Shown one piece after another: positions 1 to 64,000 of a stretch of DNA of 64,000 bases (its first letter is position 1; each line of letters opens with the position of its first letter). The notes under the pieces were generated by a model, which searched no databases, was not told the DNA's origin, and saw nothing but the letters and a program-made list of their open reading frames with translations. Where the stretch lies: positions 4,800,001 to 4,864,000 of the forward strand of contig OY761158.1 in the NCBI GenBank assembly GCA_963664405.1, written 5' to 3'. Source of the stretch: Thermoanaerobaculia bacterium (GTDB taxonomy: Bacteria; Acidobacteriota; Thermoanaerobaculia; Multivoradales; Multivoraceae). Position numbers and translations under genes: made by a program.

Positions 1-1281
1 GACGCTTCGAAGACGGGCACGATCGCCCCCTTCAGCTTCTTCGACAGTCCCGACCCCGAGGATCTGTGGCGCTTCCTCGAGCGCTACAAAGAATCGACGG
101 GTGGAGACGTACTCGCCATTCCCCACAACGCCAATCTGTCGAAAGGCCAGATGTTTGCTCCCAACACCTTCGACGGCAGCCCGCTGAGCGCCGCCTACGC
201 CGAGACCCGCAGTCGCTGGGAGCCGCTCTACGAGGTCACTCAGATCAAAGGCGACAGCGAGACCCACCCCGTCCTGTCGCCGACAGACGAGTTCGCGGAC
301 TTCGAAACCTGGAATAGCTGGGCCGGAGAGATGGAGAACCCCATCGAGCACCCTTGCTGCCAGGACTTTGACGCCGCGTCCGAGGGCGAGCTGAAGAAGG
401 CGGAGTACGCGCGCTCGGCCCTGAAAAGGGGGCTAGAGGTACAGGCCGAGCTCGGCATCAACCCCTTCAAGTTCGGGATGATCGGCTCGACCGACGCGCA
501 CACCTCGCTGGCCACCGCGGATAACGACAACTTCTGGGGCAAGTTCTCCATTAACTTCCCCTCTCCCGAACGCATGTTCGACCTCGTTGTCGCGCGCTGG
601 CCGGCACCGCTGAACTGGGAGGGCGGCGCCGCCGGCTACGCCGCGGTCTGGGCGCACGAGAACACCCGAGCCGCGATCTTCGAGGCGATGAAGCGAAAGG
701 AAGTCTACGCGACCAGCGGCCCCAGGATCACGGTGCGCTTTTTCGGCGGCTGGAGCTACGGGCCTGACGACGTGCATCGCTCGGACTTCGCCGACATCGG
801 CTACGCCAAGGGTGTGCCGATGGGTGGCGACCTCAGCGCGCCGCCGCCGGACCGTTCCCCGAGCTTCTTGATTCGAGCGCTGCGGGATCCGGACGGGGCC
901 AACCTGGATCGTGTCCAGGTCGTCAAGGGCTGGCGGGATCGCCGCGGCGAGCTCCACGAGAAGGTCTACGACGTCGCGCTCTCCGATGGTCGTCGGTTGG
1001 ACGCCGACGGCAAGGCCGAGCCACTGGTATCGACCGTGAACGTCAAGGACGCTTCCTACACCAACACCATCGGCGACGCCGAGCTCGCCGTGACCTGGAG
1101 AGACGAAGACTTCAATCCAGACGAGCTCGCCTTCTACTACGTGCGCGTCTTAGAGATCCCCACGCCGCGATGGACCGCCTACGATGCCAAGTTCTTCGGC
1201 ATCGAGAACATTCCCCAAGAAGTGCGGAGGGTCACCCAGGAGAGGGTCTATACCTCGCCGATCTGGTACACGCCTCGCTAA
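1..1281 (+). CDS. DUF3604 family protein (PHP-like metallohydrolase), 5'-partial
   Basis: Frame is open from base 1 (DASKTGTIAPFS...AIPHNANLSKG). Motifs YEVTQIKGDSETHP, FGMIGSTDAH, EVYATSGPRI, FYYVRVLEIPTPRW, QERVYTSPIWY. Paralogue of 6595-8421. Confidence 0.85.
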   Translation, partial: DASKTGTIAPFSFFDSPDPEDLWRFLERYKESTGGDVLAIPHNANLSKGQMFAPNTFDGSPLSAAYAETRSRWEPLYEVTQIKGDSETHPVLSPTDEFADFETWNSWAGEMENPIEHPCCQDFDAASEGELKKAEYARSALKRGLEVQAELGINPFKFGMIGSTDAHTSLATADNDNFWGKFSINFPSPERMFDLVVARWPAPLNWEGGAAGYAAVWAHENTRAAIFEAMKRKEVYATSGPRITVRFFGGWSYGPDDVHRSDFADIGYAKGVPMGGDLSAPPPDRSPSFLIRALRDPDGANLDRVQVVKGWRDRRGELHEKVYDVALSDGRRLDADGKAEPLVSTVNVKDASYTNTIGDAELAVTWRDEDFNPDELAFYYVRVLEIPTPRWTAYDAKFFGIENIPQEVRRVTQERVYTSPIWYTPR

Positions 1282-1405
1282 GAGGCCTGGTTGGACCCTG
1301 AAGCTAGGTGCCACCCGAATATTTGACAGCAAAGGATGGCGTTTGACAGAAGATCCCTTCAGACTAAAATTGTCAGAAGGTCCCTCATCCCCTGGAGGTG
1401 TTCTG

Positions 1406-3337
1406 ATGGTTCGGGCACGCAATTCTCGGTCGTCGAAGGTCCCGGCCGGATGGGTTGTCATGCCCGCAGGTCTGACGCTGTGTGTGGCGGTTGCGTTCGC
1501 GCAGGACCGTGCTCCAGCGGAAAATCCACATGCAGCGGCCCTGGCGCCGGCCGAGTGGGTCGACGATCTAACGCCAATCACCGCATCCCATTGGAACTAT
1601 GACCGCGCGGCTCACCTTCTGGAGCGGGCCGGATTCAGCGGCCCACCCGAAGAGATCGAGCGGCTCGCTGCGATGACACCTGAGCAGGCCGTCGATTATC
1701 TCGTCGACTACGAATCGATCGAGCCTGAAACCACGCCCTTCGATCCTTCGCAGGCCTGGGGTGAGGAGATGTACGCCGACGTCGACCGTCACTTGACCTT
1801 CTTTGGGGCGATCGACAGAGCGTACGAGGTTGGCGAGGCCTACGGCAAGAAACCGGCCGAGTCGGGGGAGCGACGCTACCAGGACATAGCGATCACGGCC
1901 GCCTTCAAGATTCTAAGCAGCGCTAGGGAGTGGCAGCGCGTGGCACTGTGGTGGGCCAATCGGATGCTCACTACGACTCGACCGCTGGAAGAGAAAATGA
2001 CGCTCTTCTGGCATGGCCATTTCGCCAACGAGGAGCAGAAGATCAGGGACTACCGGCTGATGTTCTACCAGAACCAGACGTTTCGCCGCCGGGCGACCGG
2101 GAATTTTCGCGACATGCTGGTGGCCATATCTCAAGACCCAGCCATGCTCGTCTATCTGGACAACCGGAAAAACGTCAAAGGACACGCCAACGAAAACTAC
2201 GCGCGTGAAATTCTGGAGCTATTCGCCCTGGGAGTGGGCAACTACACCGAAGACGACATCAAGGAAGTGGGACGGGCGTTTACGGGTTGGAGGAACGAAG
2301 GGCTGCGATTTATCAACGATCCAACCCTGCACGACGAAGACAACAAGACGATCTTCGGCAAGACGGGCAACTTCGACGGATATGACGCGATCGACCTCAT
2401 TCTCGAACAGAAAGTGTGTGCGGAATGGGTGGCCGGGAAATTCCATCGTTTCTTTGTCCGGGAAGAGATCTCACCCGCGCTGAAGGCGGAGTTGGCCTCG
2501 ACTTTTCGCGACAGCAACTACGAGATCAAGCCACTGCTCAAGGCAATCTTCCTCAGCCGCGACTTTTACAGCCAAGCGTCCGTTGGAACCCAGATTAAGG
2601 GCCCGGTTCACTATTACGTCTCGGCCGGCCGCAGGCTGGGACTCGATCAACTCCCGGGGACTCCCCGATTCGCCCCCTCGATGACCGGGTTGGGCCAGGT
2701 CCTGGGAAATCCGCCCAACGTCAAAGGATGGGACGGCGGACGCGCATGGATTAATCCGTCAACCTTGGTACAACGAGCCAATCTGATGCGGCAACTCCTC
2801 GATACCAGAGACGACGACGCGCCCAGCCCCGCCCACTCAGACGACGCGTCCGATCGATTCGGCGGAAGATCCATGATGACGGAGAGTGAAGAACGTGAAT
2901 CGAATCGATTCAAATCCCTAATCCCCAAAGACGAGGATAGCGAAACAAGCCAGCCTGACGGAGATAGTGAGATGAAGGGGGCGCCGTCCATGAAACAGCT
3001 CACTGAGAGGGGGGACTACGCCATAGCTCGCGCCTACGCTACTGCGTATGAGCTCAGCTACTCGCGGATCAAGCCGATTCCGGCCACGCCTGCCGAGCTA
3101 AACATAACTGAGATGGCGAAGTCTGCAGGCGTCGAAACGGCCGAGGACGCAGTCGACTATTTCATCCATCGTTTCTTGCGTGTCGAACTGGGCGAATCCG
3201 ACCGCCAGTTGACGATCTCGTATATGAAACACCTCTTAGGTGGAGAGAAGATCGATTACGAGTCGCCTGAAGCAGAGGATAACTTGCGGGAAGTGCTTCA
3301 CTCGATCATGAGCACTGTCGAATTTCAACTGGGCTGA
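1406..3337 (+). CDS. DUF1800 family protein
   Basis: AAHLLERAGF, LEEKMTLFWHGHFA, DPAMLVYLDN, NENYAREILELFALG, PPNVKGW, C-terminal EFQL. Start placed at ATG 1406, downstream of a GGAGGT RBS. Confidence 0.88.
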   Translation: MVRARNSRSSKVPAGWVVMPAGLTLCVAVAFAQDRAPAENPHAAALAPAEWVDDLTPITASHWNYDRAAHLLERAGFSGPPEEIERLAAMTPEQAVDYLVDYESIEPETTPFDPSQAWGEEMYADVDRHLTFFGAIDRAYEVGEAYGKKPAESGERRYQDIAITAAFKILSSAREWQRVALWWANRMLTTTRPLEEKMTLFWHGHFANEEQKIRDYRLMFYQNQTFRRRATGNFRDMLVAISQDPAMLVYLDNRKNVKGHANENYAREILELFALGVGNYTEDDIKEVGRAFTGWRNEGLRFINDPTLHDEDNKTIFGKTGNFDGYDAIDLILEQKVCAEWVAGKFHRFFVREEISPALKAELASTFRDSNYEIKPLLKAIFLSRDFYSQASVGTQIKGPVHYYVSAGRRLGLDQLPGTPRFAPSMTGLGQVLGNPPNVKGWDGGRAWINPSTLVQRANLMRQLLDTRDDDAPSPAHSDDASDRFGGRSMMTESEERESNRFKSLIPKDEDSETSQPDGDSEMKGAPSMKQLTERGDYAIARAYATAYELSYSRIKPIPATPAELNITEMAKSAGVETAEDAVDYFIHRFLRVELGESDRQLTISYMKHLLGGEKIDYESPEAEDNLREVLHSIMSTVEFQLG

Positions 3338-3351
3338 GAAAGAAGTCACCG

Positions 3352-4611
3352 ATGTCGAAACATCAAGATTGTTGTCCTCCCAGATCTCGGCGTGGCTTCA
3401 TGAAGTCCGCGGCCGCAGCTCTGGGAGCCGGCGCCGCTCTGCCGTTGTTCCTGCGGGAGACAGACATGGCCTTCGCCGCCAATGCATTGGCGGGGGTCGA
3501 ACACGATCATCCAGAGCGGATTCTCGTCGTTCTCGAGTTGACCGGCGGCAACGACGGGCTCAACACCGTCGTTCCGTACACCAACGACGAGTACTATCGT
3601 CTGAGGCCGACGCTTGGGATCAAGAAGGACAAAGTGCTCCGGCTCAACGACGAGCTCGGGTTTCACCCCAGTCTGGCCGGGTGGGAGCGCCTGTTCAAAG
3701 ACGGACAAATGGCGATTGTGAACGGTTGCGGCTATCCCAACCCCACTCGCTCGCACTTCGAGTCAATGAGGTTTTGGCACACGGCTGTGCCCAACGCCCC
3801 AGAGCAATACGGCTGGGTCGGACGCCTCGCCGACGCCCGCTACCCCCAGGCCGACGGCAACTACATCGTGAATCTCGCCTCGATCCAATCGCCGGCCGTC
3901 GTCAGCGCGAAGCATTCGCCGATCGTCTTCGACGACCCTGATCGTTTCCGCCGTGAGGGATCCACCGAACAGGCCGAGCTGTTTCGCGAATTCGCCGCAC
4001 AGAGGGAGCCGAGCGGCAACCCAGCGATGGACTTCGTGCGATCCATTGCGTCGACCGCTCAAGAGAGCTCGGGCTTCATCCGTCAAGCCTGCGCCGAGTT
4101 CCGCAGCAAGGCAGACTATGGGTACGGCGCCATCGGCCCCGTGTTGCAACGAATTGTCGCCCAGATCGACGCGGATTCACCGGCGCGAATCTATTACACG
4201 AGCTTCGGCAGCTTCGATCACCACGCCGGCCAAGCTAACGCGCACCGCACCCTCTTCGACCAAATCGGTGATGCGCTCCTCGGGTTCCAGAACGATCTGG
4301 AGGCTGTCGGCCGAGCCGAGCAAGTGGCGGTCGTGATGTTCTCCGAATTCGGCCGGCGGGTGAAGGAGAACTTGAGCCTCGGAACAGACCACGGGGTCGC
4401 CGGGCCGATGTTCGTGGTCGGCAATCAGGTCAAAGGCGGCTTTTACGGTGAGCTTCCCAGCTTGACGGACCTCGACGAGGGTGACCTGAAGATGACGACG
4501 GACTTCCGCCACGTCTACGCCACGATGATCAAGGAGTGGTTGGGCGTTGACGACGCCAAGTCCGTTCTCAAGGCCGACTTCCCGACTTTGAGAATGTTCG
4601 AATCCGCCTAA
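3352..4611 (+). CDS. DUF1501 family protein with Tat signal
   Basis: SRRGFMK twin-arginine motif, [33 protein letters not shown]. Usual partner of DUF1800. Confidence 0.9.
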
Positions 4612-4625
4612 ACCCCGCAACCCGG

Positions 4626-4960
4626 GGATGCTTGCGCTGCAGGTCGCGCAGGAGATCGATGATCTGCGCCTGCACCGAGACGTCGAGCGCCGACGTCGGC
4701 TCGTCCAGGAAGATGATCTCCGGGCGAAAGATGATGGCCCTCGCGATGGCGATTCGCTGACGCTGGCCGCCGGAGAACTCGTGCGGGTAACGATCCTGGG
4801 CATCGGCATCGAGCCCAACCTCCTGCAAGGTTTCTCGGACAAGCTTGCGGCGCGCATCCGCCGAAATCGCGCTTCGGTGGATCTTCAAACCCGCCTCGAC
4901 GATCTGATTCACCGACAGCCTCGGCGGCAGGCTGCCGTACGGATCCTGGAAGACGATCTG
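4626..4960 (-). pseudogene. Internal fragment of a peptide ABC transporter ATP-binding protein (YejF/DppF-like)
   Basis: [11 protein letters not shown]...[19 protein letters not shown]...[16 protein letters not shown]. No Walker A, no start codon, no H-loop. Confidence 0.8.
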
Positions 4961-4968
4961 CTCCTTAC

Positions 4969-5304
4969 TTACTTTGCTCCCTTTGCCGCGAGCGAGTGCG
5001 GCCTCGGCACCACATTGTCACTGCTCGTCTGTCGTTTCCGCGGCATCCTGAGCTTCACGTCTAGCGAGCCACCCAGCGCCTCGGAAATCTTTACCATGGT
5101 TCCGAGGGTGGGGTTGGCGTTCGTATCGAGGAGCTGCCCAACCCAGGCCCGGGAGCATCCGAGTCGACGTGCGAGCTCGGCTTGAGTAATCCCCTGCGCC
5201 GTCATTGCGTCGTGTACACGGGTAACGAACTCAAGTTTCGCCCCCTCGACCTTGTAGTCGATGCTCTCTCGCATTTCGCGGAGCATCTCCTGGTAATTTG
5301 TCAT
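4969..5304 (-). CDS. XRE/HTH_3 transcriptional regulator (probable antitoxin)
   Basis: [50 protein letters not shown] before ATG 5304. Confidence 0.8.
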
Positions 5305-5312
5305 CGTTCTCC

Positions 5313-5605
5313 TTACCTCCATTCCGCCTCTTCCGAGACTCCAACTTCTTCAATCTCTGACGCTCTCTCCCTTAGGTATCTTTCGCGCACCTTCTGAGCC
5401 TTCTCGATCTCGTTCGGCGGTGTCTTGACTCTCGCTCGGCTATCAGATTCGCGGGTCCTACCGTCGTCGCCTTCTCCATCAGCCGCAACATCTTCTCGCC
5501 CAGCGGGCTGGTACTGATCGCTTCCAGCGTGGGACAACGACCTTGGCCGTCGCATACCGCAATCACTCTCCAGATGCGCCCAATCGCTATCGTTTCGGTT
5601 TTCAA
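5313..5605 (-). pseudogene. RelE/Gp49-like toxin, internally deleted and frameshifted
   Basis: N-part MKTETIAIG...[11 protein letters not shown] in one frame; typical C-terminal [17 protein letters not shown] in another, junction near 5430. The central strands appear to be missing. Lies directly upstream of the XRE gene. Confidence 0.55.
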
Positions 5606-5629
5606 GGTGCCCTCGACCCTCTCTCCTTG

Positions 5630-5681
5630 GTCAAGGATAATCTTGACACCAGGGAGAGACTACGTCAAGGCAAAACTTGAC
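5630..5681. promoter_or_regulatory. Two GTCAAG-N6-CTTGAC palindromic operators
   Basis: gtcaaggataatcttgac (5630-5647) and gtcaaggcaaaacttgac (5664-5681), just upstream of the toxin-XRE operon and overlapping a TTGACG -35-like hexamer on the minus strand. Confidence 0.6.
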
Positions 5682-5705
5682 CATTGGAATGCGACTAGGG
5701 CCTGC

Positions 5706-6064
5706 CTCGCCGAGGGTCTCGAGGCGGCGCATGAGAAAGGTGTGGTGCATCGCGACCTGAAGCCAGCGAACATCAAGCTCGGTCCGGACGCCTCGGCGGT
5801 GAAGATCCTGGACTTCGGTCTGGCCAAGGCGATGGCCCCGGAGATGGAGCTCTCCCGGTCTTCTCCGTGGGCGCTCCCGAAGTGCTCTTCGACATGTCGC
5901 CATACTCGCAGGCCGTTGGGTGGAGCTATGCTCCGGCGCCGGACGGGCCACGCTTCATGCTGATGAAGCCGGCGGCGCCGAGCGGCCCTGGCGTAGCGCA
6001 GTCGGAGATCGTGATCGTGCAGAATTGGTTCGAGGAGCTCGAACGGCTCGTGCCGACCGATTAA
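5706..6064 (+). pseudogene. Ser/Thr protein kinase relic (catalytic loop fused to extreme C-terminus)
   Basis: [24 protein letters not shown]...[10 protein letters not shown] joined out of frame near 5850 to the IVIVQNWFEELERLVP tail typical of kinase/beta-propeller proteins. Confidence 0.75.
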
Positions 6065-6065
6065 G

Positions 6066-6200
6066 GCCGGGAACCGATTGGAGGCGTTGAAGGGGAACCG
6101 CAAAGGTCAGCACAGCATTCGGATCAACTCACAGTGGCGCATCTGTTTTCGATGGGTGCGCAGCGATGCACATAACGTCGAGATCGTTGACTACCACTGA
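6066..6200 (+). pseudogene. higB: HigB toxin, C-terminal half only
   Basis: Manual translation AGNRLEALKGNRKGQHSIRINSQWRICFRWVRSDAHNVEIVDYH*. No start codon; abuts the kinase stop. Confidence 0.85.
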
Positions 6201-6207
6201 GGTAAAC

Positions 6208-6513
6208 ATGCCAAGGCAGCAGAAACTGGACCCGATTCATCCTGGAGAGTTCCTGCTAGAGGAGTTCATGAGGCCGATGGGTATCACGACCAATCGGTTG
6301 GCCAGGCACCTGGGTGTTCCGCCGGGGCGGATCAGCGCCATCACCAACGCCAAGCGCTCGATCAGCGCCGACACTGCGCTCAGACTGGGCAAGTATTTCG
6401 GCGTCTCTGCAGAGGTCTGGACAGGTCTGCAGGCTGACTTCGATCTGAGAGTCGCGCGACGCGAGGTCGGCGAGGAGATCGAAGAGCGCGTTCACGAACA
6501 CCAAGTTGCTTGA
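6208..6513 (+). CDS. higA: HigA family antitoxin
   Basis: PIHPGEFLLEEFMRPMGIT...ISADTALRLGKYFGVSAEVWTGLQADFDL. Confidence 0.9.
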   Translation: MPRQQKLDPIHPGEFLLEEFMRPMGITTNRLARHLGVPPGRISAITNAKRSISADTALRLGKYFGVSAEVWTGLQADFDLRVARREVGEEIEERVHEHQVA

Positions 6514-6526
6514 GGGCTGCTACTGA

Positions 6527-6565
6527 GCCCCAGGTAGCCTCCGGCACCCGAAGGCTACCTGGGGC
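6527..6565. terminator. Strong hairpin between convergent genes
   Basis: gccccaggtagcct (6527-6540) pairs perfectly with aggctacctggggc (6552-6565). No U-tract. Confidence 0.55.
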
Positions 6566-6594
6566 CGCGGCGGCCACCCCGACCCGCGTGAGCC

Positions 6595-8421
6595 TTATCG
6601 CGGTATCAACCAGATCGGCGACGACCAGGCGCGCTCTTGATGCGTGCTCGCAAGACCGGGTCGAGGCGGCGTGCCTGCGCGCACGGCCTCCCAGGTCGAC
6701 CAGCGGCAGGTCGGATTCTCGAGCGCGCGTACGTAATAGAAAGCACGTTGACTGCGGTCGAAGTCTGGATCCGTCCAGAGTGTTTTGAGCTGCGCCGCGC
6801 CGAGGTCGGCGCTGACGCTGCAGTCTGCAAGATCCACCTCAGCGCCGTTCTCAGGGCAGCGATGGGTCTTGGGGTCGACCTCGAGACCGTCCGAGCAGGC
6901 CACGTCGTAGACCCGCTCCTGCGGCCGGCCGTCTTCGATCCAGCCCTTGATCACCTGCAGACGCTGGAGTTTCGCGGCCTCGGGGTCCTGCATCGCCCAC
7001 ACCAGGAACTGGGGTGCGCCGCGGCGCCGGGCAGGGAGGTCGGCGCCCATCGGCACACCGTGCTGGTAGGCTTTTGCCATCAGATCCTTGTCTTCGAGCG
7101 CATCGCCCTTGAAGTCGTAGCTGCCGAAGAAGCGCACCCGGATGCGCGGTCCGCTGGTGGCGAAGGTCTCCTTGCGGCGGAACGCGTCGTAGATCGCTTC
7201 GCGAGTGTTCTCGTCGGCCCAGACGCCCGCGAGGCCCGAGGCGCCCCAGGTCGGCAACCTGGCAGCCCTTCCCGTGGTCTGTGAAACGTCGCCCCAGGTC
7301 TTGGCACCCCCCGGGGGCACCGAGCCGCGCCGCTCCGGCGTCGCATCTTTGAGCCCGAGCTTGCTGAAGAACTTCGACTCTTCGTACGCCCCGCCCCCAT
7401 TATGGCCGTCGGTCGAGCCGATCATCCCGAACCGGTAGGGGTTGAAGCCCTCGTTCTCCTCGAGCTCGAGCCCGGTCAGGTAGGCGTCGCGCACATAGCT
7501 GCCACGAACGTACTCGGGCTTCCTGTTGGCGGGGGGGAGATACTCGATCCCGAAGTCGGCCCACTCGTCGTTGGTGGAGAGCAGGGGGTGTGTCTCCGAA
7601 GTGCCCTTGATCTGCGTGACCTCGACCAGTGGCTCATTGCGCATCCGCACCCGGGCGTAGGCCGCGTCGAAGGGCTCGCCCGAATTCTTCTGGCGCGCGA
7701 ACTTATGGCCGGCGCTTTGGTTCGAGTTGTGGGGAATCGCTAGCGCTTCGATGCCCTCTGCGCGCAAGCCCTCGAGCCAGTCCCACAGATCCTCGGGGTT
7801 CGGCGAGTCGAGTCGAGAGAAGGGTACCTCCGGCGCTTTCGCACTGCGGAAAATGACATTGCGGTGTTGATTGCCCCCATCGGTCTCCGATGACGTGTAT
7901 TCGTAGGCGACGAAGGTGGTGAGCTTGCCCGGCTCGTAGTTTCGCTCCGCCGACGCGATGATCTCCCGCCAAGCCGAGCGTGTGGCCTCCGGGTCGGGGT
8001 GGGCGGCAAGGAACTGTATGCCTTTGGTCGTCGAGGCGTCGTCATAGATCAGATTCGTCGGATCGAAGAAGCGGCGGCCGTCGGGATGGTTCGCCAGCGG
8101 ATGATCAGGATCCATCATCGCCCACCACCGGCCGAGATAGAAGCCGTGGTCGGTGACCGCGTAGAAATCGAGCGGACGATCGAGCTGGATATCGAAGCCG
8201 GCGGGATGTTGGATCGCCTCCCCGCGGGCATACCGGTAAGCGTCGTCGGGTGTCGAGCGGGTGCCGAAGGTGAACGCGTCCAAGGAAAAGGCGGTATGGA
8301 TGTGCAGATCACCGAAGTAGGCTTGGCGGTGCTCCGCGGCTTGTGCGCTCTGCGAAAAAGCCGCGAGGTACGCGACGAGCAGAATACTGATTCTCGGCGA
8401 CATCGTCTTCTTCTCCTTCAC
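6595..8421 (-). CDS. DUF3604 family secreted protein
   Basis: Signal peptide, YFGDLHIHT, PLDFYAVTDH, HRNVIFR, AIPHNSN, EVTQIKGTSETHP, ERAWSSPIW. Confidence 0.9.
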   Translation of the reverse strand: MKEKKTMSPRISILLVAYLAAFSQSAQAAEHRQAYFGDLHIHTAFSLDAFTFGTRSTPDDAYRYARGEAIQHPAGFDIQLDRPLDFYAVTDHGFYLGRWWAMMDPDHPLANHPDGRRFFDPTNLIYDDASTTKGIQFLAAHPDPEATRSAWREIIASAERNYEPGKLTTFVAYEYTSSETDGGNQHRNVIFRSAKAPEVPFSRLDSPNPEDLWDWLEGLRAEGIEALAIPHNSNQSAGHKFARQKNSGEPFDAAYARVRMRNEPLVEVTQIKGTSETHPLLSTNDEWADFGIEYLPPANRKPEYVRGSYVRDAYLTGLELEENEGFNPYRFGMIGSTDGHNGGGAYEESKFFSKLGLKDATPERRGSVPPGGAKTWGDVSQTTGRAARLPTWGASGLAGVWADENTREAIYDAFRRKETFATSGPRIRVRFFGSYDFKGDALEDKDLMAKAYQHGVPMGADLPARRRGAPQFLVWAMQDPEAAKLQRLQVIKGWIEDGRPQERVYDVACSDGLEVDPKTHRCPENGAEVDLADCSVSADLGAAQLKTLWTDPDFDRSQRAFYYVRALENPTCRWSTWEAVRAGTPPRPGLASTHQERAWSSPIWLIPR

Positions 8422-8498
8422 CTAGGACGGGAGCTCAAGGGTAGTGCAATAGCGTGCGAAATGGCTACCGCCCTTTGGTCACCTCTGGCAGCCGCCCC

Positions 8499-8807
8499 TC
8501 AGCGGCTTTCAAGCGAGAACACTTCGACCTGCCGTTCGAGTTCGGTGCCCAGGCGATCGCGCTCGACCTCCAGATCGTAGCGCGACTGAAGGTTGAGCCA
8601 GAGCGCTTCCGAGGTGCCGAAGAACCGTGCCAGGCGGAGAGCTGTGTCTGCAGAGATGCGCCGCTTGCCGTGCACGATCTCGTTGATCCGACGAGGAGAG
8701 ACGCTCAGGCCCTTCGCGAGCCGATATTGGCTCAGGCCCATTGGTTTGAGAAATTCTTCGAGCAGCACTTCACCAGGATGAATGGGTTCGAAGATCTTCT
8801 TGTCCAT
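8499..8807 (-). CDS. higA: Orphan HigA family antitoxin
   Basis: PIHPGEVLLEEFLKPMGLSQYRLAKGLSVSPRRINEIVHGKRRISADTALRLARFFGTS. No higB upstream. Confidence 0.9.
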   Translation of the reverse strand: MDKKIFEPIHPGEVLLEEFLKPMGLSQYRLAKGLSVSPRRINEIVHGKRRISADTALRLARFFGTSEALWLNLQSRYDLEVERDRLGTELERQVEVFSLESR

Positions 8808-8840
8808 GTCGTTGAGATCTTCCAGAGATCCTCTGCACCG

Positions 8841-8871
8841 TAACGTGGCGCGTTATTAACGTCAAGCGTTA
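8841..8871 (-). promoter_or_regulatory. Tandem TAACG-N5-CGTTA operators overlapping a sigma70-like promoter
   Basis: taacgtggcgcgtta (8841-8855) and taacgtcaagcgtta (8857-8871). Minus strand reads TTGACG-17nt-TACGGT. Confidence 0.65.
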
Positions 8872-9034
8872 AGGCCCTGTCTCGGCGTCTACCGGAGCTT
8901 GCCACTTCCGCTCAACTACCTAGCCATTAAGGGACGTGATCGGACGTGAGGACCTTGCTGGAGCGCTCAGCTACCCATCGACACTCGAACTGCTAGATGC
9001 CGAAGGCGGCCTCGTTTCTTCGCTCCTACGCGTC

Positions 9035-10066
9035 TCAGAACCTCCCTTCGCGCACCTGGTCCTTCGCCCGCTCAGGACTCAGGTGAACGACCTTGCCAGG
9101 CGACACGCTCTCATTCTCGGGTAGCGGCACATCGCCCTTCTCCTTCCCCTTCTCGACCACGCTTTTGAGCCCCCGAAGCCGCTTCGATCCTTCGATGGCT
9201 TCGCCTTCCGAGTAGTACTCAAACCAAGGGAGCCCGGCTTCGTTGTAGGTGTTGGAGGTCGGTGGCACAGTCGGCGGCGCGACACCCGTGATCGACTGCC
9301 ACACCATCGAGTTGGCGATGTGCGTAAAGCAGCGCCCGCCCGCTTCGGTATCCCAATCCTCGAGCTCGAAGGGATCGTCGTAGATCTCCTGACGCATGCG
9401 CCCGCCCGGGGCGAGTGCCATGCTCGGGGAAGCTTCCGGCGATAGGCAGTAGTCGTTCTCGACGCTGCCAAAGACGTTCATCCTGGCCCTTTCGCGGCTC
9501 ACCGGAAAACGCCGATCGAACACGTCTCGCTTCATCGGATAGGCGAGGATCTGAATGCCCCCGTATTCGGCCTCGTCGGTGAGTTGTTCCTCGGCCGAGT
9601 AGCCGGCCCCAAGAGGCATCGCCACGAATTGCCGGATCACGCCCTTCTCGACGCAGAAGCCGTCGAGCCAAGGTTGCTCGGGAGCCACCATGTAGTCCTG
9701 GGGTTTGCCGTGCAGCCGCTCCGACCAGCGCTCGCCGCTGACCGCGTCGATCTTGCCTGCCGCGATCTTGATAGCGAAAGGGTAGTTCCCCTGGCGCGAG
9801 ACGAAGGCCGTATCGAAATTGAGCCACATCGCCTCCGACTGGTACATCGGCAGCATGACGCCTCCGTGCTCGAGCCACTCTCCCGGCACGCTGTCACCGA
9901 AGTCGTCGACATGACGGATGGGGAAGCGCCCCAGACCTGGTGGCAGTGGGTAATCATCGCCGTCGTCGGGGATGCGCAGCGTGCGCTGAAAGTCGATCGA
10001 CAATCGAGCCTGCGGGTGGACCTCCGGGAACGTGAAAACGAGTGAGTCGCCCTTGAGTTGGATCAT
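9035..10066 (-). CDS. Conserved hypothetical protein
   Basis: Long ORF with AGGAAAAGG RBS. Conserved-looking motifs FQRTLRIPDDG..YPLPPGLG, LPMYQSEAMW, QPWLDGF, QFVAMPLG, GGRMRQEIY, GLPWFEYY. Function not assignable. Confidence 0.75.
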   Translation of the reverse strand: MIQLKGDSLVFTFPEVHPQARLSIDFQRTLRIPDDGDDYPLPPGLGRFPIRHVDDFGDSVPGEWLEHGGVMLPMYQSEAMWLNFDTAFVSRQGNYPFAIKIAAGKIDAVSGERWSERLHGKPQDYMVAPEQPWLDGFCVEKGVIRQFVAMPLGAGYSAEEQLTDEAEYGGIQILAYPMKRDVFDRRFPVSRERARMNVFGSVENDYCLSPEASPSMALAPGGRMRQEIYDDPFELEDWDTEAGGRCFTHIANSMVWQSITGVAPPTVPPTSNTYNEAGLPWFEYYSEGEAIEGSKRLRGLKSVVEKGKEKGDVPLPENESVSPGKVVHLSPERAKDQVREGRF

Positions 10067-10077
10067 CCTTTTCCTCC

Positions 10078-10431
10078 TTACCATTTGCCGTCGCGGACCT
10101 CGCGCACGATCCGCAGCACTGCGTGATCGGGCTGGTCCTTGAGCTCACGAATAAGCTGCCCGAAGAGTTGCGGCCGTCGACAGATCAGCTCCTGCAGATC
10201 GCTCGACACCTTGCCCGCCATCGCCAAGAGCACATCGGGATCTTCATCGAGCTCGCGAGCAAGTGCCACGATCTTCTTTTCAGAAGGCGGTGCCTCTTGG
10301 CCCCGCTCTACTTTGCTCAGGTACGAGGGCTCGACCTCGATCCGCGCCGCTACCTTTCGCAGTGAGAAAGATCGGTCTTCGTTTCGAAGTGCTTCTCGCC
10401 GTTCGCGTATGTAATTACCGAATCTCTTCAT
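10078..10431 (-). CDS. XRE family HTH regulator
   Basis: FSLRKVAARIEVEPSYLSKVERGQEAPPSEKKIVALARELDEDPDVLLAMAGKV. Palindrome tgtagt-N4-actaca at 10437-10452 directly upstream. Confidence 0.85.
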   Translation of the reverse strand: MKRFGNYIRERREALRNEDRSFSLRKVAARIEVEPSYLSKVERGQEAPPSEKKIVALARELDEDPDVLLAMAGKVSSDLQELICRRPQLFGQLIRELKDQPDHAVLRIVREVRDGKW

Positions 10432-10562
10432 GAATGTGTAGTGTATACTACATACTATACACAATCAAGCCTATGCCGCTCTTCCAGATCACGATTCGGC
10501 AGCTCACGGGCGGTGCAGACAGGAGCTTGAAGGGATCGTTGGGGGAACGCGGAGCGACCCCC

Positions 10563-11228
10563 CTAGATCTCCCCGCTCAACGACCGGACATGCTGTACAA
10601 GCTCAGACTGAGAGCTGACTCCCAGCTTCGAAAACAGTGACCGCAGATGGCTCCTGACAGTGCTAGGTGAGATGTGTAGGTCATTCGCAATCGCCCCAAC
10701 CCGAGCACCCGCGAGAAGCTCCGAGAGCACGTCTTTCTCTCTCGGCGACAAGTCAGCAAGGCCAGGGTGGTTGAGTAAGTGCCGAGTAGCACCACCCGAC
10801 GAGCGGGCCAGTAGCTCGAGCTCGAGGGCGATGTAGTGCAGCCTCTCGGCGAGCTCGGCCGGCCCGGCGCCGAGCTGTCGGGCGCTCCAGATGCGCTCGA
10901 GTGTCACGTGCAGGCCCTCGACAAACTCCACCGAGCCGTCTTCGCGGAGCTCCCGGCGATTGAAGATGTCGAGGAGGGGCACCGTGGCGCCGTCTTTCCT
11001 GAGCCCCATCGTCATGATGAGCCTCTGGTTGCCCTCGTTGTAGCCGTCTATGTGCTCGCTGAGCAGGGGCACCAACTCGGCCGCCATGAATTCCGAGACG
11101 TGATGCCCCACCATCTCGTCTCTGCTGTAGTCGAGGATCGACAACTCGGCGTCGTTGACCTCCAGAACCACCCCGTCCCCGGTTCTGCGGTACCAGCCGA
11201 CGTTCAGAAGGTTCCAGTGATCATCCAT
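10563..11228 (-). CDS. PAS + LuxR HTH transcriptional regulator
   Basis: PAS-like N-terminus (DGVVLEVNDAELSILDYSRDEMVG). LuxR HTH LSPREKDVL...IANDLHISPSTVRSHLRSLFSKLGVSSQSEL. Confidence 0.85.
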   Translation of the reverse strand: MDDHWNLLNVGWYRRTGDGVVLEVNDAELSILDYSRDEMVGHHVSEFMAAELVPLLSEHIDGYNEGNQRLIMTMGLRKDGATVPLLDIFNRRELREDGSVEFVEGLHVTLERIWSARQLGAGPAELAERLHYIALELELLARSSGGATRHLLNHPGLADLSPREKDVLSELLAGARVGAIANDLHISPSTVRSHLRSLFSKLGVSSQSELVQHVRSLSGEI

Positions 11229-11763
11229 TTCAGACTAGGTATTTGGTTAGTTATCGACGTTTCGCCCCATTGCTATTTCGGGTAAGGTCCTTTACAGACA
11301 AGCACTTCAGCCCGCATCGAGGATAGCACTCGAGGCATGTCTCTAATGTGGTGGTGGGTGGCAGGGGAGGTTCTGGCGGCCCATGATTCCACCCGACGTA
11401 CCCCCTGCCATCGGGGCGCTACGGCTGCTCGACAAGACTGGCAAGTGCGGGGTTAAGGCCACTTGGACAGCACTCCCGCAAGGGGATTAGCCGCCTTGGA
11501 CGTGGAGCTCTGATTCTCTCTGCTAACGTGGTCCGAATCCATCCAGCTTCAGGGCCTTGCAGCCTTCAAGGCAGGAGAGAATCGCCCAGTCTGAGGTCGG
11601 TGCAAAAGACATGAGCCTAGGTCGACACTGGGACCGAGCCGAGAATGCTCGGCGCGTGGCTACTGGATCCTGGGGCCAGAGGTCGACCTGACCCGGCATG
11701 GCCATCGAACGGCCCGCTTCCCACCTCCCAAGAGCACCTGTAACTGAAGAGTCTAGTAGAGCT

Positions 11764-14715
11764 ATGACCCACCCCATCCACCGGCGCTACTACGCGGAGG
11801 ACCTTGTCCGCCGCCGCCGCGCCGGTGAGGCCCGGCGGTATGCCTCGTCGCAGCGTCAAGGCCGGATCGATGCAAACCCCCACCAGATCGACGCTGTCAT
11901 GTTCGCGCTGGGTCGGATTCCTGACGGCGGGTGCATCCTTGCCGATGAGGTCGGTCTCGGAAAGACCATCGAAGCAGGGCTCGTGATGGCGCAGATGTTG
12001 TCGGAAGGGGCCGAGAGGATTCTCCTAGTGCTTCCTCGCGCCCTGCTCGGCCAGTGGCAGGATGAGCTCTACACGTTGTTTGGCATGACGGCGATCGAGG
12101 CCGACGCCAACGACGCAGACCTCAACGCACCGGGAGTTTTTCTCGCGGGACGCGAATGGGCAGGAACTGAGAGGGGCTCGAGCAAGCTCACCAGTGGGCC
12201 CCCATTTGACCTCGTGATCATCGATGAGGCCCACGAGGTTTTCGCGGGCATCTACCGGCGCTTCGATCGGCATGGGGCGTATCGAGCCGACAGCCCGTAT
12301 GCGATGACCGCCCACCGCGTCCAGCTCCTCATCGGGCCCTCCCCTGTGCTCCTTCTCACCGCGACCCCCATGCAGAACTCGCTCAACGAGCTGTGGGGCC
12401 TGGTGCAATACATCGACCGCACCAACACCCTGCTCGGGCACCAGCCCACCTTCAAGGCGCTCTTCTGCGAAGACCCAAGCGGCCGGCGCATCGTGCCGGA
12501 GCAGTCTCTCGAGCTTCAACGCCGGCTCGGCTCCGTGGTGCAGCGAACCCTCCGCCGCCAGGCGCAGGAATTTCTCGACAAGCCCTTCGTCCATCGACAG
12601 ACCAAGCTCTTCGAGTACACCATGACCCCAGAAGAGCGTGCGCTCTACGACGACGTCACCGCCTACCTGCTCGAGCCGACTCTGTTCGCGTTCCGCGGCC
12701 GCTCGCGGCAGCTCCTCCTCATCGGTTTCCATCGCCGCATGGCCTCGTCGACGGCGGCCCTCGCACAGAGCCTCGAACAAGTCGCCAAGCGTCTGCGTGG
12801 GATTCTCAAAGGAGTCGCGGAGGCCGATCTGCCCGACATCCGTTTCGAATTCCTTGCCGACCTCGAAGACGAGCTCGACGTCCCCGAGTCTGAGGACGTC
12901 GAAGTCGAGCCCCAGCCCGAAGGCGTGAGAGCCGAGCTGGCGCGTGTCGAGGACTTCGTGCGCCGAGCCCAGGACCTTCCCCACGACAGCAAGGCGGAAA
13001 GCCTCGTCCAGGCAGTCCGAGCACTCGGCGAACGCGAGGAAGGTAGCGACAAGGTGGTGATCTTCACCGAGTCCCTGGTAACGCAGCAGTTCCTCCGCAC
13101 TCTGCTGATCGACAAAGCTGGGCTCAGCGACGAGGACATCACTCTCTTCAGCGGCACCAACGAGACTCCTCGTGCTCGCGAAGCTCTCGAGCAATGGCAA
13201 GAGGATGTGGGCAAGAACCTCGCTCCTCATGCTAAGCCCAGCAAGAAGGTCGCGATTCGCCTGGCGCTCGTCCACGACTTCAAGACCCGCTCCCGCGTCC
13301 TCATCTCGACCGAAGCGGGCGCGAAGGGTCTCAACCTGCAGTTCTGCGACACTATCGTCAACTACGACCTGCCCTGGAACCCCCAGCGCATCGAGCAGCG
13401 CATCGGCCGCTGCCACCGCTACGGCCAGAAGCACGACGTCACCGTCATCAACTTCCTGGCATCGGACAACGAGGCCCAGCGCCTCACTTTCGACATCCTC
13501 AGCCAGAAACTAGAGCTCTTCGGAGCCGTCCTTGGCATGTCCGACGAAGTACTCCACCAGCCCGGAAGCGACGGCAACTCGCAGCTGGGAATGGCGCTCG
13601 GGCCCGACTTCGAAAGTCAGCTCAACAAGATCTGGGATCGCGCGCGCTCCGTCGAGGAGGTCGAAGAAGAGCTGCGCAAGCTGCGCGATTCGATGGACGA
13701 TCGGCGACGCGAGCTGGAAGAAGTTCACGAGCGGACCGTTGGTCTGATCGAGAGCCGGCTCGACGAATCGGTACACCAGGTTTTCCGCCGCATCCGCGAC
13801 GAGCTGCCGGCTACTCTCGCCGAGCTCGACAAGGAGCTCGAGCGGGTCGCGCTCAGCTACCTCGAAGCCGCCGATGCCCCTCACCAGGTTCGCGAAAGCG
13901 GCGAACGGCGCATCATCGAGCTCTGGCGAGATCCTCGGTTGCCCGAACCACTCGCTTCGGGCCTTACCATCGCTGTGGGCGGCTCCAGCGGCCTCGAGGA
14001 TCTCGAGCCTCTTCACACCAGCCACCCCTTGATCGAGGCGGCTCTCGCCGAGGCACGTGAAGCCGGGTCTGGCAACTTCCGGCTGCGCTTCGAGCTCGGC
14101 GAGAATTCCTCGGAGATCCTCCAGCAACGCCGTGGCTCGCGTGGCCGTCTCGCCCTGACCAAGGTGTCCTATGACGGCTTCGAGCGAGAGGATCGCCTCA
14201 TCGCGACGGCGATCTTCGAAGACTCTGACGTCCTCCGCCCGGCAGAAGCCGCCCATGAGTTCCTCCAGCTCCCCTGCACTGAGCTGCCGGCCTCGGTCCC
14301 CGAGTGGTCGCTCACCGCCGAGGAGCTCGACGAAGTCGTTGATGAAGAGGTCTTCCTCGACCAGTCGGCGGCGGCGCAGCGCGACCAGGCGAGCTTCGAG
14401 AAGTCGATCGACCAGCTCGACCAATACATGGAAGATCGCGCCCTCCTGCTACGGCGCAACCGCGCCGACCTCACCGGGCGCATCGAGACCGCTGAAGCCA
14501 AGCGTGACGGCGCGCTCGGCGCCGACGCGCGCAACGACGCAGAAGAGAAGCTCAAGAAGCTCGAGCTCGAGGCGGAGGAGATCGACGCGTCCCTCGATCG
14601 AGTCGCTACTCGCCAAGACCCCGACTACGAGAAATGGAAGAAACACGCCCACACCAGGCGCTATCGATCACCCGAGGCCGAGCGCCTTTTCAGCGTTGAG
14701 TTCGAGCTCGCGTGA
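11764..14715 (+). CDS. SNF2-family (SF2) helicase/translocase
   Basis: NPHQ Q-motif, ILADEVGLGKT, IIDEAH, LLTATPMQN, STEAGAKGLNLQ, NYDLPWNPQRIEQRIGRCHRYGQ, C-terminal coiled coil. Start could also be 11698. Confidence 0.92.
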   Translation: MTHPIHRRYYAEDLVRRRRAGEARRYASSQRQGRIDANPHQIDAVMFALGRIPDGGCILADEVGLGKTIEAGLVMAQMLSEGAERILLVLPRALLGQWQDELYTLFGMTAIEADANDADLNAPGVFLAGREWAGTERGSSKLTSGPPFDLVIIDEAHEVFAGIYRRFDRHGAYRADSPYAMTAHRVQLLIGPSPVLLLTATPMQNSLNELWGLVQYIDRTNTLLGHQPTFKALFCEDPSGRRIVPEQSLELQRRLGSVVQRTLRRQAQEFLDKPFVHRQTKLFEYTMTPEERALYDDVTAYLLEPTLFAFRGRSRQLLLIGFHRRMASSTAALAQSLEQVAKRLRGILKGVAEADLPDIRFEFLADLEDELDVPESEDVEVEPQPEGVRAELARVEDFVRRAQDLPHDSKAESLVQAVRALGEREEGSDKVVIFTESLVTQQFLRTLLIDKAGLSDEDITLFSGTNETPRAREALEQWQEDVGKNLAPHAKPSKKVAIRLALVHDFKTRSRVLISTEAGAKGLNLQFCDTIVNYDLPWNPQRIEQRIGRCHRYGQKHDVTVINFLASDNEAQRLTFDILSQKLELFGAVLGMSDEVLHQPGSDGNSQLGMALGPDFESQLNKIWDRARSVEEVEEELRKLRDSMDDRRRELEEVHERTVGLIESRLDESVHQVFRRIRDELPATLAELDKELERVALSYLEAADAPHQVRESGERRIIELWRDPRLPEPLASGLTIAVGGSSGLEDLEPLHTSHPLIEAALAEAREAGSGNFRLRFELGENSSEILQQRRGSRGRLALTKVSYDGFEREDRLIATAIFEDSDVLRPAEAAHEFLQLPCTELPASVPEWSLTAEELDEVVDEEVFLDQSAAAQRDQASFEKSIDQLDQYMEDRALLLRRNRADLTGRIETAEAKRDGALGADARNDAEEKLKKLELEAEEIDASLDRVATRQDPDYEKWKKHAHTRRYRSPEAERLFSVEFELA

Positions 14716-15869
14716 CCAACCAGGAGACAGAAGACGTGGCTCTCAAGCTTCTCCACACCGCCGACTGGCACCTCGGTCGCCGCTTCCCCATGTTCAACGA
14801 AGACCAAGAGCGGGGGCTGACGCGCGCTCGCCGCGACGTCGTCGGGCGGATTCTCGATCTCGCTGAGAGTCGCGGCGTCGATGCTGTCCTCTGCGCCGGG
14901 GATCTCTTCGACGAGCCTGCACCCGCCGAGGAGTGGTGGAGCGCCGTGCTCGACGAGCTCCGCTCACGCAGTGACTGGACCAGGCCCGCCTTCCTTCTGC
15001 CAGGCAACCACGACCCGCTCCTCCCCAACTCCGTCTATCAGACCGGGCATCCCTTCCGCGAAAGCCTGCCAAGCTACGTGCACGTCATCGATCGAGAGGA
15101 CTACGAATTCCAGATCTCGGACCAAGCCGTTCTCTACTCCACCCCCTGCCGCTCTCATGCGGGCCAGCTAGACCCGACAGCGCGCATTCCCATGCGCGAA
15201 CCCGGCGACGAACGCATCCGCATTGGCTTGGTACACGGCCAAACCTTTGACATGGAAGGGCACCAGACCAACTTCCCCATCGATCCGCAAGCCGCGAAGG
15301 AGCGAGGCCTCGACTATCTCGCCCTCGGCGACACCCACGCCTTCCGCGAGCTCCAGAACGCGGGAGAGCCTCCTGTCGTCTACCCAGGGGCTCCGGAACA
15401 GGCAAAGTTTGGTGAAACGGACACTGGCCACGTAGCAGTTGTCTTCTTCCCACTCGATCGGGGCCGCTTCGCATTAGTCGAGAAGCAGGCCGTTGGCGCC
15501 TGGCAGTGGCGTGAGCAAACTTGCTCATCCATTGAGGAGCTCCGCTCCCTGCGTAACGACGACACTCTCAGAAAGTGTGTTCTGCGACTCCAGGTCAACA
15601 TGACCGCTCCGCTGAAGGAGTACGACGAGGCCGAGCGAATCCTAAGAGAGTTGGAGGGCTCCCTCTCGGCACATCCTCGGGTCGGTGTCCTCGAGGTCGA
15701 TCGGAAGAGTCTCCGACTCGAGAGCCCGAGCATCGACGACTTCCCCGAGCTCCCTCCGGTCCTCCAGTCCGTCGTTGAGCGTTTGAACGCTCGTGCCGGC
15801 CAAGAGCCCGAGAAAGCCGAGCGTGCTCTTCACTACCTATATGAGCTGGTGAAAGGGAGTAGCGCCTGA
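14712..15869 (+). CDS. Mre11/SbcD-like (YhaO-type) metallophosphoesterase nuclease
   Basis: LLHTADWHLG, AGDLFD, LPGNHDP, GLVHG, DYLALGDTH, YPGAPE. GTGA overlap with the SNF2 stop. Confidence 0.9.
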   Translation: MTNQETEDVALKLLHTADWHLGRRFPMFNEDQERGLTRARRDVVGRILDLAESRGVDAVLCAGDLFDEPAPAEEWWSAVLDELRSRSDWTRPAFLLPGNHDPLLPNSVYQTGHPFRESLPSYVHVIDREDYEFQISDQAVLYSTPCRSHAGQLDPTARIPMREPGDERIRIGLVHGQTFDMEGHQTNFPIDPQAAKERGLDYLALGDTHAFRELQNAGEPPVVYPGAPEQAKFGETDTGHVAVVFFPLDRGRFALVEKQAVGAWQWREQTCSSIEELRSLRNDDTLRKCVLRLQVNMTAPLKEYDEAERILRELEGSLSAHPRVGVLEVDRKSLRLESPSIDDFPELPPVLQSVVERLNARAGQEPEKAERALHYLYELVKGSSA

Positions 15870-18800
15870 TGTGGCTTCGGAAGCTCCATGTGCGCTCTTT
15901 CGCCGGCATCAAGGAGGCAGAAGTCAACCTCGAACCAAACCTCAACGTTCTCTACGGGCCCAACGAGCTCGGCAAGTCGACTCTCCTGCAGGCGATCCGA
16001 GCGGCCCTGCTTCTGCCCCACAGCTCCGCCAGGCACCGACCCTTCATCGATTGGCATGACGACCGGCCGCCCAGAGTCACCCTTACTTTCGAGACGGAGG
16101 AGCAGCGCATCTGGAGGGTGCAAAAGAGCTTTGGAGCCGGCGCCGACGGCTCGAGCCTCCTCGAGTTCTCGCGCGACGGCCTGAGCTTTAGTCTCGACTG
16201 CAAAGGCCGCGAAGTCGATGGCAAGCTCCGCGAGTTGCTCAGTTGGGGCGCCGGCTCCCCCGGCGGCAGCAAGGCACGAGCCGCAGGCTGGCCCGACACC
16301 TTTCTCAGTACCGCTCTGCTTGGATCACAGGATGAAGTTTCTGCGATTCTCGACAAGGGGCTGGAAGGCGACCTCGACGAATCGGGCAAAGACCTCATCG
16401 CGCGCTCTCTCCAAGCAATCGCGGAAAGCCCCGTGTTCAGAAGCGTTCTCGAGAGAGCTCAGGAGAAAGTTGAGAGGGCCTACACGGCCACAGGGAAAAA
16501 GAGCAGAGCGAAGGGCTCGCCCTGGATGGGAAGCCAGGAGCGCATCAGGCTCCGCCAGGAGTCTCTGGAGAGTATTCAGCGCCTTGCCGACAACAGCAGC
16601 GCGGCGAAGCTCGAGATGGAGAAACTGCAAGAGCTGCTTCAACAAGCGGAGCTGGAGCAGAGCGAGGCTGCTGGCGGGCTCCAGGAGATAGAAACCGCTC
16701 ATTCACAACAGGAGGCTTGGGTCGCCGCGTCCCGACTCCTCGCCGCGGCGACCGAAGAACGCGATCGCATCCTCGGTCTTCACAAGGCAGTCGAGACGAC
16801 CCAGGCTGAGATCGATCAGGCAAAGAGCGAATTCTCCATCGCCGAGGAAACAAAGAAGGGTGCCGAAGCGGACCTCCTCGCCGCACAAACGGAACACCAG
16901 CAGGCTAGGCAAAGAATCCTCGATCTCGAGAGTGACGATGTTGAGCAGAAGCGCAAGATTCGCAGGCAAGAGATCGAAAAGAGCGTCCTCGAGCTGGAAG
17001 GTAGGCAGAAAGACGCCCAGCGCGAGGTGGAGCTCGCGAAAGACGCCCTAGCTAAGGAGCGCGAAGTCAGTGAGCTGGGAAGCCGCATCTCAAGCTTAGA
17101 GAAGCAACTGTCTGAAGCCCGATCCCTCGTTGAAACCGCGCGAACGGAAATCAAGAAGGAGAGGCAAGAGCTCAGCGAGATGACGCTCTACGAGAAGCTC
17201 CGCGCCTACCAATCGTCTAGCCAAGCCCTCACGAGCGCCAACAAGGCCAGAGACAACGCAGCAGAGCTCCGCACCCAAGCTGGGGCCATGAAAGACAAGG
17301 CTCGTACCTTCCGCAGCGAGGTGGCAGCCCTCGGTCTGCCAACCGATGACGCCCTCCGCGAGTTGGCAGCGTTAGAACGGGAGCTCGAAATCGCAGAGGC
17401 GAAGGTTCAGATCGAGCTCTCTCTTCTCATTCGCCCTCTTCGTGAAATCGAGATCAGTATCGACACCGGCGATCGCCCCACAGAAACCCGTAAGATCAGC
17501 AGCCCGGAGACGTTCGAAGCCCAAGGTGTTCTCCGTGCTCAGATCGGCGACGCGGCAGATATCGAAGTATCCGGCGGCAACGCCGATCAGCGCCAGGAGG
17601 CAGCCGACGCTAGACTACGATGGGAGAGGACCTCAGCACCCCTTTTCGAGAAGTTCGGAGTCTCGACCCGGGTAGATCTCGAGAGTAGCTGCCGCTCGGA
17701 GAGCGAGAAACTAGTCGAGGTCGAGCGGATCGAAGGAGAGGCCGCAAACCTGGAGGCAAGAGCCGAAGGGCTCGGGCATGCCGGAAGCCAACTGGAAGAG
17801 CTGGAGGCCAAGGCGGAGACCTCCAAGCGATCCTTGGAGCTCGCCCTTCCAGAGGGGATTGCTCTCGAAGAGCTCGAATCGCGCTTCGAGGGAGTCGAGC
17901 AGGGCGAGCTTGATCGACAAGAGCTGGAAGACCGAATCGCTACCAAGGAAGAGCAGGCGCAGATCCTAGAAACGAAGATAGCGGTGGACGAGGGACAGCT
18001 CGAATCCCAGAAGGAGGAGCTCGAAGCTCAGAAGCGTGAGAGCGCCGAAGCCCGCGACAAGTTACCCGACGATCCACAGAAGGTGTTCGAGCGAGCGACG
18101 TACTTACTCGGGGAGTACGAGAAAAACCTCCAGGCGGACTCCGCCGAGCTCGAGGTCCTCGATGGCTTCGCCGAGACTGAGACGGCCGAGGCACGCGTGG
18201 CGCAGGACTCTGCTTCCAAAGCCGTTGAGACTGCTAACGAATGTGCGCGATCGGCAGACAGCGCCAGAAATGCGGCCAAGCAACGGGTCGACAGCCTGGA
18301 AGGAGAGCTCCGCGCTCGTGAGGCAGCCGCGGAAGTGGAGGACATGACCGCCTCACTAGCACTCGTCGAGGATAGAGAGAAGGCGCTCGCCGACCTGCCA
18401 GAATCTACGTCCCAGGTCGACGAGGAACAGCTCACCTACGCCAGATCAGAGGTTGAGCTTGCAAAGAAGGAGCTCGACAGGTTGCGGCAAGAATTCAGCA
18501 AGCAAGAGGGCGCTCTCGAGCAGGTGGGGGGCCAGTACGTCGACGAGAAGACGTCGGAAGCCGAGGAAGCTCTCATCGCCGCCACGAGAGAAGAGCAGGA
18601 CGTCGAGCTCGAGTACGCCTCCTGGCAACTACTGCTCGAAACGCTCAAAGAGGCAGAAAGCGAAGACGCCGTCCATCTCGGTAACTCCCTTGTCGTCCCC
18701 ATCAGCGAGAACATGAAAGAGCTCACCCGCGGGCGCTACGACAAAGTCTCGCTCGGCCCCAAACTCTCCGGCACGTCGGTCTCGCTCGACGGCTCGGATC

Positions 18801-19102
18801 GAGAGCTCGATCTCCTCTCGATCGGCACTCGCGATCAGCTCGCCACCCTCATCCGCCTCGCCGTTGCCCAAGCGGTAAAGAGTGCCCTCGTACTAGATGA
18901 CCAGCTCGTCCAAAGCGACCCCAAGCGTATGGAGTGGCTGACTGAGCTCATGTACAAGTGCGCCGATGACTTCCAGGTAGTCGTGTTCACCTGCCGGCCG
19001 GAAGAGTACGAGCTACCGAACCAGACAGCGAGAGCCAACTGGGTGAACCTCGAGAAAGTCGTGGAAAGAACGCAGCCCTTGCAACTCGAGACATCCGAGT
19101 AG
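15869..19102 (+). CDS. Rad50/SbcC/YhaN-like SMC-type ABC ATPase
   Basis: Walker A GPNELGKST, long coiled coil, signature LSIGTRDQL, Walker B/D-loop LVLDDQLVQSD, QVVVFTC. TGATG overlap with the upstream gene. Confidence 0.9.
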   Translation: MWLRKLHVRSFAGIKEAEVNLEPNLNVLYGPNELGKSTLLQAIRAALLLPHSSARHRPFIDWHDDRPPRVTLTFETEEQRIWRVQKSFGAGADGSSLLEFSRDGLSFSLDCKGREVDGKLRELLSWGAGSPGGSKARAAGWPDTFLSTALLGSQDEVSAILDKGLEGDLDESGKDLIARSLQAIAESPVFRSVLERAQEKVERAYTATGKKSRAKGSPWMGSQERIRLRQESLESIQRLADNSSAAKLEMEKLQELLQQAELEQSEAAGGLQEIETAHSQQEAWVAASRLLAAATEERDRILGLHKAVETTQAEIDQAKSEFSIAEETKKGAEADLLAAQTEHQQARQRILDLESDDVEQKRKIRRQEIEKSVLELEGRQKDAQREVELAKDALAKEREVSELGSRISSLEKQLSEARSLVETARTEIKKERQELSEMTLYEKLRAYQSSSQALTSANKARDNAAELRTQAGAMKDKARTFRSEVAALGLPTDDALRELAALERELEIAEAKVQIELSLLIRPLREIEISIDTGDRPTETRKISSPETFEAQGVLRAQIGDAADIEVSGGNADQRQEAADARLRWERTSAPLFEKFGVSTRVDLESSCRSESEKLVEVERIEGEAANLEARAEGLGHAGSQLEELEAKAETSKRSLELALPEGIALEELESRFEGVEQGELDRQELEDRIATKEEQAQILETKIAVDEGQLESQKEELEAQKRESAEARDKLPDDPQKVFERATYLLGEYEKNLQADSAELEVLDGFAETETAEARVAQDSASKAVETANECARSADSARNAAKQRVDSLEGELRAREAAAEVEDMTASLALVEDREKALADLPESTSQVDEEQLTYARSEVELAKKELDRLRQEFSKQEGALEQVGGQYVDEKTSEAEEALIAATREEQDVELEYASWQLLLETLKEAESEDAVHLGNSLVVPISENMKELTRGRYDKVSLGPKLSGTSVSLDGSDRELDLLSIGTRDQLATLIRLAVAQAVKSALVLDDQLVQSDPKRMEWLTELMYKCADDFQVVVFTCRPEEYELPNQTARANWVNLEKVVERTQPLQLETSE

Positions 19103-19288
19103 ACTCCTAACAGTCCCTGGAACCCAAGTGAGAGTGCCCGATGTATTCAGGCGCTATCCACCGAATGGGCTCAGATCTCGCGTATCTCAGGTCGCCGGTG
19201 CATCCTGAAGGCACTGTCAAGTTGGCCTCGGTCGAGATAAGCTTCGGCTTGTTGAATGTCCGTCGGCTCGGAGTCAGTGGGCACACGT

Positions 19289-19542
19289 CACCTGCGCACG
19301 ACCAATCCAATTGAGTCGACCTTTGCGACCGTCAAGCTGCGCACCAAGAGGACCAAAGGGTGCGGCAGTCGAACCGCTTGCCTCACCATGGTCTTCCAGC
19401 TCGCCAGGTCCGCCGAAAGGCGATGGCGAGCTCTCAATGCAGCCAGCCTCTTACCTGATGTCTTACGAGGAACCGAGTTCGTCGATGGAGTAATACAAGC
19501 CGCCTGACTCGAACCTCAGAGCACAACTTTTGACAGTATCTC
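19289..19542 (+). mobile_element. IS256-family 3' fragment with right end
   Basis: HLRTTNPIESTFATVKLRTKRTKGCGSR...FVDG. End sequence cacaacttttgacagtatctc. Confidence 0.8.
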
Positions 19543-19588
19543 GGTGGGAATTGCACCCACTGAGAATCGCCGGCTTTTCACGGCGCAC
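19543..19588 (-). mobile_element. Probable group II intron 5' stub (46 nt)
   Basis: GTGCGCCGTGAAAAGCCGGCGATTCTCAGTGGGTGCAATTCCCACC interrupts the IS6 frame. Starts with GUGCG and has a GCAA tetraloop hairpin. Confidence 0.65.
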
Positions 19589-22500
19589 CAGAATCGGTAG
19601 TAGAGCCAGACGGCATAGCTGATGATGTCGGGCGGGAACCGGTGGCCGCGGTAGCTGGTTTGTCGCTCATCATCGGTCCAGTCCGACGGCGACCGCCTCA
19701 ACTTGACAATGCCAGCGACGTGGCCGAGGTGCCATACAGGCCTTGGGAGGAGCCGAGCCGCCGTTGCGGGTAACCAATAGCGCTAAAGCAACCGGCCTTG
19801 GGAGCGGGAGTGTGCGTTGCCCACCGACTCAGCCCAGACGCGTCACGCTTTTAGCGCCGAAAGGTACTCGCCCTGAGGTGCCAGCGCCTATGCGGGTTCA
19901 AGCTCGGTAGGATCCGTGATGAACAGGCGAAGCTGCCTGCGCAGGCGCGGGAAACACCTCGACGGTTCGTCGAACGAGAGAGCCACTACCTCTGGGGAAG
20001 GCGCTCTTTGCTCTCTGTTTGGAAAGAAGAGGCGAAGCCCTTCTGGTTCGTGACTTCCGATAGCCGATCTGCACCGGCCGGGCAAGATAGGATGGGCAGC
20101 GTCGAATGGAATACCTTACCCCCTATCAAGCACCGTCGACTCCTGGGCGATTCATGGACATCACACTCCGCGAAGCGTGCCCTCCTCTGGAAGACGCCCA
20201 GCCAGTTTCGCGTTCCTTCCGCAACCTCCAGGCAAACCGCGAGCACATCCACATGATGGTGGTAGGAGGGCATGAGTCCACTCGCTAGTCGCACCTACTC
20301 GAACGCCTCTTGCGAGAGAGGGTGGCCCCCAGGCCTGCCGTCGACTGACGTGCCCCTTCCCGGCTCCATAGAGGGTCGTCCATGACGGAACCAGGGACCG
20401 ACCCGGACCGCGAGAAGGGAATCTCGCTATACAAGTTTCTTCTCGAGTTGACCAGACTTCGTACGAGGGTCGTCCACTCGATTGACGATTACCCGACGAG
20501 GACGATTTTCTTGGGAGATGTGCCGATCGACCATCGGTGTCGCTCCGGCCTATGGGTTCGTGAGGGACTGCCAGAGGATGGTCGGCAGGACTTGCTCCCG
20601 CGGGCCGATGACTGCTGGCTGGAAGTCGACAAGCCGGACTTGGCGCCCCCTCCGAAACCGAGTGAGAGCCTCCGGCCCTGGATTGTTGAAGAGCAACTTC
20701 ACGATTCGAAACTGGACTTCCCCGAACTGCGAGCGGAGCGGCTGTTACTCGACGAGAACGGCGACGCGACAACGATCGAGCTGAGCAACGAACCGGGTGT
20801 CGAGGATGACTGGAACCACTTTGTTGAGGAAGAGTGGTGGCCCTGGGCCGCGCGAGATCGACGGCTACGACCCCTTCAAGATCTCTATGCCAAGCTCTTC
20901 TCAATTCACCAGGCGCTTGGTCTCGAGGGGGAGCGGTACGAGCTCCTTGTCGGACAGGGCCTGCTCGCCTGGAAGTCGGCTGGCGGTCTCGATGTAAAGA
21001 GGCATCTTCTTGTTGCGTCGGCTGCGATTCAGCATGACGCCGACCGCGGCATCATCACGGTGGGCCCCGCCGGCGACGGCCCTGACCTGCGTCTTGAAGA
21101 AGAGATGGTCCCGCCAGAGCAGCGTCCGTCCGTGTTGGGCCGAGGCGATGTCGACGACCTTCGGCAGTCGGTTGGGGACCAGATCTTCACACCGGTCCCG
21201 GTCGATCGCCTCCTTCGGACCTGGGTACAGGACGCGGATGCTGCCGGCCAATACTCCGAGTCCCTTTCTCCACCTCCGCGCAGTGCGGAACCGATCGTCC
21301 ACCTTGCACCCGCACTCGTGCTGCGTGAGCGAACCGACCGTTCCTTCCTTAGAGCTTTCGAAGAGATCCTCGAACAGCTTGAGGCGGGCGAGCCCGTTCC
21401 TGAGGGGCTGAAGCGTTTCGTAACCGCCGCCGATGCATGGAATCCAGGTTCAGGGGGCAGCCCCTCGGGAGGGAGTGCCGCGGGGAGCTCGGAGATCTAC
21501 TTCCCCCTCCCCGCAAACGCTGAACAACGCGAGATCGTAGATCGCCTTGGCCGCCGGCCAGGTGTCCTCGTTCAAGGGCCCCCAGGCACCGGTAAGTCCC
21601 ACACGATCGTCAATCTAATCTGCCACCTCCTTGCGACCGGTCAAAGGGTTCTGGTGACGAGTCACACGGCCCGTGCCCTGGCTGTTATTCAGAGACTGCT
21701 GCAGAAACGAGTCGCGGTGATCGCGCCTCTTGCCGTCGTCGCCATGGGCAACGACCGTGACTCTCTTGAGGCGATGGAAGGGTCTGTCCAGGGCATCACC
21801 AGTCGTCAGAATTCTTGGGACCCTAGGGTTGCGCAGCGCACAATCGAATCTCAGGTAGAGAGGCTCGACGAAGCTCGCCGGCTCAAAGCTTCCACGCTGA
21901 CGCGACTGAGGGAATTACGTGAGCAGGAGACTCTGCGTCAGGGGTTGCGCTTCGGCTCCTACAGCGGGACTCTCGGGCAGATTGCATCGCAGCTTCGCTC
22001 CGAGGAGGAGGAACTTGGCTGGTTGGCGGAAGCCGTTGGCGGCGAGGCCTCTCCCCTCTTAGCACCGCAGAGTTCGGCCGGCTTCTCGGGCTTCTCCGCT
22101 CTCCAGCCATCGACGCTGCAGAAGAGAGGGGGGTCGAAACCTCAGACCCTTCGGCTCTCCCGCGCCCCGAGGATCTGCAGAGACTCGCTGAACTCGAGCA
22201 AGAAGCTGAGCTAGCTGACCAGGCAGTCGAAGGGCTGCACTCGCATCCCGTGTTCGCGCCGCTTGCGAGTCTTGAGGACGAAGACCGAAAGTCCGTAGGT
22301 ACGAAGCTCGAGACGCTCCTTGACGGTGCGAGGCTGGTGGGGAACCACCTCCAAGAATGGACCGAGCACGCCGTTCACCAGGTCCTTGGTGACCGCGATC
22401 GGGTCTGGCGACAGCTACTCGCGGCGACAGAATCGCACCTGAAGCGGATTGGAGACCGTGCGCCCTGGGCTGATGAGAACCCAATGCTCGAGGGTACGGG

Positions 22501-23409
22501 GCGCCACCCGGACGCAATCGCTTCTGATACGCGAGAGGTGATTAAGCACTTCGAGGCCGGAAAAGGTTGGGGCCTTGGTCCGTTCGCCAGATCTCGGATC
22601 AAGGCCTGCCGCTATCTTCGGGAGGTGAGGATCGGAGGGCGTCCCTGTCGTGCACTTGAGAGTCTTCGTGACCTCGCCTCTTGGCTTGATGTCGACCGTG
22701 AATGCCGCGACCTGAACCTTCTCTGGCGCGAGCACACGAATCTCTCTGGGAAGCCTTTCTGTGTTCAGGTCTCGGAGTATGGGGACCTCTGCGAACCTCT
22801 GGCCTCGGTGCTCGATCTCTACGAAGTACGCGATGAGGCCCGTGCCGCTTATCAGAAACACGGTTTGGCTGAACCGACGTGGCACGACCTCAAAGATGTG
22901 GAGGGCCATCTGTCAGCACTGCGGGCCGCAGATGCTCGGGCTCGGAGGGAAACAGTTCGCCAGCGAGCAGGGGACCTCCGAGGCCGCCTCCAGACTGTGC
23001 GAGCCGTGGGCAAGGCGCCTTCAGAGGTGGGTAGTCTGCTTAGCGCCTTCGAGGAGCGGGACGTTCGCGCCTTTCGAGAGGCGAGGGAAGCGCTGGAAAG
23101 ACTGCACGGGCTGTTGCTCGAAGCCGATGAGCGGCGAGCCCTACTCGACCGACTGCGATCTGCGCTTCCTGAGACCGCGGCCCAGCTCGAGGCGACCTTC
23201 CATGACGAGCCGTGGTCCCGCCGGGCTCAGACCCTGGAGAGGGCCTGGCGGTGGGGAGCCTGCCGAGCATGGGTGAGAGTGAGCACGATAATCGATGGGA
23301 ATGTTGGCCATTCTGAGCACGGTAGGTGAGGGAAGGGTGTTTGGTCCCTCAAGTAGTGTGCTCAAGACTAGGTCCGTCGGCATCATCCCCGCCGAAGGCG
23401 GGCCGTCGG

Positions 23410-24773
23410 GGATCCGTCCCGAATGCTGTGGAAATTGAGAATGGCGTAACCTCCTAGTGGTCAAACACATCGCCGGTTAGGGCGAACGGAGGATTACGCC
23501 ATGGTGGAGAATATCAACGAGGAAGGGGAAGCTGCACGCTTCCGTCAGGACATTCGTTCGTTGTTACGCGAGCGTGTTCGTGCGGCGATCGAGATCACAC
23601 TCGAGGAAGAGCTGTCCGAGGCGCTGGGCTGCAGCGCCTACGAGCGTTCAGGCGAGCGTGCGGGCTATCGCAACGGCAAGCAGCGTCGTCTGATCACGAC
23701 GGCGTGTGGGTCGAAGGAACTGGACATTCCACGAGGACGGCTAGTCGGCGAGGATGGGGCCAGCGTAGAGTTTCGCAGTGCGATCGTGCCGCGTTACGCT
23801 CGTCGTACGCAGGAGGTCGATGACGCGATCCTGGGTGCGTATCTGGCTGGCGCTAACAGCCGCCGGATCAAGAAGGCATTGGCTCCGCTGCTGGGTGAGG
23901 AGCACCTGTCCAAGAGCGCAGTTTCGCGTGTGGTGTCTCGGCTGAAGGAGCTTTTTGCTCGCTGGAGTGAGCGCGATCTGTCGGAGGAGTCCTACGTGCT
24001 TCTGTTTCTCGATGGCTTTCACCTGAAGGTCCGCTTGGCCCGTCGAGTGGTCTCGGTACCGGTGCTGGTGGTGCTGGGTGTGACTCCGGACGGCACCAAG
24101 GTGCTGGTGGCCTTACGTTTAGCCGCGAGCGAGGCCGCCGAGCACTGGAAGTGGCTGATCGAGGATCTGAAGGCCCGAGGTCTTCAGGCTCCGCGCTACC
24201 TGGTCACGGATGGCCACAAAGGGCTGGCCGCGGCGCTGAAGGCTTGGCCTGAGGTCAAAGTCCAGCGCTGCGTCCAACACAAGTGGGAGAATCTGAAGAA
24301 ACACTGCCCGGTGCACGCACACGACGAGCTGCGGCGTGACTGGCACTCGATCGTACGAGCCGAGGACGCGGCACAGGCCCGCAAGGCCTACGCGGCGTTC
24401 GTCACCAAGTGGTCGCGACTAGTCCCGGCGGTGGCTCGCAGCCTTGAGGAGGCAGGGTTCCAGCTACTGACCTTCTACGAGCTCCCCAAATCGCTGTGGA
24501 GTTCGGTGCGCACGACCAACGCTCTGGAGAACCTGAACCGCGAGTTTCGTCGCCGCACTAAAACCCAGGGCTCCTTTGCCACCGAGGCTGCCGGCGTCAC
24601 GCTCCTCTGGGGGCTCGTCGCCTTCGGGCAGATACACCTGCGAAGGATTAACGGCTACCGGGCGCTTCAGCTCCTGCTCGAGGTTGAGAGGGCCGCGTAA
24701 ACGGTAGGATTTAGCAAAAGACGACTCGGAGGACTACGCCTGAACCCATTTCCACAAAAAACGGGACACATCC
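23410..24773 (+). mobile_element. Complete IS256-family element
   Basis: Imperfect TIRs GGATCCGTCCCG..GTGGAAAT and GGATGTGTCCCG..GTGGAAAT. 8-bp TSD gccgtcgg (23402-23409 and 24774-24781). Confidence 0.9.
23501..24700 (+). CDS. IS256-family (Mutator-like) transposase
   Basis: GYRNG, LFLDG, LVTDGHKGL, QRCVQHK, RTTNALENLNREFRRRTK. Confidence 0.93.
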   Translation: MVENINEEGEAARFRQDIRSLLRERVRAAIEITLEEELSEALGCSAYERSGERAGYRNGKQRRLITTACGSKELDIPRGRLVGEDGASVEFRSAIVPRYARRTQEVDDAILGAYLAGANSRRIKKALAPLLGEEHLSKSAVSRVVSRLKELFARWSERDLSEESYVLLFLDGFHLKVRLARRVVSVPVLVVLGVTPDGTKVLVALRLAASEAAEHWKWLIEDLKARGLQAPRYLVTDGHKGLAAALKAWPEVKVQRCVQHKWENLKKHCPVHAHDELRRDWHSIVRAEDAAQARKAYAAFVTKWSRLVPAVARSLEEAGFQLLTFYELPKSLWSSVRTTNALENLNREFRRRTKTQGSFATEAAGVTLLWGLVAFGQIHLRRINGYRALQLLLEVERAA

Positions 24774-27544
24774 GCCGTCGGGGCCTGACGCGCAGTCCAT
24801 ACTTGTTCTTTCGCTGATCACGCTGAACGAGGGCTGACACGCAGCGATGGGATGAACGGCACGCTATCTGATGGGCGATCGAGGCGGTTCGCCGAGCTTC
24901 CATCGCGCTTGGGCCCCTGGTTGCGCCCTCAGATACCTTGAACGGAACACCCATTCCCACCAGACAACGTGATCGGGTTTCCTCGAATCGCCATCAAATA
25001 CTGTGAACAAGACCGTCTGAGGCAAGTGGCAGCGAAACGCAGCTTCGGCTAAGTCCTTCAAAAGGCTACGCGACCATCACTTATCGTGATCGGACCGCCA
25101 TCGATTATCGTGCTCACTCTCACATGGGTGGGGGAATTTGCCGATCCGAAAGCGGCTCAACGCTTGACCGCGAGTCTCGAGCAGGCGCGGGCCGAAGAGT
25201 CGAGTGCGATAGCTGAGCTCGCTGCAGCTAAAGCTTGGTCCTTCTGTTTCGAGCGAATGACGGACCACGAACGCCAACACCTCGTCGCTTGGTCAAAGGC
25301 GGTAAGGAATCTCGGAAAAGGCACGGGGAAGTACGCCCCACAGCATCGGCGGAATGCGCGCGAACACATGAATGAGTGCCGGTCCGCCATTCCCGCTTGG
25401 GTCATGCCTCTCTATCGTATTGTCGAGACAGTGAAGCCCGGCTCGGATCTGTTCGACGTGGCTATCATCGATGAGGCCAGCCAGTCGGGGCCCGAAGCGC
25501 TGATCCTGCCTTATCTCGCTAAGCAGCTAGTGGTAGTCGGCGATGACAAACAGATCAGCCCCTCCTACGTCGGCCTGAATCGTGCGGGAGTTGCTCAACT
25601 GCGGCGGACCTACCTTCAGGACCTGCCACACCCCGACGCGTTTGGCGTTGACCATAGTTTCTTTGATCTTGCCGAGATTCAGTACGAGGGTCGAATTCGA
25701 TTGCATGAGCACTTCCGCTGTATGCCAGAGATCATTCAGTTCTCCAACAATCTCTGCTATGCAGCGGAGCCGCTCACTCCTCTCCGCCAGTTCGCTGCCG
25801 GTCGCTTGACTCCGGTTGTGGAAGCGGTGCGAGTGGGTGGCGGCTACATAAAGGGCACTGGGAGCAAACAGATCAACCAGCCCGAGGCCGAGGCACTGGT
25901 GGCGAAGATTGAAGAACTCCACGCTGATGAGAGGTATGAGGGGAAGACGTTTGGGGTCCTCTCCCTCTTAGGTCACGGCCAGCATGGCCTGATCGAGAGG
26001 ATGCTCCTTGAGCGTCTTGGAACGAAGGCAATCCGCGATCGACAGCTCGTCTGCGGTCAGCCCTCCGCATTCCAGGGCGATGAGCGCGACGTCATGTTCC
26101 TTAGCCTGGTCTCGGCCGCAGTCGAAGGACAGCGCATCAAGACCCTGAGCGGCGAAAGCGACAAGCAGCGCTTCAACGTAGCGGCGAGTCGGGCGAGGGA
26201 CCAAATGTTCCTGTTCCACAGCGCCGGCATCGATGACCTAGGGCGAAACTGTCTCAGGCGGGCTCTTTTGAGCTACTGCTTGAACCCGCGCGTTGAGATG
26301 AGTGGGGATTCAGGTGTCGATGTAGAGCGCCTTCGCCATCAGGCCAGAACCGTCGCCCGGACGATCAATCCCAGCAATGCCCCCAACCCCTTCGGTAGCT
26401 GGTTCGAGGTCGATGTCTTCTTGAAGATCGTCGGCGCCGGTTTCCGTGTACTCCCTCAGTACGAGGTCAATGGGTACTTTATCGATCTCGTCGTCGAGGG
26501 CCTACAGGGGCGGCTGGCCGTTGAGTGTGACGGGGACCACTGGCACGGCCCCAAACAGTGGGATGCTGATACGGCGCGGCAGCGAGACTTGGAGCGCTGT
26601 GGTTGGCGATTCAAACGTCTTGGCGAGTCTGTCTTTCGGTTAGATGAAGACAGCGCGCTTGAAGGGCTTTGGGCCGAGTTGAAGATGCTGGGGATACGCA
26701 CCATGGCCCAGGAGATCGATATCCCGGAAGGCGGGGAAGAAAGCGAGCCTGCAGAGTCTCTTCATACCCCCGCTGAGACTCGCTCGCCCCCCAGCCGAGT
26801 TGGTCCTGTCGAGACAAGGCTGCCGGCTGGATCTCGTGCTGACGCGCCGGCTGCTCATCTTCGCGGGCTGAGCGACGGTGAAAGTCTCTCGCCCGCAGAA
26901 GAAGACGCTCGAAGCTCTCCGAGATCTCCCCTTCTTCCAGATCCTACCGAAACCGCACCCTCAGGGTTGGTCGATGGCTTGCTGGCATTGATTGAAGAGG
27001 AGGGGCCGATCGAGGAGACAGCCCTCTTCCAGCGCTTCGTGAAGGCAGCAGGCAGGCATCGGGTGAGAGCGGCCCGACAACCTCTGGAGAACGCCGTCGA
27101 AATTGCGCTGCTGCGTGGGTTGATCGAAGTGTCGGCCGAGCGGTCGGAAAGGAATTCAGAGGAGAGAGTTCTGAGGAAGAGTGGCACGCCATTGGTACGA
27201 GTTCGCCTGCTGGGCAGCCGCCGCCTCCTTGAAGTTCCCCCTTCCGAGTTGAGGGCTGTGATGCAGGATCTCCATGAGAAGCAGCCGTGGCTTGCCGGGG
27301 AGAACCTCTATCGAGCGCTGCTCACGTTCTACGGCGCAAAGAAGCTCACGACGGGGATCAGAGAGAGATTGAGTTTCGTTGAGTCGGGCCTCAGTGAGCT
27401 TTGAGGGGTGTTCCCCCGGGCACTGTCAAGTGGAGGCGCTGACTGGCAGACTACGCAGATGAATGCCAAACCACCGAGCTACGATGGATACCGGTTTCCG
27501 ACCGAGATCATCAGCCACGCCGTCTGGCTCTACTATCGCTTCTG

Positions 27545-27588
27545 GTGCGCCGTGAAAAGCCTGCGATTCTCAGTGGGTGCAATTCCCA
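27545..27588 (+). mobile_element. Probable group II intron 5' stub (44 nt)
   Basis: GTGCGCCGTGAAAAGCCTGCGATTCTCAGTGGGTGCAATTCCCA, near-identical to 19543-19588 and at the same IS6 codon. Confidence 0.65.
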
Positions 27589-27706
27589 TGCGTATTCCGG
27601 TCCATCGTGATCACTGATTCCGCTCGAAGCTGATCATCGATTCCGGTGAAGGTGATCACGGATTCCGATCATGGTGATCACCGATTCCGGTGATGGTGAT
27701 CACTCG
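27589..27706 (+). repeat. IS21-family left end with ~22-bp-period transposase-binding repeats
   Basis: Starts TGCGTATTCCG. About five units of (g/c)tgatca(c/t)nGATTCCG, directly upstream of istA. Confidence 0.8.
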
Positions 27707-27760
27707 TCGGTAGCGAGATCGAGCATCCTATGTCCTTCGCTTGAGAAGGAGGACAGAAGG

Positions 27761-28925
27761 ATGGCGGCAAGGAAGCTATCGATGAGGAAGATCCGCGAGA
27801 TTCTGCGACTGAAGTACGAGGTGGGGCTTTCGCACCGGGCGATAGCTCGGTCGCTGACGATTGGTGTGGGGACGGTGTCGGCGTACGCCAAGCGTGCCCG
27901 GCTTGCTGGTTTGAGCTGGCCGTTGGACGAGGAGCTGGACGATGCGGCTTTGGAGGTGCGTTTCTTCGGTGCTCGCCAGCCGCCCTTGGGTCCGAGACCG
28001 CAGCCGGCGGTGGCGCAGATCCACGAGGAGCTCAGGCGCCCGGGGGTCACGCTGCACCTGCTGTGGATGGAGTATCTTGAGACACACCCGGACGGCTACC
28101 GCTACAGCCAGTTTTGTGAGATCTATCGGCGGTGGGTAAAGAAACTGCATCCGACGATGCGCCAGCGCCACAAGGCTGGCGAGAAGGTGTTTGTCGACTA
28201 CTCGGGCAAGAGACCCCACATCGTCGACCCCGTCACCGGAGAGTGGATCGCTGTCGAGCTCTTCGTGGGCTGTCTGGGCGCATCCAGCTACGTCTATGCC
28301 GAAGCCACCCGCAGCCAGGGGCTCGACTCCTGGATGGCGTCGCACACGCGGATGCTGGCCTACTTTGGCGGCTCGGCCGAGATCTGGGTCCCTGACAATC
28401 TAAAGAGCGGCATAACGACGCCCTGCCGCTACGAGGCGGGGGGTGAACCGGACCTATCAGGATTTTGCCGATCACTACGGAGCCGTAGTCATCCCGGCCC
28501 GGGTCAGGCGCCCTCGTGACAAGTCGAAAGTCGAGGCCTCCGTGCTGGTGGCCCAGCGCTGGATTCTGGCCGCCTTGCGCGATCACACATTCTTCAGCCT
28601 CTCGGCGCTGAATGAAGCCATCCGCGAGAAGCTGGAGGTGCTCAACCACCGGCCGATGAAACACCTGGGTGCCTCTCGCCGAGAGCTCTTCGAGCGGCTG
28701 GATCGACCGGCGCTCAAGCCTCTGCCGGTGGAGTCCTACCAGAAGGCCTATTGGAAGCCGTGCCGGGTCTCGATCGACTACCACGTCGAGGTCGCCCGTA
28801 ACTACTACAGCGTGCCCTACCAGCTCGTCTCCGAAGAAGTCGAAGCGCGCTTCACGGCGACGATCGTCGAGGTCTACTTCAAATCCAAGAGGGTGGCCTC
28901 GCACCCACGGCTCCGCGGCCGCAAA
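27761..28925 (+). pseudogene. istA: IS21-family transposase IstA, frameshifted and 3'-truncated
   Basis: MAARKLSMRKIREILRL, FVDYSG, VPDNLKSG, PARVRRPRDKSKVE. Extra G in a G-run near 28440. Homology ends at SHPRLRGRKH. No istB. Confidence 0.88.
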
Positions 28926-29474
28926 CACGCCGCCGGGACCACGCACCCGGACCGCCGTTCCGGCGGGATGATGCCGACCTCCTGAAGAAGGGCTAGCTCT
29001 CCCGCGGTCGCGAAGCCCTCAGCTCACTCCATCCCGGAAACTGCGCTCGCAGCCAACGGGATGCGCTTTCTCGCAGCCATCAACAAGGGCCAAGGGGCAG
29101 AGCCGGTGGTGCTGGTGACCGACAAGCCAAGGAGCGATGGCGCGGCGCACCGAACGACCATGCCTTCGGTTCGGCACGACACGACGCATTACGCGAACAA
29201 CCGAGCCGAGGTCTCGCACCAGTGCACTCGACAGCGAGAGCGGCAGATGCGTAGATTCAAGTCACCAGGCCAAGCACAACGCTTCCTCTCAGCCCGCGGA
29301 GCGATCCAGAACCTCTTCCGGGTTGGCCGGCACCTCGTGAGCTCTGCCAACCACCGCACGTTGCGCGATCGTTCCTTCGTTGTCTGGCGGCAGGTGACGT
29401 GTGTCTGCTGAATCCGAGACGAGCAGTCCTCAAAAGGCCCCATCTCGCTCCTGCCGGAACAAGTTGACAACACC

Positions 29475-29620
29475 TTCTGGACGATTCTCCGGCGCCGATG
29501 GAGTCATTGGGCGCACGCGCTCGTGATCGTGCAGCCCGAGACCGTCGTCCGCTGGCACCGGCAGGGATTCAGGTTGTACTGGCGGTGGAAGAGCCGAAAT
29601 GGGAGTGGTGGACAACCGAG
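29475..29620 (+). pseudogene. Fragment of an integrase-core (rve) type transposase
   Basis: Manual translation FWTILRRRWSHWAHALVIVQPETVVRWHRQGFRLYWRWKSR. Confidence 0.7.
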
Positions 29621-29994
29621 CCAGTCCGAGGCGCTATGGTGATTGGGTGGCGATTCGCTGGTATCGTAGCGATCTACTTGTGAATTGCGGTTGCCGATAC
29701 TTGAGAGTGGTTCTGGCTGGCACTTTTCTGACAGTTGCGTAATCTGCCCCAGCGGATGGCAATGCGTCTCAAAGAGGATCTCACCAGCGAGTGTCGACGA
29801 TGAAGAGACCGAGGTGGGGGATGGAGCGAGCCGTCTACCGGGCATGGCGAGCGGTTGAACTGGCGTTACGTGACCGAAGTGGCTCGGCACAACGGGAGAG
29901 GAGTCGCAGATGGGGACTGCCACCGGAACTTTGGGATAGGGTTTCTCGCCCCTCGCGAGAGACGCAATGATTGAGCAGCTGTGAGACACCACCG

Positions 29995-32900
29995 ATGACG
30001 GACAACTCGCAGCATGGGCCTTCAGGGTTCGCAGGACTGTTCCTTGCCAAACTTCCCATCGATGGGTCGGCCCTTGGAAATTCGACCCTCCGGAAAGAGC
30101 TGCGCTGGCCTGAGTCACGCTATTGGGAAATCCGCGATGACCTGCTTCGCCAAGGCCTAATCCAGAGAGGCCGCGGCCGCGGTGGAAGCGTGAGACTCTC
30201 GAGCGCCAGACCACCGAATCTCAGTGAAGTCACCACGATCAAACAACCCGGGTTATCCATCGTGGGCGCTCTTTCGACCTACCCGGACGCCGCCTTGGAT
30301 CGCCTGGCGCGGGACAAGGTCGACGAAGTCTCAAATCTTCGTTTCCCGCGGGAGGTGTTGATTCGTGAGATCGCCACGGCACTTTCCTCGCTGAGCTACG
30401 TAGCGAAGGTCTTGGCACCATCTCGACCGCCGACGTATGCCTGCCTGAAGCTATTGATGGACGCATCTGAACTACAACTTCCGGTGAACGGTTTTAGGCG
30501 CCTTGTCCTCGCCGAGACGGATGCGCTGACCAAGCGGGCCGACGACGAAAAGGCGCTACCGGCCAACAAGAGCTACCAACTCTATCGGCGAATGCTCTTC
30601 GCGGCCTGGGAGGACGATGGTCGGGTTGATCGAAGCGAAGCTTTGCTCCTCGCAGCTCTTAGAACAGAACTCGGCATCTGGACTCGTGAGCACCTATTGC
30701 TAGAGCATCATTCCGACGTGAGGCCGATCTGGGACTCTCCAACTTGTTACGAAGAAGCTCTGAAACTTCTTCTGTCCACCGGTCTAATAGTCATCCACGA
30801 AGACTTCTACGCGTTGCCCCAGGAGGTTGGCTCCCAGATCAGGAGAGTTTGGGGCATCGATCTCGAGGACTCTGCCTATGAAGCGCTATTGCTTAACCTG
30901 AGAGGCCGACACCTGCGTCGCGCACTTGAAGCAGCGAAACTCCCATTGTCAGGTTCAAAGGAGGAACGAGCAGAACGACTGATTCAATCTCTCGTTCCAC
31001 CCGCGGAAGTGCTTGAGACACTCCACATCCTTGAGCTCAAGCAGCTTTGTCGAGACCTTTCATTACCATCGAGCGGCCTCAAGAAGGATCTGATCAGCAG
31101 CGTCATTGACTATTTCGACACCGGATTGCATCTGGCGCAAATCACGGGAGTTCCCGATCCTCGCCCCGTGCTTCCGGCCGAGCCCGAGCCGAGGGTACTC
31201 AACCACTCACAGCTGACGTTGCTGCTTGAGCAGCTGAGAGGCGATCTTCTCTACGATCTCCTAGCAGCTCATCGACTTCGCAGAAGTGGGCCGAAGGCGG
31301 AGCGAATCGAGCGCCTTGTGAGATGCCCCCTGTCGGAGCGAACGCTTCTGTCGGATTTGAGGCGTACTGACCTGACTGAGCTTTGCAAAAAACTCCGCAT
31401 CGCGATCTCTGGCGTCAAGGAGGAGATCGTGGATAGGCTAATCAACTGGGCGTCGTTCATGTCACAGCAGCCGGTGGTCGCTCTGGCCGAGCGCGGCGGC
31501 GAGACCGAGGCCGCTACACCAGCCGGTCCCCCAGCGAATCACGTTGCACCACCAAGCGAGAGCGGACATAGGGTTATGGAGCGATCGCAGGAAGAGAGAG
31601 CAGCCGCCCCCGCCGGGCTCAGTGAAATCAGAGAACGCTTTGGCGAGCTGGAGGATGATCAGCAAGTGATCCTCGCTTTGCTGAGAGAGGCGAAGTCTCT
31701 AACCGAGCTGGAGATCGAGCGGGCGGCCCATAACCACGGTCTGAGCTGGTTCTTGACCAAGGCCCACATGGCCGATCTACTGGCCCAGCTCCGACAACAA
31801 GGCAAGAACGTTCTCCGTGTGAGAGGTACTGGCAGCGCGAATGTCTACGAGTGGTCAAGGGCCGCAGACGACCATGAGAATGGCCTCGAGCGGTCTGCTG
31901 CACGCGACGTGATCGATGCATTGAGGCAAGGAGTTGTTCCGCAGCGTCACCTAGATCTCTTAGCCGTAGGCCAAGATGAAGCACGCAGCCATTTGACCGA
32001 GCTGTTCGAACACGTCGAAAAGGGGCGCTCAGAGTTCAAGTTCGTACGTGGAGCGTACGGCGCAGGGAAGACCTTTCTTTGTTCTTGGTTATGCGAACGA
32101 GCTTTCGAACACGACTTCGCGATCTCAGCCGTCCGCATCGGTCCCGACCAACCACTATCGGATCTTCCTGTCTTTTTCTCATGCCTGATTGATGGTCTAC
32201 GTACACCAGAGAAGCGTGACGGCTCCGCGTTGGCAGACATTCTGGAGTCGTGGCTACTCGCCGTCCATCAACGGACGGCCAGGCTCGATGCACCCGCGGC
32301 CACGGGGCTCGAAGGCGAGCGGGATCTCAGATCGCTCGTCGAGGTTCGAATCGGGGAGAAGCTGGCTCAACTCGCAGACATCGACCCGGGCATAGCGCCC
32401 GCACTCCGCGCCTTCTATAAAGCACGAGTTGAGGGTAACCATGACACGGCAGCGAACGCGCTCACGTGGTTCAGAGGCAGTCGTCTTCTCGCAGCGAGCG
32501 CCCTTCGGTCGATTGGCGTTCGCGGGCAGCTAACCGCCGACGAAGTATTCCCAAGAATGCGAGCGCTTCTCCAGGTGATTGCCGAAGGGCGACTCCGTGG
32601 CCTGGTCTTGGTTGTGGATGAGATCGAACTGGTCCGACGGTTTCCTCATGCGAGACAGCGTGAGCAGGCCTACGAGACGCTTCGCCTGTTGATCGACGAG
32701 TGTGGCACGAACAATCTTCCCGGTTGCCTCTTGATCTGCACTGGTACAGATCAACTTTTCGAGGACGAGCGATATGGAATCAAGAGCTATCAAGCTCTGG
32801 CAGATCGCGTTGAAAATCCCCGCGGCACTGAAGGTCCAGCTAGTGTTAGGCAACCGATCTTGCTGCTCGATCCGCTGGATTCGGAGCGACTACTTGAGGT

Positions 32901-33171
32901 TGCAGAACGAGTGCGAGACATACACGGCAGCGCATACGACTGGCCAGCAGAGGAGAGAGTGCCGACCGCTGTTCTAGAGCGAGTGGCTCGGGAATGGACC
33001 GCGTTTGGAGCCGAGGAAGTGGGTCGATTGCCACGCGAGTTCCTGCGCAATGTTGTTAACCTTCTCGACCTCTGCGAGGAGCGACAGGATGTACCTGCGG
33101 AGAGCTTCCTTCTAGAGCCTTCGACGCTGCGAGACTCTGCGTCATCGGTTCTGGCGCTTCTGCAGAAGTAA
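29995..33171 (+). CDS. Multidomain DUF2791 (BrxD-like) P-loop ATPase with N-terminal wHTH, TerB-like segment and four SAP-like repeats
   Basis: ARDVIDALRQGVVP, Walker A GAYGAGKT, Walker B LVLVVDEIE, LICTGT, PREFLR. N-terminal GNSTLRKELRW...GRGRGGSV. AWEDDGRVDRSEALLLAALRTELGI. Four LxxxxLxxxL...SGxKxxxxxRL-like units. Confidence 0.85.
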   Translation: MTDNSQHGPSGFAGLFLAKLPIDGSALGNSTLRKELRWPESRYWEIRDDLLRQGLIQRGRGRGGSVRLSSARPPNLSEVTTIKQPGLSIVGALSTYPDAALDRLARDKVDEVSNLRFPREVLIREIATALSSLSYVAKVLAPSRPPTYACLKLLMDASELQLPVNGFRRLVLAETDALTKRADDEKALPANKSYQLYRRMLFAAWEDDGRVDRSEALLLAALRTELGIWTREHLLLEHHSDVRPIWDSPTCYEEALKLLLSTGLIVIHEDFYALPQEVGSQIRRVWGIDLEDSAYEALLLNLRGRHLRRALEAAKLPLSGSKEERAERLIQSLVPPAEVLETLHILELKQLCRDLSLPSSGLKKDLISSVIDYFDTGLHLAQITGVPDPRPVLPAEPEPRVLNHSQLTLLLEQLRGDLLYDLLAAHRLRRSGPKAERIERLVRCPLSERTLLSDLRRTDLTELCKKLRIAISGVKEEIVDRLINWASFMSQQPVVALAERGGETEAATPAGPPANHVAPPSESGHRVMERSQEERAAAPAGLSEIRERFGELEDDQQVILALLREAKSLTELEIERAAHNHGLSWFLTKAHMADLLAQLRQQGKNVLRVRGTGSANVYEWSRAADDHENGLERSAARDVIDALRQGVVPQRHLDLLAVGQDEARSHLTELFEHVEKGRSEFKFVRGAYGAGKTFLCSWLCERAFEHDFAISAVRIGPDQPLSDLPVFFSCLIDGLRTPEKRDGSALADILESWLLAVHQRTARLDAPAATGLEGERDLRSLVEVRIGEKLAQLADIDPGIAPALRAFYKARVEGNHDTAANALTWFRGSRLLAASALRSIGVRGQLTADEVFPRMRALLQVIAEGRLRGLVLVVDEIELVRRFPHARQREQAYETLRLLIDECGTNNLPGCLLICTGTDQLFEDERYGIKSYQALADRVENPRGTEGPASVRQPILLLDPLDSERLLEVAERVRDIHGSAYDWPAEERVPTAVLERVAREWTAFGAEEVGRLPREFLRNVVNLLDLCEERQDVPAESFLLEPSTLRDSASSVLALLQK

Positions 33172-33263
33172 ACCGCTGCCTTCCCCAGAACGGTTTGGGC
33201 AGATGCTCACGCTTGGCGCTCTCTGGTCGACCATTTAGCCAAGTCATGACCGACGGGCTCGGT

Positions 33264-35495
33264 TCACTCACGAGCGGATTGGCCAAGGAGATGGAGCAAT
33301 CCAGAGCAGTCCAGTGTCTGCTCGACAAGGGCGGAAGCCCAGAGTCCCCTAGGCAAACACTTTGCGAAGGCTGAAAAGAGCGACAGCGGTTGAGATTCCT
33401 CCAACATTGCCATCAGAGCCGCCTGTGCCTCCCTGACTGGCTGTTCGCGCAGACTACCCAGAGCATGCTTGAGCTTGGTAAGCAGGACTCCTGCCCCCTG
33501 CGGACCGTTTTTCACGTTCACCTCCTTGTACGTGGCGTGAGCGTTGCCGAGACTCAAGGCAGTCAAGTATCGAGCGAGTGTTCGATTGATTCGATCTCCC
33601 CCGTAAGTCAGGATCGATGCGGAACCTGCGGAGGTCGCGTCGATGACGATCTCTCCCGGTCGCCATCGACGGTCCGATGCCTCTAGCTGGAGGGAACAGA
33701 GCGCTTTTCTGCCCTTCTCAGAGACAAAGGCAGGGACGTCTCCGCCATGGAGCATCCGGCCTACCGCCTGGGCGGTTTCCAGCGGTACACCTGGACCCCC
33801 GAAACTGTGCCAAGCCGGTGCGGCTCCGTCACTCGAAGGTCGAGCCCGCACCACGTGCGCCTTGGCATCTACACCGTCGGCGCGCCACAGCTTTCCACCG
33901 AGGACGAAGTGGAAGGGCACCTCAAGAGCTTCAACGAATCCGGCGTCAAGAGTGCCAACAGCTTCCCTACCGTTGTGGACTTCATAGAGCGGAGCGCTGT
34001 CGAACACTGCAAAGAGCCGCCTCCAGTTAGCGGCCAAGAACTCGCTCTCTGCTCGATCGCCAACCACGAGGTGCTCATCTATCGTACGAAGATACGATTC
34101 CCTCACCATATTCTCGACAAGAGCGTCGAATTCCTGGCGACTGATCCCAGAGAAGCAATACGCGGGGCCGAGAGTCTCCCACGCCAGCGAAGGTCTAACA
34201 CCGAAGTGCTGTAGAGCCAGACACAGAAGTTGATGCGCCATAAGATGGAAGGCTCGCCGAGGCAACAGAAGTGCCTCTGTCTGGCCCTCTAGGCCGAGCT
34301 GAACAGCGGCGGTCAGCAGGGCGACCTCCCCGCTCGTGACACAGAATCCACGAAAGAAGTGCAGCCCTCCTTGTCGGCGACCGGTGCGGCCGATTCGCTG
34401 AAGAAAGGCCCCTGGGCTCGCCAGAACTCCCATCTGGATGACGCGATCGAGGGCGCCGATGTCAATGCCCAGCTCGAGCGTTGAAGTGCTTATGATGGCG
34501 TCGAGCCCTTTGACGGACCTTAGTTGGATCAGTTGTTCAGCTTCTTCGCGGAAGAACCTACTGACCGACGAGTGGTGGGTTCGAATGTTGATCGGTCGCG
34601 CCGACGGCGCGAGATGGCGAGTCTTTACAAAGGCAGCGGCGAGATTCTCGGCTCTCTTCCGAGACGACACGAAAATGATCGATCGACTTCCTGGTAGAAG
34701 ATCTCGAACTGCTAGAAACCGACGGAACTCGCCACGCTCCTGGCCAGGCGTCCTTTCATCGTCTGCATTCTTGTCAAAAAGACAGACTTCAACATCCCGC
34801 CTTTCCGATCCCTGAAGCCTCCCGCTGATTTGGACTCGCCTAGCGGGACGACGGTTAGCACCACTAATCCACGATGCCATGGCCTCAGGGTTTCCAATTG
34901 TTGCACTCAGCGCGATTCGCTGCGGCTTGTCGAGGCTCGGTGCGACTGCGCGCTCGACTCTCTGAAGAAGAGACAAGAGGTGCCCCCCTCGGTCTCCGGC
35001 GGCAAAGTTGTGGGCCTCATCTACGACAATGCTTTGGAGATGCACGAACAGTTGTTGCCAGTTCTCCCTGCGCAGAAGGATTGCTTCCAGAGATTCCGGG
35101 GTTGTCAGCAGCAAATCAGGTGGTTTCTGCAGAGCTGTCAGTTTCTCCCGAAAGGCGACATCGCCGTGCCACTTGAAGGCAGTGAGCCCGCAAGCAGAGG
35201 CATACAGTTCTCCGCGTCCCTCCAGGTTGTTCAGAAGGGCTCTGAGTGGTGCTAGGTATAGAATGCGGACGCTCTCTCCGGAGCCCTCAGTCGCCCTTGT
35301 CAGACATGGGAAGAGAACTGCCTCTGTCTTGCCACCCGCTGTAGGCGCTTCAACGAGACAGTCATTGCCATCAAGGATGATTGGGATCGCAGCTCGCTGG
35401 ATCTCGGATAGCCCTCGCCAGGTAGTGGATTCCACCCACCGCTGAAGGCCCGGGTGCAGCGTCGCTAACACATCATTGGATGTAGGGGGGATCAC
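33264..35495 (-). CDS. Lhr-like DEAH-box helicase (BrxHI/SngC-like, short form)
   Basis: WRGLSEIQ, APTAGGKT, LAPLRALLNN, TTPESLE, VVDEAH, LSATIGN, HHSS, TSTLELGIDIG, QRIGRTGRR, FVLGGKLW. Confidence 0.9.
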   Translation of the reverse strand: MIPPTSNDVLATLHPGLQRWVESTTWRGLSEIQRAAIPIILDGNDCLVEAPTAGGKTEAVLFPCLTRATEGSGESVRILYLAPLRALLNNLEGRGELYASACGLTAFKWHGDVAFREKLTALQKPPDLLLTTPESLEAILLRRENWQQLFVHLQSIVVDEAHNFAAGDRGGHLLSLLQRVERAVAPSLDKPQRIALSATIGNPEAMASWISGANRRPARRVQISGRLQGSERRDVEVCLFDKNADDERTPGQERGEFRRFLAVRDLLPGSRSIIFVSSRKRAENLAAAFVKTRHLAPSARPINIRTHHSSVSRFFREEAEQLIQLRSVKGLDAIISTSTLELGIDIGALDRVIQMGVLASPGAFLQRIGRTGRRQGGLHFFRGFCVTSGEVALLTAAVQLGLEGQTEALLLPRRAFHLMAHQLLCLALQHFGVRPSLAWETLGPAYCFSGISRQEFDALVENMVRESYLRTIDEHLVVGDRAESEFLAANWRRLFAVFDSAPLYEVHNGREAVGTLDAGFVEALEVPFHFVLGGKLWRADGVDAKAHVVRARPSSDGAAPAWHSFGGPGVPLETAQAVGRMLHGGDVPAFVSEKGRKALCSLQLEASDRRWRPGEIVIDATSAGSASILTYGGDRINRTLARYLTALSLGNAHATYKEVNVKNGPQGAGVLLTKLKHALGSLREQPVREAQAALMAMLEESQPLSLFSAFAKCLPRGLWASALVEQTLDCSGLLHLLGQSARE

Positions 35496-35759
35496 GTCGA
35501 TCTCGCTTCCTGGTACGTCGCAAAGCGCCTCGCTAGGATGTCGCGACCGGGCCGAACAGCGTGGCAGAAGGATCCGCTTGACGTGGGTCTCTTGTTGTCC
35601 AAGGCGGAGAATAGGTCCGGCGTGCTCATCTCGGACTACCCCGCGCAGGTGAGCACGAGGAATTCAAGAGTATGGGGCATCACCCAAGGCTACGCCGTTT
35701 AGGCTCGCGATGGCCGATGGCTTCCGCGCCGATTCAGCTGCCTCGGCCGAGCTTTTGCG

Positions 35760-35868
35760 CCATACGGCGTGGCTGATGATCTCGGGCGGAAACCGGTTGC
35801 GGCGGTAGCTGGGTGTGCTGCTCTTCATGAGCAGACTCTGCCACCCGTCGGCTCAAATTGACAGTACC
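35760..35868 (-). mobile_element. IS6-family left-end relic
   Basis: End ggtactgtcaatttga followed by MKSSTPSYRRNRFPPEIISHAVW. Confidence 0.75.
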
Positions 35869-35899
35869 CAAGAAGCGATCACGAAGGCAACGGCGGAGG

Positions 35900-35927
35900 G
35901 CACCGCGTTTCCTAAGCGCCGCTGACA
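35900..35927. mobile_element. Isolated IS21-like terminal repeat
   Basis: cgcgtttcctaagcgccgctgaca closely matches the reverse complement of the IS21 end at 42156 (cgcgcttcttaagcgccgttgaca). Confidence 0.65.
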
Positions 35928-36311
35928 CGACTAGGGCTCCGCATGCCTTTCTACGCCGGCGACCGAAATGATCACCGAACCGGTGTGGACTTCCTCACTC
36001 ACCTCACGACTCAGGCCAAGCGATCTCTTAGCAAGAGGGGGGAGGACGCGAAGGGAAGAGACGTGTGGGTCAAGAGAGAGGATTCGACACGAACATGGAA
36101 AGAATGTATTGACCTTCTCGTGACTCACGGCAACCTCGCATCCCACGGCGGCACCGTGACCCTGGCCGAAACGAAGCGGCTTATCGAAACCTGCGAGAAA
36201 GCGCTAACGGCCTTGCGCTGCGACGTGTGCGACGAGCTTGTGTGGACCGTTCCTAGTGGCCAGGACTTTGAGTGTGGCTGCGGGGATGTGCGTTGGAAAT
36301 GGTCGTTCTAG
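35928..36311 (+). pseudogene. C-terminal fragment with Zn ribbon, probably from an SMC/AAA-type ATPase gene
   Basis: Begins right at the IS end. GNLASH, CDVC...CGCG. Resembles tails of restriction-locus AAA proteins (recollection, unverified). Confidence 0.45.
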
Positions 36312-36718
36312 TTCACATCCTTCAGACTCAACACATACTCGAATCGATCACTCTCCTCCGAGAGAGCGTGCACGTAGAGCTCGAGCTCGTTCGAATCGAG
36401 GTGCTCTGCGAGATGCCGGACTCGTGAGATCAGGTTATCGTCTTCGTCGAAAGTGAAGGTGACGATGTTGCTTTCGGCGTTTCGCATCCAGCACCGCACC
36501 GTGAGTAGATCTTTGCTGCGGCGATTCCTCGCTACGTCGGGACTCGCCACCACGACGGTGCTGAGCACGACATGCTCGCGGTCGATGCTGAAGCCGATGT
36601 CCTGATGACGATTCCCCACGGGGACACGGAGGAGGTCCTCATCGGGGCGCAGACGCCATTTGGGGTCCTGCTGCGCCGCTACACTTTCGAGCATGGAGCG
36701 GAGCACTGCCAGGTTCAC
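36308..36718 (-). CDS. Hypothetical protein, YbjN/CesT chaperone-like
   Basis: 136 aa. Pattern CWMRNAESNIVTFTFDEDDNL...ELELYVHALSEESDRFE. GTGA coupling to the helicase stop. Confidence 0.6.
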   Translation of the reverse strand: MNLAVLRSMLESVAAQQDPKWRLRPDEDLLRVPVGNRHQDIGFSIDREHVVLSTVVVASPDVARNRRSKDLLTVRCWMRNAESNIVTFTFDEDDNLISRVRHLAEHLDSNELELYVHALSEESDRFEYVLSLKDVN

Positions 36719-38595
36719 GACGGCTCCTCCCAAAGGTCTTGGCCGGCCTCAGCGTCCCGGGCGAGGAGGACCTCTTCGATCCAGTCGGCTTGCAGAGTGA
36801 CTTCACGTACGAGCGCCTCGACTTCTTCGTACTGGCTTGTTTCGGGATGGAAGAGAAGGCTCGCCTCGACGGCAATATGGTGACTCTTGTGACGTAGATC
36901 ACGGTGCGCACAAACTCGAGCGTGACCTAGAGTGCGCTGTAGGTCGTGGAGCTCGGCAACTGTTTCCTGGTCGGAAAGGTCTACGAGACCGACCGGGCTC
37001 TCGCAGCGGATGAGGGTCGCGTCGCCGAGGGCGCGAGAGCGCAGAGCGAGGCGAAAGAACTGGTGGCGAACACCTTCGGCCTTCGGGGCGATCCCGCGAG
37101 GTGCGAGCCTGCGCCCGTGGAAGAGCAGCAGGCCCTCTCTCTGATTACTTCCGACCTCGGGCTCTCGCACGTCCAGGGCCTGGACGAGTCGCTTCCAGAT
37201 CGATTCGAAGTGATTGCTGAGTGTCTCGATGGGGATCGGAGTCGCCGCCTTCTGGCCGAGCTCTCCCCGCAACCAGTCCTGCCTTACAGGGAACGCCGAC
37301 TCGAGTGGGCCCTGTGGGGGGGACAACTCGGGCAGCCCCGCGATCATCTCCACGTTCTTGTCGATCGTGGACTGGTACTGAGCGTGCTCGACGTCACGTC
37401 GGTGCATCAAGCGCATAAAGCGGTCGAGCCGATCGAGCACCCTTCTCACCTGTAAGACTTCGATCGTGTCGGCCAGATGCGGGTAGAGCACCTGGATCTT
37501 CTCTTCAGGCTCGGCCGGGGTGTCACGGCCGTCGAGCTGGCGTTGAACAAGGCTGCCGATTCGATCGATGCGGCCTGTGCGTTGTTCCATTGACGAGGGC
37601 GTCCAGGCGATGCCGTAATGCACGACGTTGCGGCAGAAGGTGTGGAGATCTTCGCCTTCCTGGAGGACGTCGGTCGAGATGAGGACTAGGGGGAAGCCGG
37701 GCATCCGGAATTGGCCCACGAGCCTCTTGCTCACGCCGCCCGACATGCGGCCCACGGGAGCCTGATGCTGGAGAGAGCGTCCGAAGATCTCGCTCAGTTC
37801 GGCGAGCCTTGCAGTCGGAACCTGCGAGAAGTTGACCGCGAGCAGGGTGTCGAACGCTCCGGCCGCGCCGTGTAGCTCGTAGAAGGCATGGAAGCCGCGC
37901 TCCGTGCGCTGACGGTTGAGAAGCTCGACGAAAGCGCGAGCCGGCCCACCCTCCTGAGTATCGGTGGAAGGTGCCGGACGGAGTTCAAAGGAGCCAGCCT
38001 CGCGCATGGCGAGTAGGTAGAGATCGATGTAGGCCCCTCCGAGGCGTGCCATCGCGCTCAAGAGCTCACGGCGCTGTTCGCTCTCACGCAAGCGCTGTGG
38101 GAATGGGAGGTTGCGGGCATCGGGCCAGAGCATGGCTCGGAGCTCGGGCCGCTTGACGAGCTCGGTGAAGAATGTAGTGACACCGATCTGCGAGCTCGCC
38201 TCGGGGAACCCGGGCGGCGCTTCTTCGTGTTGTCCCTTGAAGTCGGGGAAGCGTCCTCTGAGAACGACCGCGGCTTCTTCGGCTGCCAGACCCCCGGCGT
38301 TGTCGAGCAGAAAGAGTGCTGCGGCCTGGTAGCACTCAAAGACGTAGTAGCGCGGGTACCCTGTGGCTCGCCTTGTGCGGCGCCGGAAGTGTGCCCAAGC
38401 TAACTGGCTCAGCTCGGCTTCGACTGAGTGCCTGTGCCTGTTGAGTACCTCGGCGAGGCGTTGGAGTGGTAAGGCTGGGCGGCCGAGCAGTCGGGCGACG
38501 TAATCGTCTTCAAAGAGGGTGCTGTAAGCGGCGGCGATATTGCTGAGACGGTTCTTTTGGAAGGCCGCGCCGGACAATATGCCGGGCGGACCCCA
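36715..38595 (-). pseudogene. SF2 helicase, C-terminal half only (RecA2 domain plus YbjN-like tail)
   Basis: QFRMPGFPLVLISTDVLQEGEDLHTFC...WTPSSMEQRTGRIDR. Walker A and DExx are absent and the upstream frame is closed. Confidence 0.75.
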
Positions 38596-38877
38596 GCAGT
38601 CTTCAGCTGCCAAGGGTGCCACCCGAATATTCCCAGCCCAGCTAGCTCGGGCGCTCAGATGTTCGTGAGATCATCCAGGGGCGGTTCGTATTGTCTACCG
38701 CGTCGAGCCGAGCCGAGATGTGCATTCTCACTGTCAGGCGTTCAAGCTGGCTGTCTTACGCATCCAAAGCGAAGTAGTGGTGCGACCTAGGCTTGAGCAT
38801 GTCAATGGCAGTGCAGCATCACTTCCCGAGAGCAGTGAGTGAAATGTCAGCACCTTGTACAGCAGAGGCACTGAGTT

Positions 38878-39357
38878 GTGGGGCTTGAAGCCGCCGTCTA
38901 CTGCGATTGCTTTGAACGAGGCGACCTCAAGGTCCAGCCTCGGCCAGAATGGGGGGTCTATGTTGCAGAAAACGGATCCAGAGAAACCACCGCTACGGAT
39001 CTCGATCTACAAACAGCTTTCGATTGTTGGGACCGCGACCAAGCCTGCTGCCACGAGGGTGGCGTTTTTCTTGCCCACTACATCGGCAATATTGGTCTTG
39101 TTGGGGTGTTTCGTGAGCTCATCGGCGAGCATCCGAATGACTTCCCACTAATACTGGAGAAAGTCATTTACAGTGGCAGTCATTGCGGGGACTATCTGGT
39201 AGTTGGAGAGGTAGAGGCAATGCAGGCGGAGGTTGAAAGGATCGCTCACGTTCATTCCCAAGACGAAGAAGCTGAACAGTGGCTCCGCGGTTTCGAAGCA
39301 CAGATGCGTGAGCTGGTTGGATGCGCATTGCGAGTCAAGAGGCCCATAGCATTCTAG
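38878..39357 (+). CDS. Hypothetical protein
   Basis: 159-aa ORF with protein-like composition: VYCDC, YSGSHCGD, C-terminal PIAF. Confidence 0.65.
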   Translation: MGLEAAVYCDCFERGDLKVQPRPEWGVYVAENGSRETTATDLDLQTAFDCWDRDQACCHEGGVFLAHYIGNIGLVGVFRELIGEHPNDFPLILEKVIYSGSHCGDYLVVGEVEAMQAEVERIAHVHSQDEEAEQWLRGFEAQMRELVGCALRVKRPIAF

Positions 39358-39426
39358 AGCTCGGACAAGGTATTCCAAGACCTCCTGCCGATGGCGGTTG
39401 ATCCACGCGGCATCTTCGACCCGGGG

Positions 39427-39535
39427 ACTTCACGCAAACTCGTCCCGAAACGGACTCAGGAATCGCCTCTCGGCTGACCAGTCCGTGACCGCGAAGACCA
39501 CGTCAGAGAACGCCCCTCGGAACTCGCCCTCGAGC
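39427..39535 (-). repeat. Duplicated 3' end of the TIGR02452 gene
   Basis: About 9 mismatches in ~109 nt versus 41481-41589 (manual alignment). Encodes LEGEFRGAFSDVVFAVTDWS...FRDEFA*. Confidence 0.9.
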
Positions 39536-39538
39536 ACC

Positions 39539-39715
39539 GTTGACACCCGCGACAACGACCCTGTCGGCGCGATCGTTGGCGCTCTCGTAGGTGCGCAGCA
39601 TGGCGCGAGTTCACTGCCCGACCGGTGGCTCGACGGGCTGCTGGGCCGCACCGGTGCCGACGATGACGGGCGAGTTCAGGAGTTAGTGGAGCTGGCAGTG
39701 CAGAGGTGGTGCTAA
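39539..39715 (+). pseudogene. ADP-ribosylglycohydrolase (DraG/ARH-like) C-terminal fragment
   Basis: DTRDNDPVGAIVGALVGAQHGASSLPDRWLDGLLGRTGADDDGRV. Confidence 0.7.
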
Positions 39716-39777
39716 AGACACTGGCGATCGACGTGGTGGCCAGGAGCGCGCCGCAGACGCCACCAGTCGAAATCGTA

Positions 39778-40839
39778 CTAGGGAGCGGACAAGCGGCCCA
39801 AAGCAAGCTCAATCAGGCGGTCATCGAACATCCGGAGCTTACGTTCTGCCACGCGTCGGTCCCCGGGCCACGAGGATAGCCCCTCCTTAATATCCCTCAG
39901 CTCGGGTCGCCTACCCTCGCGGCTAAGCAACCAGTCAACAGAGGCGAGCAGCTCCAAACCAAGCGGAGACTCGAATCCGTCGATCTTCTTCGCGGTTCGC
40001 TCGAGAGCTTCAAGGTAGGGCTTCGCTTCCGATCTCAGATACGCCGCTAGGCGCTCCCTCTTCGAGTCGTTGAACGCGATCAGGTCGGTCGGCCTAGCAT
40101 CGGCGATCCGCAGTTGCGAATGGAGGTAGCTGCCGTCCAGGCTATCGAGGAGATGCCTGAGTCGTTCAGCGTAGGGGCCGTACCTGTTCGCGGTGAACTG
40201 CAATTCGAGAGGGTTGTTCAGGCGGCAGGCGCTGATCTCACGCTCAAGAAACCAGGCTAGTTTCTGGATCTCTAGCAGCGAGCAGTCGATTCCAAGGATC
40301 CAGTATCGGCGGACGAGCTCGGCGATGAGAGCTCGCGCAGGCGTCAATTTCTCAGCACCCGCCCTCTTGGCTACGTTCTGGTACTCAAGGGTTGGTTCGT
40401 AGATCCGTACTTCGACATCAGGAAGATCGGCCAGGGTCCGCTCGATGAGCGGTCGAACAGTCGACCATGCCAGCCCTCCGTTGCCGCAACCCAACGGCGG
40501 AATGGCGATGGATTGGATCGTATTCTCGTTTACGACGGACTTTAGGTCCTCGAGGCCGGCCTCGATCCACTCGATCCGGGTCGCGGTTCGCCAATGCTGC
40601 TTTGTAGGGAGGTTGATGATCCATCGTGGCCCTATCAGCTCGGCACGTTCGGTAACGAATACTCGGCCGACCTCGACCTCCCCTCGCTTGCAGGCAGCTG
40701 CGTAGGCGCGGAAGTTCTCGGGGAAGGCTTCTTTGAACATCAAGGCAATTCCCTTCCCCATGACACCGACTGTGTTGACCGGGTTGACCAGAGCCTCTAC
40801 GTCGGCTTCGAGAAGATTGCCCTTTGTATAGTGGAGCAT
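39778..40839 (-). CDS. darG: DarG macrodomain DNA ADP-ribosyl glycohydrolase antitoxin
   Basis: GNLL...[46 protein letters not shown], DarG C-domain [10 protein letters not shown]...YGPYA...[16 protein letters not shown]. Confidence 0.92.
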
Positions 40840-41197
40840 CAGAAGTACCAGCCAGGCTGAACGACGGTCTTGAGCTCTAGACCGCGCTTGGAGGCCTCAG
40901 CGTCGATCGCGGTCTTCACCTCAGAAGTGTAGCAAGCCAGGCCCTCGAGGGCCGCGAAGGGTACGTGCCTATGCGCAAGTGCTTCGGCCTGGTACCCCTC
41001 GGAGGGACCGGCACCTCTCGATGACTCCGCTTCTCTATGAGCTCGGCACTTCCTATGGCGGCGAAGTTCGCGTCCTTGATGTCCGATCGACTGCAGTGGA
41101 GCCCATTCTTCAAGATCCAGGGCACGTTGGATCTATGGGTGATCCGGAAAATGAGCGCCTTGCCGGCGGTGAGGGTTTCGTTGAGGGGCCTCGCCAT
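40839..41197 (-). pseudogene. darT: DarT (DUF4433) DNA ADP-ribosyltransferase toxin, internally deleted
   Basis: IFRITHRSNVPWILKNGLHC...IEKRSHREVPVPPRGT joined out of frame at GGTACC (40991-40996) to YQAEALAHRHVP...QPGWYF*. TGATG overlap with darG. Confidence 0.88.
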
Positions 41198-42368
41198 AGC
41201 TGCCGATAGGAGTTTAGCTCCCGGAGTGAGCCGGCGCACGTGCCCCTGCTCAGAACAGATCCGGCTGAGCGCTCAACCGGTTGGAACACTGGATCTCATG
41301 AGCCTGCGCGACTTGGACGGCTGCCTCAACGAAGAGGTTGCCACCTTACGGGGAACCCTTCCCATGGGAACTCAGTCCTTCTCTACCTCCGGCCCTATCA
41401 CCCGGTAACCTCGGTTGCGAGGCGCTCTGCCAATTTCAATTCCCTTCTCACGAGGCGCCCGGCCTCCTAGCGCGGCGGGAACTTCACCCAAACTCGTCCC
41501 GAAACGGACCCAGGAATCGCCTCCCGAGCGACCAGTCCGTGACCGCGAAGACCACGTCGGAGAACGCCCCCTGGAACTCGCCCTCGAGCGCCCTTCGGAA
41601 GTCGGCGGCGCACCGTCTCGCATCGTTCCCGAACGCTCCACAGCCCCAGGCCCCCAGGACGAGAGCCGAGTGCTCGTATGCCCTCGCGACGGCCAGCACT
41701 CGATGGATACGCCGCTCCAGGAGATCTCCGGCTTCGGGCTGACCGATGGCGGGAGCGTAGGGCGCCGCGCAGGTCAGGAAGCTGAGAAGCCAGGGTTGCT
41801 CGAGCTCTTCTCCGGCGTCGAGACGAAAGACGGGGACGTGAGGGGAGTAGATGGCCCAGTCGGTAGAGTCCGGCCGCGCGCGCGCAGCGTGTTCGGGATA
41901 CATCGGATCGCCGACCAGAGTCGTGTGCAGTGCGCTCGACCGGCACAGCACCTCCTCCTGCGCCCGCGCACCGCTGAGGAAGCCGCCGCCAGGTGAGATG
42001 CCGTTGGCAAAGTTCAGGGCGAGAGGCTGGTGACCGCTCTCGACGAGTCGACGTGATGCTCCCAGTGTCGTCTCGTTGACGACCTGAACCCGGGTTTCCG
42101 GAAGCACGGACTTCTCGAGCTGCGGAAGAGGCGCGTCCGGCGGGATGCTGACCTTTGTCAACGGCGCTTAAGAAGCGCGCGATCCCGGCTTTCTGACCGC
42201 GTTTCCTGCTGAGAGTCTCTTCAGCATCATCGTCGCGCGCGAGCGCGCGAGCAGCGTGGCAGGTGGGAGTATGGGGAGACCGGCGGGGGCGACTCCAAGC
42301 AAGGTGACCGCCCACCGCCGGAAGGCCTGGGGTATGACGCCCCAGAAGAGGGAGTATTCCGCCTGCGG

Positions 42369-42893
42369 GTGGCGAAGTCCAGGCCGAAGGAGGCCTGGGC
42401 CGTGCGCCGCCGTCCCGATTGTCGCCGTTTCGTTTGCGATCGTTGCCGGCAAGCTGTCTACATTTGCTCTTGGTGCGATCGCGGCCATCGTTATTGCACG
42501 CCGGAGTGCCGGGATGAGGCTCGGCGCCACAGCCTTCGCGGGGCCGGGCGTCGCTATCAGCAGACGCCGCGAGGGCGCCGCTTGCATGCTCGTCGTCAGC
42601 AGGCCTATCGAGATCGCAAGCAGCAAGGCTCAAAGAAAGTGACGCATCACAGTTGCCGCACCGGGGGCTGCCCTGCGACGGTGGCGTCATGGCCCACCGC
42701 GCCGCTTCCGTTGTTTTTGCAAGGCTTGTCCGTTGGAGGTCGGAACGAGGAGCTTCTCTGCAGGCTGTGCCGCCATCCTTGCGAGCCGATTGTCCGCCAC
42801 GACTTCTTGCGATCGCGCCGAGTACGCCCGGTGCGCAGGCGGGCGCGGGATGATCTCTCCCGAGCTCGCCGCCGAGATCCGCCGTCTCTATGA
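42369..42893 (+). CDS. IS21-associated Cys/Arg-rich (Zn finger-like) accessory protein
   Basis: CDRC...ICSWCDRGHRYC...C...RRYQQTPRGRRLHARRQQAYR...VTH...CRLC. Start uncertain. Confidence 0.6.
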   Translation: MAKSRPKEAWAVRRRPDCRRFVCDRCRQAVYICSWCDRGHRYCTPECRDEARRHSLRGAGRRYQQTPRGRRLHARRQQAYRDRKQQGSKKVTHHSCRTGGCPATVASWPTAPLPLFLQGLSVGGRNEELLCRLCRHPCEPIVRHDFLRSRRVRPVRRRARDDLSRARRRDPPSL

Positions 42894-44349
42894 GTCGGAG
42901 GGCTGGCGGCGCAACACGATCGCCCGCCATCTGGGAATCCATCACTCGACGGTCACTCGAGTCCTTCGACGCGAAGGGCTGAGCCGGCCTCGATCGCCGC
43001 GACGAGCGTCCATGGTCGATCGCTTCGTCCCCTTCATCCAGGAAGTCTTTGAGCGCTACCCGGAGCTGCCGGCGAGCGTGCTCTACGAGATGGTCAAGAA
43101 GCGTGACTATCCCGGTGGGGAGGATCACTTCCGCCACTGCATTGCCGAGCTCGGCCTGCGCCCCCGCAAGGCGCCTGAGGCTTTCTTTGTGCTCCGTACG
43201 CTTGCCGGCGAACAGGCCCAGGTGGACTGGGCTCACTTCGGCACCCGAAAGGTCGATGGCGGAGAGCGCCGTCTCTACGCCTTCGTCATGGTGCTGAGCT
43301 ACTCGCGAGCTCTCTTTCTGCACTTCTTCTACGACGCTCGTCTGCCGAGCTTCCTGACCGGGCATGTCCTCGCCTTCTCCTTCTTTGAGGGTCTGGCCAA
43401 GATCCACCTCTACGACAATCTGCGCAGCGCTGTGCTCGAGCGGCGCCGCAGCGCCATTCGCTTTCATCCACGGCTTCTCGAGCTCGCCGACTTCTACGGC
43501 TTTGATCCAAGGCCCGTTGCTCCCAGACGAGGAAATGAAAAAGGTCGCGTCGAACGAGCCATTCGTTTTGTCAGAACTTCCTTCTTTCCGCTGCGTCGCA
43601 CCTGGGACAGAGAAGCGCTGAACCGGGACGCTCTGGAGTGGTGTCGCGACCGAGCGATGAAGCGCCCGTGGCCCCAGGACCGGCGTCGCACCGTCGAGCA
43701 GGCCTATCTCGAGGAGCGCTCTCATCTCGTGAGCCTTCCGGCGCAGCCTTTCCCCTGCCACGAATGGGTCGAGCGGATCACGCGGCGCACTCCTTACCTG
43801 AGCTTCGATGCGAATCGCTACTCGATCCCGCATGATCGCATCGCCCGCTCGCTACAGATCGCCGCAGACCCGGAGCGTGTGCGCATCTTCGATCGCGAGC
43901 AGCTCATCGCCGAGCACACAAGGTCCTGGGACAAGGGCCAGATCATCGAAGACCCCCGTCACCTAGAAGAGCTGGAACGACAGAAACGCGAGGCACGTAC
44001 ACAGCGCGGCCAGGACTACCTGCTGCGTACGGTGCCCCAGGCCGAAGAGCTCCTGCGGGAGCTGGCCCGACGGCAGAGACGACTCTCGAGTGCCGTCGCC
44101 AGACTCCTCGAGCTCCTTGCCGAGAGTGGACCCAGGGAGCTTGCAGTGGCGATCGACGAGGCCCTCGAAAAAGGATCCCCGCATCCCGAAGCGGTGCGAC
44201 TCATCCTCGATCGTCGGCGCCACGAGCGGGGACTCCTACCCGCGCTGCCTGTCCAGCTCCCCGACGATCCCAGGATCCGGGAGCTCACGGTCACTCCCCA
44301 TGCACTGGCCGACTACGACAACCCCAACGACGAGGAGGACGACGAATGA
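42850..44349 (+). CDS. istA: IS21 transposase IstA
   Basis: HTH IARHLGIHHSTV, GEQAQVDW, LSYSR, YDNLRS, RGNEKGRVER, NRYSIP. Confidence 0.93.
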   Translation: MISPELAAEIRRLYESEGWRRNTIARHLGIHHSTVTRVLRREGLSRPRSPRRASMVDRFVPFIQEVFERYPELPASVLYEMVKKRDYPGGEDHFRHCIAELGLRPRKAPEAFFVLRTLAGEQAQVDWAHFGTRKVDGGERRLYAFVMVLSYSRALFLHFFYDARLPSFLTGHVLAFSFFEGLAKIHLYDNLRSAVLERRRSAIRFHPRLLELADFYGFDPRPVAPRRGNEKGRVERAIRFVRTSFFPLRRTWDREALNRDALEWCRDRAMKRPWPQDRRRTVEQAYLEERSHLVSLPAQPFPCHEWVERITRRTPYLSFDANRYSIPHDRIARSLQIAADPERVRIFDREQLIAEHTRSWDKGQIIEDPRHLEELERQKREARTQRGQDYLLRTVPQAEELLRELARRQRRLSSAVARLLELLAESGPRELAVAIDEALEKGSPHPEAVRLILDRRRHERGLLPALPVQLPDDPRIRELTVTPHALADYDNPNDEEDDE

Positions 44350-45119
44350 ACAACACCGACCAAGAGCGTGCCACAGCCCTGAAACTCCATGGCCTCCTAG
44401 CCCACTGGGATGAGGTCGCCAACCAACCCTGGCTCCCCGACCTGCTCGACTGGGAAGAGCAGGAGCGAGCCCGTCGCGGACTGGAGCGACGCCTGGGTCG
44501 GGCCCGGCTCGGCACCTTCAAGCCGCTGGCCGACTTCGACTGGAATTGGCCCAAGAAGATCGACCGCGAGCAGATCGAAGATCTCTTTCGGCTCGAGTGG
44601 CTCGCCCGAGGGCACAACGCTGTCTTGATAGGGCCAAACGGCATCGGCAAGACGCTCATTGCCAAGAATCTCGCCCATCAAGCCGTACTACGTGGAGCCA
44701 CCGCCCGATTCCTCACCGCCTCGGAGCTGCTCAACACCCTCGCCGAACAAGACTCCTCGACCAGCCTTCAGCGCAAGCTCGCGCTCTTTGCGCGCCCATC
44801 CCTGCTCTGCATTGACGAGCTCGGATATCTGTCCTACGACACGCGCCACGCCGATCTACTTTTCGAGGTCGTTTCCCGCAGGTACGAAAATAAGTCCCTT
44901 CTCATCACCACAAACAAGTCCTTTGGAGAATGGGGAGAGGTCTTCCCCAACGCTACTACCGTCGTCACCATCGTCGATCGCCTCGTCCATCGCTGCGAGC
45001 TCGTCAACATCGAGGGCGATTCCTATCGGCTCAAGGAGTCCAAGGAGCACGCCAAGAAGCGCGCTTCGGCCCGCCGAAGCGGCACTCGCCCTCGACGGCG
45101 CAGTGCGAAGACCTCGTGA
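44346..45119 (+). CDS. istB: IS21 helper AAA+ ATPase IstB
   Basis: DFDWNWP, GPNGIGKT, LCIDELGY, ITTNKSFGEW, VDRLVH, IEGDSYRL. Confidence 0.93.
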   Translation: MNNTDQERATALKLHGLLAHWDEVANQPWLPDLLDWEEQERARRGLERRLGRARLGTFKPLADFDWNWPKKIDREQIEDLFRLEWLARGHNAVLIGPNGIGKTLIAKNLAHQAVLRGATARFLTASELLNTLAEQDSSTSLQRKLALFARPSLLCIDELGYLSYDTRHADLLFEVVSRRYENKSLLITTNKSFGEWGEVFPNATTVVTIVDRLVHRCELVNIEGDSYRLKESKEHAKKRASARRSGTRPRRRSAKTS

Positions 45120-45469
45120 TCCGACAGGAGTATCGCGCCGAGCTCATCCGCCTCTACCTCGACGCTCCTAAAACCCCGCCTAGACCTCGGCGCCGAGACT
45201 GGGCCATCGCCGACAAGCTCTATCAAGCCAACGTCCCCCTCGAAGAGCTTGCCCATGCCATTCGACTCGCCACCTTGCGACGGCGCCTCAGCACCGATCC
45301 GCTGCCGCAGATTCACTCACTTGCCTACTACCGCTCCGTACATCGAGCCCTGACCAACGACGAGCTCGACCCTCAATACGTCCGCTACATCCTCCTTCGG
45401 CACCGGTCCCTTCTCGAGGAGGATGAAACCAAAAGCGCCACTACACAGCCGGAATCCCGCACTTTATGA
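45116..45469 (+). CDS. IS21-associated small accessory protein
   Basis: GTGA-coupled to istB. LYLDAPKTP.RPRRRD...LATLRR...LPQIHSLAYY...LDPQYVRY. Stop lies within the right TIR. Confidence 0.6.
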   Translation: MIRQEYRAELIRLYLDAPKTPPRPRRRDWAIADKLYQANVPLEELAHAIRLATLRRRLSTDPLPQIHSLAYYRSVHRALTNDELDPQYVRYILLRHRSLLEEDETKSATTQPESRTL

Positions 45470-45691
45470 CCGCCGATAACAACCTTGGATGCCCGCGCGA
45501 CGTCGACCTGATGACTCCAGTCCACGCGCTTGCCCGTCGGGGAGATGTAGCTCCCTCGGGAGACCGCCTCGACGGCGGATCTGCCGAGGGCGGCGGCCGT
45601 GTCGCGGGGGATGTCCAGTTCCCGCCGGCAAGCGTCGGCCATCGTGTCCGAGTCGGAACAGGGGAGTATCTTCAGCAACGGCAGTTCCCTC

Positions 45692-46117
45692 TCATCTGCC
45701 AAGCCAACTCTCCAAAGCCGCGAGCTGACCTGGTAGCGGAGCGATCCGTGCTCCCAAGGAGCGCAGCTTCGCCACCGCATCCTGCGCCGCGAGCCCCTCG
45801 CGGCGCGCCAGGTACGCAGCTAGCACCACCCCCGTTCGCTCTCGGCCCGCCCGACAGTGGACGTACATCCCGTCGATCCGATCGTGGTGTCTCGACAGCA
45901 CCTGCCAAGACCGATCGAGAGTCTCCGGGCTTGGTGCATTCATATCCACGATCGGTAGGCTGACGCGCTCGATGCCGCACCACCGAGTCGCCGCGACCGC
46001 CTCACGTCCGTAGCGTCCGGTGCTATTCCGAACAACGTACGGCTTGTAGAGGTGCGACCCACTTCGAAGCGCTGGATCTCGTTTGCCCAAGTATCTGCGA
46101 AGTGCCTGTTGCGTCAA
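45692..46117 (-). CDS. Cys-dependent (PTP/dual-specificity-like) phosphatase
   Basis: P-loop YVHCRAGRERTG (HCX5RT) with upstream PIVDMNAP acid loop. The N-terminus is short and may be eroded. Confidence 0.75.
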   Translation of the reverse strand: MTQQALRRYLGKRDPALRSGSHLYKPYVVRNSTGRYGREAVAATRWCGIERVSLPIVDMNAPSPETLDRSWQVLSRHHDRIDGMYVHCRAGRERTGVVLAAYLARREGLAAQDAVAKLRSLGARIAPLPGQLAALESWLGR

Positions 46118-46914
46118 TCAAGTGGCAGCGAAGTCTGTTGCTGCCTCGGCGGCCAAAACGTGCCGAGCACGAGCCATGTGTTGTGCGGGAAGTAGGTGCC
46201 GACGAAGAACCTGGTGTCTCTGCCTGGGGCGCATATCTCGTCCAAGAACTTCTTCTTCACTGATTCAGCAGCCGCCTCGTCGTTTCCAAGTCGCTCCCTC
46301 TCCTTGAGGAACAGAACCCCCAGTTCCCAATCCTCGTTGAGCATCTCGTGAGGCTTTGGACTGTCTTCGCACTCGAACACGTATTTGAACTTGAATGGAA
46401 TCTTCGCGAGAGGCTTGGGTGGCGGTCCGAAGAGACGGGTCTGGGAGTAGATCTTCTGCCACTCGGGCTTCCACTCCGGATCAGCAGGCTCCACTTTCAG
46501 GTCGACTACGCGCGAGGGACGCACCACTCCAAGTGACGTTTGATCTTGCTCGTAGAGGGCTCGCAGTTCGAGTATCGTTCGGTGCGGCAGTGCGTCGATG
46601 ATGGCCCGTCGGCTTGCCCAAGCGTTTTCGGTGCCTAGCGGCGGTGCGACGACTTCGATCGAATCAAGCAGAGGTCGACGACTCTCTCGACGATGGTCGT
46701 TGCCGGCTCCGCTGAGCTCGAGGTCGACATCGATCCACTGGTACTTCCGAAACCGCTGATCCGGTGGTCGGTATCGGTAGTCAATCGGATAAAGCCTTAC
46801 CCAGTCGAGGGCCTCGGTCACGCCTGCCGTACAGACGACCTCATCGTATCTGGCTGAAGGGTGCGGGTAGGTCATGACCGTGATCAGTACGCGGAGTCGT
46901 TCGATGTCACCCAT
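46114..46914 (-). CDS. Conserved hypothetical protein (DUF488-associated)
   Basis: VLITVMTYPHPS.RY.EVVCTAG...WVRLYP...FRKYQWI...D.RRES...SLGVV.P...IPFKFKY.F.C...DWELG...FFVGT. Overlaps both neighbours. Confidence 0.75.
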   Translation of the reverse strand: MGDIERLRVLITVMTYPHPSARYDEVVCTAGVTEALDWVRLYPIDYRYRPPDQRFRKYQWIDVDLELSGAGNDHRRESRRPLLDSIEVVAPPLGTENAWASRRAIIDALPHRTILELRALYEQDQTSLGVVRPSRVVDLKVEPADPEWKPEWQKIYSQTRLFGPPPKPLAKIPFKFKYVFECEDSPKPHEMLNEDWELGVLFLKERERLGNDEAAAESVKKKFLDEICAPGRDTRFFVGTYFPHNTWLVLGTFWPPRQQQTSLPLD

Positions 46915-47794
46915 CGATTGTCAACTCAGGCTGGCCTTGGAGCCGCAGGTCGAGCATGGGCATCTGCAGCCGGCTGGCCATCTTCGCCGCAAGTCGATGC
47001 CGATGGCAGTGTGCAGGTAGCCTCTCTGAGCAGAGGAGAACAGAGGCACTGCTGGTCATCAGCTCCTCGAGAGAGCTTAGTTGCCTGGAGGCCTTGGCTA
47101 GGACGTCGGTCTCATACCGCTCGAAGAGGCGAGGCAGATCCTCAATTCGGAGATCTCTTCGCCATTCTCCGGGGATGCCAAGCGTAGGAAAGTGCTCATA
47201 CCGTAGGCCCAGGTTCTCGCAGAGGCGGCTGAGCGTGCTGCGATGAAAACCGTAGCGTCTAGAGATCGGATTGTGTCGCGTGTCGATGAGAGTCTGGATG
47301 CCGTTTCGAAGGAGCAGATTCAGCAGGCCGTCGACAGGGAGACCTTCATAGCCAACGGTATAGATCGCAGGCGCGGCCGTAGGCCGAAGCATCCGTCGGC
47401 GCCTTCGGTCTCGAGCATTCACCGTGTACCACGGATAACGCTTGTAGATACTGGCGATCAGTTCGTCCGTAGAACGGTTCCCAAGCTCCTCCACGAAGGC
47501 CCGGATCGCCTTAGCATGACCGGGCGTTGGGCGAGGTCGAGCTCGTTGGCCGTAAGGAGTCAGCCGCAGTCGATCGCTTTGGGTCTTGACGATACCTTTC
47601 GATTCGAGCTTGCTGAGCTCGTGGTAGAGAACGAAAGAGAAGGGCCCGAATCTGTAAGGTACGAAGTCGTAGAAGCGATCCTCGAATCCCAGATCATGTC
47701 TCAAGAGGAACACAGACTTCACAAGTCGAAGAAGGTCTACTGGACCGCCGGAAGCGGCAAGTAGTTCGAGTATAAGCCTTTGTCGATTAAGCAC
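46907..47794 (-). CDS. DUF488 family protein with N-terminal wHTH-like domain
   Basis: YDFVPYRFGPFS, IYKRYPWY, IYTVGYEG, LIDTRHNPISRRYGF, YEHFPTLGIP, LLCSE...CHR. Confidence 0.85.
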   Translation of the reverse strand: MLNRQRLILELLAASGGPVDLLRLVKSVFLLRHDLGFEDRFYDFVPYRFGPFSFVLYHELSKLESKGIVKTQSDRLRLTPYGQRARPRPTPGHAKAIRAFVEELGNRSTDELIASIYKRYPWYTVNARDRRRRRMLRPTAAPAIYTVGYEGLPVDGLLNLLLRNGIQTLIDTRHNPISRRYGFHRSTLSRLCENLGLRYEHFPTLGIPGEWRRDLRIEDLPRLFERYETDVLAKASRQLSSLEELMTSSASVLLCSERLPAHCHRHRLAAKMASRLQMPMLDLRLQGQPELTIDG

Positions 47795-48025
47795 TTAGGA
47801 CTTCCATCCAGCTTCTCTATCTAGGAGCCTAACGTTGGAGATTGTCTCATGAGCAAGGCTTCGAGAGGTAGGCTGAGTCCTCGCATTTCTGAGCAGTTCC
47901 TCCTCTGATGAAGACGCAATCGAGGCTGAGAACCTTGCTGGGGCCTTGGGTCGCGTCAGACCGCGGGTCTCGGATCGCTGCTCCGATGAAGAGGGTGGCA
48001 CCTCCTATGGGGTAACGCGCTGGAC

Positions 48026-48856
48026 TCAATCTTCGAGCATCCGCTCATGCCCGGAAGGACACTGTCCCCGAATGCAGTCGTGAAAGCCATCTTCGAACAC
48101 ATCCCAGCTGATCCAGTGGTCGCCACAGTAGCTTGCCTTACATTTCGGGCAGTAGAAGGATGCCCATTCGAGATTGAGCTCGTAGATGGATTGGGCGTCC
48201 TTTCGGAGGAGCGCGTCGCGCAGTCTCTCGAACTGGTCCGACTTGATTCGGCCTCCTAGGTGGCTGGTAAAACTCACGCGCTTGATCTCTGGGCTTGCAG
48301 ATGTGCCCATCAACTGAATCGTGCCGGCGGACTTGTTGCAGATCGCGCAGTTGAACTCGGCTTCGGCGATCGGCGCTGCGTCGGCTTCGTCAGCCTGCGC
48401 TGCGGGACGCCTAATCTCCTCTACATACGCGTCGACGATGTCCACGAACTTCGAATGACCAATCAGTAGCTCTGCCCCGCAACTTCGGAGAAGGACCAGC
48501 GGGAGGCCAACATCACCTGCCTTGCTGGCCATTGCCTCGACGAGATCGTTGTACTCCTCGAGCCAGGGGAGGAACGATTCACCCATGTGGGCCAGTCGGT
48601 CAGCCAGGTAGCTGGTCTTCGTCTCCTCCGTCTCCGACAGACGGGCCGCGACAAAGACCTCCAATTCGTTTCGACAGAAACGCTCGAAAGTTGAATCGAA
48701 GGAGTCCAGCAGGCCCTGAATGTTTGAAGTGTCGTGACCCGATGCCAATAGGTGGGCCAGCTCGGCCTTGATGAAGCCGACGTTGACACGGATCCAGACA
48801 ACGTGTCGCTGCCAGCTTGCAGCGAGAGCGGAGGTGCGATTGACGGCTTCGCCCAT
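48026..48856 (-). CDS. Hypothetical protein with C-terminal Cys/His clusters
   Basis: Helical N-terminus. CAIC, YCPKCKASYCGDHW, CPSGH. Confidence 0.7.
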   Translation of the reverse strand: MGEAVNRTSALAASWQRHVVWIRVNVGFIKAELAHLLASGHDTSNIQGLLDSFDSTFERFCRNELEVFVAARLSETEETKTSYLADRLAHMGESFLPWLEEYNDLVEAMASKAGDVGLPLVLLRSCGAELLIGHSKFVDIVDAYVEEIRRPAAQADEADAAPIAEAEFNCAICNKSAGTIQLMGTSASPEIKRVSFTSHLGGRIKSDQFERLRDALLRKDAQSIYELNLEWASFYCPKCKASYCGDHWISWDVFEDGFHDCIRGQCPSGHERMLED

Positions 48857-48880
48857 GATCGTGCTCCGGCTGGCGAGCCC

Positions 48881-49468
48881 TCACGCCAGTGGTGCACCTC
48901 GAAGCTCTTCCAGCGACCGCCTCAGCTCCGCCACGAGCGATGGATGGCTCTTTCCCATTCGATCTCGATAGACCTCGTAGAGCGACTCGTAGTACCAGAG
49001 GGTCATCTTCTTCGGCTTCCCGAAGCGGCGCCAGATCTTGCCGGCGATCTGATCGTGATCGCGCCGGATGGCGCCGAGGTTGTGGACTTTGTCGGCAAGT
49101 GAGACCAGGAGGAAGTCTTTCGACCTGGCTGTTCTCAAATGTTCGATGTAGCTCGTCTTCCGCTGCTTCCACGCCGGTTTGGGGTCCTCGAAGGTGTCGG
49201 TGCAGGCCTCCACCATCCTGGCCACGCGTTTGCCGAATAGGTGCTCGATCTCTTTGAGAGTAGCTTCGCCGCCCTGGTCTTCGGGTGCGTCGTGTAGCAG
49301 GGCGGCGATCGCCTGGTCTTCGTCGCCGCCGTGCTCGAGAACGATGGCGGTGACAGCCAGAAGATGCGCGAAGTAGGGGATCTCTGTGCCCTTCCTCTTC
49401 TGGCCATGGTGCAGCCCCCTCGCGTAGGCGAGAGCCTCCGTGAATCGGGGTCCTGGATCTTTCGTCAT
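48881..49468 (-). CDS. HD domain phosphohydrolase (RelA/SpoT hydrolase-like, Mesh1/SAH type)
   Basis: ALAYARGLHHGQKRKGTEIPYFAHL, AALLHDAPEDQG, SLADKVHN. Confidence 0.88.
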   Translation of the reverse strand: MTKDPGPRFTEALAYARGLHHGQKRKGTEIPYFAHLLAVTAIVLEHGGDEDQAIAALLHDAPEDQGGEATLKEIEHLFGKRVARMVEACTDTFEDPKPAWKQRKTSYIEHLRTARSKDFLLVSLADKVHNLGAIRRDHDQIAGKIWRRFGKPKKMTLWYYESLYEVYRDRMGKSHPSLVAELRRSLEELRGAPLA

Positions 49469-49753
49469 TGCTTCCATTATAGGGAGCGGCCGCGGGGACG
49501 GGCTCGTAGCCAGCTGGGCTGAAGTTTCTCGACTTTTTCTCCCAGAACACTTGACAAGGTTTTTCGGGCCTTTCGGTCCCCACCGTGATGTCGCTTCTAG
49601 AACCGGTCGCAGGGCCACCAGCTTCTCCTGTGCGGGGCGTCCGAAGACGGGCAGAAGATTTGCCCTTTGTCGGCCCGCGTTCGGCCTCGCATGGGAGCTT
49701 CAAGTCCCTCGAAAAACAGGGGTTATGATGGTTCGATCGACCTGGAGAGAACG

Positions 49754-51061
49754 ATGAGACAAGAACCCACCGCCCTATCGCCCAGCCCCGTTCCGCCGCT
49801 CCCCGAGTGCCCTGTCGAAGACCTCGGCGAACAGATCGCCGAGCTGTCAGCCCAGATTCAGGCGGCAAACTACTGCCTTCTGGTACTGATCCGTCAATTC
49901 GACGACCGAGGCGGTTGGAACGTGGGCTTCGCCTCCTGCGCCCACTGGCTCAACTGGCGCACAGGCCTGGCCCTCGGGGCGTCGCGCGAGAAGGTTCGCG
50001 TGGCCCATGCGCTGGGCGAGCTGCCGCTTCTGAGCGAGTCGATGAGCCGAGGCGAGCTGTCGTACTCGAAGATTCGTGCACTGACCCGGGTCGCAACGCC
50101 GGAGAACGAAGAGGAGCTCCTCACCTTTGCGCGCTGCGGGAGTGCAGCCCATGTCGAGAGGCTGGTGCGAGCGTGGCGGCGGGTCGATCGGATCGCGGAC
50201 CAGGAGGAAGAGCAGCGACGACACGCGAGCCGATCGGTCGATGCCTTCTTCGACGACGACGGCATGCTTGTGATCAGAGGCCGTCTCGATGCCGAGGCGG
50301 GCGCGGTGGTGATGCGGGCGTTGGAGGCGGCTTCGGAAGCTCTCTACCAATCGACGGAAGAGAAGGTCGAGATCCCAGTCGGTCAACGCCGGGCTGATGC
50401 CCTTCAACTCCTCGCTGAGAGCGCCCTCGCGCACGAGCTCGATCGCGGCACTTCTGGCGACCGCTATCAGGTGGTGGTGCACGTCGATGCCGAGACTCTG
50501 GCCGACGCCGACAGCTCGGGGATCTCGGTGCTCGAGGATGGGCAGCACGTTCCCGCGGGAACGTCGCAGCGCCTGGCCTGCGACGCCGGCAAGGTGGTGG
50601 TGCGCCACGCCAGAGACGGCACGGTGCTCGACGTGGGGCGCAAGACGCGCACTGTCTCACCCGCCATTCGCCGTGCCTTGAATACCAGAGACCAGATCTG
50701 CCGCTTTCCGGGGTGCCAGTCGAAGTTCTGCGAGGCCCATCACGTCAAACACTGGGCACAGGGGGGGGAAACTCGTCTCGATAACCTGGTTCTGCTGTGT
50801 CGGCGCCACCACCGAGCCGTTCATGAGGAGGGCTTTTCGATGAAGCTCGCGGAGGGCGAGGTCTCCTTCTACTGGCCGAATGGGCGGCCCATGCCACAGG
50901 CGCCGTCGGCTCCAACGTTGGCAGGTGAGCCTTTGGAGCTGCTCCTGCGCCTCCTTGAGCAACAAGGAATCAAGATCGATGCGGAGAGCGGGCTTCCGGA
51001 TTGGGATGGGGAGTCTTTCGACCTCGAGTGGGCGGTCGACGCTCTGCGATTGATCAATTGA
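49754..51061 (+). CDS. DUF222 + HNH endonuclease
   Basis: DUF222 motifs (AHWLNWRTG, GELSYSKIRAL, QRRADAL, RLACDA, LDVGRKTR). HNH RDQICRFPGC...HHVKHWAQGGETRLDNLVLLCRRHH..VH. Confidence 0.92.
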   Translation: MRQEPTALSPSPVPPLPECPVEDLGEQIAELSAQIQAANYCLLVLIRQFDDRGGWNVGFASCAHWLNWRTGLALGASREKVRVAHALGELPLLSESMSRGELSYSKIRALTRVATPENEEELLTFARCGSAAHVERLVRAWRRVDRIADQEEEQRRHASRSVDAFFDDDGMLVIRGRLDAEAGAVVMRALEAASEALYQSTEEKVEIPVGQRRADALQLLAESALAHELDRGTSGDRYQVVVHVDAETLADADSSGISVLEDGQHVPAGTSQRLACDAGKVVVRHARDGTVLDVGRKTRTVSPAIRRALNTRDQICRFPGCQSKFCEAHHVKHWAQGGETRLDNLVLLCRRHHRAVHEEGFSMKLAEGEVSFYWPNGRPMPQAPSAPTLAGEPLELLLRLLEQQGIKIDAESGLPDWDGESFDLEWAVDALRLIN

Positions 51062-51145
51062 GGCACGAGCTCTGACCTACCTAGCCGGGCACCTGAGAGG
51101 AGCGCGAGGAGGCCGCGGTATCGTCCTCTCTGATAGGGTTTTGGC

Positions 51146-51346
51146 ATGACTAGGGTAGCCGAGTTGGAGCGGGCCGTTCGTGACCTGTCTCCCGAGGATC
51201 TCCGCCGATTCCGCGAGTGGTTTGTCGAGTTCGATGCCGAGCTCTGGGAACGTCAGCTTGAGCGCGACATCGACGCCGGCCGACTCGATAGTCTTTCCGA
51301 AGAGGCCCGGACCGAGCACCGTGAGGGGCGCACCCGGCCTCTGTGA
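51146..51346 (+). CDS. Small putative antitoxin
   Basis: LSPEDLRRFREWF...WERQLERDIDAGRLDSL.EEA..EHREGRTRPL*. The stop overlaps a GTG that begins MNHFAT (toxin-like start), cut off after 6 codons. Confidence 0.7.
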   Translation: MTRVAELERAVRDLSPEDLRRFREWFVEFDAELWERQLERDIDAGRLDSLSEEARTEHREGRTRPL

Positions 51347-51380
51347 ATCATTTCGCAACCGAGCGGCTCATCTCCTAGCC

Positions 51381-51565
51381 TGGCCCGGGCGGCGCATGCC
51401 ACAGGCGCCTTCGACGCCAATGTTGGCGGGTGAGCCCCTGGAGCTGCTGCTGCGCCACCTCGAGCGGCAGGGGATCAAAGTCGACGATTCGAGTGGGCTT
51501 CCTGATTGGGATGGGAGTCTTTCGATCTCGAGTGGGCGGTCGATTCTCTGCGGTTGATCAACTGA
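51381..51565 (+). repeat. Second copy of the DUF222-HNH gene 3' end
   Basis: Aligns with 50873-51061 (MPQAPS.P.LAGEPLELLLR.LE.QGIK.D..SGLPDWDG...LRLIN*) with a frameshift. Confidence 0.9.
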
Positions 51566-51637
51566 CACTCGGCGGGCGCTCCGAGCGCATCGCCGCACGC
51601 GAGGGGAGCGCACCCGTAAACCGGTCGGAGGGATGTT

Positions 51638-51976
51638 TCATCGGCGGGCGCTCTCGGTCTCCGCCATCACCCAGTCCCGGTAGTCGTCGTTCACGTACGC
51701 GACCTCTACGCCAAGGATGGCTGGCACCTCGTACGGGTGCAGCGCCTTGACCTGCTCGATCACCCTCTCGTATAGGGCGGCGCGAGTTCTCAGGCGCAGC
51801 GGAACCTCTGTTTTCCGCTCGATCTGACCCTCCCACCGATAGGTGCTGCGGATCGCCGGGTAGATGTTCGAGGCCGCGACGAGCCGGTCGCCGAGGAGGT
51901 GCTCCGAAATAGCCTCGGCAACTGCCTCGTCCGGGCAGTTGATCCATATGTCGACGATGTCCATGGCTTCAGTCAT
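51638..51976 (-). CDS. cutA: CutA divalent-cation tolerance protein
   Basis: CPDEAVAEAI...LVAASNI...STYRWEGQIE...E...HPYEVPAI. Confidence 0.9.
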   Translation of the reverse strand: MTEAMDIVDIWINCPDEAVAEAISEHLLGDRLVAASNIYPAIRSTYRWEGQIERKTEVPLRLRTRAALYERVIEQVKALHPYEVPAILGVEVAYVNDDYRDWVMAETESARR

Positions 51977-51999
51977 GCCCGAACACCGAGGAGGACTCC

Positions 52000-53097
52000 T
52001 TATGAACCGGGTTTGCCCACGATTTTGCGCACCATCTCTCGGATGACGGGACTTTGCTCTCGAATATTCAGTACGGAGGTTGCCGTCATGATCACCCCTG
52101 CCACTTCGAATTCAAAGTCTATCCAGGGAGTCGTTCCCCCGGCCCCGGGATCGGCGACTTCGAGAATGTTGCCTTCGCTGTCCACGCGAAGAATCCACGA
52201 GCCAAGTCCATATCCGAGAAAGCTGGCCCCGCGCCCGGCGGCGTAGGCGACTTCCGCCCCATGGGTCTGATCGACTCGCAGCATTTCATGCACCGAGTCG
52301 GAGGAGAGCACGCGTTTGCCTTCGAACACTCCGTCGTTCGCCAACATGCGCATGAACCTGATGTAGTCGTTCAGCGTAGTTGCGATGCCGCCGGCAATGT
52401 GAGGGTTGAGGGTTGGCCGCGAATCGAAGTGAGAGCCGATCAGGCTTCCCCGCTCCGTTCCATTCTCGACGTAGACGAGGTTCCCATGGTAGGTGTCGGC
52501 CAGACCGAGCGGGCCGGTGAGCTTCTCGCCGAAAATCTGATGCCAGGGCTTCCCAGTGGCCATCTCGGCTACCCGAGCCGCAGTCTGGAAGTGCCATCCG
52601 CCGTATTGGAACTTCTCTCCGGGAGGATGCAAAAGATCCACATCCGCCACTCTTTCGACGCACTGCTTCAGGGTGATGGACGTGTCTTTGAGCCAATTCC
52701 GCGGAATCGAATTGGAGATCCCGGTCATGCACGACAAACCATGGCGGATGGTCATTGACGCTTTGTCGCCGGTAAACAGCGGAATGTAGTCCGAAACTTT
52801 GGCATCGAGCGAAAAGACGCCGTCGTCCACCAGAGCCAAGACCGGCGTGACCGCGAACCACTTGGAAGCCGAGGCGATGGGCAATACGGTGTCGGCTTGG
52901 AACGCGCCGAAAACTTCCTTGTAAATGACGCGGTCGTTTTTGATCAGCGCCATGGCCGCGCCTTTCATAGCCCTCTCATCCACCATCCGCTGGACGAATT
53001 CAGTCACCGAAGAGAAGTCGTAGCGTGCGTCCGCAGGATGGGCCGCGCTGGAAACGGCAAGAAGCAAGACCAGAAGACCCGGGATGACTCTCGACAC
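52000..53097 (-). CDS. Secreted beta-lactamase-family serine hydrolase
   Basis: Signal peptide, IASASK (SxxK), PPGEKFQYG, PLGL.DT, YGLG. Confidence 0.85.
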   Translation of the reverse strand: MSRVIPGLLVLLLAVSSAAHPADARYDFSSVTEFVQRMVDERAMKGAAMALIKNDRVIYKEVFGAFQADTVLPIASASKWFAVTPVLALVDDGVFSLDAKVSDYIPLFTGDKASMTIRHGLSCMTGISNSIPRNWLKDTSITLKQCVERVADVDLLHPPGEKFQYGGWHFQTAARVAEMATGKPWHQIFGEKLTGPLGLADTYHGNLVYVENGTERGSLIGSHFDSRPTLNPHIAGGIATTLNDYIRFMRMLANDGVFEGKRVLSSDSVHEMLRVDQTHGAEVAYAAGRGASFLGYGLGSWILRVDSEGNILEVADPGAGGTTPWIDFEFEVAGVIMTATSVLNIREQSPVIREMVRKIVGKPGS

Positions 53098-53155
53098 GAG
53101 CTGCCTCCTTTCTGAGGTTGCGACGGTTCAGTACAGGCTATCAATCTACCCGGCT

Positions 53156-53310
53156 TCGTCCTCTCTGATAGGTTTTTGGAGCCGAGTTGGAGCGGGCTGT
53201 TCGTGATCTGTCACCCGAGGATCTCCGCCGATTTCGCGAGTGGTTTGTCGAGTTCGACTCCGAGCTCTGGGAACGGCAGCTCGAGCGCGACATTGACGCC
53301 GGCCGGCTCG
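53156..53310 (+). pseudogene. Degenerate duplicate of the 51146 antitoxin and its upstream region
   Basis: Near-identical to 51121-51288, but lacks 12 nt including the ATG and is truncated after DIDAGRL. Confidence 0.85.
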
Positions 53311-53505
53311 CTCGAAGACCAGCTGCCGATTGTCGTCGGGGAGAGCCGGTCGCGGCCGATCGTCCTGAGATGATGCCGCCTGGGAGAGGACGGCGATCAA
53401 CAGGGTCGTCGATGCGAAATGTCTGATCGTGCTTTCCATGAGATCTCGATCCTACCGGCTAGAAGGTGAGCACTACCCGGGTGTAGCGACCGGCTCTGGT
53501 ATCTA

Positions 53506-53525
53506 CTGTACGTGATAATGTACAG
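53506..53525. promoter_or_regulatory. Palindromic operator ctgtac-N8-gtacag
   Basis: Directly upstream of the Phd/YefM gene and encloses a GATAAT -10-like hexamer. Confidence 0.6.
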
Positions 53526-53530
53526 AAGCC

Positions 53531-53812
53531 ATGGCGACCGAAACTCTTTCGCTGACTGAGATGAGACCGCGCTTGTCAGAGCTCCTGGCCCGCGCCCACG
53601 AGCAATTCGACCGATTCGTGATCACCCGTAGGGGTCGAGCAGAGGCCGTTTTGCTCTCGGCCGAGGAGTTCGATGGACTCCTGGAGACCCTCGAGATCCT
53701 GTCGGACGAGAGCCTGGTCGGAAGACTCGTCGAGGCGGACGAAGAGATGTCCACAAGCGGTGGCTACTCCCTCGAGGAGGTACGGCAGGACCTGGCCAGT
53801 GGCCGAGGTTAG
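53531..53812 (+). CDS. Phd/YefM family antitoxin
   Basis: LSLTEMRPRLSELL...FVITRRGRAEAVLLSAEEFDGLLETLEILSD. Confidence 0.9.
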   Translation: MATETLSLTEMRPRLSELLARAHEQFDRFVITRRGRAEAVLLSAEEFDGLLETLEILSDESLVGRLVEADEEMSTSGGYSLEEVRQDLASGRG

Positions 53813-54059
53813 GCTGTCGAGCAACGCGCGGAAGAGCTACTTCAGGCTCGCTCGGAGCGACCGACGACTCTTCAAGAGGGTCGACCGTGCTCTCGAGCGT
53901 ATCGGAGAGGAACCGGAGGCTGGGAAGCCACTGGCCGGCCCTCTTGCAGGTCACCGATCGTTTCGGGTGGGCTCGTTGCGCATCGTGTACCGCATCGAAG
54001 AACAACGGTTGCTCGTACTGGTGCTCGACATCGCCGAGCGAGGAGGCGTGTACCGTTGA
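53799..54059 (+). CDS. RelE/ParE family toxin
   Basis: GTG start overlapping the antitoxin. P.AGKPLAGPLAGHRSFRVGSLRIVYRI...VLVLDIAERGGVYR. Confidence 0.88.
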   Translation: MAEVRLSSNARKSYFRLARSDRRLFKRVDRALERIGEEPEAGKPLAGPLAGHRSFRVGSLRIVYRIEEQRLLVLVLDIAERGGVYR

Positions 54060-54124
54060 GCCATTGGTATCGGAGGGCGTGAGCAGTGAGCGGAGCAAGT
54101 GACAGTAGGACTGAGGGAGAGGCT

Positions 54125-55588
54125 ATGAAACGGATCTGGTTCCTTTTGGGCGTTCTGAGTGTGGCTACGGCGGCTGGTGCCGATGGGGGCAAGGACTGCC
54201 GCAACCTATACCGGATGACGGACCTCAGTTATGCGGTCGAGCCGGGCCGCGTGATTGGCGCCGAGGGCACAACACCCGCGCATTGCAGAGTGCGGGCTGT
54301 TGTAAACCGTGCGATCCAAGTCGAGGTGCGGATGCCAATCGAGGGTTGGAACGGCCGTTTCATGTTCTCGACGGTGGGCGGCTATGCCGGGACGATTGGC
54401 GATACCCGGAGCCTGTTGGGGCGCGGCTTCGCCATGGCGTCCACGGATACAGGGCACACGACTGTCGACGCGGAATTCATGCTGCAACCGGAGGCGCTAC
54501 TCGACTATGCCTATCGCGGCGTCCATCTGGCGACGGCGTTTGCGAAGACCACGATCAAAACGTTCTACGGCGGCGAGATCGAATACTCCTACTTGAAGGG
54601 ATGTTCGAATGGCGGGCGCGCGGCGCTGCTCGAAGCCATTCGCTTCCCCGACGACTACGACGGGATCATCGCCGGCGCGCCGGCGTTCCGCTTCCAGGAG
54701 TTCATGCCTTGGATGATCGAGGTCGCACGCCGGCAGCAACGTCATCCTCTCGATGAGGATGCGCTCCAGGTGCTCGACGACGCATCCAGGGCCGCTTGCG
54801 ACTCGCTTGATGGTGTGACGGACGGCGTGATCAACGATCCGCGTCACTGCAGCGAGGAGGTCTACGACATCGACGAGCTTGCGTGCCGCGTGGGTCAGAC
54901 CGAGGGGTGCCTGAGCAAAGGCCAGATCGAGACGGCGCGGTTCATCTATCAAGACCAGATCGATAGCGCGGGCGACATCGTCTCTCCCGGTGTACTGCCC
55001 GGCGCGGAGGGCGCGGGAGATTGGGCATTCTGGATGCTGCCCAACGCTCAGCGACAGACCTCGGTGATCGACGCGCTGAGCGGCGGGCTCAAAAACTATC
55101 TGAAGGATCCCGAGTTCGATCTCGACGGTTTCGACACCGCTGACGATCGAGCGCTTCTCGATGACATGGCGTCCTACATGGATGTGCAAAGTGCGGACCT
55201 CACTGAGTTTCGAGAACACGGCGGCAAGTTATTGATGTATCAAGGTTGGAACGACTGGCCGCTCCGGCCGCAGCGCGCGATCGAGTATCTTGCGGAGGCG
55301 CAGGCAGTACACGGTGGGCCGCGCGAAACGGCGGAGTTTTTCCGCCTCTTTATGGTGCCGGGGATAGTACATTGCTCGCGCGGTCCCGGGGCCTGGGTAA
55401 CCGACTACGTCGATCCGCTCGTCAAGTGGCGCGAGGAAGGCCGCGTGCCGGAAAGTATTGTCGCGTCGCGTCCGGCGGGAGATGACGGGGGCGATAGCGG
55501 ATTCACGCGGCCGCTCTGCACATATCCGAAGCTTGCGCAATACAAGGGAGGCGACCTCGCGCATGCAGATAGTTACGAGTGTAATTAG
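54125..55588 (+). CDS. Tannase/feruloyl esterase family hydrolase
   Basis: Signal peptide, WNGRF, ASTDTGH, GCSNGGR, DYDGIIAGAPA, GGKLLMYQGWND, RLFMVPGIVHC, RPLCTYP. Confidence 0.92.
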   Translation: MKRIWFLLGVLSVATAAGADGGKDCRNLYRMTDLSYAVEPGRVIGAEGTTPAHCRVRAVVNRAIQVEVRMPIEGWNGRFMFSTVGGYAGTIGDTRSLLGRGFAMASTDTGHTTVDAEFMLQPEALLDYAYRGVHLATAFAKTTIKTFYGGEIEYSYLKGCSNGGRAALLEAIRFPDDYDGIIAGAPAFRFQEFMPWMIEVARRQQRHPLDEDALQVLDDASRAACDSLDGVTDGVINDPRHCSEEVYDIDELACRVGQTEGCLSKGQIETARFIYQDQIDSAGDIVSPGVLPGAEGAGDWAFWMLPNAQRQTSVIDALSGGLKNYLKDPEFDLDGFDTADDRALLDDMASYMDVQSADLTEFREHGGKLLMYQGWNDWPLRPQRAIEYLAEAQAVHGGPRETAEFFRLFMVPGIVHCSRGPGAWVTDYVDPLVKWREEGRVPESIVASRPAGDDGGDSGFTRPLCTYPKLAQYKGGDLAHADSYECN

Positions 55589-55971
55589 ACGAAATGGCGA
55601 CACGAGACCTTAGCGAACGCTCTAGAATCCCGCAGTGTTTTCTGTGGTCACTGCTCGCCCTTGGGCTGTGTGACGAGGCCGATGCTGCGAGCGGTTTCTC
55701 CTGTACCGAGGTCCTTGGCTTCTCACAGTCGGTGGAGTGGTTCGGTGGGTTCTCTCTGGCCCGGCAGCCGCCGGCTGCCAAAGGTGCCACCCGTTTGTTG
55801 ACCGGTCTTCGCTGAGTCCGCACCTGTACCTCTGTTACACATTTTGGACGGCCCTTGCTCGCGAACCGCGTAGACCGGAGTGCAAAGAGCACCAGTGTGC
55901 GCCCTCAGCACGGCTTGCCGAGTACCTGCGGAGACCAGCCGGCAGCCAGAGTCGGGTAAGGTACGGCGAAC

Positions 55972-57099
55972 ATGGACGACAGCGACCTCAAACCACTGAG
56001 CCGGGTCGCTACCGACAAGACCGGGCAAGAGGTTGTGGTCCGTACGATCTTGCTCCGCGACCTCACTCAAGAGGACCTGGAGCGTATGGTGGAGCTCCTG
56101 CAGGTGGTCTTCGACGGCTGGCCGGCCTTCGACCCGGGGGTAACGGCGGTTGACCACCTTCGCTGGAAGATCGAGACCCCCTTCGCCGGCGTCGCCGCAA
56201 TCGCGGCGGAGATCGAGGGGGAGCTGGTCGGCTCGGTCACGGTCTTTACACTGCGGGCGAAAGTCGGCGATCGCGAGTTCCCGCGAACGCGCAGCCTCGA
56301 CTACGCCGTTCACCCCGACTTCCGCGGCAGGGGTATTGCCAGTGCCATCAGCCCGGTGATCCAAGACGCAGTGCCGTCACCAAGGCTGCGAATTTCGGAG
56401 ACGCACAGCCAAGAGCTTCTTCATCTCTTGCACAAGAGCGGGGCTCAGGTTGTCGCCAATCCGGTGCGACCTCTCCGCTGTCAGCTGGGCATGCCCGACA
56501 CCAAGACGAGGGAGACAACGAGCGGGCTTCTGATGGCGCTGGGAACCGCAGCGATGGGGCTTGGCAATAGGCTTCGGTACCGCCGCCGCCATTCTTCGAC
56601 TCCCAGACCCAAGACCCTGACCCGATTCGACGAGCGCTTCGATGTCTTCTGGGAGAGCGTTCGAGAGCAATTCGACGTCATCCTGGTCCGCACTCATGAC
56701 TACCTCAACTGGCGTTACTGCGACCCGCGAGGGGGCGAATCCATCGTCCGTGTTGTCGAGAACCAGGACCGTGTGCTGGGCTACGCAGTGCTCAAGATGC
56801 AGGGTGCCGAGGCCGCGTTCGCCGACGTTCTCGTCCTACCAGAACGGCTCGACGTCGTTGACGCGCTGATCGCCGACGGGTTGGAGATACTGCGCGAAGA
56901 CGGCGTGAAGAGCGTGATCTGCTGGCTACCCGAGCGTCATCCTTACCGTCACACCCTGCTCGGGCGCAGTTTCGTACAAGCCCGCCAAAGAGTCCTTCTG
57001 ACGACTCGTCCGGGCTACCTTCCCGACGACGCGGATGCGATATTGAACCGACCAGAGCTACGCTTCCACTATTCGCTCGGGGACTCGGACTGGGTCTAG
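55972..57099 (+). CDS. GNAT family N-acetyltransferase (tandem GNAT-like)
   Basis: DYAVHPDFRGRGIA acetyl-CoA motif, RTHDYLNWRY, C-terminal GDSD. Confidence 0.8.
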   Translation: MDDSDLKPLSRVATDKTGQEVVVRTILLRDLTQEDLERMVELLQVVFDGWPAFDPGVTAVDHLRWKIETPFAGVAAIAAEIEGELVGSVTVFTLRAKVGDREFPRTRSLDYAVHPDFRGRGIASAISPVIQDAVPSPRLRISETHSQELLHLLHKSGAQVVANPVRPLRCQLGMPDTKTRETTSGLLMALGTAAMGLGNRLRYRRRHSSTPRPKTLTRFDERFDVFWESVREQFDVILVRTHDYLNWRYCDPRGGESIVRVVENQDRVLGYAVLKMQGAEAAFADVLVLPERLDVVDALIADGLEILREDGVKSVICWLPERHPYRHTLLGRSFVQARQRVLLTTRPGYLPDDADAILNRPELRFHYSLGDSDWV

Positions 57100-57245
57100 G
57101 CCGAGTCGCTCGAACGCCCTTACCGAGGTGAGTTTGTGAGCATCATCAGACGCATTACCGTCCAGGACCTACAGCTACGAGCTCGATGACTTCGGTTCGC
57201 CCATGGGAACCTACTCACTCGTCTGTCTCCTTGTCGTTTTCGCTT

Positions 57246-58412
57246 CTACTCGGGCCGACTGTTTCTCGGAATAAAGCCAAAGATGATGTCCGTGTTCGCC
57301 AGATAGCCGTCTTTACTCTGAATGAGCAGTTCTTGCTGTATCAACCAGTTCACGTCTCGGGTGACCGTCTTATCGGTCTTGTTTCGATACGCCTCTTCGA
57401 TTCGGGGACTTACCGTCCTAATCCTGGCCTTCCTCACCGCCTCGCCCAGCCATGAGAGATCGAGCAGTAGGTCCCGCTTCCGTGTGTCAGATGGAGAGAT
57501 CTTGTCCTCGAAGACTTCGTGCACGTAGTCCCGCCAAGCCAATCCGATCTGGTAGGCCTGCACCTCTCGCAACTGCCCTTGGAGTTGGTCGACGAGGCCC
57601 TCGACCGCGTACAGCAAAAACGGGACAACGTCCCCTCCTGACTCGCTGGCACGGGCAAGCTCCCGCAGGTATCGCTCTCTCGTCAGGTTGTAGTGATTGC
57701 TCAGAAGGTGGGCTGCTGGGGTAGGTGCGCCCGCACCGATGAGGATGAAGAACTCGATCAGTCGAGCCGTGCGCCCGTTGCCATCGCCGAAGGGGTGAAT
57801 CCAGGCTATGTAGAGGTGGGCTAAGACGGCGCTGAGAATCCCAGACACCAGATCCTGAGGCTGTGCCAGCTCGTTCAGCCAGCTGCAAAGCTTCTCTACC
57901 AGATACGGGCAGTCTTGCCACGGCGCTCCGCGATAGCCCGAAACGACAACCGAGTGCTTGCAGTACTTTCCGGGCTCTACTTCTTCGCTTAGCTCCAGAT
58001 CGCGAAGGACCTGGGCGTTGAACTCCCGGACGGCGTCGGGAGAAAGCGGCGATCGCGACTGGCCCACCAGGGCTACTAGTTCCTTGGCCAGCTCTGTACA
58101 GGCATACGCAATATTCTCCACCTCCTGCTTCAAGTAGGCCTGGGACGGAGGGAGGTCCAGCTCATTGGACAGGATCTTCTTGACCTGCTCCTCGTCGAGC
58201 GTATTGCCTTCGATGGCAGTGGAACCGCCAACGCCCTTCGCCAAATAAAGGAGGTGAAGCTGCTGAGCTTCAGACGGCTTCAGAGGAATCTGAGCTATCG
58301 CCTCACACTTGGCCTTCGCTTCCCCGAGAAGCATCCACAACTTTCCGGGGAGGCTCCCAACATTCAGATGGAAGCTGATCCAGGGGTGTGTTCTCGCGTA
58401 CTCGCGGTCAAT
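57246..58412 (-). CDS. Fic family protein with C-terminal HTH
   Basis: STAIEGN and canonical HPFGDGNGRTAR. The frame extends upstream of TTG 58340 to an ATT at 58412 (REYARTHPWISF); true start uncertain. Confidence 0.85.
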   Translation of the reverse strand: MDREYARTHPWISFHLNVGSLPGKLWMLLGEAKAKCEAIAQIPLKPSEAQQLHLLYLAKGVGGSTAIEGNTLDEEQVKKILSNELDLPPSQAYLKQEVENIAYACTELAKELVALVGQSRSPLSPDAVREFNAQVLRDLELSEEVEPGKYCKHSVVVSGYRGAPWQDCPYLVEKLCSWLNELAQPQDLVSGILSAVLAHLYIAWIHPFGDGNGRTARLIEFFILIGAGAPTPAAHLLSNHYNLTRERYLRELARASESGGDVVPFLLYAVEGLVDQLQGQLREVQAYQIGLAWRDYVHEVFEDKISPSDTRKRDLLLDLSWLGEAVRKARIRTVSPRIEEAYRNKTDKTVTRDVNWLIQQELLIQSKDGYLANTDIIFGFIPRNSRPE

Positions 58413-58644
58413 ATTTGCTGATAAATCTGACGTGTTATGTCCCTCCTAAGTGACTCCATTGGGAATAGATAGTATACACGGTAACCATCTCGATGTCCCC
58501 AAACCTGTTAGAAATCTGCGAAGGAATCTTGGGCCATCGTGGGCCATCGCGGACTCACCCCTTCGTTACCGGATCGCCCACGTTGAATTTGCTCACCCGG
58601 CCGGTTCTGCCATCGCAGGTCAAGAGGTACACGGTACGACCCCG

Positions 58645-59124
58645 GCAATCGGCGAACAGACCTACAAGGGAGTCTTCGCCCTCACGATCGTCGCCTCCAT
58701 CGTCATGATGGTGTTCGGGTGGCGAGCGATTACACCGACCGCCGTCTACAGAGCATCCGCCTGGGGGTACGCCGCCGCCGAGCTGCTGGTGTTCGTCGCG
58801 CTGGTTCTCTTCGTGGCCTCAGGACTCCCCAGCAATCTCAAGCGAGCGGTTCGTCATCCTCAGTTGAGCGGCCTCGTTGTGTGGAGCGGCGCTCATCTGC
58901 TCGCGAACGGAGATCGGCGCTCCTTGGTCCTCTTTGGGGGCCTCGGGTTGTGGGCCATCCTGGCGATGATGTTCACCAACCGCCGCGACGGTGCGTGGGA
59001 GAAACCGGAGCCCGTGCCGATGGCGAGCGAGCTCAAGCCTCTTCTGATAGCGGCCGGCTCCTGGGCGGCCCTCTTCTTCGTACACCCCTACTTCGCGGGC
59101 GTTTCCCTTTCCCTCGCCTGGTGA
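58645..59124 (+). pseudogene. NnrU family membrane protein, probably 5'-truncated
   Basis: IGEQTYKGVFAL, VRHPQL..LVVWSGAHLLANGD.RSLVLFGG. The expected first TM helix is absent. Confidence 0.7.
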
Positions 59125-59162
59125 GCCTTCGGCTGGCAACGGGCACCTGCGACTACGACCGT

Positions 59163-59314
59163 GGCCGCCGATGCCACAGGCGCCTTCAGCGCCAATGTTG
59201 GCGGGTGAGCATCTCGAGCTGCTCCTGCGCCTTCTCGAGCGGCAGGGGATCAAGGTCGATGATTCGAGCGGGCCTCCGGATTGGGATGGGGAGTCGTTCG
59301 ATCTCGAGTGGGCG
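59163..59314 (+). repeat. Third copy of the DUF222-HNH gene 3' end
   Basis: MPQAPSAPMLAGEHLELLLRLLERQGIKVDDSSGPPDWDGESFDLEWA. Confidence 0.9.
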
Positions 59315-59423
59315 AGGTATTCACCCTCGATTGCGTCTCTATCTACTGGAGATGGACAGTCAAGGGGTGTGCAAGATGAGTCGTACTACGACCATGGTCT
59401 CAAGACCATGGTACGTTAGATGG

Positions 59424-59681
59424 ATGCAGACGATTGCGATCTCCAAGTTCAAGGCCCGGTGCCTGGCGATTCTCGAGGAGGTTCGCCGCACGGGGGAACC
59501 GGTGAGAGTCACGCGCTTCGGCAGGCCGGTGGCGGAGATCGTCCCACCCGTGCCGTCCGAGGACGAGGGGGAGTGGATGGGTCGCTGGCGTGCTGAGATG
59601 CGGATCGTGGGAGACGTCGTCTCGCCGGTGATCCCACCTGAGACCTGGGAGGCGTTGGGCGAGAAGCCTTCCGATCTATGA
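59424..59681 (+). CDS. Phd/YefM family antitoxin
   Basis: MQTIAISKFKARCLAILEEVRRTGEPVRVTRFGRPVAEIVP. Tandem gaccatggt(c/a) palindromes at 59390-59413. Confidence 0.88.
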   Translation: MQTIAISKFKARCLAILEEVRRTGEPVRVTRFGRPVAEIVPPVPSEDEGEWMGRWRAEMRIVGDVVSPVIPPETWEALGEKPSDL

Positions 59682-60076
59682 GACTGCTTCTCGATACCCA
59701 CGTCTGGATCTGGAGTCTGGTCGAGCCGGAGCAGCTGCGTGCGGAGACGCGATCCGCGCTCTCCGACCCCGCGTCTGAGCTCTACCTGTCTCCCATCTCG
59801 GTATGGGAGCTCTTGCTGCTCGTGGAGAGGGGGCGAATCGAGCTAGCCCAGGATCTAGAGCCGGAGCAGTGGGTGGCAAGCACGTTGGCGACGACTCCGT
59901 TGAGAGAGGCGCCGCTCACATGGAAGATCGCGAGTCGCAGCCGCTCACTCGACCTTGCCACCGACGATCCGGCCGATCGATTCCTCGCCGCGACGGCTGC
60001 CGAACGCAAGCTGACTCTGGTTACAGCCGATCGGCAGCTGCTCAGCTGCGCCGAGATCTCGACCCTGCCGGCTTGA
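59678..60076 (+). CDS. vapC: VapC/PIN domain toxin
   Basis: LLLDTHVWIW, SPISVWE, DPADRFLAATA, LVTAD. ATGA overlap with the antitoxin. Confidence 0.9.
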   Translation: MRLLLDTHVWIWSLVEPEQLRAETRSALSDPASELYLSPISVWELLLLVERGRIELAQDLEPEQWVASTLATTPLREAPLTWKIASRSRSLDLATDDPADRFLAATAAERKLTLVTADRQLLSCAEISTLPA

Positions 60077-60179
60077 GCACCGCTGCGAGCGAGTCGGCGG
60101 GCCTGCCGCACGCGCGGCGTTGTTGACCGTGATCTATGATGCATGCTGACCAGTGGGGCTCAGACCGGCAGGGACTGTG

Positions 60180-61781
60180 ATGAAGAAGGGGATCGTATCG
60201 ACGCCGCAGCCCGAAGCAACTGAGGCCGGGATCGAGGCTTTGCGGCGTGGCGGCAATGCGGTCGACGCGGCCATCGTAACGGCGCTCGTGCAGGGTGTTG
60301 TCGATCCCCAGATGTGCGGCATCGCCGGCTTCGGCAGCATGCAGATCTATCTCCCCAAAGCCGGCGTCCACACCTTCATCGACTTCCACGGCAAGACTCC
60401 CGCCGCGGCCACGCCGGAGATGTGGGAGGACCTGATCGTCGGCGAGGCGCGGGACGGCTTCGGCTTCTTCTTGAAGGATCACGTCAACGACGTCGGCTAT
60501 CAGTCGATCACCGTGCCGGGTAGTCTCAAGGCCTACTTCGAGGCGCAGACCGAGCACGGCCGCATGGACTGGGCAGACGTGGTGGCACCGGCTATCGCTC
60601 ATGCCGAGGCGGGCGTGATGATCCGCCCTCACATGCGGTTCTTCTGGACACACGACGACCGCAGCGGGCGCGTGCTGACAGAGGAGCGCCTGCGCTTCAC
60701 CGAAGCAGGGCGGCGCATCTACTTCCACCCCGACGGCCGCCTCAAGGGATTGGGCGACACATTGAAGAATCCCGAAATGGCGGCGGCTTTGCGGCGCATC
60801 GCCAAGGACGGAGCGGACGTGTTCTATCGCGGTGAGATCTCGGACGCCATCTCCGCCGACATGAAGGCCCACGGCGGGCTGCTCTCGGGCGAGGATCTCG
60901 CGACCTACGAGACGCGACGCGTCGACCCACTGTGGGGCGAGTTCCGCGGCTATCGGGTCGCCAGCAACCGGCCGCCCGGCGGTGGCGTAATGCTGATCGA
61001 GATGTTGCAGATCCTCGAGAACTTCGATCTCGAAGGCATGGGGCACAACAGCGTCGACTACGTCCGCACGCTGTGCGAGGCGATGAAGCGGGCGACCTCG
61101 GACAAGGACGAGCACGTCGGCGACCCCGACTTTGTCGACGTGCCGCTCGACCGGCTCACCGACAAGGCCTATGCTGCCGAGCTCGCGGCCAGCATCAAGG
61201 CGGGCGACGTGGCTTCGGTGGAGCGCTACTCGGCCGACGCGTCGCACACCACCCACATCGCCATCGTCGATGCGGAGGGAAACGCGGTGTCGATGACCCA
61301 CTCCCTGGGCATGCCTTCCGGGGTGATCACGGAGGGGCTGGGGTTCATGTACAACGGCTGCATGGGGGTGTTCGATCCCCGCCCCGGTCGCGCCGGGTCG
61401 ATCGCGCCGGGCAAGGCGCGGTTCAGCTCCATCTGCCCCACGATGGTCTTCGAGGGCGACGATCCGGTGCTGGTGATTGGCGCTCCCGGCGGCACCCAGA
61501 TCGCCATGGGCGTCTTGCAGGCGACACTGAACGCACTCGAGTTCGACATGCCGATCACCGACGCGATCATGGCACCGCGATTCTCCGCCACCAGCAATGC
61601 CATCGACGTCTCGAACCGGATCCCGCGATACGTGACGCGCGCGTTGGAGGCGCAGGGGTACGACATCGTGCGGAGCTATCTGAGCTACGGTTTCGCTGCC
61701 GTGCACGGGCTCAGACGGCAGAACGGAGAGTGGGCAGGGGCGGCGGACCCCGGCCACGACGGCATGGCGTTGGCGGAGTGA
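60180..61781 (+). CDS. ggt: Gamma-glutamyltransferase family protein
   Basis: GGNAVDAA, ITVPG, FYRGEI, PPGGG, HTTHIAIVDAEGNAVSMT, IAPGKARFSS, GAPGG. Confidence 0.9.
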   Translation: MKKGIVSTPQPEATEAGIEALRRGGNAVDAAIVTALVQGVVDPQMCGIAGFGSMQIYLPKAGVHTFIDFHGKTPAAATPEMWEDLIVGEARDGFGFFLKDHVNDVGYQSITVPGSLKAYFEAQTEHGRMDWADVVAPAIAHAEAGVMIRPHMRFFWTHDDRSGRVLTEERLRFTEAGRRIYFHPDGRLKGLGDTLKNPEMAAALRRIAKDGADVFYRGEISDAISADMKAHGGLLSGEDLATYETRRVDPLWGEFRGYRVASNRPPGGGVMLIEMLQILENFDLEGMGHNSVDYVRTLCEAMKRATSDKDEHVGDPDFVDVPLDRLTDKAYAAELAASIKAGDVASVERYSADASHTTHIAIVDAEGNAVSMTHSLGMPSGVITEGLGFMYNGCMGVFDPRPGRAGSIAPGKARFSSICPTMVFEGDDPVLVIGAPGGTQIAMGVLQATLNALEFDMPITDAIMAPRFSATSNAIDVSNRIPRYVTRALEAQGYDIVRSYLSYGFAAVHGLRRQNGEWAGAADPGHDGMALAE

Positions 61782-61820
61782 TCATCGGCGGCTGAGAGCC
61801 CTTCCCGGATCAACGCGACG

Positions 61821-62535
61821 TCAGTCTTGCGAGGCGAGTCTCTTCACCAGGCGATAGAGGAACTCGTGCCCCTCGTAGAAAGACTCGACCAGCAGGCGCT
61901 CGTCCTGACCGTGGATGCGGATGTCGTTGCGATCGACGAAGAGGCCTGACACGCCGTAGGTGGGGATTCCGGCGTTGCGCATCTTGGCACCGTCGGTGGC
62001 GCCGGTCGTCATGGTCGGGAGAACGACGACGCCAGGCCACATCTCCTCGGTGGTGATCTCGATGGCGCCGAGGATCTCGTCGGTCAGCGGGGAAGGATCG
62101 CTGGGTCTTCCGCCACCCTGAAAGGTGATCTCGATCTCGGGGTTGTCGACCGTGGAGATCAGCGCCTCGAGCACGTCGTGCGGGTCGGTGCCGGGCATCA
62201 TGCGGCTGTTGACCACGGCCTGAGCGGTCTGCGGCAGGGCGTTGGGAGCGTGTCCTCCTTCGAGGATCGTGGGTACGACCGTGGTTCGCAACTGTGCGTT
62301 CAGCACCGGATCCGCCGCCAGACGCTCCAACGCCTCGGGGTCGGGCGGTTCTTCGAGGATCGCCCGGATGTCCTTACCCTTCTGCCCGGGTGTGATCTCG
62401 GCGAGACGCTCGAGTCCCAGGCGCATGACGGGATTCAGCTCCACCGGGAACGAGTACTCCCGGATCGCAAGAAGTGCTGTGGCGAGGTCGTAGATGGCGT
62501 TGTCCCGGCGTGGTAGCGAGGAGTGCCCACCGAGC
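61821..62535 (-). pseudogene. M20/M25/M40 peptidase, C-terminal part only
   Basis: GGHSSLP..DNAIY, GGHAPNALPQ, TGATDG, GIPTYG, IHGQDER. The N-terminal metal-binding half is missing. Confidence 0.8.
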
Positions 62536-62565
62536 AGGACAAGCGCACCAGCCGTCAACCGAGTG

Positions 62566-62589
62566 TCGGGGTCCAGGGTCTTTCGTCAT
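62566..62589 (-). repeat. Copy of the first 8 codons of the HD gene (MTKDPGPR)
   Basis: 22/24 nt identical to 49445-49468. Its ATG overlaps the amidase stop (TGATG). Confidence 0.7.
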
Positions 62590-64000
62590 CACGACCTCCC
62601 GGCGATGAGACTCGGCACCAGCGTGTGCCATTCGGTCGCTTGCTCGTAGGTATTGCCGATCCGGCACAAGGTTGGCTCAGTGAGGCGATCGCCGAGAAGT
62701 TGAAGTGTGAGCGGCACTCCGTCGGGGTTGGTGCCGCAGGGGAGGGACACGGTGGGGGTACCTGCGAAATCGGACGGTGCGGTGAACTGGAGCTGAATGT
62801 GCTCCATCAACGGGCCGAAGCCGTCCATGCCGCCGTATTGCACCGCCTCGTCGGCGGGGAATGGCACGCCTCCACTGGGCCCCGCCACCGCATCGACCCC
62901 GGCAAGGGCGGAACGGAAGCGCTCGTTGAAGGCGGCCCGGCGCTCGCTCGCTGTCGCGTACGCCGCGTCGGTCACCGACGCTCCAACGGCGAGGAACTCA
63001 CGGAAGTACTCACCATACTCGTCCGCCTGCGAAGGGTAGTGCTCGCCGTGGGCGGCGTGCGCCTCGCGGGAGCAGATGGTGAACCAGGCGTCGACGAGAT
63101 CGGGCGGGAAGGCGGGCATCTCGACCTCGACCACCTCGGCACCCTCCTGCTCGAGGACGCCCAGCGCCTCCTCGATCGCGCTCACCAGGCCCGGATCGAC
63201 GTCGGTGCTCGCCCAGGCGCGGTCGTAGCCGATGCGTGTCCCCCCGACACCGGAGTCGATGTGCTCGAGCAGATCGAAGACAGGGCCCGGCAACGACGTC
63301 GGATCCTCGGCGTCGGGGCCCGCAATCGCCTGCAGCACGGCGGCCGCGTCGCCCACGCGCCGCGCCAGGGGACCGACGTGGTCGAGGCTCTCGGCAAGCG
63401 GCAGGACGCCATGTCGGCTGACGAGCCCATAGGTGGGCTTGAGGCCGACCACGCCGTTCGCCATGGCCGGATAGCGGATGGAGCCACCCGTATCGGTTCC
63501 GAGGGCGGCGAAGCAGAGGCCCGCCGCGGTCGCGACGCCTGCGCCGCTCGACGACACTCCTGCCCACAGGCGATCGTCCCAGGGGTTGCGGGGAACCGGA
63601 AAGCTGCGGTGGTAGCCGCCCATGGCACCCTCGGTCGTGGTCAGCTTGCCCAGAAGAACCGCCCCGGCCTGGGCCAGCTTCGCGACCACGGTAGCGTCGT
63701 GGTCCGGCACGAAGCTCCTCAGAAAGGCGTGACCGCCCATGGTGCGTGTGCCACGCGTGTAGCAGAGGTCCTTGACCGCGACGGGCATGCCGTGCAGTGG
63801 CCCGTGCCAGTCACCCGCGGCGATCTCCTCCTCCGCCCGGCGGGCCGCGGCCCGGGCCTCGTCCGCCATCACCGTGGCGTAGCTGTGCAGCGACGCGTCG
63901 ACGGTGGAGAGGCGATCCAGCATGGTCTCCGTCAAGGAGACCGGCGAGAGCTCGCCCGACCTCAGGCGCTCGGCGGTGTCGAGGAGGCTCGCAAAGTGAA
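62589..64000 (-). CDS. Amidase signature family protein, 5'-partial
   Basis: GPLHGMPVAVKD, GAVLLGKL, GVSSSGAG, GTDTGGSIRYPA, GLKPTYG. Frame is open to the window end. Confidence 0.92.
   Translation of the reverse strand, partial: HFASLLDTAERLRSGELSPVSLTETMLDRLSTVDASLHSYATVMADEARAAARRAEEEIAAGDWHGPLHGMPVAVKDLCYTRGTRTMGGHAFLRSFVPDHDATVVAKLAQAGAVLLGKLTTTEGAMGGYHRSFPVPRNPWDDRLWAGVSSSGAGVATAAGLCFAALGTDTGGSIRYPAMANGVVGLKPTYGLVSRHGVLPLAESLDHVGPLARRVGDAAAVLQAIAGPDAEDPTSLPGPVFDLLEHIDSGVGGTRIGYDRAWASTDVDPGLVSAIEEALGVLEQEGAEVVEVEMPAFPPDLVDAWFTICSREAHAAHGEHYPSQADEYGEYFREFLAVGASVTDAAYATASERRAAFNERFRSALAGVDAVAGPSGGVPFPADEAVQYGGMDGFGPLMEHIQLQFTAPSDFAGTPTVSLPCGTNPDGVPLTLQLLGDRLTEPTLCRIGNTYEQATEWHTLVPSLIAGRS

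Follow-up and report, generated by a model that had tools for sequence, protein, structure and literature searches.

The window (the whole stretch of 64,000 nucleotides that was analysed) carries three intact genes on the same strand (+), encoding an SNF2 protein, a Mre11-like nuclease and a Rad50-like ATPase, with reading frames called at 11698 (or 11764)-14715, 14712-15869 and 15869-19102. An earlier interpretation made from the letters alone, here called the sequence-only reading, had described them as coupled by overlaps, and both junctions read in this way: at 14712 the sequence is GTGA, the GTG start of the nuclease gene overlapping the TGA stop of the SNF2 gene, and at 15867-15871 it is TGATG, where the stop and the ATG share one base. 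For the SNF2 gene, the start at 11764 (Met23) is favoured because its homologues are about 983 aa long and span 98% of the 1005-aa ORF. The features of the locus are the following:

11764..14715, + strand: DrmD-like SNF2 helicase/translocase, 983 aa from Met23, in an ORF that opens at 11698 (Pfam, PADLOC, NCBIfam)
12241..12315, + strand: post-DEAH segment with an insertion of about 14 residues, found in trio-type SNF2 proteins only (alignment)
14712..15869, + strand: Mre11/SbcD-like metallophosphoesterase, 385 aa, with a GTG start overlapping the SNF2 stop (Pfam, TIGR00619)
15869..19102, + strand: Rad50/SbcE-like SMC-type ATPase, 1077 aa, without zinc hook (Pfam, motifs, AlphaFold2, Foldseek)
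17417..17575, + strand: small beta-rich domain at the coiled-coil apex of the ATPase, residues 517-569 (predicted structure)
11229..11763, no strand: upstream non-coding stretch from a divergent LuxR-type regulator gene to the SNF2 start, presumed promoter region (no ORF of at least 150 aa)

In the upstream stretch (11229..11763) no ORF of at least 150 aa was found, and a consensus scan detected no sigma-70-like site ahead of the SNF2 gene. Terminator-like sites showed no excess over shuffled sequences. The LuxR-type regulator was considered as a conserved fourth part of the system and rejected, since it occurs only in the window and in locus L069, with a likeness confined to the HTH, and is absent from the other loci.

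Predicted products of the three genes

The first protein presents an SNF2-related N-lobe, a Helicase_C lobe, a Walker A motif, a DEAH box and a motif VI, that is, the features that define the SNF2 superfamily. Its Pfam domains are SNF2-rel_dom (PF00176, 78 bits), Helicase_C (PF00271, 62.4 bits) and ResIII, and its motifs are HRRYYAEDL (residues 28-36), NPHQIDA (60-66), GLGKT (86-90; 11953-11967), DEAH (176-179; 12223-12234) and, as motif VI, QRIGRCHRYGQ (567-577; 13396-13428). The nuclease shows DWH (18-20), GDLFD (63-67), GNHD (98-101) and GDTH (206-209), whereas the ATPase carries GPNELGKST as Walker A (30-38; 15956-15982), the signature LSIGTRDQ (983-990; 18815-18838), VLDDQ as a DD-type Walker B (1008-1012; 18890-18904) and FTC (1040-1042; 18986-18994). 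All these catalytic and metal-site motifs, which the sequence-only reading took to be intact, were found at the expected places and are fully or almost fully conserved among the aligned homologues (25 for SNF2, 39 for the nuclease and 36 for the ATPase).

Full-length SNF2 homologues form more than 120 clusters with 60-98% identity. As judged from profile scores, the SNF2 part belongs to the named DrmD-like superfamily, because PADLOC and NCBIfam both label it as DrmD-like: it reaches 442 bits with the PADLOC DrmD model PDLC02619, 443.9 bits with DISARM_DrmD_b (NF038318; match 54-711), far under the cut-off of 950, and 222.9 bits with NF038317 (match 166-983; cut-off 610). The PADLOC search that the sequence-only reading had recommended matched no system, and the statement of that reading that it knew no named system with this composition holds for the whole trio, with the exception of this DrmD-like label on a single part. 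Regarding more distant relatives (28-38% identity), 11 of the 12 sampled adjoin a type III Mod gene and eight adjoin Res, which bears out the likeness to SNF2 proteins beside type III restriction-modification genes that the sequence-only reading had pointed out. Trio-type proteins are split from these type III-linked ones in the SNF2 tree (SH-aLRT 100), and the post-DEAH insertion, present in both close and remote trio SNF2s (L042, L069), is missing from all 11 type III-linked relatives aligned. The AlphaFold2 model of the SNF2 protein (mean pLDDT 63.4) was used for its secondary-structure outline only, as it is too weak for a fold search with the C-terminal region, and a complex prediction limited to the SNF2 core (residues 23-620) and the nuclease (score 0.00, mark 0.32) is neutral on binding.

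The nuclease matches Pfam Metallophos (47.3 bits) and scores 74.5 bits against TIGR00619 (sbcd), slightly below the cut-off of 77.65, and 44.8 bits against NF008206, where the cut-off is 450. In source databases, homologues are named "DNA repair exonuclease SbcCD subunit".

The ATPase, whose family length is kept at about 1065-1080 aa, has N-terminal P-loop matches to AAA_15 and to AAA_27, the YhaN domain (27.7 bits, cut-off 22), the latter over residues 1-47 only. No CxxC was found anywhere in the window's protein, and FTC stands at the H-switch, both as the sequence-only reading had noted; the central 40% of the sequence likewise lacks CxxC in each of 36 family members. The AlphaFold2 model (pLDDT 81.4) predicts a long antiparallel coiled coil joining the two head halves, and between helices 493-515 and 572-596 an apical beta domain of six predicted strands (residues 517-569); the conserved positions of this region are D534, A551 and G570. 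This domain occupies the place of the CxxC hook in Rad50/SbcC. Foldseek matches of the model include Smc5/6, condensin, MukB, Rad50 and JetC, the last a component of Wadjet. Since PADLOC-DB 2.0 holds no model matching the nuclease, and gives the ATPase P-loop-level matches only, these two proteins have no direct tie to a validated defence system.

Linkage, distribution and genomic neighbourhoods

Conservation of the three-gene order, which the sequence-only reading had proposed to measure, was confirmed among homologues: order and strand are kept in 21 loci, including 19 of 19 in which the nuclease has at least 47% identity. These loci are the window, eight genomes of the genus g11, six GTDB contigs (from Polyangiaceae, Thermoanaerobaculia, Terriglobia, Bryobacteraceae and Luteitalea), four further Acidobacteriota and two remote loci from Aminicenantes and Spirochaetota, so that the trio ranges over Acidobacteriota, Myxococcota, Aminicenantes and Spirochaetota. 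In 13 of 16 loci, the ATPase start lies -4 to +17 nt from the nuclease stop. All-against-all clustering of seven g11 loci and the window leaves only the trio in common with the window, with no fourth shared gene.

The trio is sporadic, horizontally spread and often located in defence or mobile-element islands. Among 401 sampled Acidobacteriota genomes, 8 carry it (4 of 228 genera), and within genus g11 it is polymorphic (8 of 27 genomes). Its site in this genus is the gltX-glnS junction, a variable hotspot where 14 of 15 further genomes have either nothing or other cargo. In the nuclease tree the Myxococcota copy is nested among Acidobacteriota copies, and SNF2 and nuclease homologues with 61% identity carry a Gammaproteobacteria label. 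A phage- or plasmid-borne origin was rejected, as searches of 72,556 plasmid records (best 31% identity), 50,697 phage records and 2.9 million viral contigs (best 28%) turned up no close copy; for the same reason, the mobility of the trio is deduced from phylogeny and flanking recombinases only.

Concerning the nearness to defence genes, clear defence genes were found in 5 of 12 independent contexts (the window, L034, L035, G207 and G354) and IS, integrase or recombinase genes in 4 of 12 (G354, G147, L036 and the window), a tally that has no formal background rate and in which trio flanks and control were scanned at different thresholds (the g107 flanks by Pfam only). The window encodes BrxD/SngB-like (284 bits), BrxHI/SngC-like (498 bits), DarG (405 bits) and PDC-S37-like (134 bits) proteins; L034 has the Gabija genes GajA (470 bits) and GajB (368 bits), L035 has AbiEii, DUF6088 and RAMP, G207 an MTES_1575 helicase-nuclease and G354 BrxA. 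Three contexts show neither defence nor mobile genes, namely L069, the g11 site and L038, where the neighbours are LpxC and ABC transporter genes. In g11, nothing but the trio lies between the two aminoacyl-tRNA synthetase genes, and no genes of a mobile element accompany it.

Neighbouring genes of the island in the window are broken, as had been observed. The helicase-nuclease gene downstream of the trio (20382-27404) is disrupted by a frameshift and by the insertion of an IS256-family transposase, as comparison with an intact 1747-aa homologue shows, and a C-terminal transposase remnant lies at 19256-19507. The absence of a methyltransferase was also corroborated: no such domain was detected among 19 chosen ORFs from the window's first 45 kb, which cover the small ORFs in part, and in the other loci none adjoins the trio except a small class I methyltransferase directly upstream of it in L038. 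PADLOC found no REase_III (Res) among the window neighbours, and no DUF1998/MZB domain (PF09369; DrmA/B) was found in the 6.78-Mb genome (97% complete) with a search whose control was positive in 8 of 14 reference genomes.

Nuclease-ATPase pairs without SNF2 served as a control. Their nucleases track taxonomy in the tree, where the sister pair-only clade is vertically inherited, and they lack defence neighbours: among 106 flanking ORFs from 12 such loci, the matches (E <= 1e-25) were limited to generic kinase, sigma-54 AAA and partial UvrD domains. These contexts are housekeeping ones, with a UvrD-domain protein of 1150-1280 aa nearby in 3 of 12. More distant pairs occur on conjugative plasmids beside Abi and DUF1814 genes. 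The source genome also encodes a canonical SbcCD pair elsewhere (SbcD 177.4, SbcC 281.2, best model), and for this reason the trio is not the housekeeping copy.

Possible functions

Several observations favour a role in defence: the conserved linkage, the patchiness and transfer, the defence or mobile context and the pair-only control, together with the SNF2 relatives beside Mod and Res, the separate canonical SbcCD and the invariant catalytic motifs. The trio could be a self-contained, horizontally mobile and methylase-free anti-phage or anti-plasmid module, which we regard as having about an even chance of being correct. Of the methylase-free defence module put forward by the sequence-only reading, the existence of a translationally coupled, jointly inherited, methylase-free and sporadic unit is supported, and the defence role, a physical association of the SNF2 protein with the pair and a sensing of DNA ends or topology are proposals.

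Under this defence reading, the Mre11-like nuclease and the hook-less ATPase would form an SbcCD-type complex with ATP-controlled binding and cutting of DNA ends or hairpin-like structures, the ATPase dimerising through its apical beta domain and not through a zinc hook. The DrmD-like SNF2 protein could act as a dsDNA translocase in place of the Mod/Res partners of its relatives, and it might strip proteins from the target DNA or drive the nuclease complex along it, so that a single cut would lead to degradation. The host could be spared by its circular chromosome with few free ends, rather than by marking. Put more specifically, and held tentatively at somewhat short of an even chance, this would be an unnamed methylation-independent immune system in which an SbcEF-type complex replaces Mod/Res beside a DrmD-like SNF2, the ATPase sensing free or structured ends of the invader while the SNF2 motor feeds or clears the DNA for processive destruction.

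The chief alternative is an accessory module for DNA repair, in which an SbcEF-type end-processing complex would have acquired an SNF2 remodeller that removes proteins or stalled complexes from broken or blocked DNA ends. In eukaryotes, remodellers assist Mre11-Rad50 resection, which offers an analogy. The names given to homologues in databases, the vertical inheritance and housekeeping contexts of the pair-only clade with its occasional UvrD-domain neighbour, and the housekeeping neighbours of the trio in g11 and L038 all point in this direction, and the nearest characterised analogue, SbcE/SbcF of Bacillus subtilis, is described as having roles in double-strand-break repair and competence/transformation (PMC2811018). 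However, a repair function would not usually be confined to so few genomes of the phylum or be polymorphic within one genus, a canonical SbcCD is already encoded in the genome, the SNF2 relatives sit in restriction-type loci, and Gabija, AbiE, BrxA, DarG, IS and recombinase genes are recurrent neighbours. We consider repair rather unlikely.

Less probable still is that the trio is cargo serving a mobile element and not host immunity, for example by competing with other elements, by excluding rival plasmids or by processing replication intermediates of the element itself. The recombinase, integrase and IS genes of G354, G147, L036 and the window and the plasmid-borne distant pairs would fit this improbable reading, but the plasmid, phage and viral collections hold no close homologue and the g11 trio sits alone between two core genes. 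Finally, the trio is very unlikely to be a sub-module of a larger system completed by the AAA_11/AAA_12 plus MTES_1575 helicase-nuclease or by an unrecognised modification gene, since, although this helicase-nuclease is a same-strand neighbour of the trio in two unrelated genomes (G207, intact and upstream; the window, broken and downstream) and L038 has its small methyltransferase, no fourth gene is shared, only these two of 12 independent contexts have the helicase-nuclease, and the trio is still intact where that gene is inactivated.

If the trio is a defence system, it would represent a new immunity design, combining a chromatin-remodeller-type motor with a complete Mre11-Rad50-type nuclease and no DNA modification, and it would mean that one SNF2 family can exchange restriction-modification partners for a nuclease module that senses DNA ends. 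Its three genes would further serve as a simple model of how remodellers help Mre11-Rad50 complexes to reach DNA ends, and would directly parallel, in bacteria, the action of Mre11-Rad50 with remodellers in eukaryotes. Set against each other, the pair-only clade with its vertical inheritance and the mobile clade linked to SNF2 would offer a natural case of the repurposing of a repair machine.

Comparison with known systems

The trio is not DISARM, canonical SbcCD, Lamassu or type III restriction-modification. Literature searches returned no description of it; a catalogue of ABC-ATPase conflict systems lay outside them and could bear on its novelty.

DISARM comprises DrmA/DrmB, the methyltransferase DrmMI and DrmD. 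The trio SNF2 shares with the DrmD type (DISARM class 1; NF038318/NF038317) the full-length domain layout, the N-terminal NPHQID motif and the C-terminal region, but it remains far below the equivalog cut-offs, has the post-DEAH insertion and forms a separate clade. In contrast to DISARM and type III loci, its partners are a Mre11-like nuclease and a Rad50-like ATPase, and methyltransferase, Res, DrmA/B (DUF1998) and an AbiU/MzaE-like partner are missing. A degraded remnant of either system was considered and rejected: the trio is conserved in intact form, without a methylase, in 21 loci, and DUF1998 is absent from the genome.

With SbcCD/Mre11-Rad50 the trio shares the calcineurin-type nuclease motifs, an ABC-type head, a long antiparallel coiled coil and the position of the nuclease gene ahead of the ATPase gene. 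It differs in the missing zinc hook, in a Walker B with DD and not DE, and in T-C-(R/H/K) at the H-loop position; its nuclease falls just below the SbcD cut-off, whereas the ATPase is far below SbcC, with no TIGR00618 match. The assignment to the YhaO/YhaN type rather than to housekeeping SbcCD, made in the sequence-only reading, agrees with the hook-less ATPase and the canonical pair elsewhere. SbcEF is conserved in Gram-positive bacteria, and SbcE has no CxxC and a distinct central domain between coiled-coil arms of about 300 aa (PMC2811018). As in B. subtilis SbcE/SbcF (YhaN/YhaO), the trio has its SbcD-like nuclease gene directly upstream of an SMC-like, hook-less ATPase with a central domain, a comparison made by description; unlike the trio, SbcEF has no SNF2 partner.

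Lamassu is argued to derive from SbcCD (PMC12663957), and the trio, if it acts in immunity, would be a second, independent recruitment of this lineage. At the locus, PADLOC gave no LmuA or LmuC matches, and the best LmuB model reached 35 bits over the first 93 residues of the ATPase only. The logic proposed for the trio, in which an SMC/Rad50-like protein senses DNA ends or topology and is coupled to a nuclease, is common to Lamassu (LmuABC) and Wadjet (JetABCD); in place of their LmuA, LmuC, kleisin and Toprim components, the trio combines a complete nuclease of the Mre11 type with an SNF2 motor.

Coding and architecture of the three genes

ORF calling with inspection of the translations revealed three long ORFs on the + strand of the window, between 11698 and 19102:

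11698-14715, +: SNF2 helicase, ORF of 1005 aa (likely start at 11764, Met23)
14712-15869, +: Mre11/SbcD-like nuclease with a GTG start at 14712, 385 aa
15869-19102, +: Rad50/SbcE-like ATPase, 1077 aa

The start at 11764, chosen by the sequence-only reading of this DNA, is the likely one since the SNF2 homologues are ~983 aa long and span 98% of the 1005-aa ORF. The gene overlaps proposed in that reading were confirmed: the SNF2 stop lies over the nuclease GTG start (GTGA at 14712), and the nuclease stop and the ATPase ATG have one base in common (TGATG at 15867-15871). The motifs it quoted for the three proteins were all found where it had placed them.

The SNF2 protein matches the Pfam models SNF2-rel_dom, Helicase_C and ResIII, and its top models are those of DrmD (PADLOC PDLC02619, 442 bits; NCBIfam DISARM_DrmD_b, 443.9 bits, which is less than half of the cut-off of 950). 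The C-terminal region is common to this protein and the wider family, since the alignment with the second DrmD model reaches residue 983. By its matches to Metallophos and TIGR00619 (the latter with 74.5 bits versus a cut-off of 77.65), the nuclease belongs with the Mre11/SbcD-like phosphoesterases of calcineurin type. Its metal-site residues show no variation across 39 homologues, and it was matched by no PADLOC model.

Concerning the ATPase, the profile matches are confined to the N-terminal P-loop (AAA_27, AAA_15 and, weakly, LmuB, GajA and PtuA). The family keeps the Walker A motif GPNELGKS, the Q-loop and the signature LS(V/I)GTR(E/D)Q. In Walker B, 32 of the 36 members have LDD(Q/H)L; at the H-loop position T-C is invariant, and the residue after it is R in 22, H in 10 and a different one in the rest. 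Its length remains at ~1065-1080 aa even where identity drops to about 30%. In the AlphaFold2 model (pLDDT 81.4, pTM 0.41), long helices connect the two head halves (residues 1-215 and 959-1077) and turn back on themselves at a small six-stranded domain, residues 517-569. Foldseek with this model returned Smc5/6, condensin, MukB, JetC and Rad50, and the predicted architecture is that of a generic SMC/Rad50 protein. A motif scan of the window protein and 36 relatives bore out the earlier claim that the CxxC zinc hook is missing, as CxxC is absent from the window ATPase and from the central 40% of all 36 relatives.

Conservation and distribution of the trio

In g11, a genus of the same family as the window, a nuclease ~60% identical to that of the window was found in 7 of 22 genomes, and in all seven carriers it stands between an SNF2 gene upstream (58-62% identity) and an ATPase gene downstream (33-41%). 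With a further carrier found at the gltX-glnS (GluRS-GlnRS) junction, the trio is polymorphic within this genus (8 of 27 genomes, five of which were examined at this junction only). A wider SNF2 scan, with one genome per GTDB species, gave seven loci at 49-63% identity (Polyangiaceae, Thermoanaerobaculia, Terriglobia, two in Bryobacteraceae, Luteitalea and one Myxococcota contig). Six of them keep the trio, one with truncated SNF2 and ATPase frames (L035), and the seventh contig stops within the SNF2 gene. Two remote loci, from Aminicenantes and Spirochaetota, have the same gene order even with SNF2 identity down to 32%.

The trio is rare in Acidobacteriota: in an even sample, its type of nuclease (E <= 1e-60) was found in 8 of 401 genomes (2%) and 4 of 228 genera. 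SNF2 and the ATPase flank the nuclease in all eight carriers, and four new loci from this sample are no duplicates of earlier ones. In total, the order postulated from the sequence was recovered in 21 loci, and 19 of 19 nucleases with at least 47% identity belong to a trio. In 13 of 16 loci, the ATPase start lies -4 to +17 nt from the nuclease stop; the starts are ambiguous in the remaining three. As a rough proxy for linkage, inspected by eye, 20 of the 120 nuclease clusters listed (out of more than 1800 at E <= 1e-30) match a listed SNF2 cluster in the length of their longest contig. The trio is well supported as a conserved module.

The nuclease tree groups the 15 close sequences linked to SNF2 into a single clade (SH-aLRT 100) and places one Myxococcota copy amid those of Acidobacteriota; homologues of both SNF2 and the nuclease with 61% identity carry a Gammaproteobacteria source label. 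The g11 trio is always located between the GluRS and GlnRS genes. In 15 further g11 genomes, this junction holds the trio in one, is essentially empty in four (9-222 bp), and carries other sequence of ~0.85-1.6 kb in eight and of 3.5 kb or 4.6 kb in two. The 4.6-kb one, from genome G034, lacks SNF2 and codes for another SbcD-like protein together with a 1079-aa LmuB-like ATPase. The GluRS-GlnRS junction of g11 is a variable hotspot. A roughly 1-kb insert at this junction encodes a 198-aa ORF with weak PDC-S09/PDC-M05A matches (L108-L122 set).

More distant SNF2 proteins keep restriction-type company. Of 68 loci whose SNF2 is 28-38% identical, 66 are without an adjacent nuclease-ATPase pair of the trio kind, the exceptions being L042 and L069; L073 has a weak nuclease match (49 bits) ~4.6 kb downstream of SNF2, and L054 a weak ATPase match (40 bits). 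Type III Mod is nearby in 11 and type III Res in 8 of the 12 distant relatives sampled with full flanks, so the likeness to SNF2 proteins beside type III R-M genes stated in the sequence-only reading was correct. An insertion of ~14 residues directly after the DEAH box is common to close and remote trio-type SNF2s and absent from all 11 type III-linked ones in the alignment. The SNF2 tree splits both groups (SH-aLRT 100), with a close set chosen by similarity and not by the linkage of each protein to the pair.

In the four type III-linked loci where the gene beside SNF2 was scanned (L045, L066, L078 and L079), it encodes an AbiU/MzaE-like protein of ~600 aa. In L045, both genes are separated by one for a 1032-aa ABC-type ATPase, which gave Ppl/mad3-like matches; L061 presents ORFs equal in size and order to those of L045. 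These five loci, where a DrmD-like SNF2 accompanies type III Mod/Res, resemble a multi-gene restriction-like system.

Neighbourhoods and possible function

The other features of the window are as follows:

1-8421: two DUF3604 genes and a DUF1800/DUF1501 pair, upstream of the island
19256-19507: C-terminal remnant of a Mutator/IS256-family transposase, right after the ATPase gene
20382-27404: broken AAA_11/AAA_12 helicase and MTES_1575 nuclease gene, PDC-S37/Mokosh-like, downstream of the trio
29971-35495: convergent pair of a 1066-aa SAP-domain BrxD/SngB-like ATPase (284 bits) and a BrxHI/SngC-like Lhr-type helicase (498 bits)
36715-38622: PDC-M27C/ZacC-like helicase fragment
39778-40839: full-length DarG-like macro-domain protein (405 bits)
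42733-45119: IS21-type pair (Mu-transposase-like and IstB)

The genes at 1-8421 look like ordinary chromosomal genes marking the left side of the island, and the convergent pair may be a Shango- or BREX-related module. The damage to neighbouring genes reported earlier was found both in the transposase remnant and in the helicase-nuclease gene, which aligns in three pieces to an intact 1747-aa homologue and is interrupted at two points: a frameshift near 22030-22055, then the gene of an IS256-family transposase (23501-24700). The mobile elements downstream of the trio are IS256 and IS21.

Neighbours of the trio at other loci (L) and in other sampled genomes (G)
L033: SIR2-domain protein, no PADLOC match
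L034: Gabija directly downstream (GajA 470 bits, GajB 368 bits)
L035: AbiEii and DUF6088 upstream, RAMP protein downstream
L036: integrase fragment
L042: KAP NTPase with a QatA-like match
G147: integrase, IS element, DUF6079 fragments
G207: intact MTES_1575 helicase-nuclease (1747 aa) directly upstream
G354: BrxA, resolvase, IS element, large serine recombinase

Clear defence genes are present in 5 and mobile-element genes in 4 of 12 independent contexts (L037 and G375 were excluded because their contigs are too short). At L038, L069 and the g11 site, neither kind was found among the neighbours scanned.

The trio combines intact catalytic motifs, gene coupling, co-inheritance and a sporadic, island-like distribution. 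The nuclease and the ATPase could form an SbcCD-like, ATP-gated complex acting on DNA ends or hairpins, where the apical beta domain of the ATPase would serve as the dimerisation point in place of the hook. SNF2 would be a dsDNA translocase giving this complex access or processivity, and self would be told from non-self by DNA ends or structures and not by methylation. The chances that the trio is a methylase-free anti-phage or anti-plasmid module working in this way seem evenly balanced.

Related nuclease-ATPase pairs without SNF2 were used as a control. At 12 such loci, 6 of 106 flanking ORFs matched at E <= 1e-25, all to generic kinase, sigma-54 AAA or partial UvrD domains; the comparison is rough, with different thresholds for trio and pair-only flanks and with the g107 flanks analyzed by Pfam only. 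No SNF2 was found at any of the 12 within the 12.6-20 kb fetched, and the pair-only nucleases track taxonomy, with three families (f1, f2 and f3) cleanly apart in the tree. Distant pairs of nuclease and AAA-ATPase (~30% identity, no SNF2) are encoded on Bradyrhizobium japonicum and Rhizorhabdus wittichii conjugative plasmids (L123 and L124), and the pSWIT02 pair adjoins two further genes, one of the Abi family and one of DUF1814 (AbiEii-like). A UvrD-type helicase-domain protein of 1150-1280 aa lies within 10 kb of the pair in three of the 12 pair-only loci (L020, L021 and L026), a hint that the surroundings of the SNF2-less clade are linked to repair. That the trio itself is an accessory DNA-repair module is a possibility of clearly lower probability than defence.

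Searches of plasmid and phage records and of viral contigs gave no close copy of the trio, the best identities being 31% for plasmids and 28% for viral contigs. That it serves a mobile element is improbable. Still less probable is that these three genes are part of a larger system.

Comparison with known systems

DISARM was ruled out by the sub-cut-off SNF2 score, by the lack of DUF1998/MZB domains anywhere in the 97%-complete window genome, and by the 19 ORFs scanned in the first 45 kb of the window, which, as the sequence-only reading had stated, include no methyltransferase. The trio is not type III R-M because Mod and Res are absent, nor Lamassu because the LmuB match is at the P-loop level only. 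Housekeeping SbcCD was also discarded, as the canonical pair is located elsewhere in the genome (G000:C1:2321449-2324992) and the trio ATPase is hook-less; in gene order and in the missing hook, the pair resembles the proposed YhaO/YhaN type. According to PMC2811018, B. subtilis SbcE acts in double-strand-break repair and competence. It is an SMC-like ATPase that has no hook and carries a central domain unique to it, and its gene lies downstream of that for the SbcD-like YhaO. Going by this description, SbcE/SbcF is the closest characterised analogue of the nuclease-ATPase pair.

The earlier statement that no named system is known to have this composition still stands for PADLOC-DB 2.0.0 (2023), which also has no model of the nuclease, and for the full-text literature, where no description of the trio was found (the ABC-ATPase catalogue of Krishnan et al. 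2020 is outside its coverage). None of the three proteins has an equivalog in NCBIfam (June 2026), and the accessible part of the BREX-diversity paper (PMC12839542) does not mention the trio. PMC12663957 argues that Lamassu detects the ends of viral DNA and that it evolved from SbcCD. The kin of this candidate defence module would be the SNF2-containing restriction-like systems and SMC/Rad50-based immunity.
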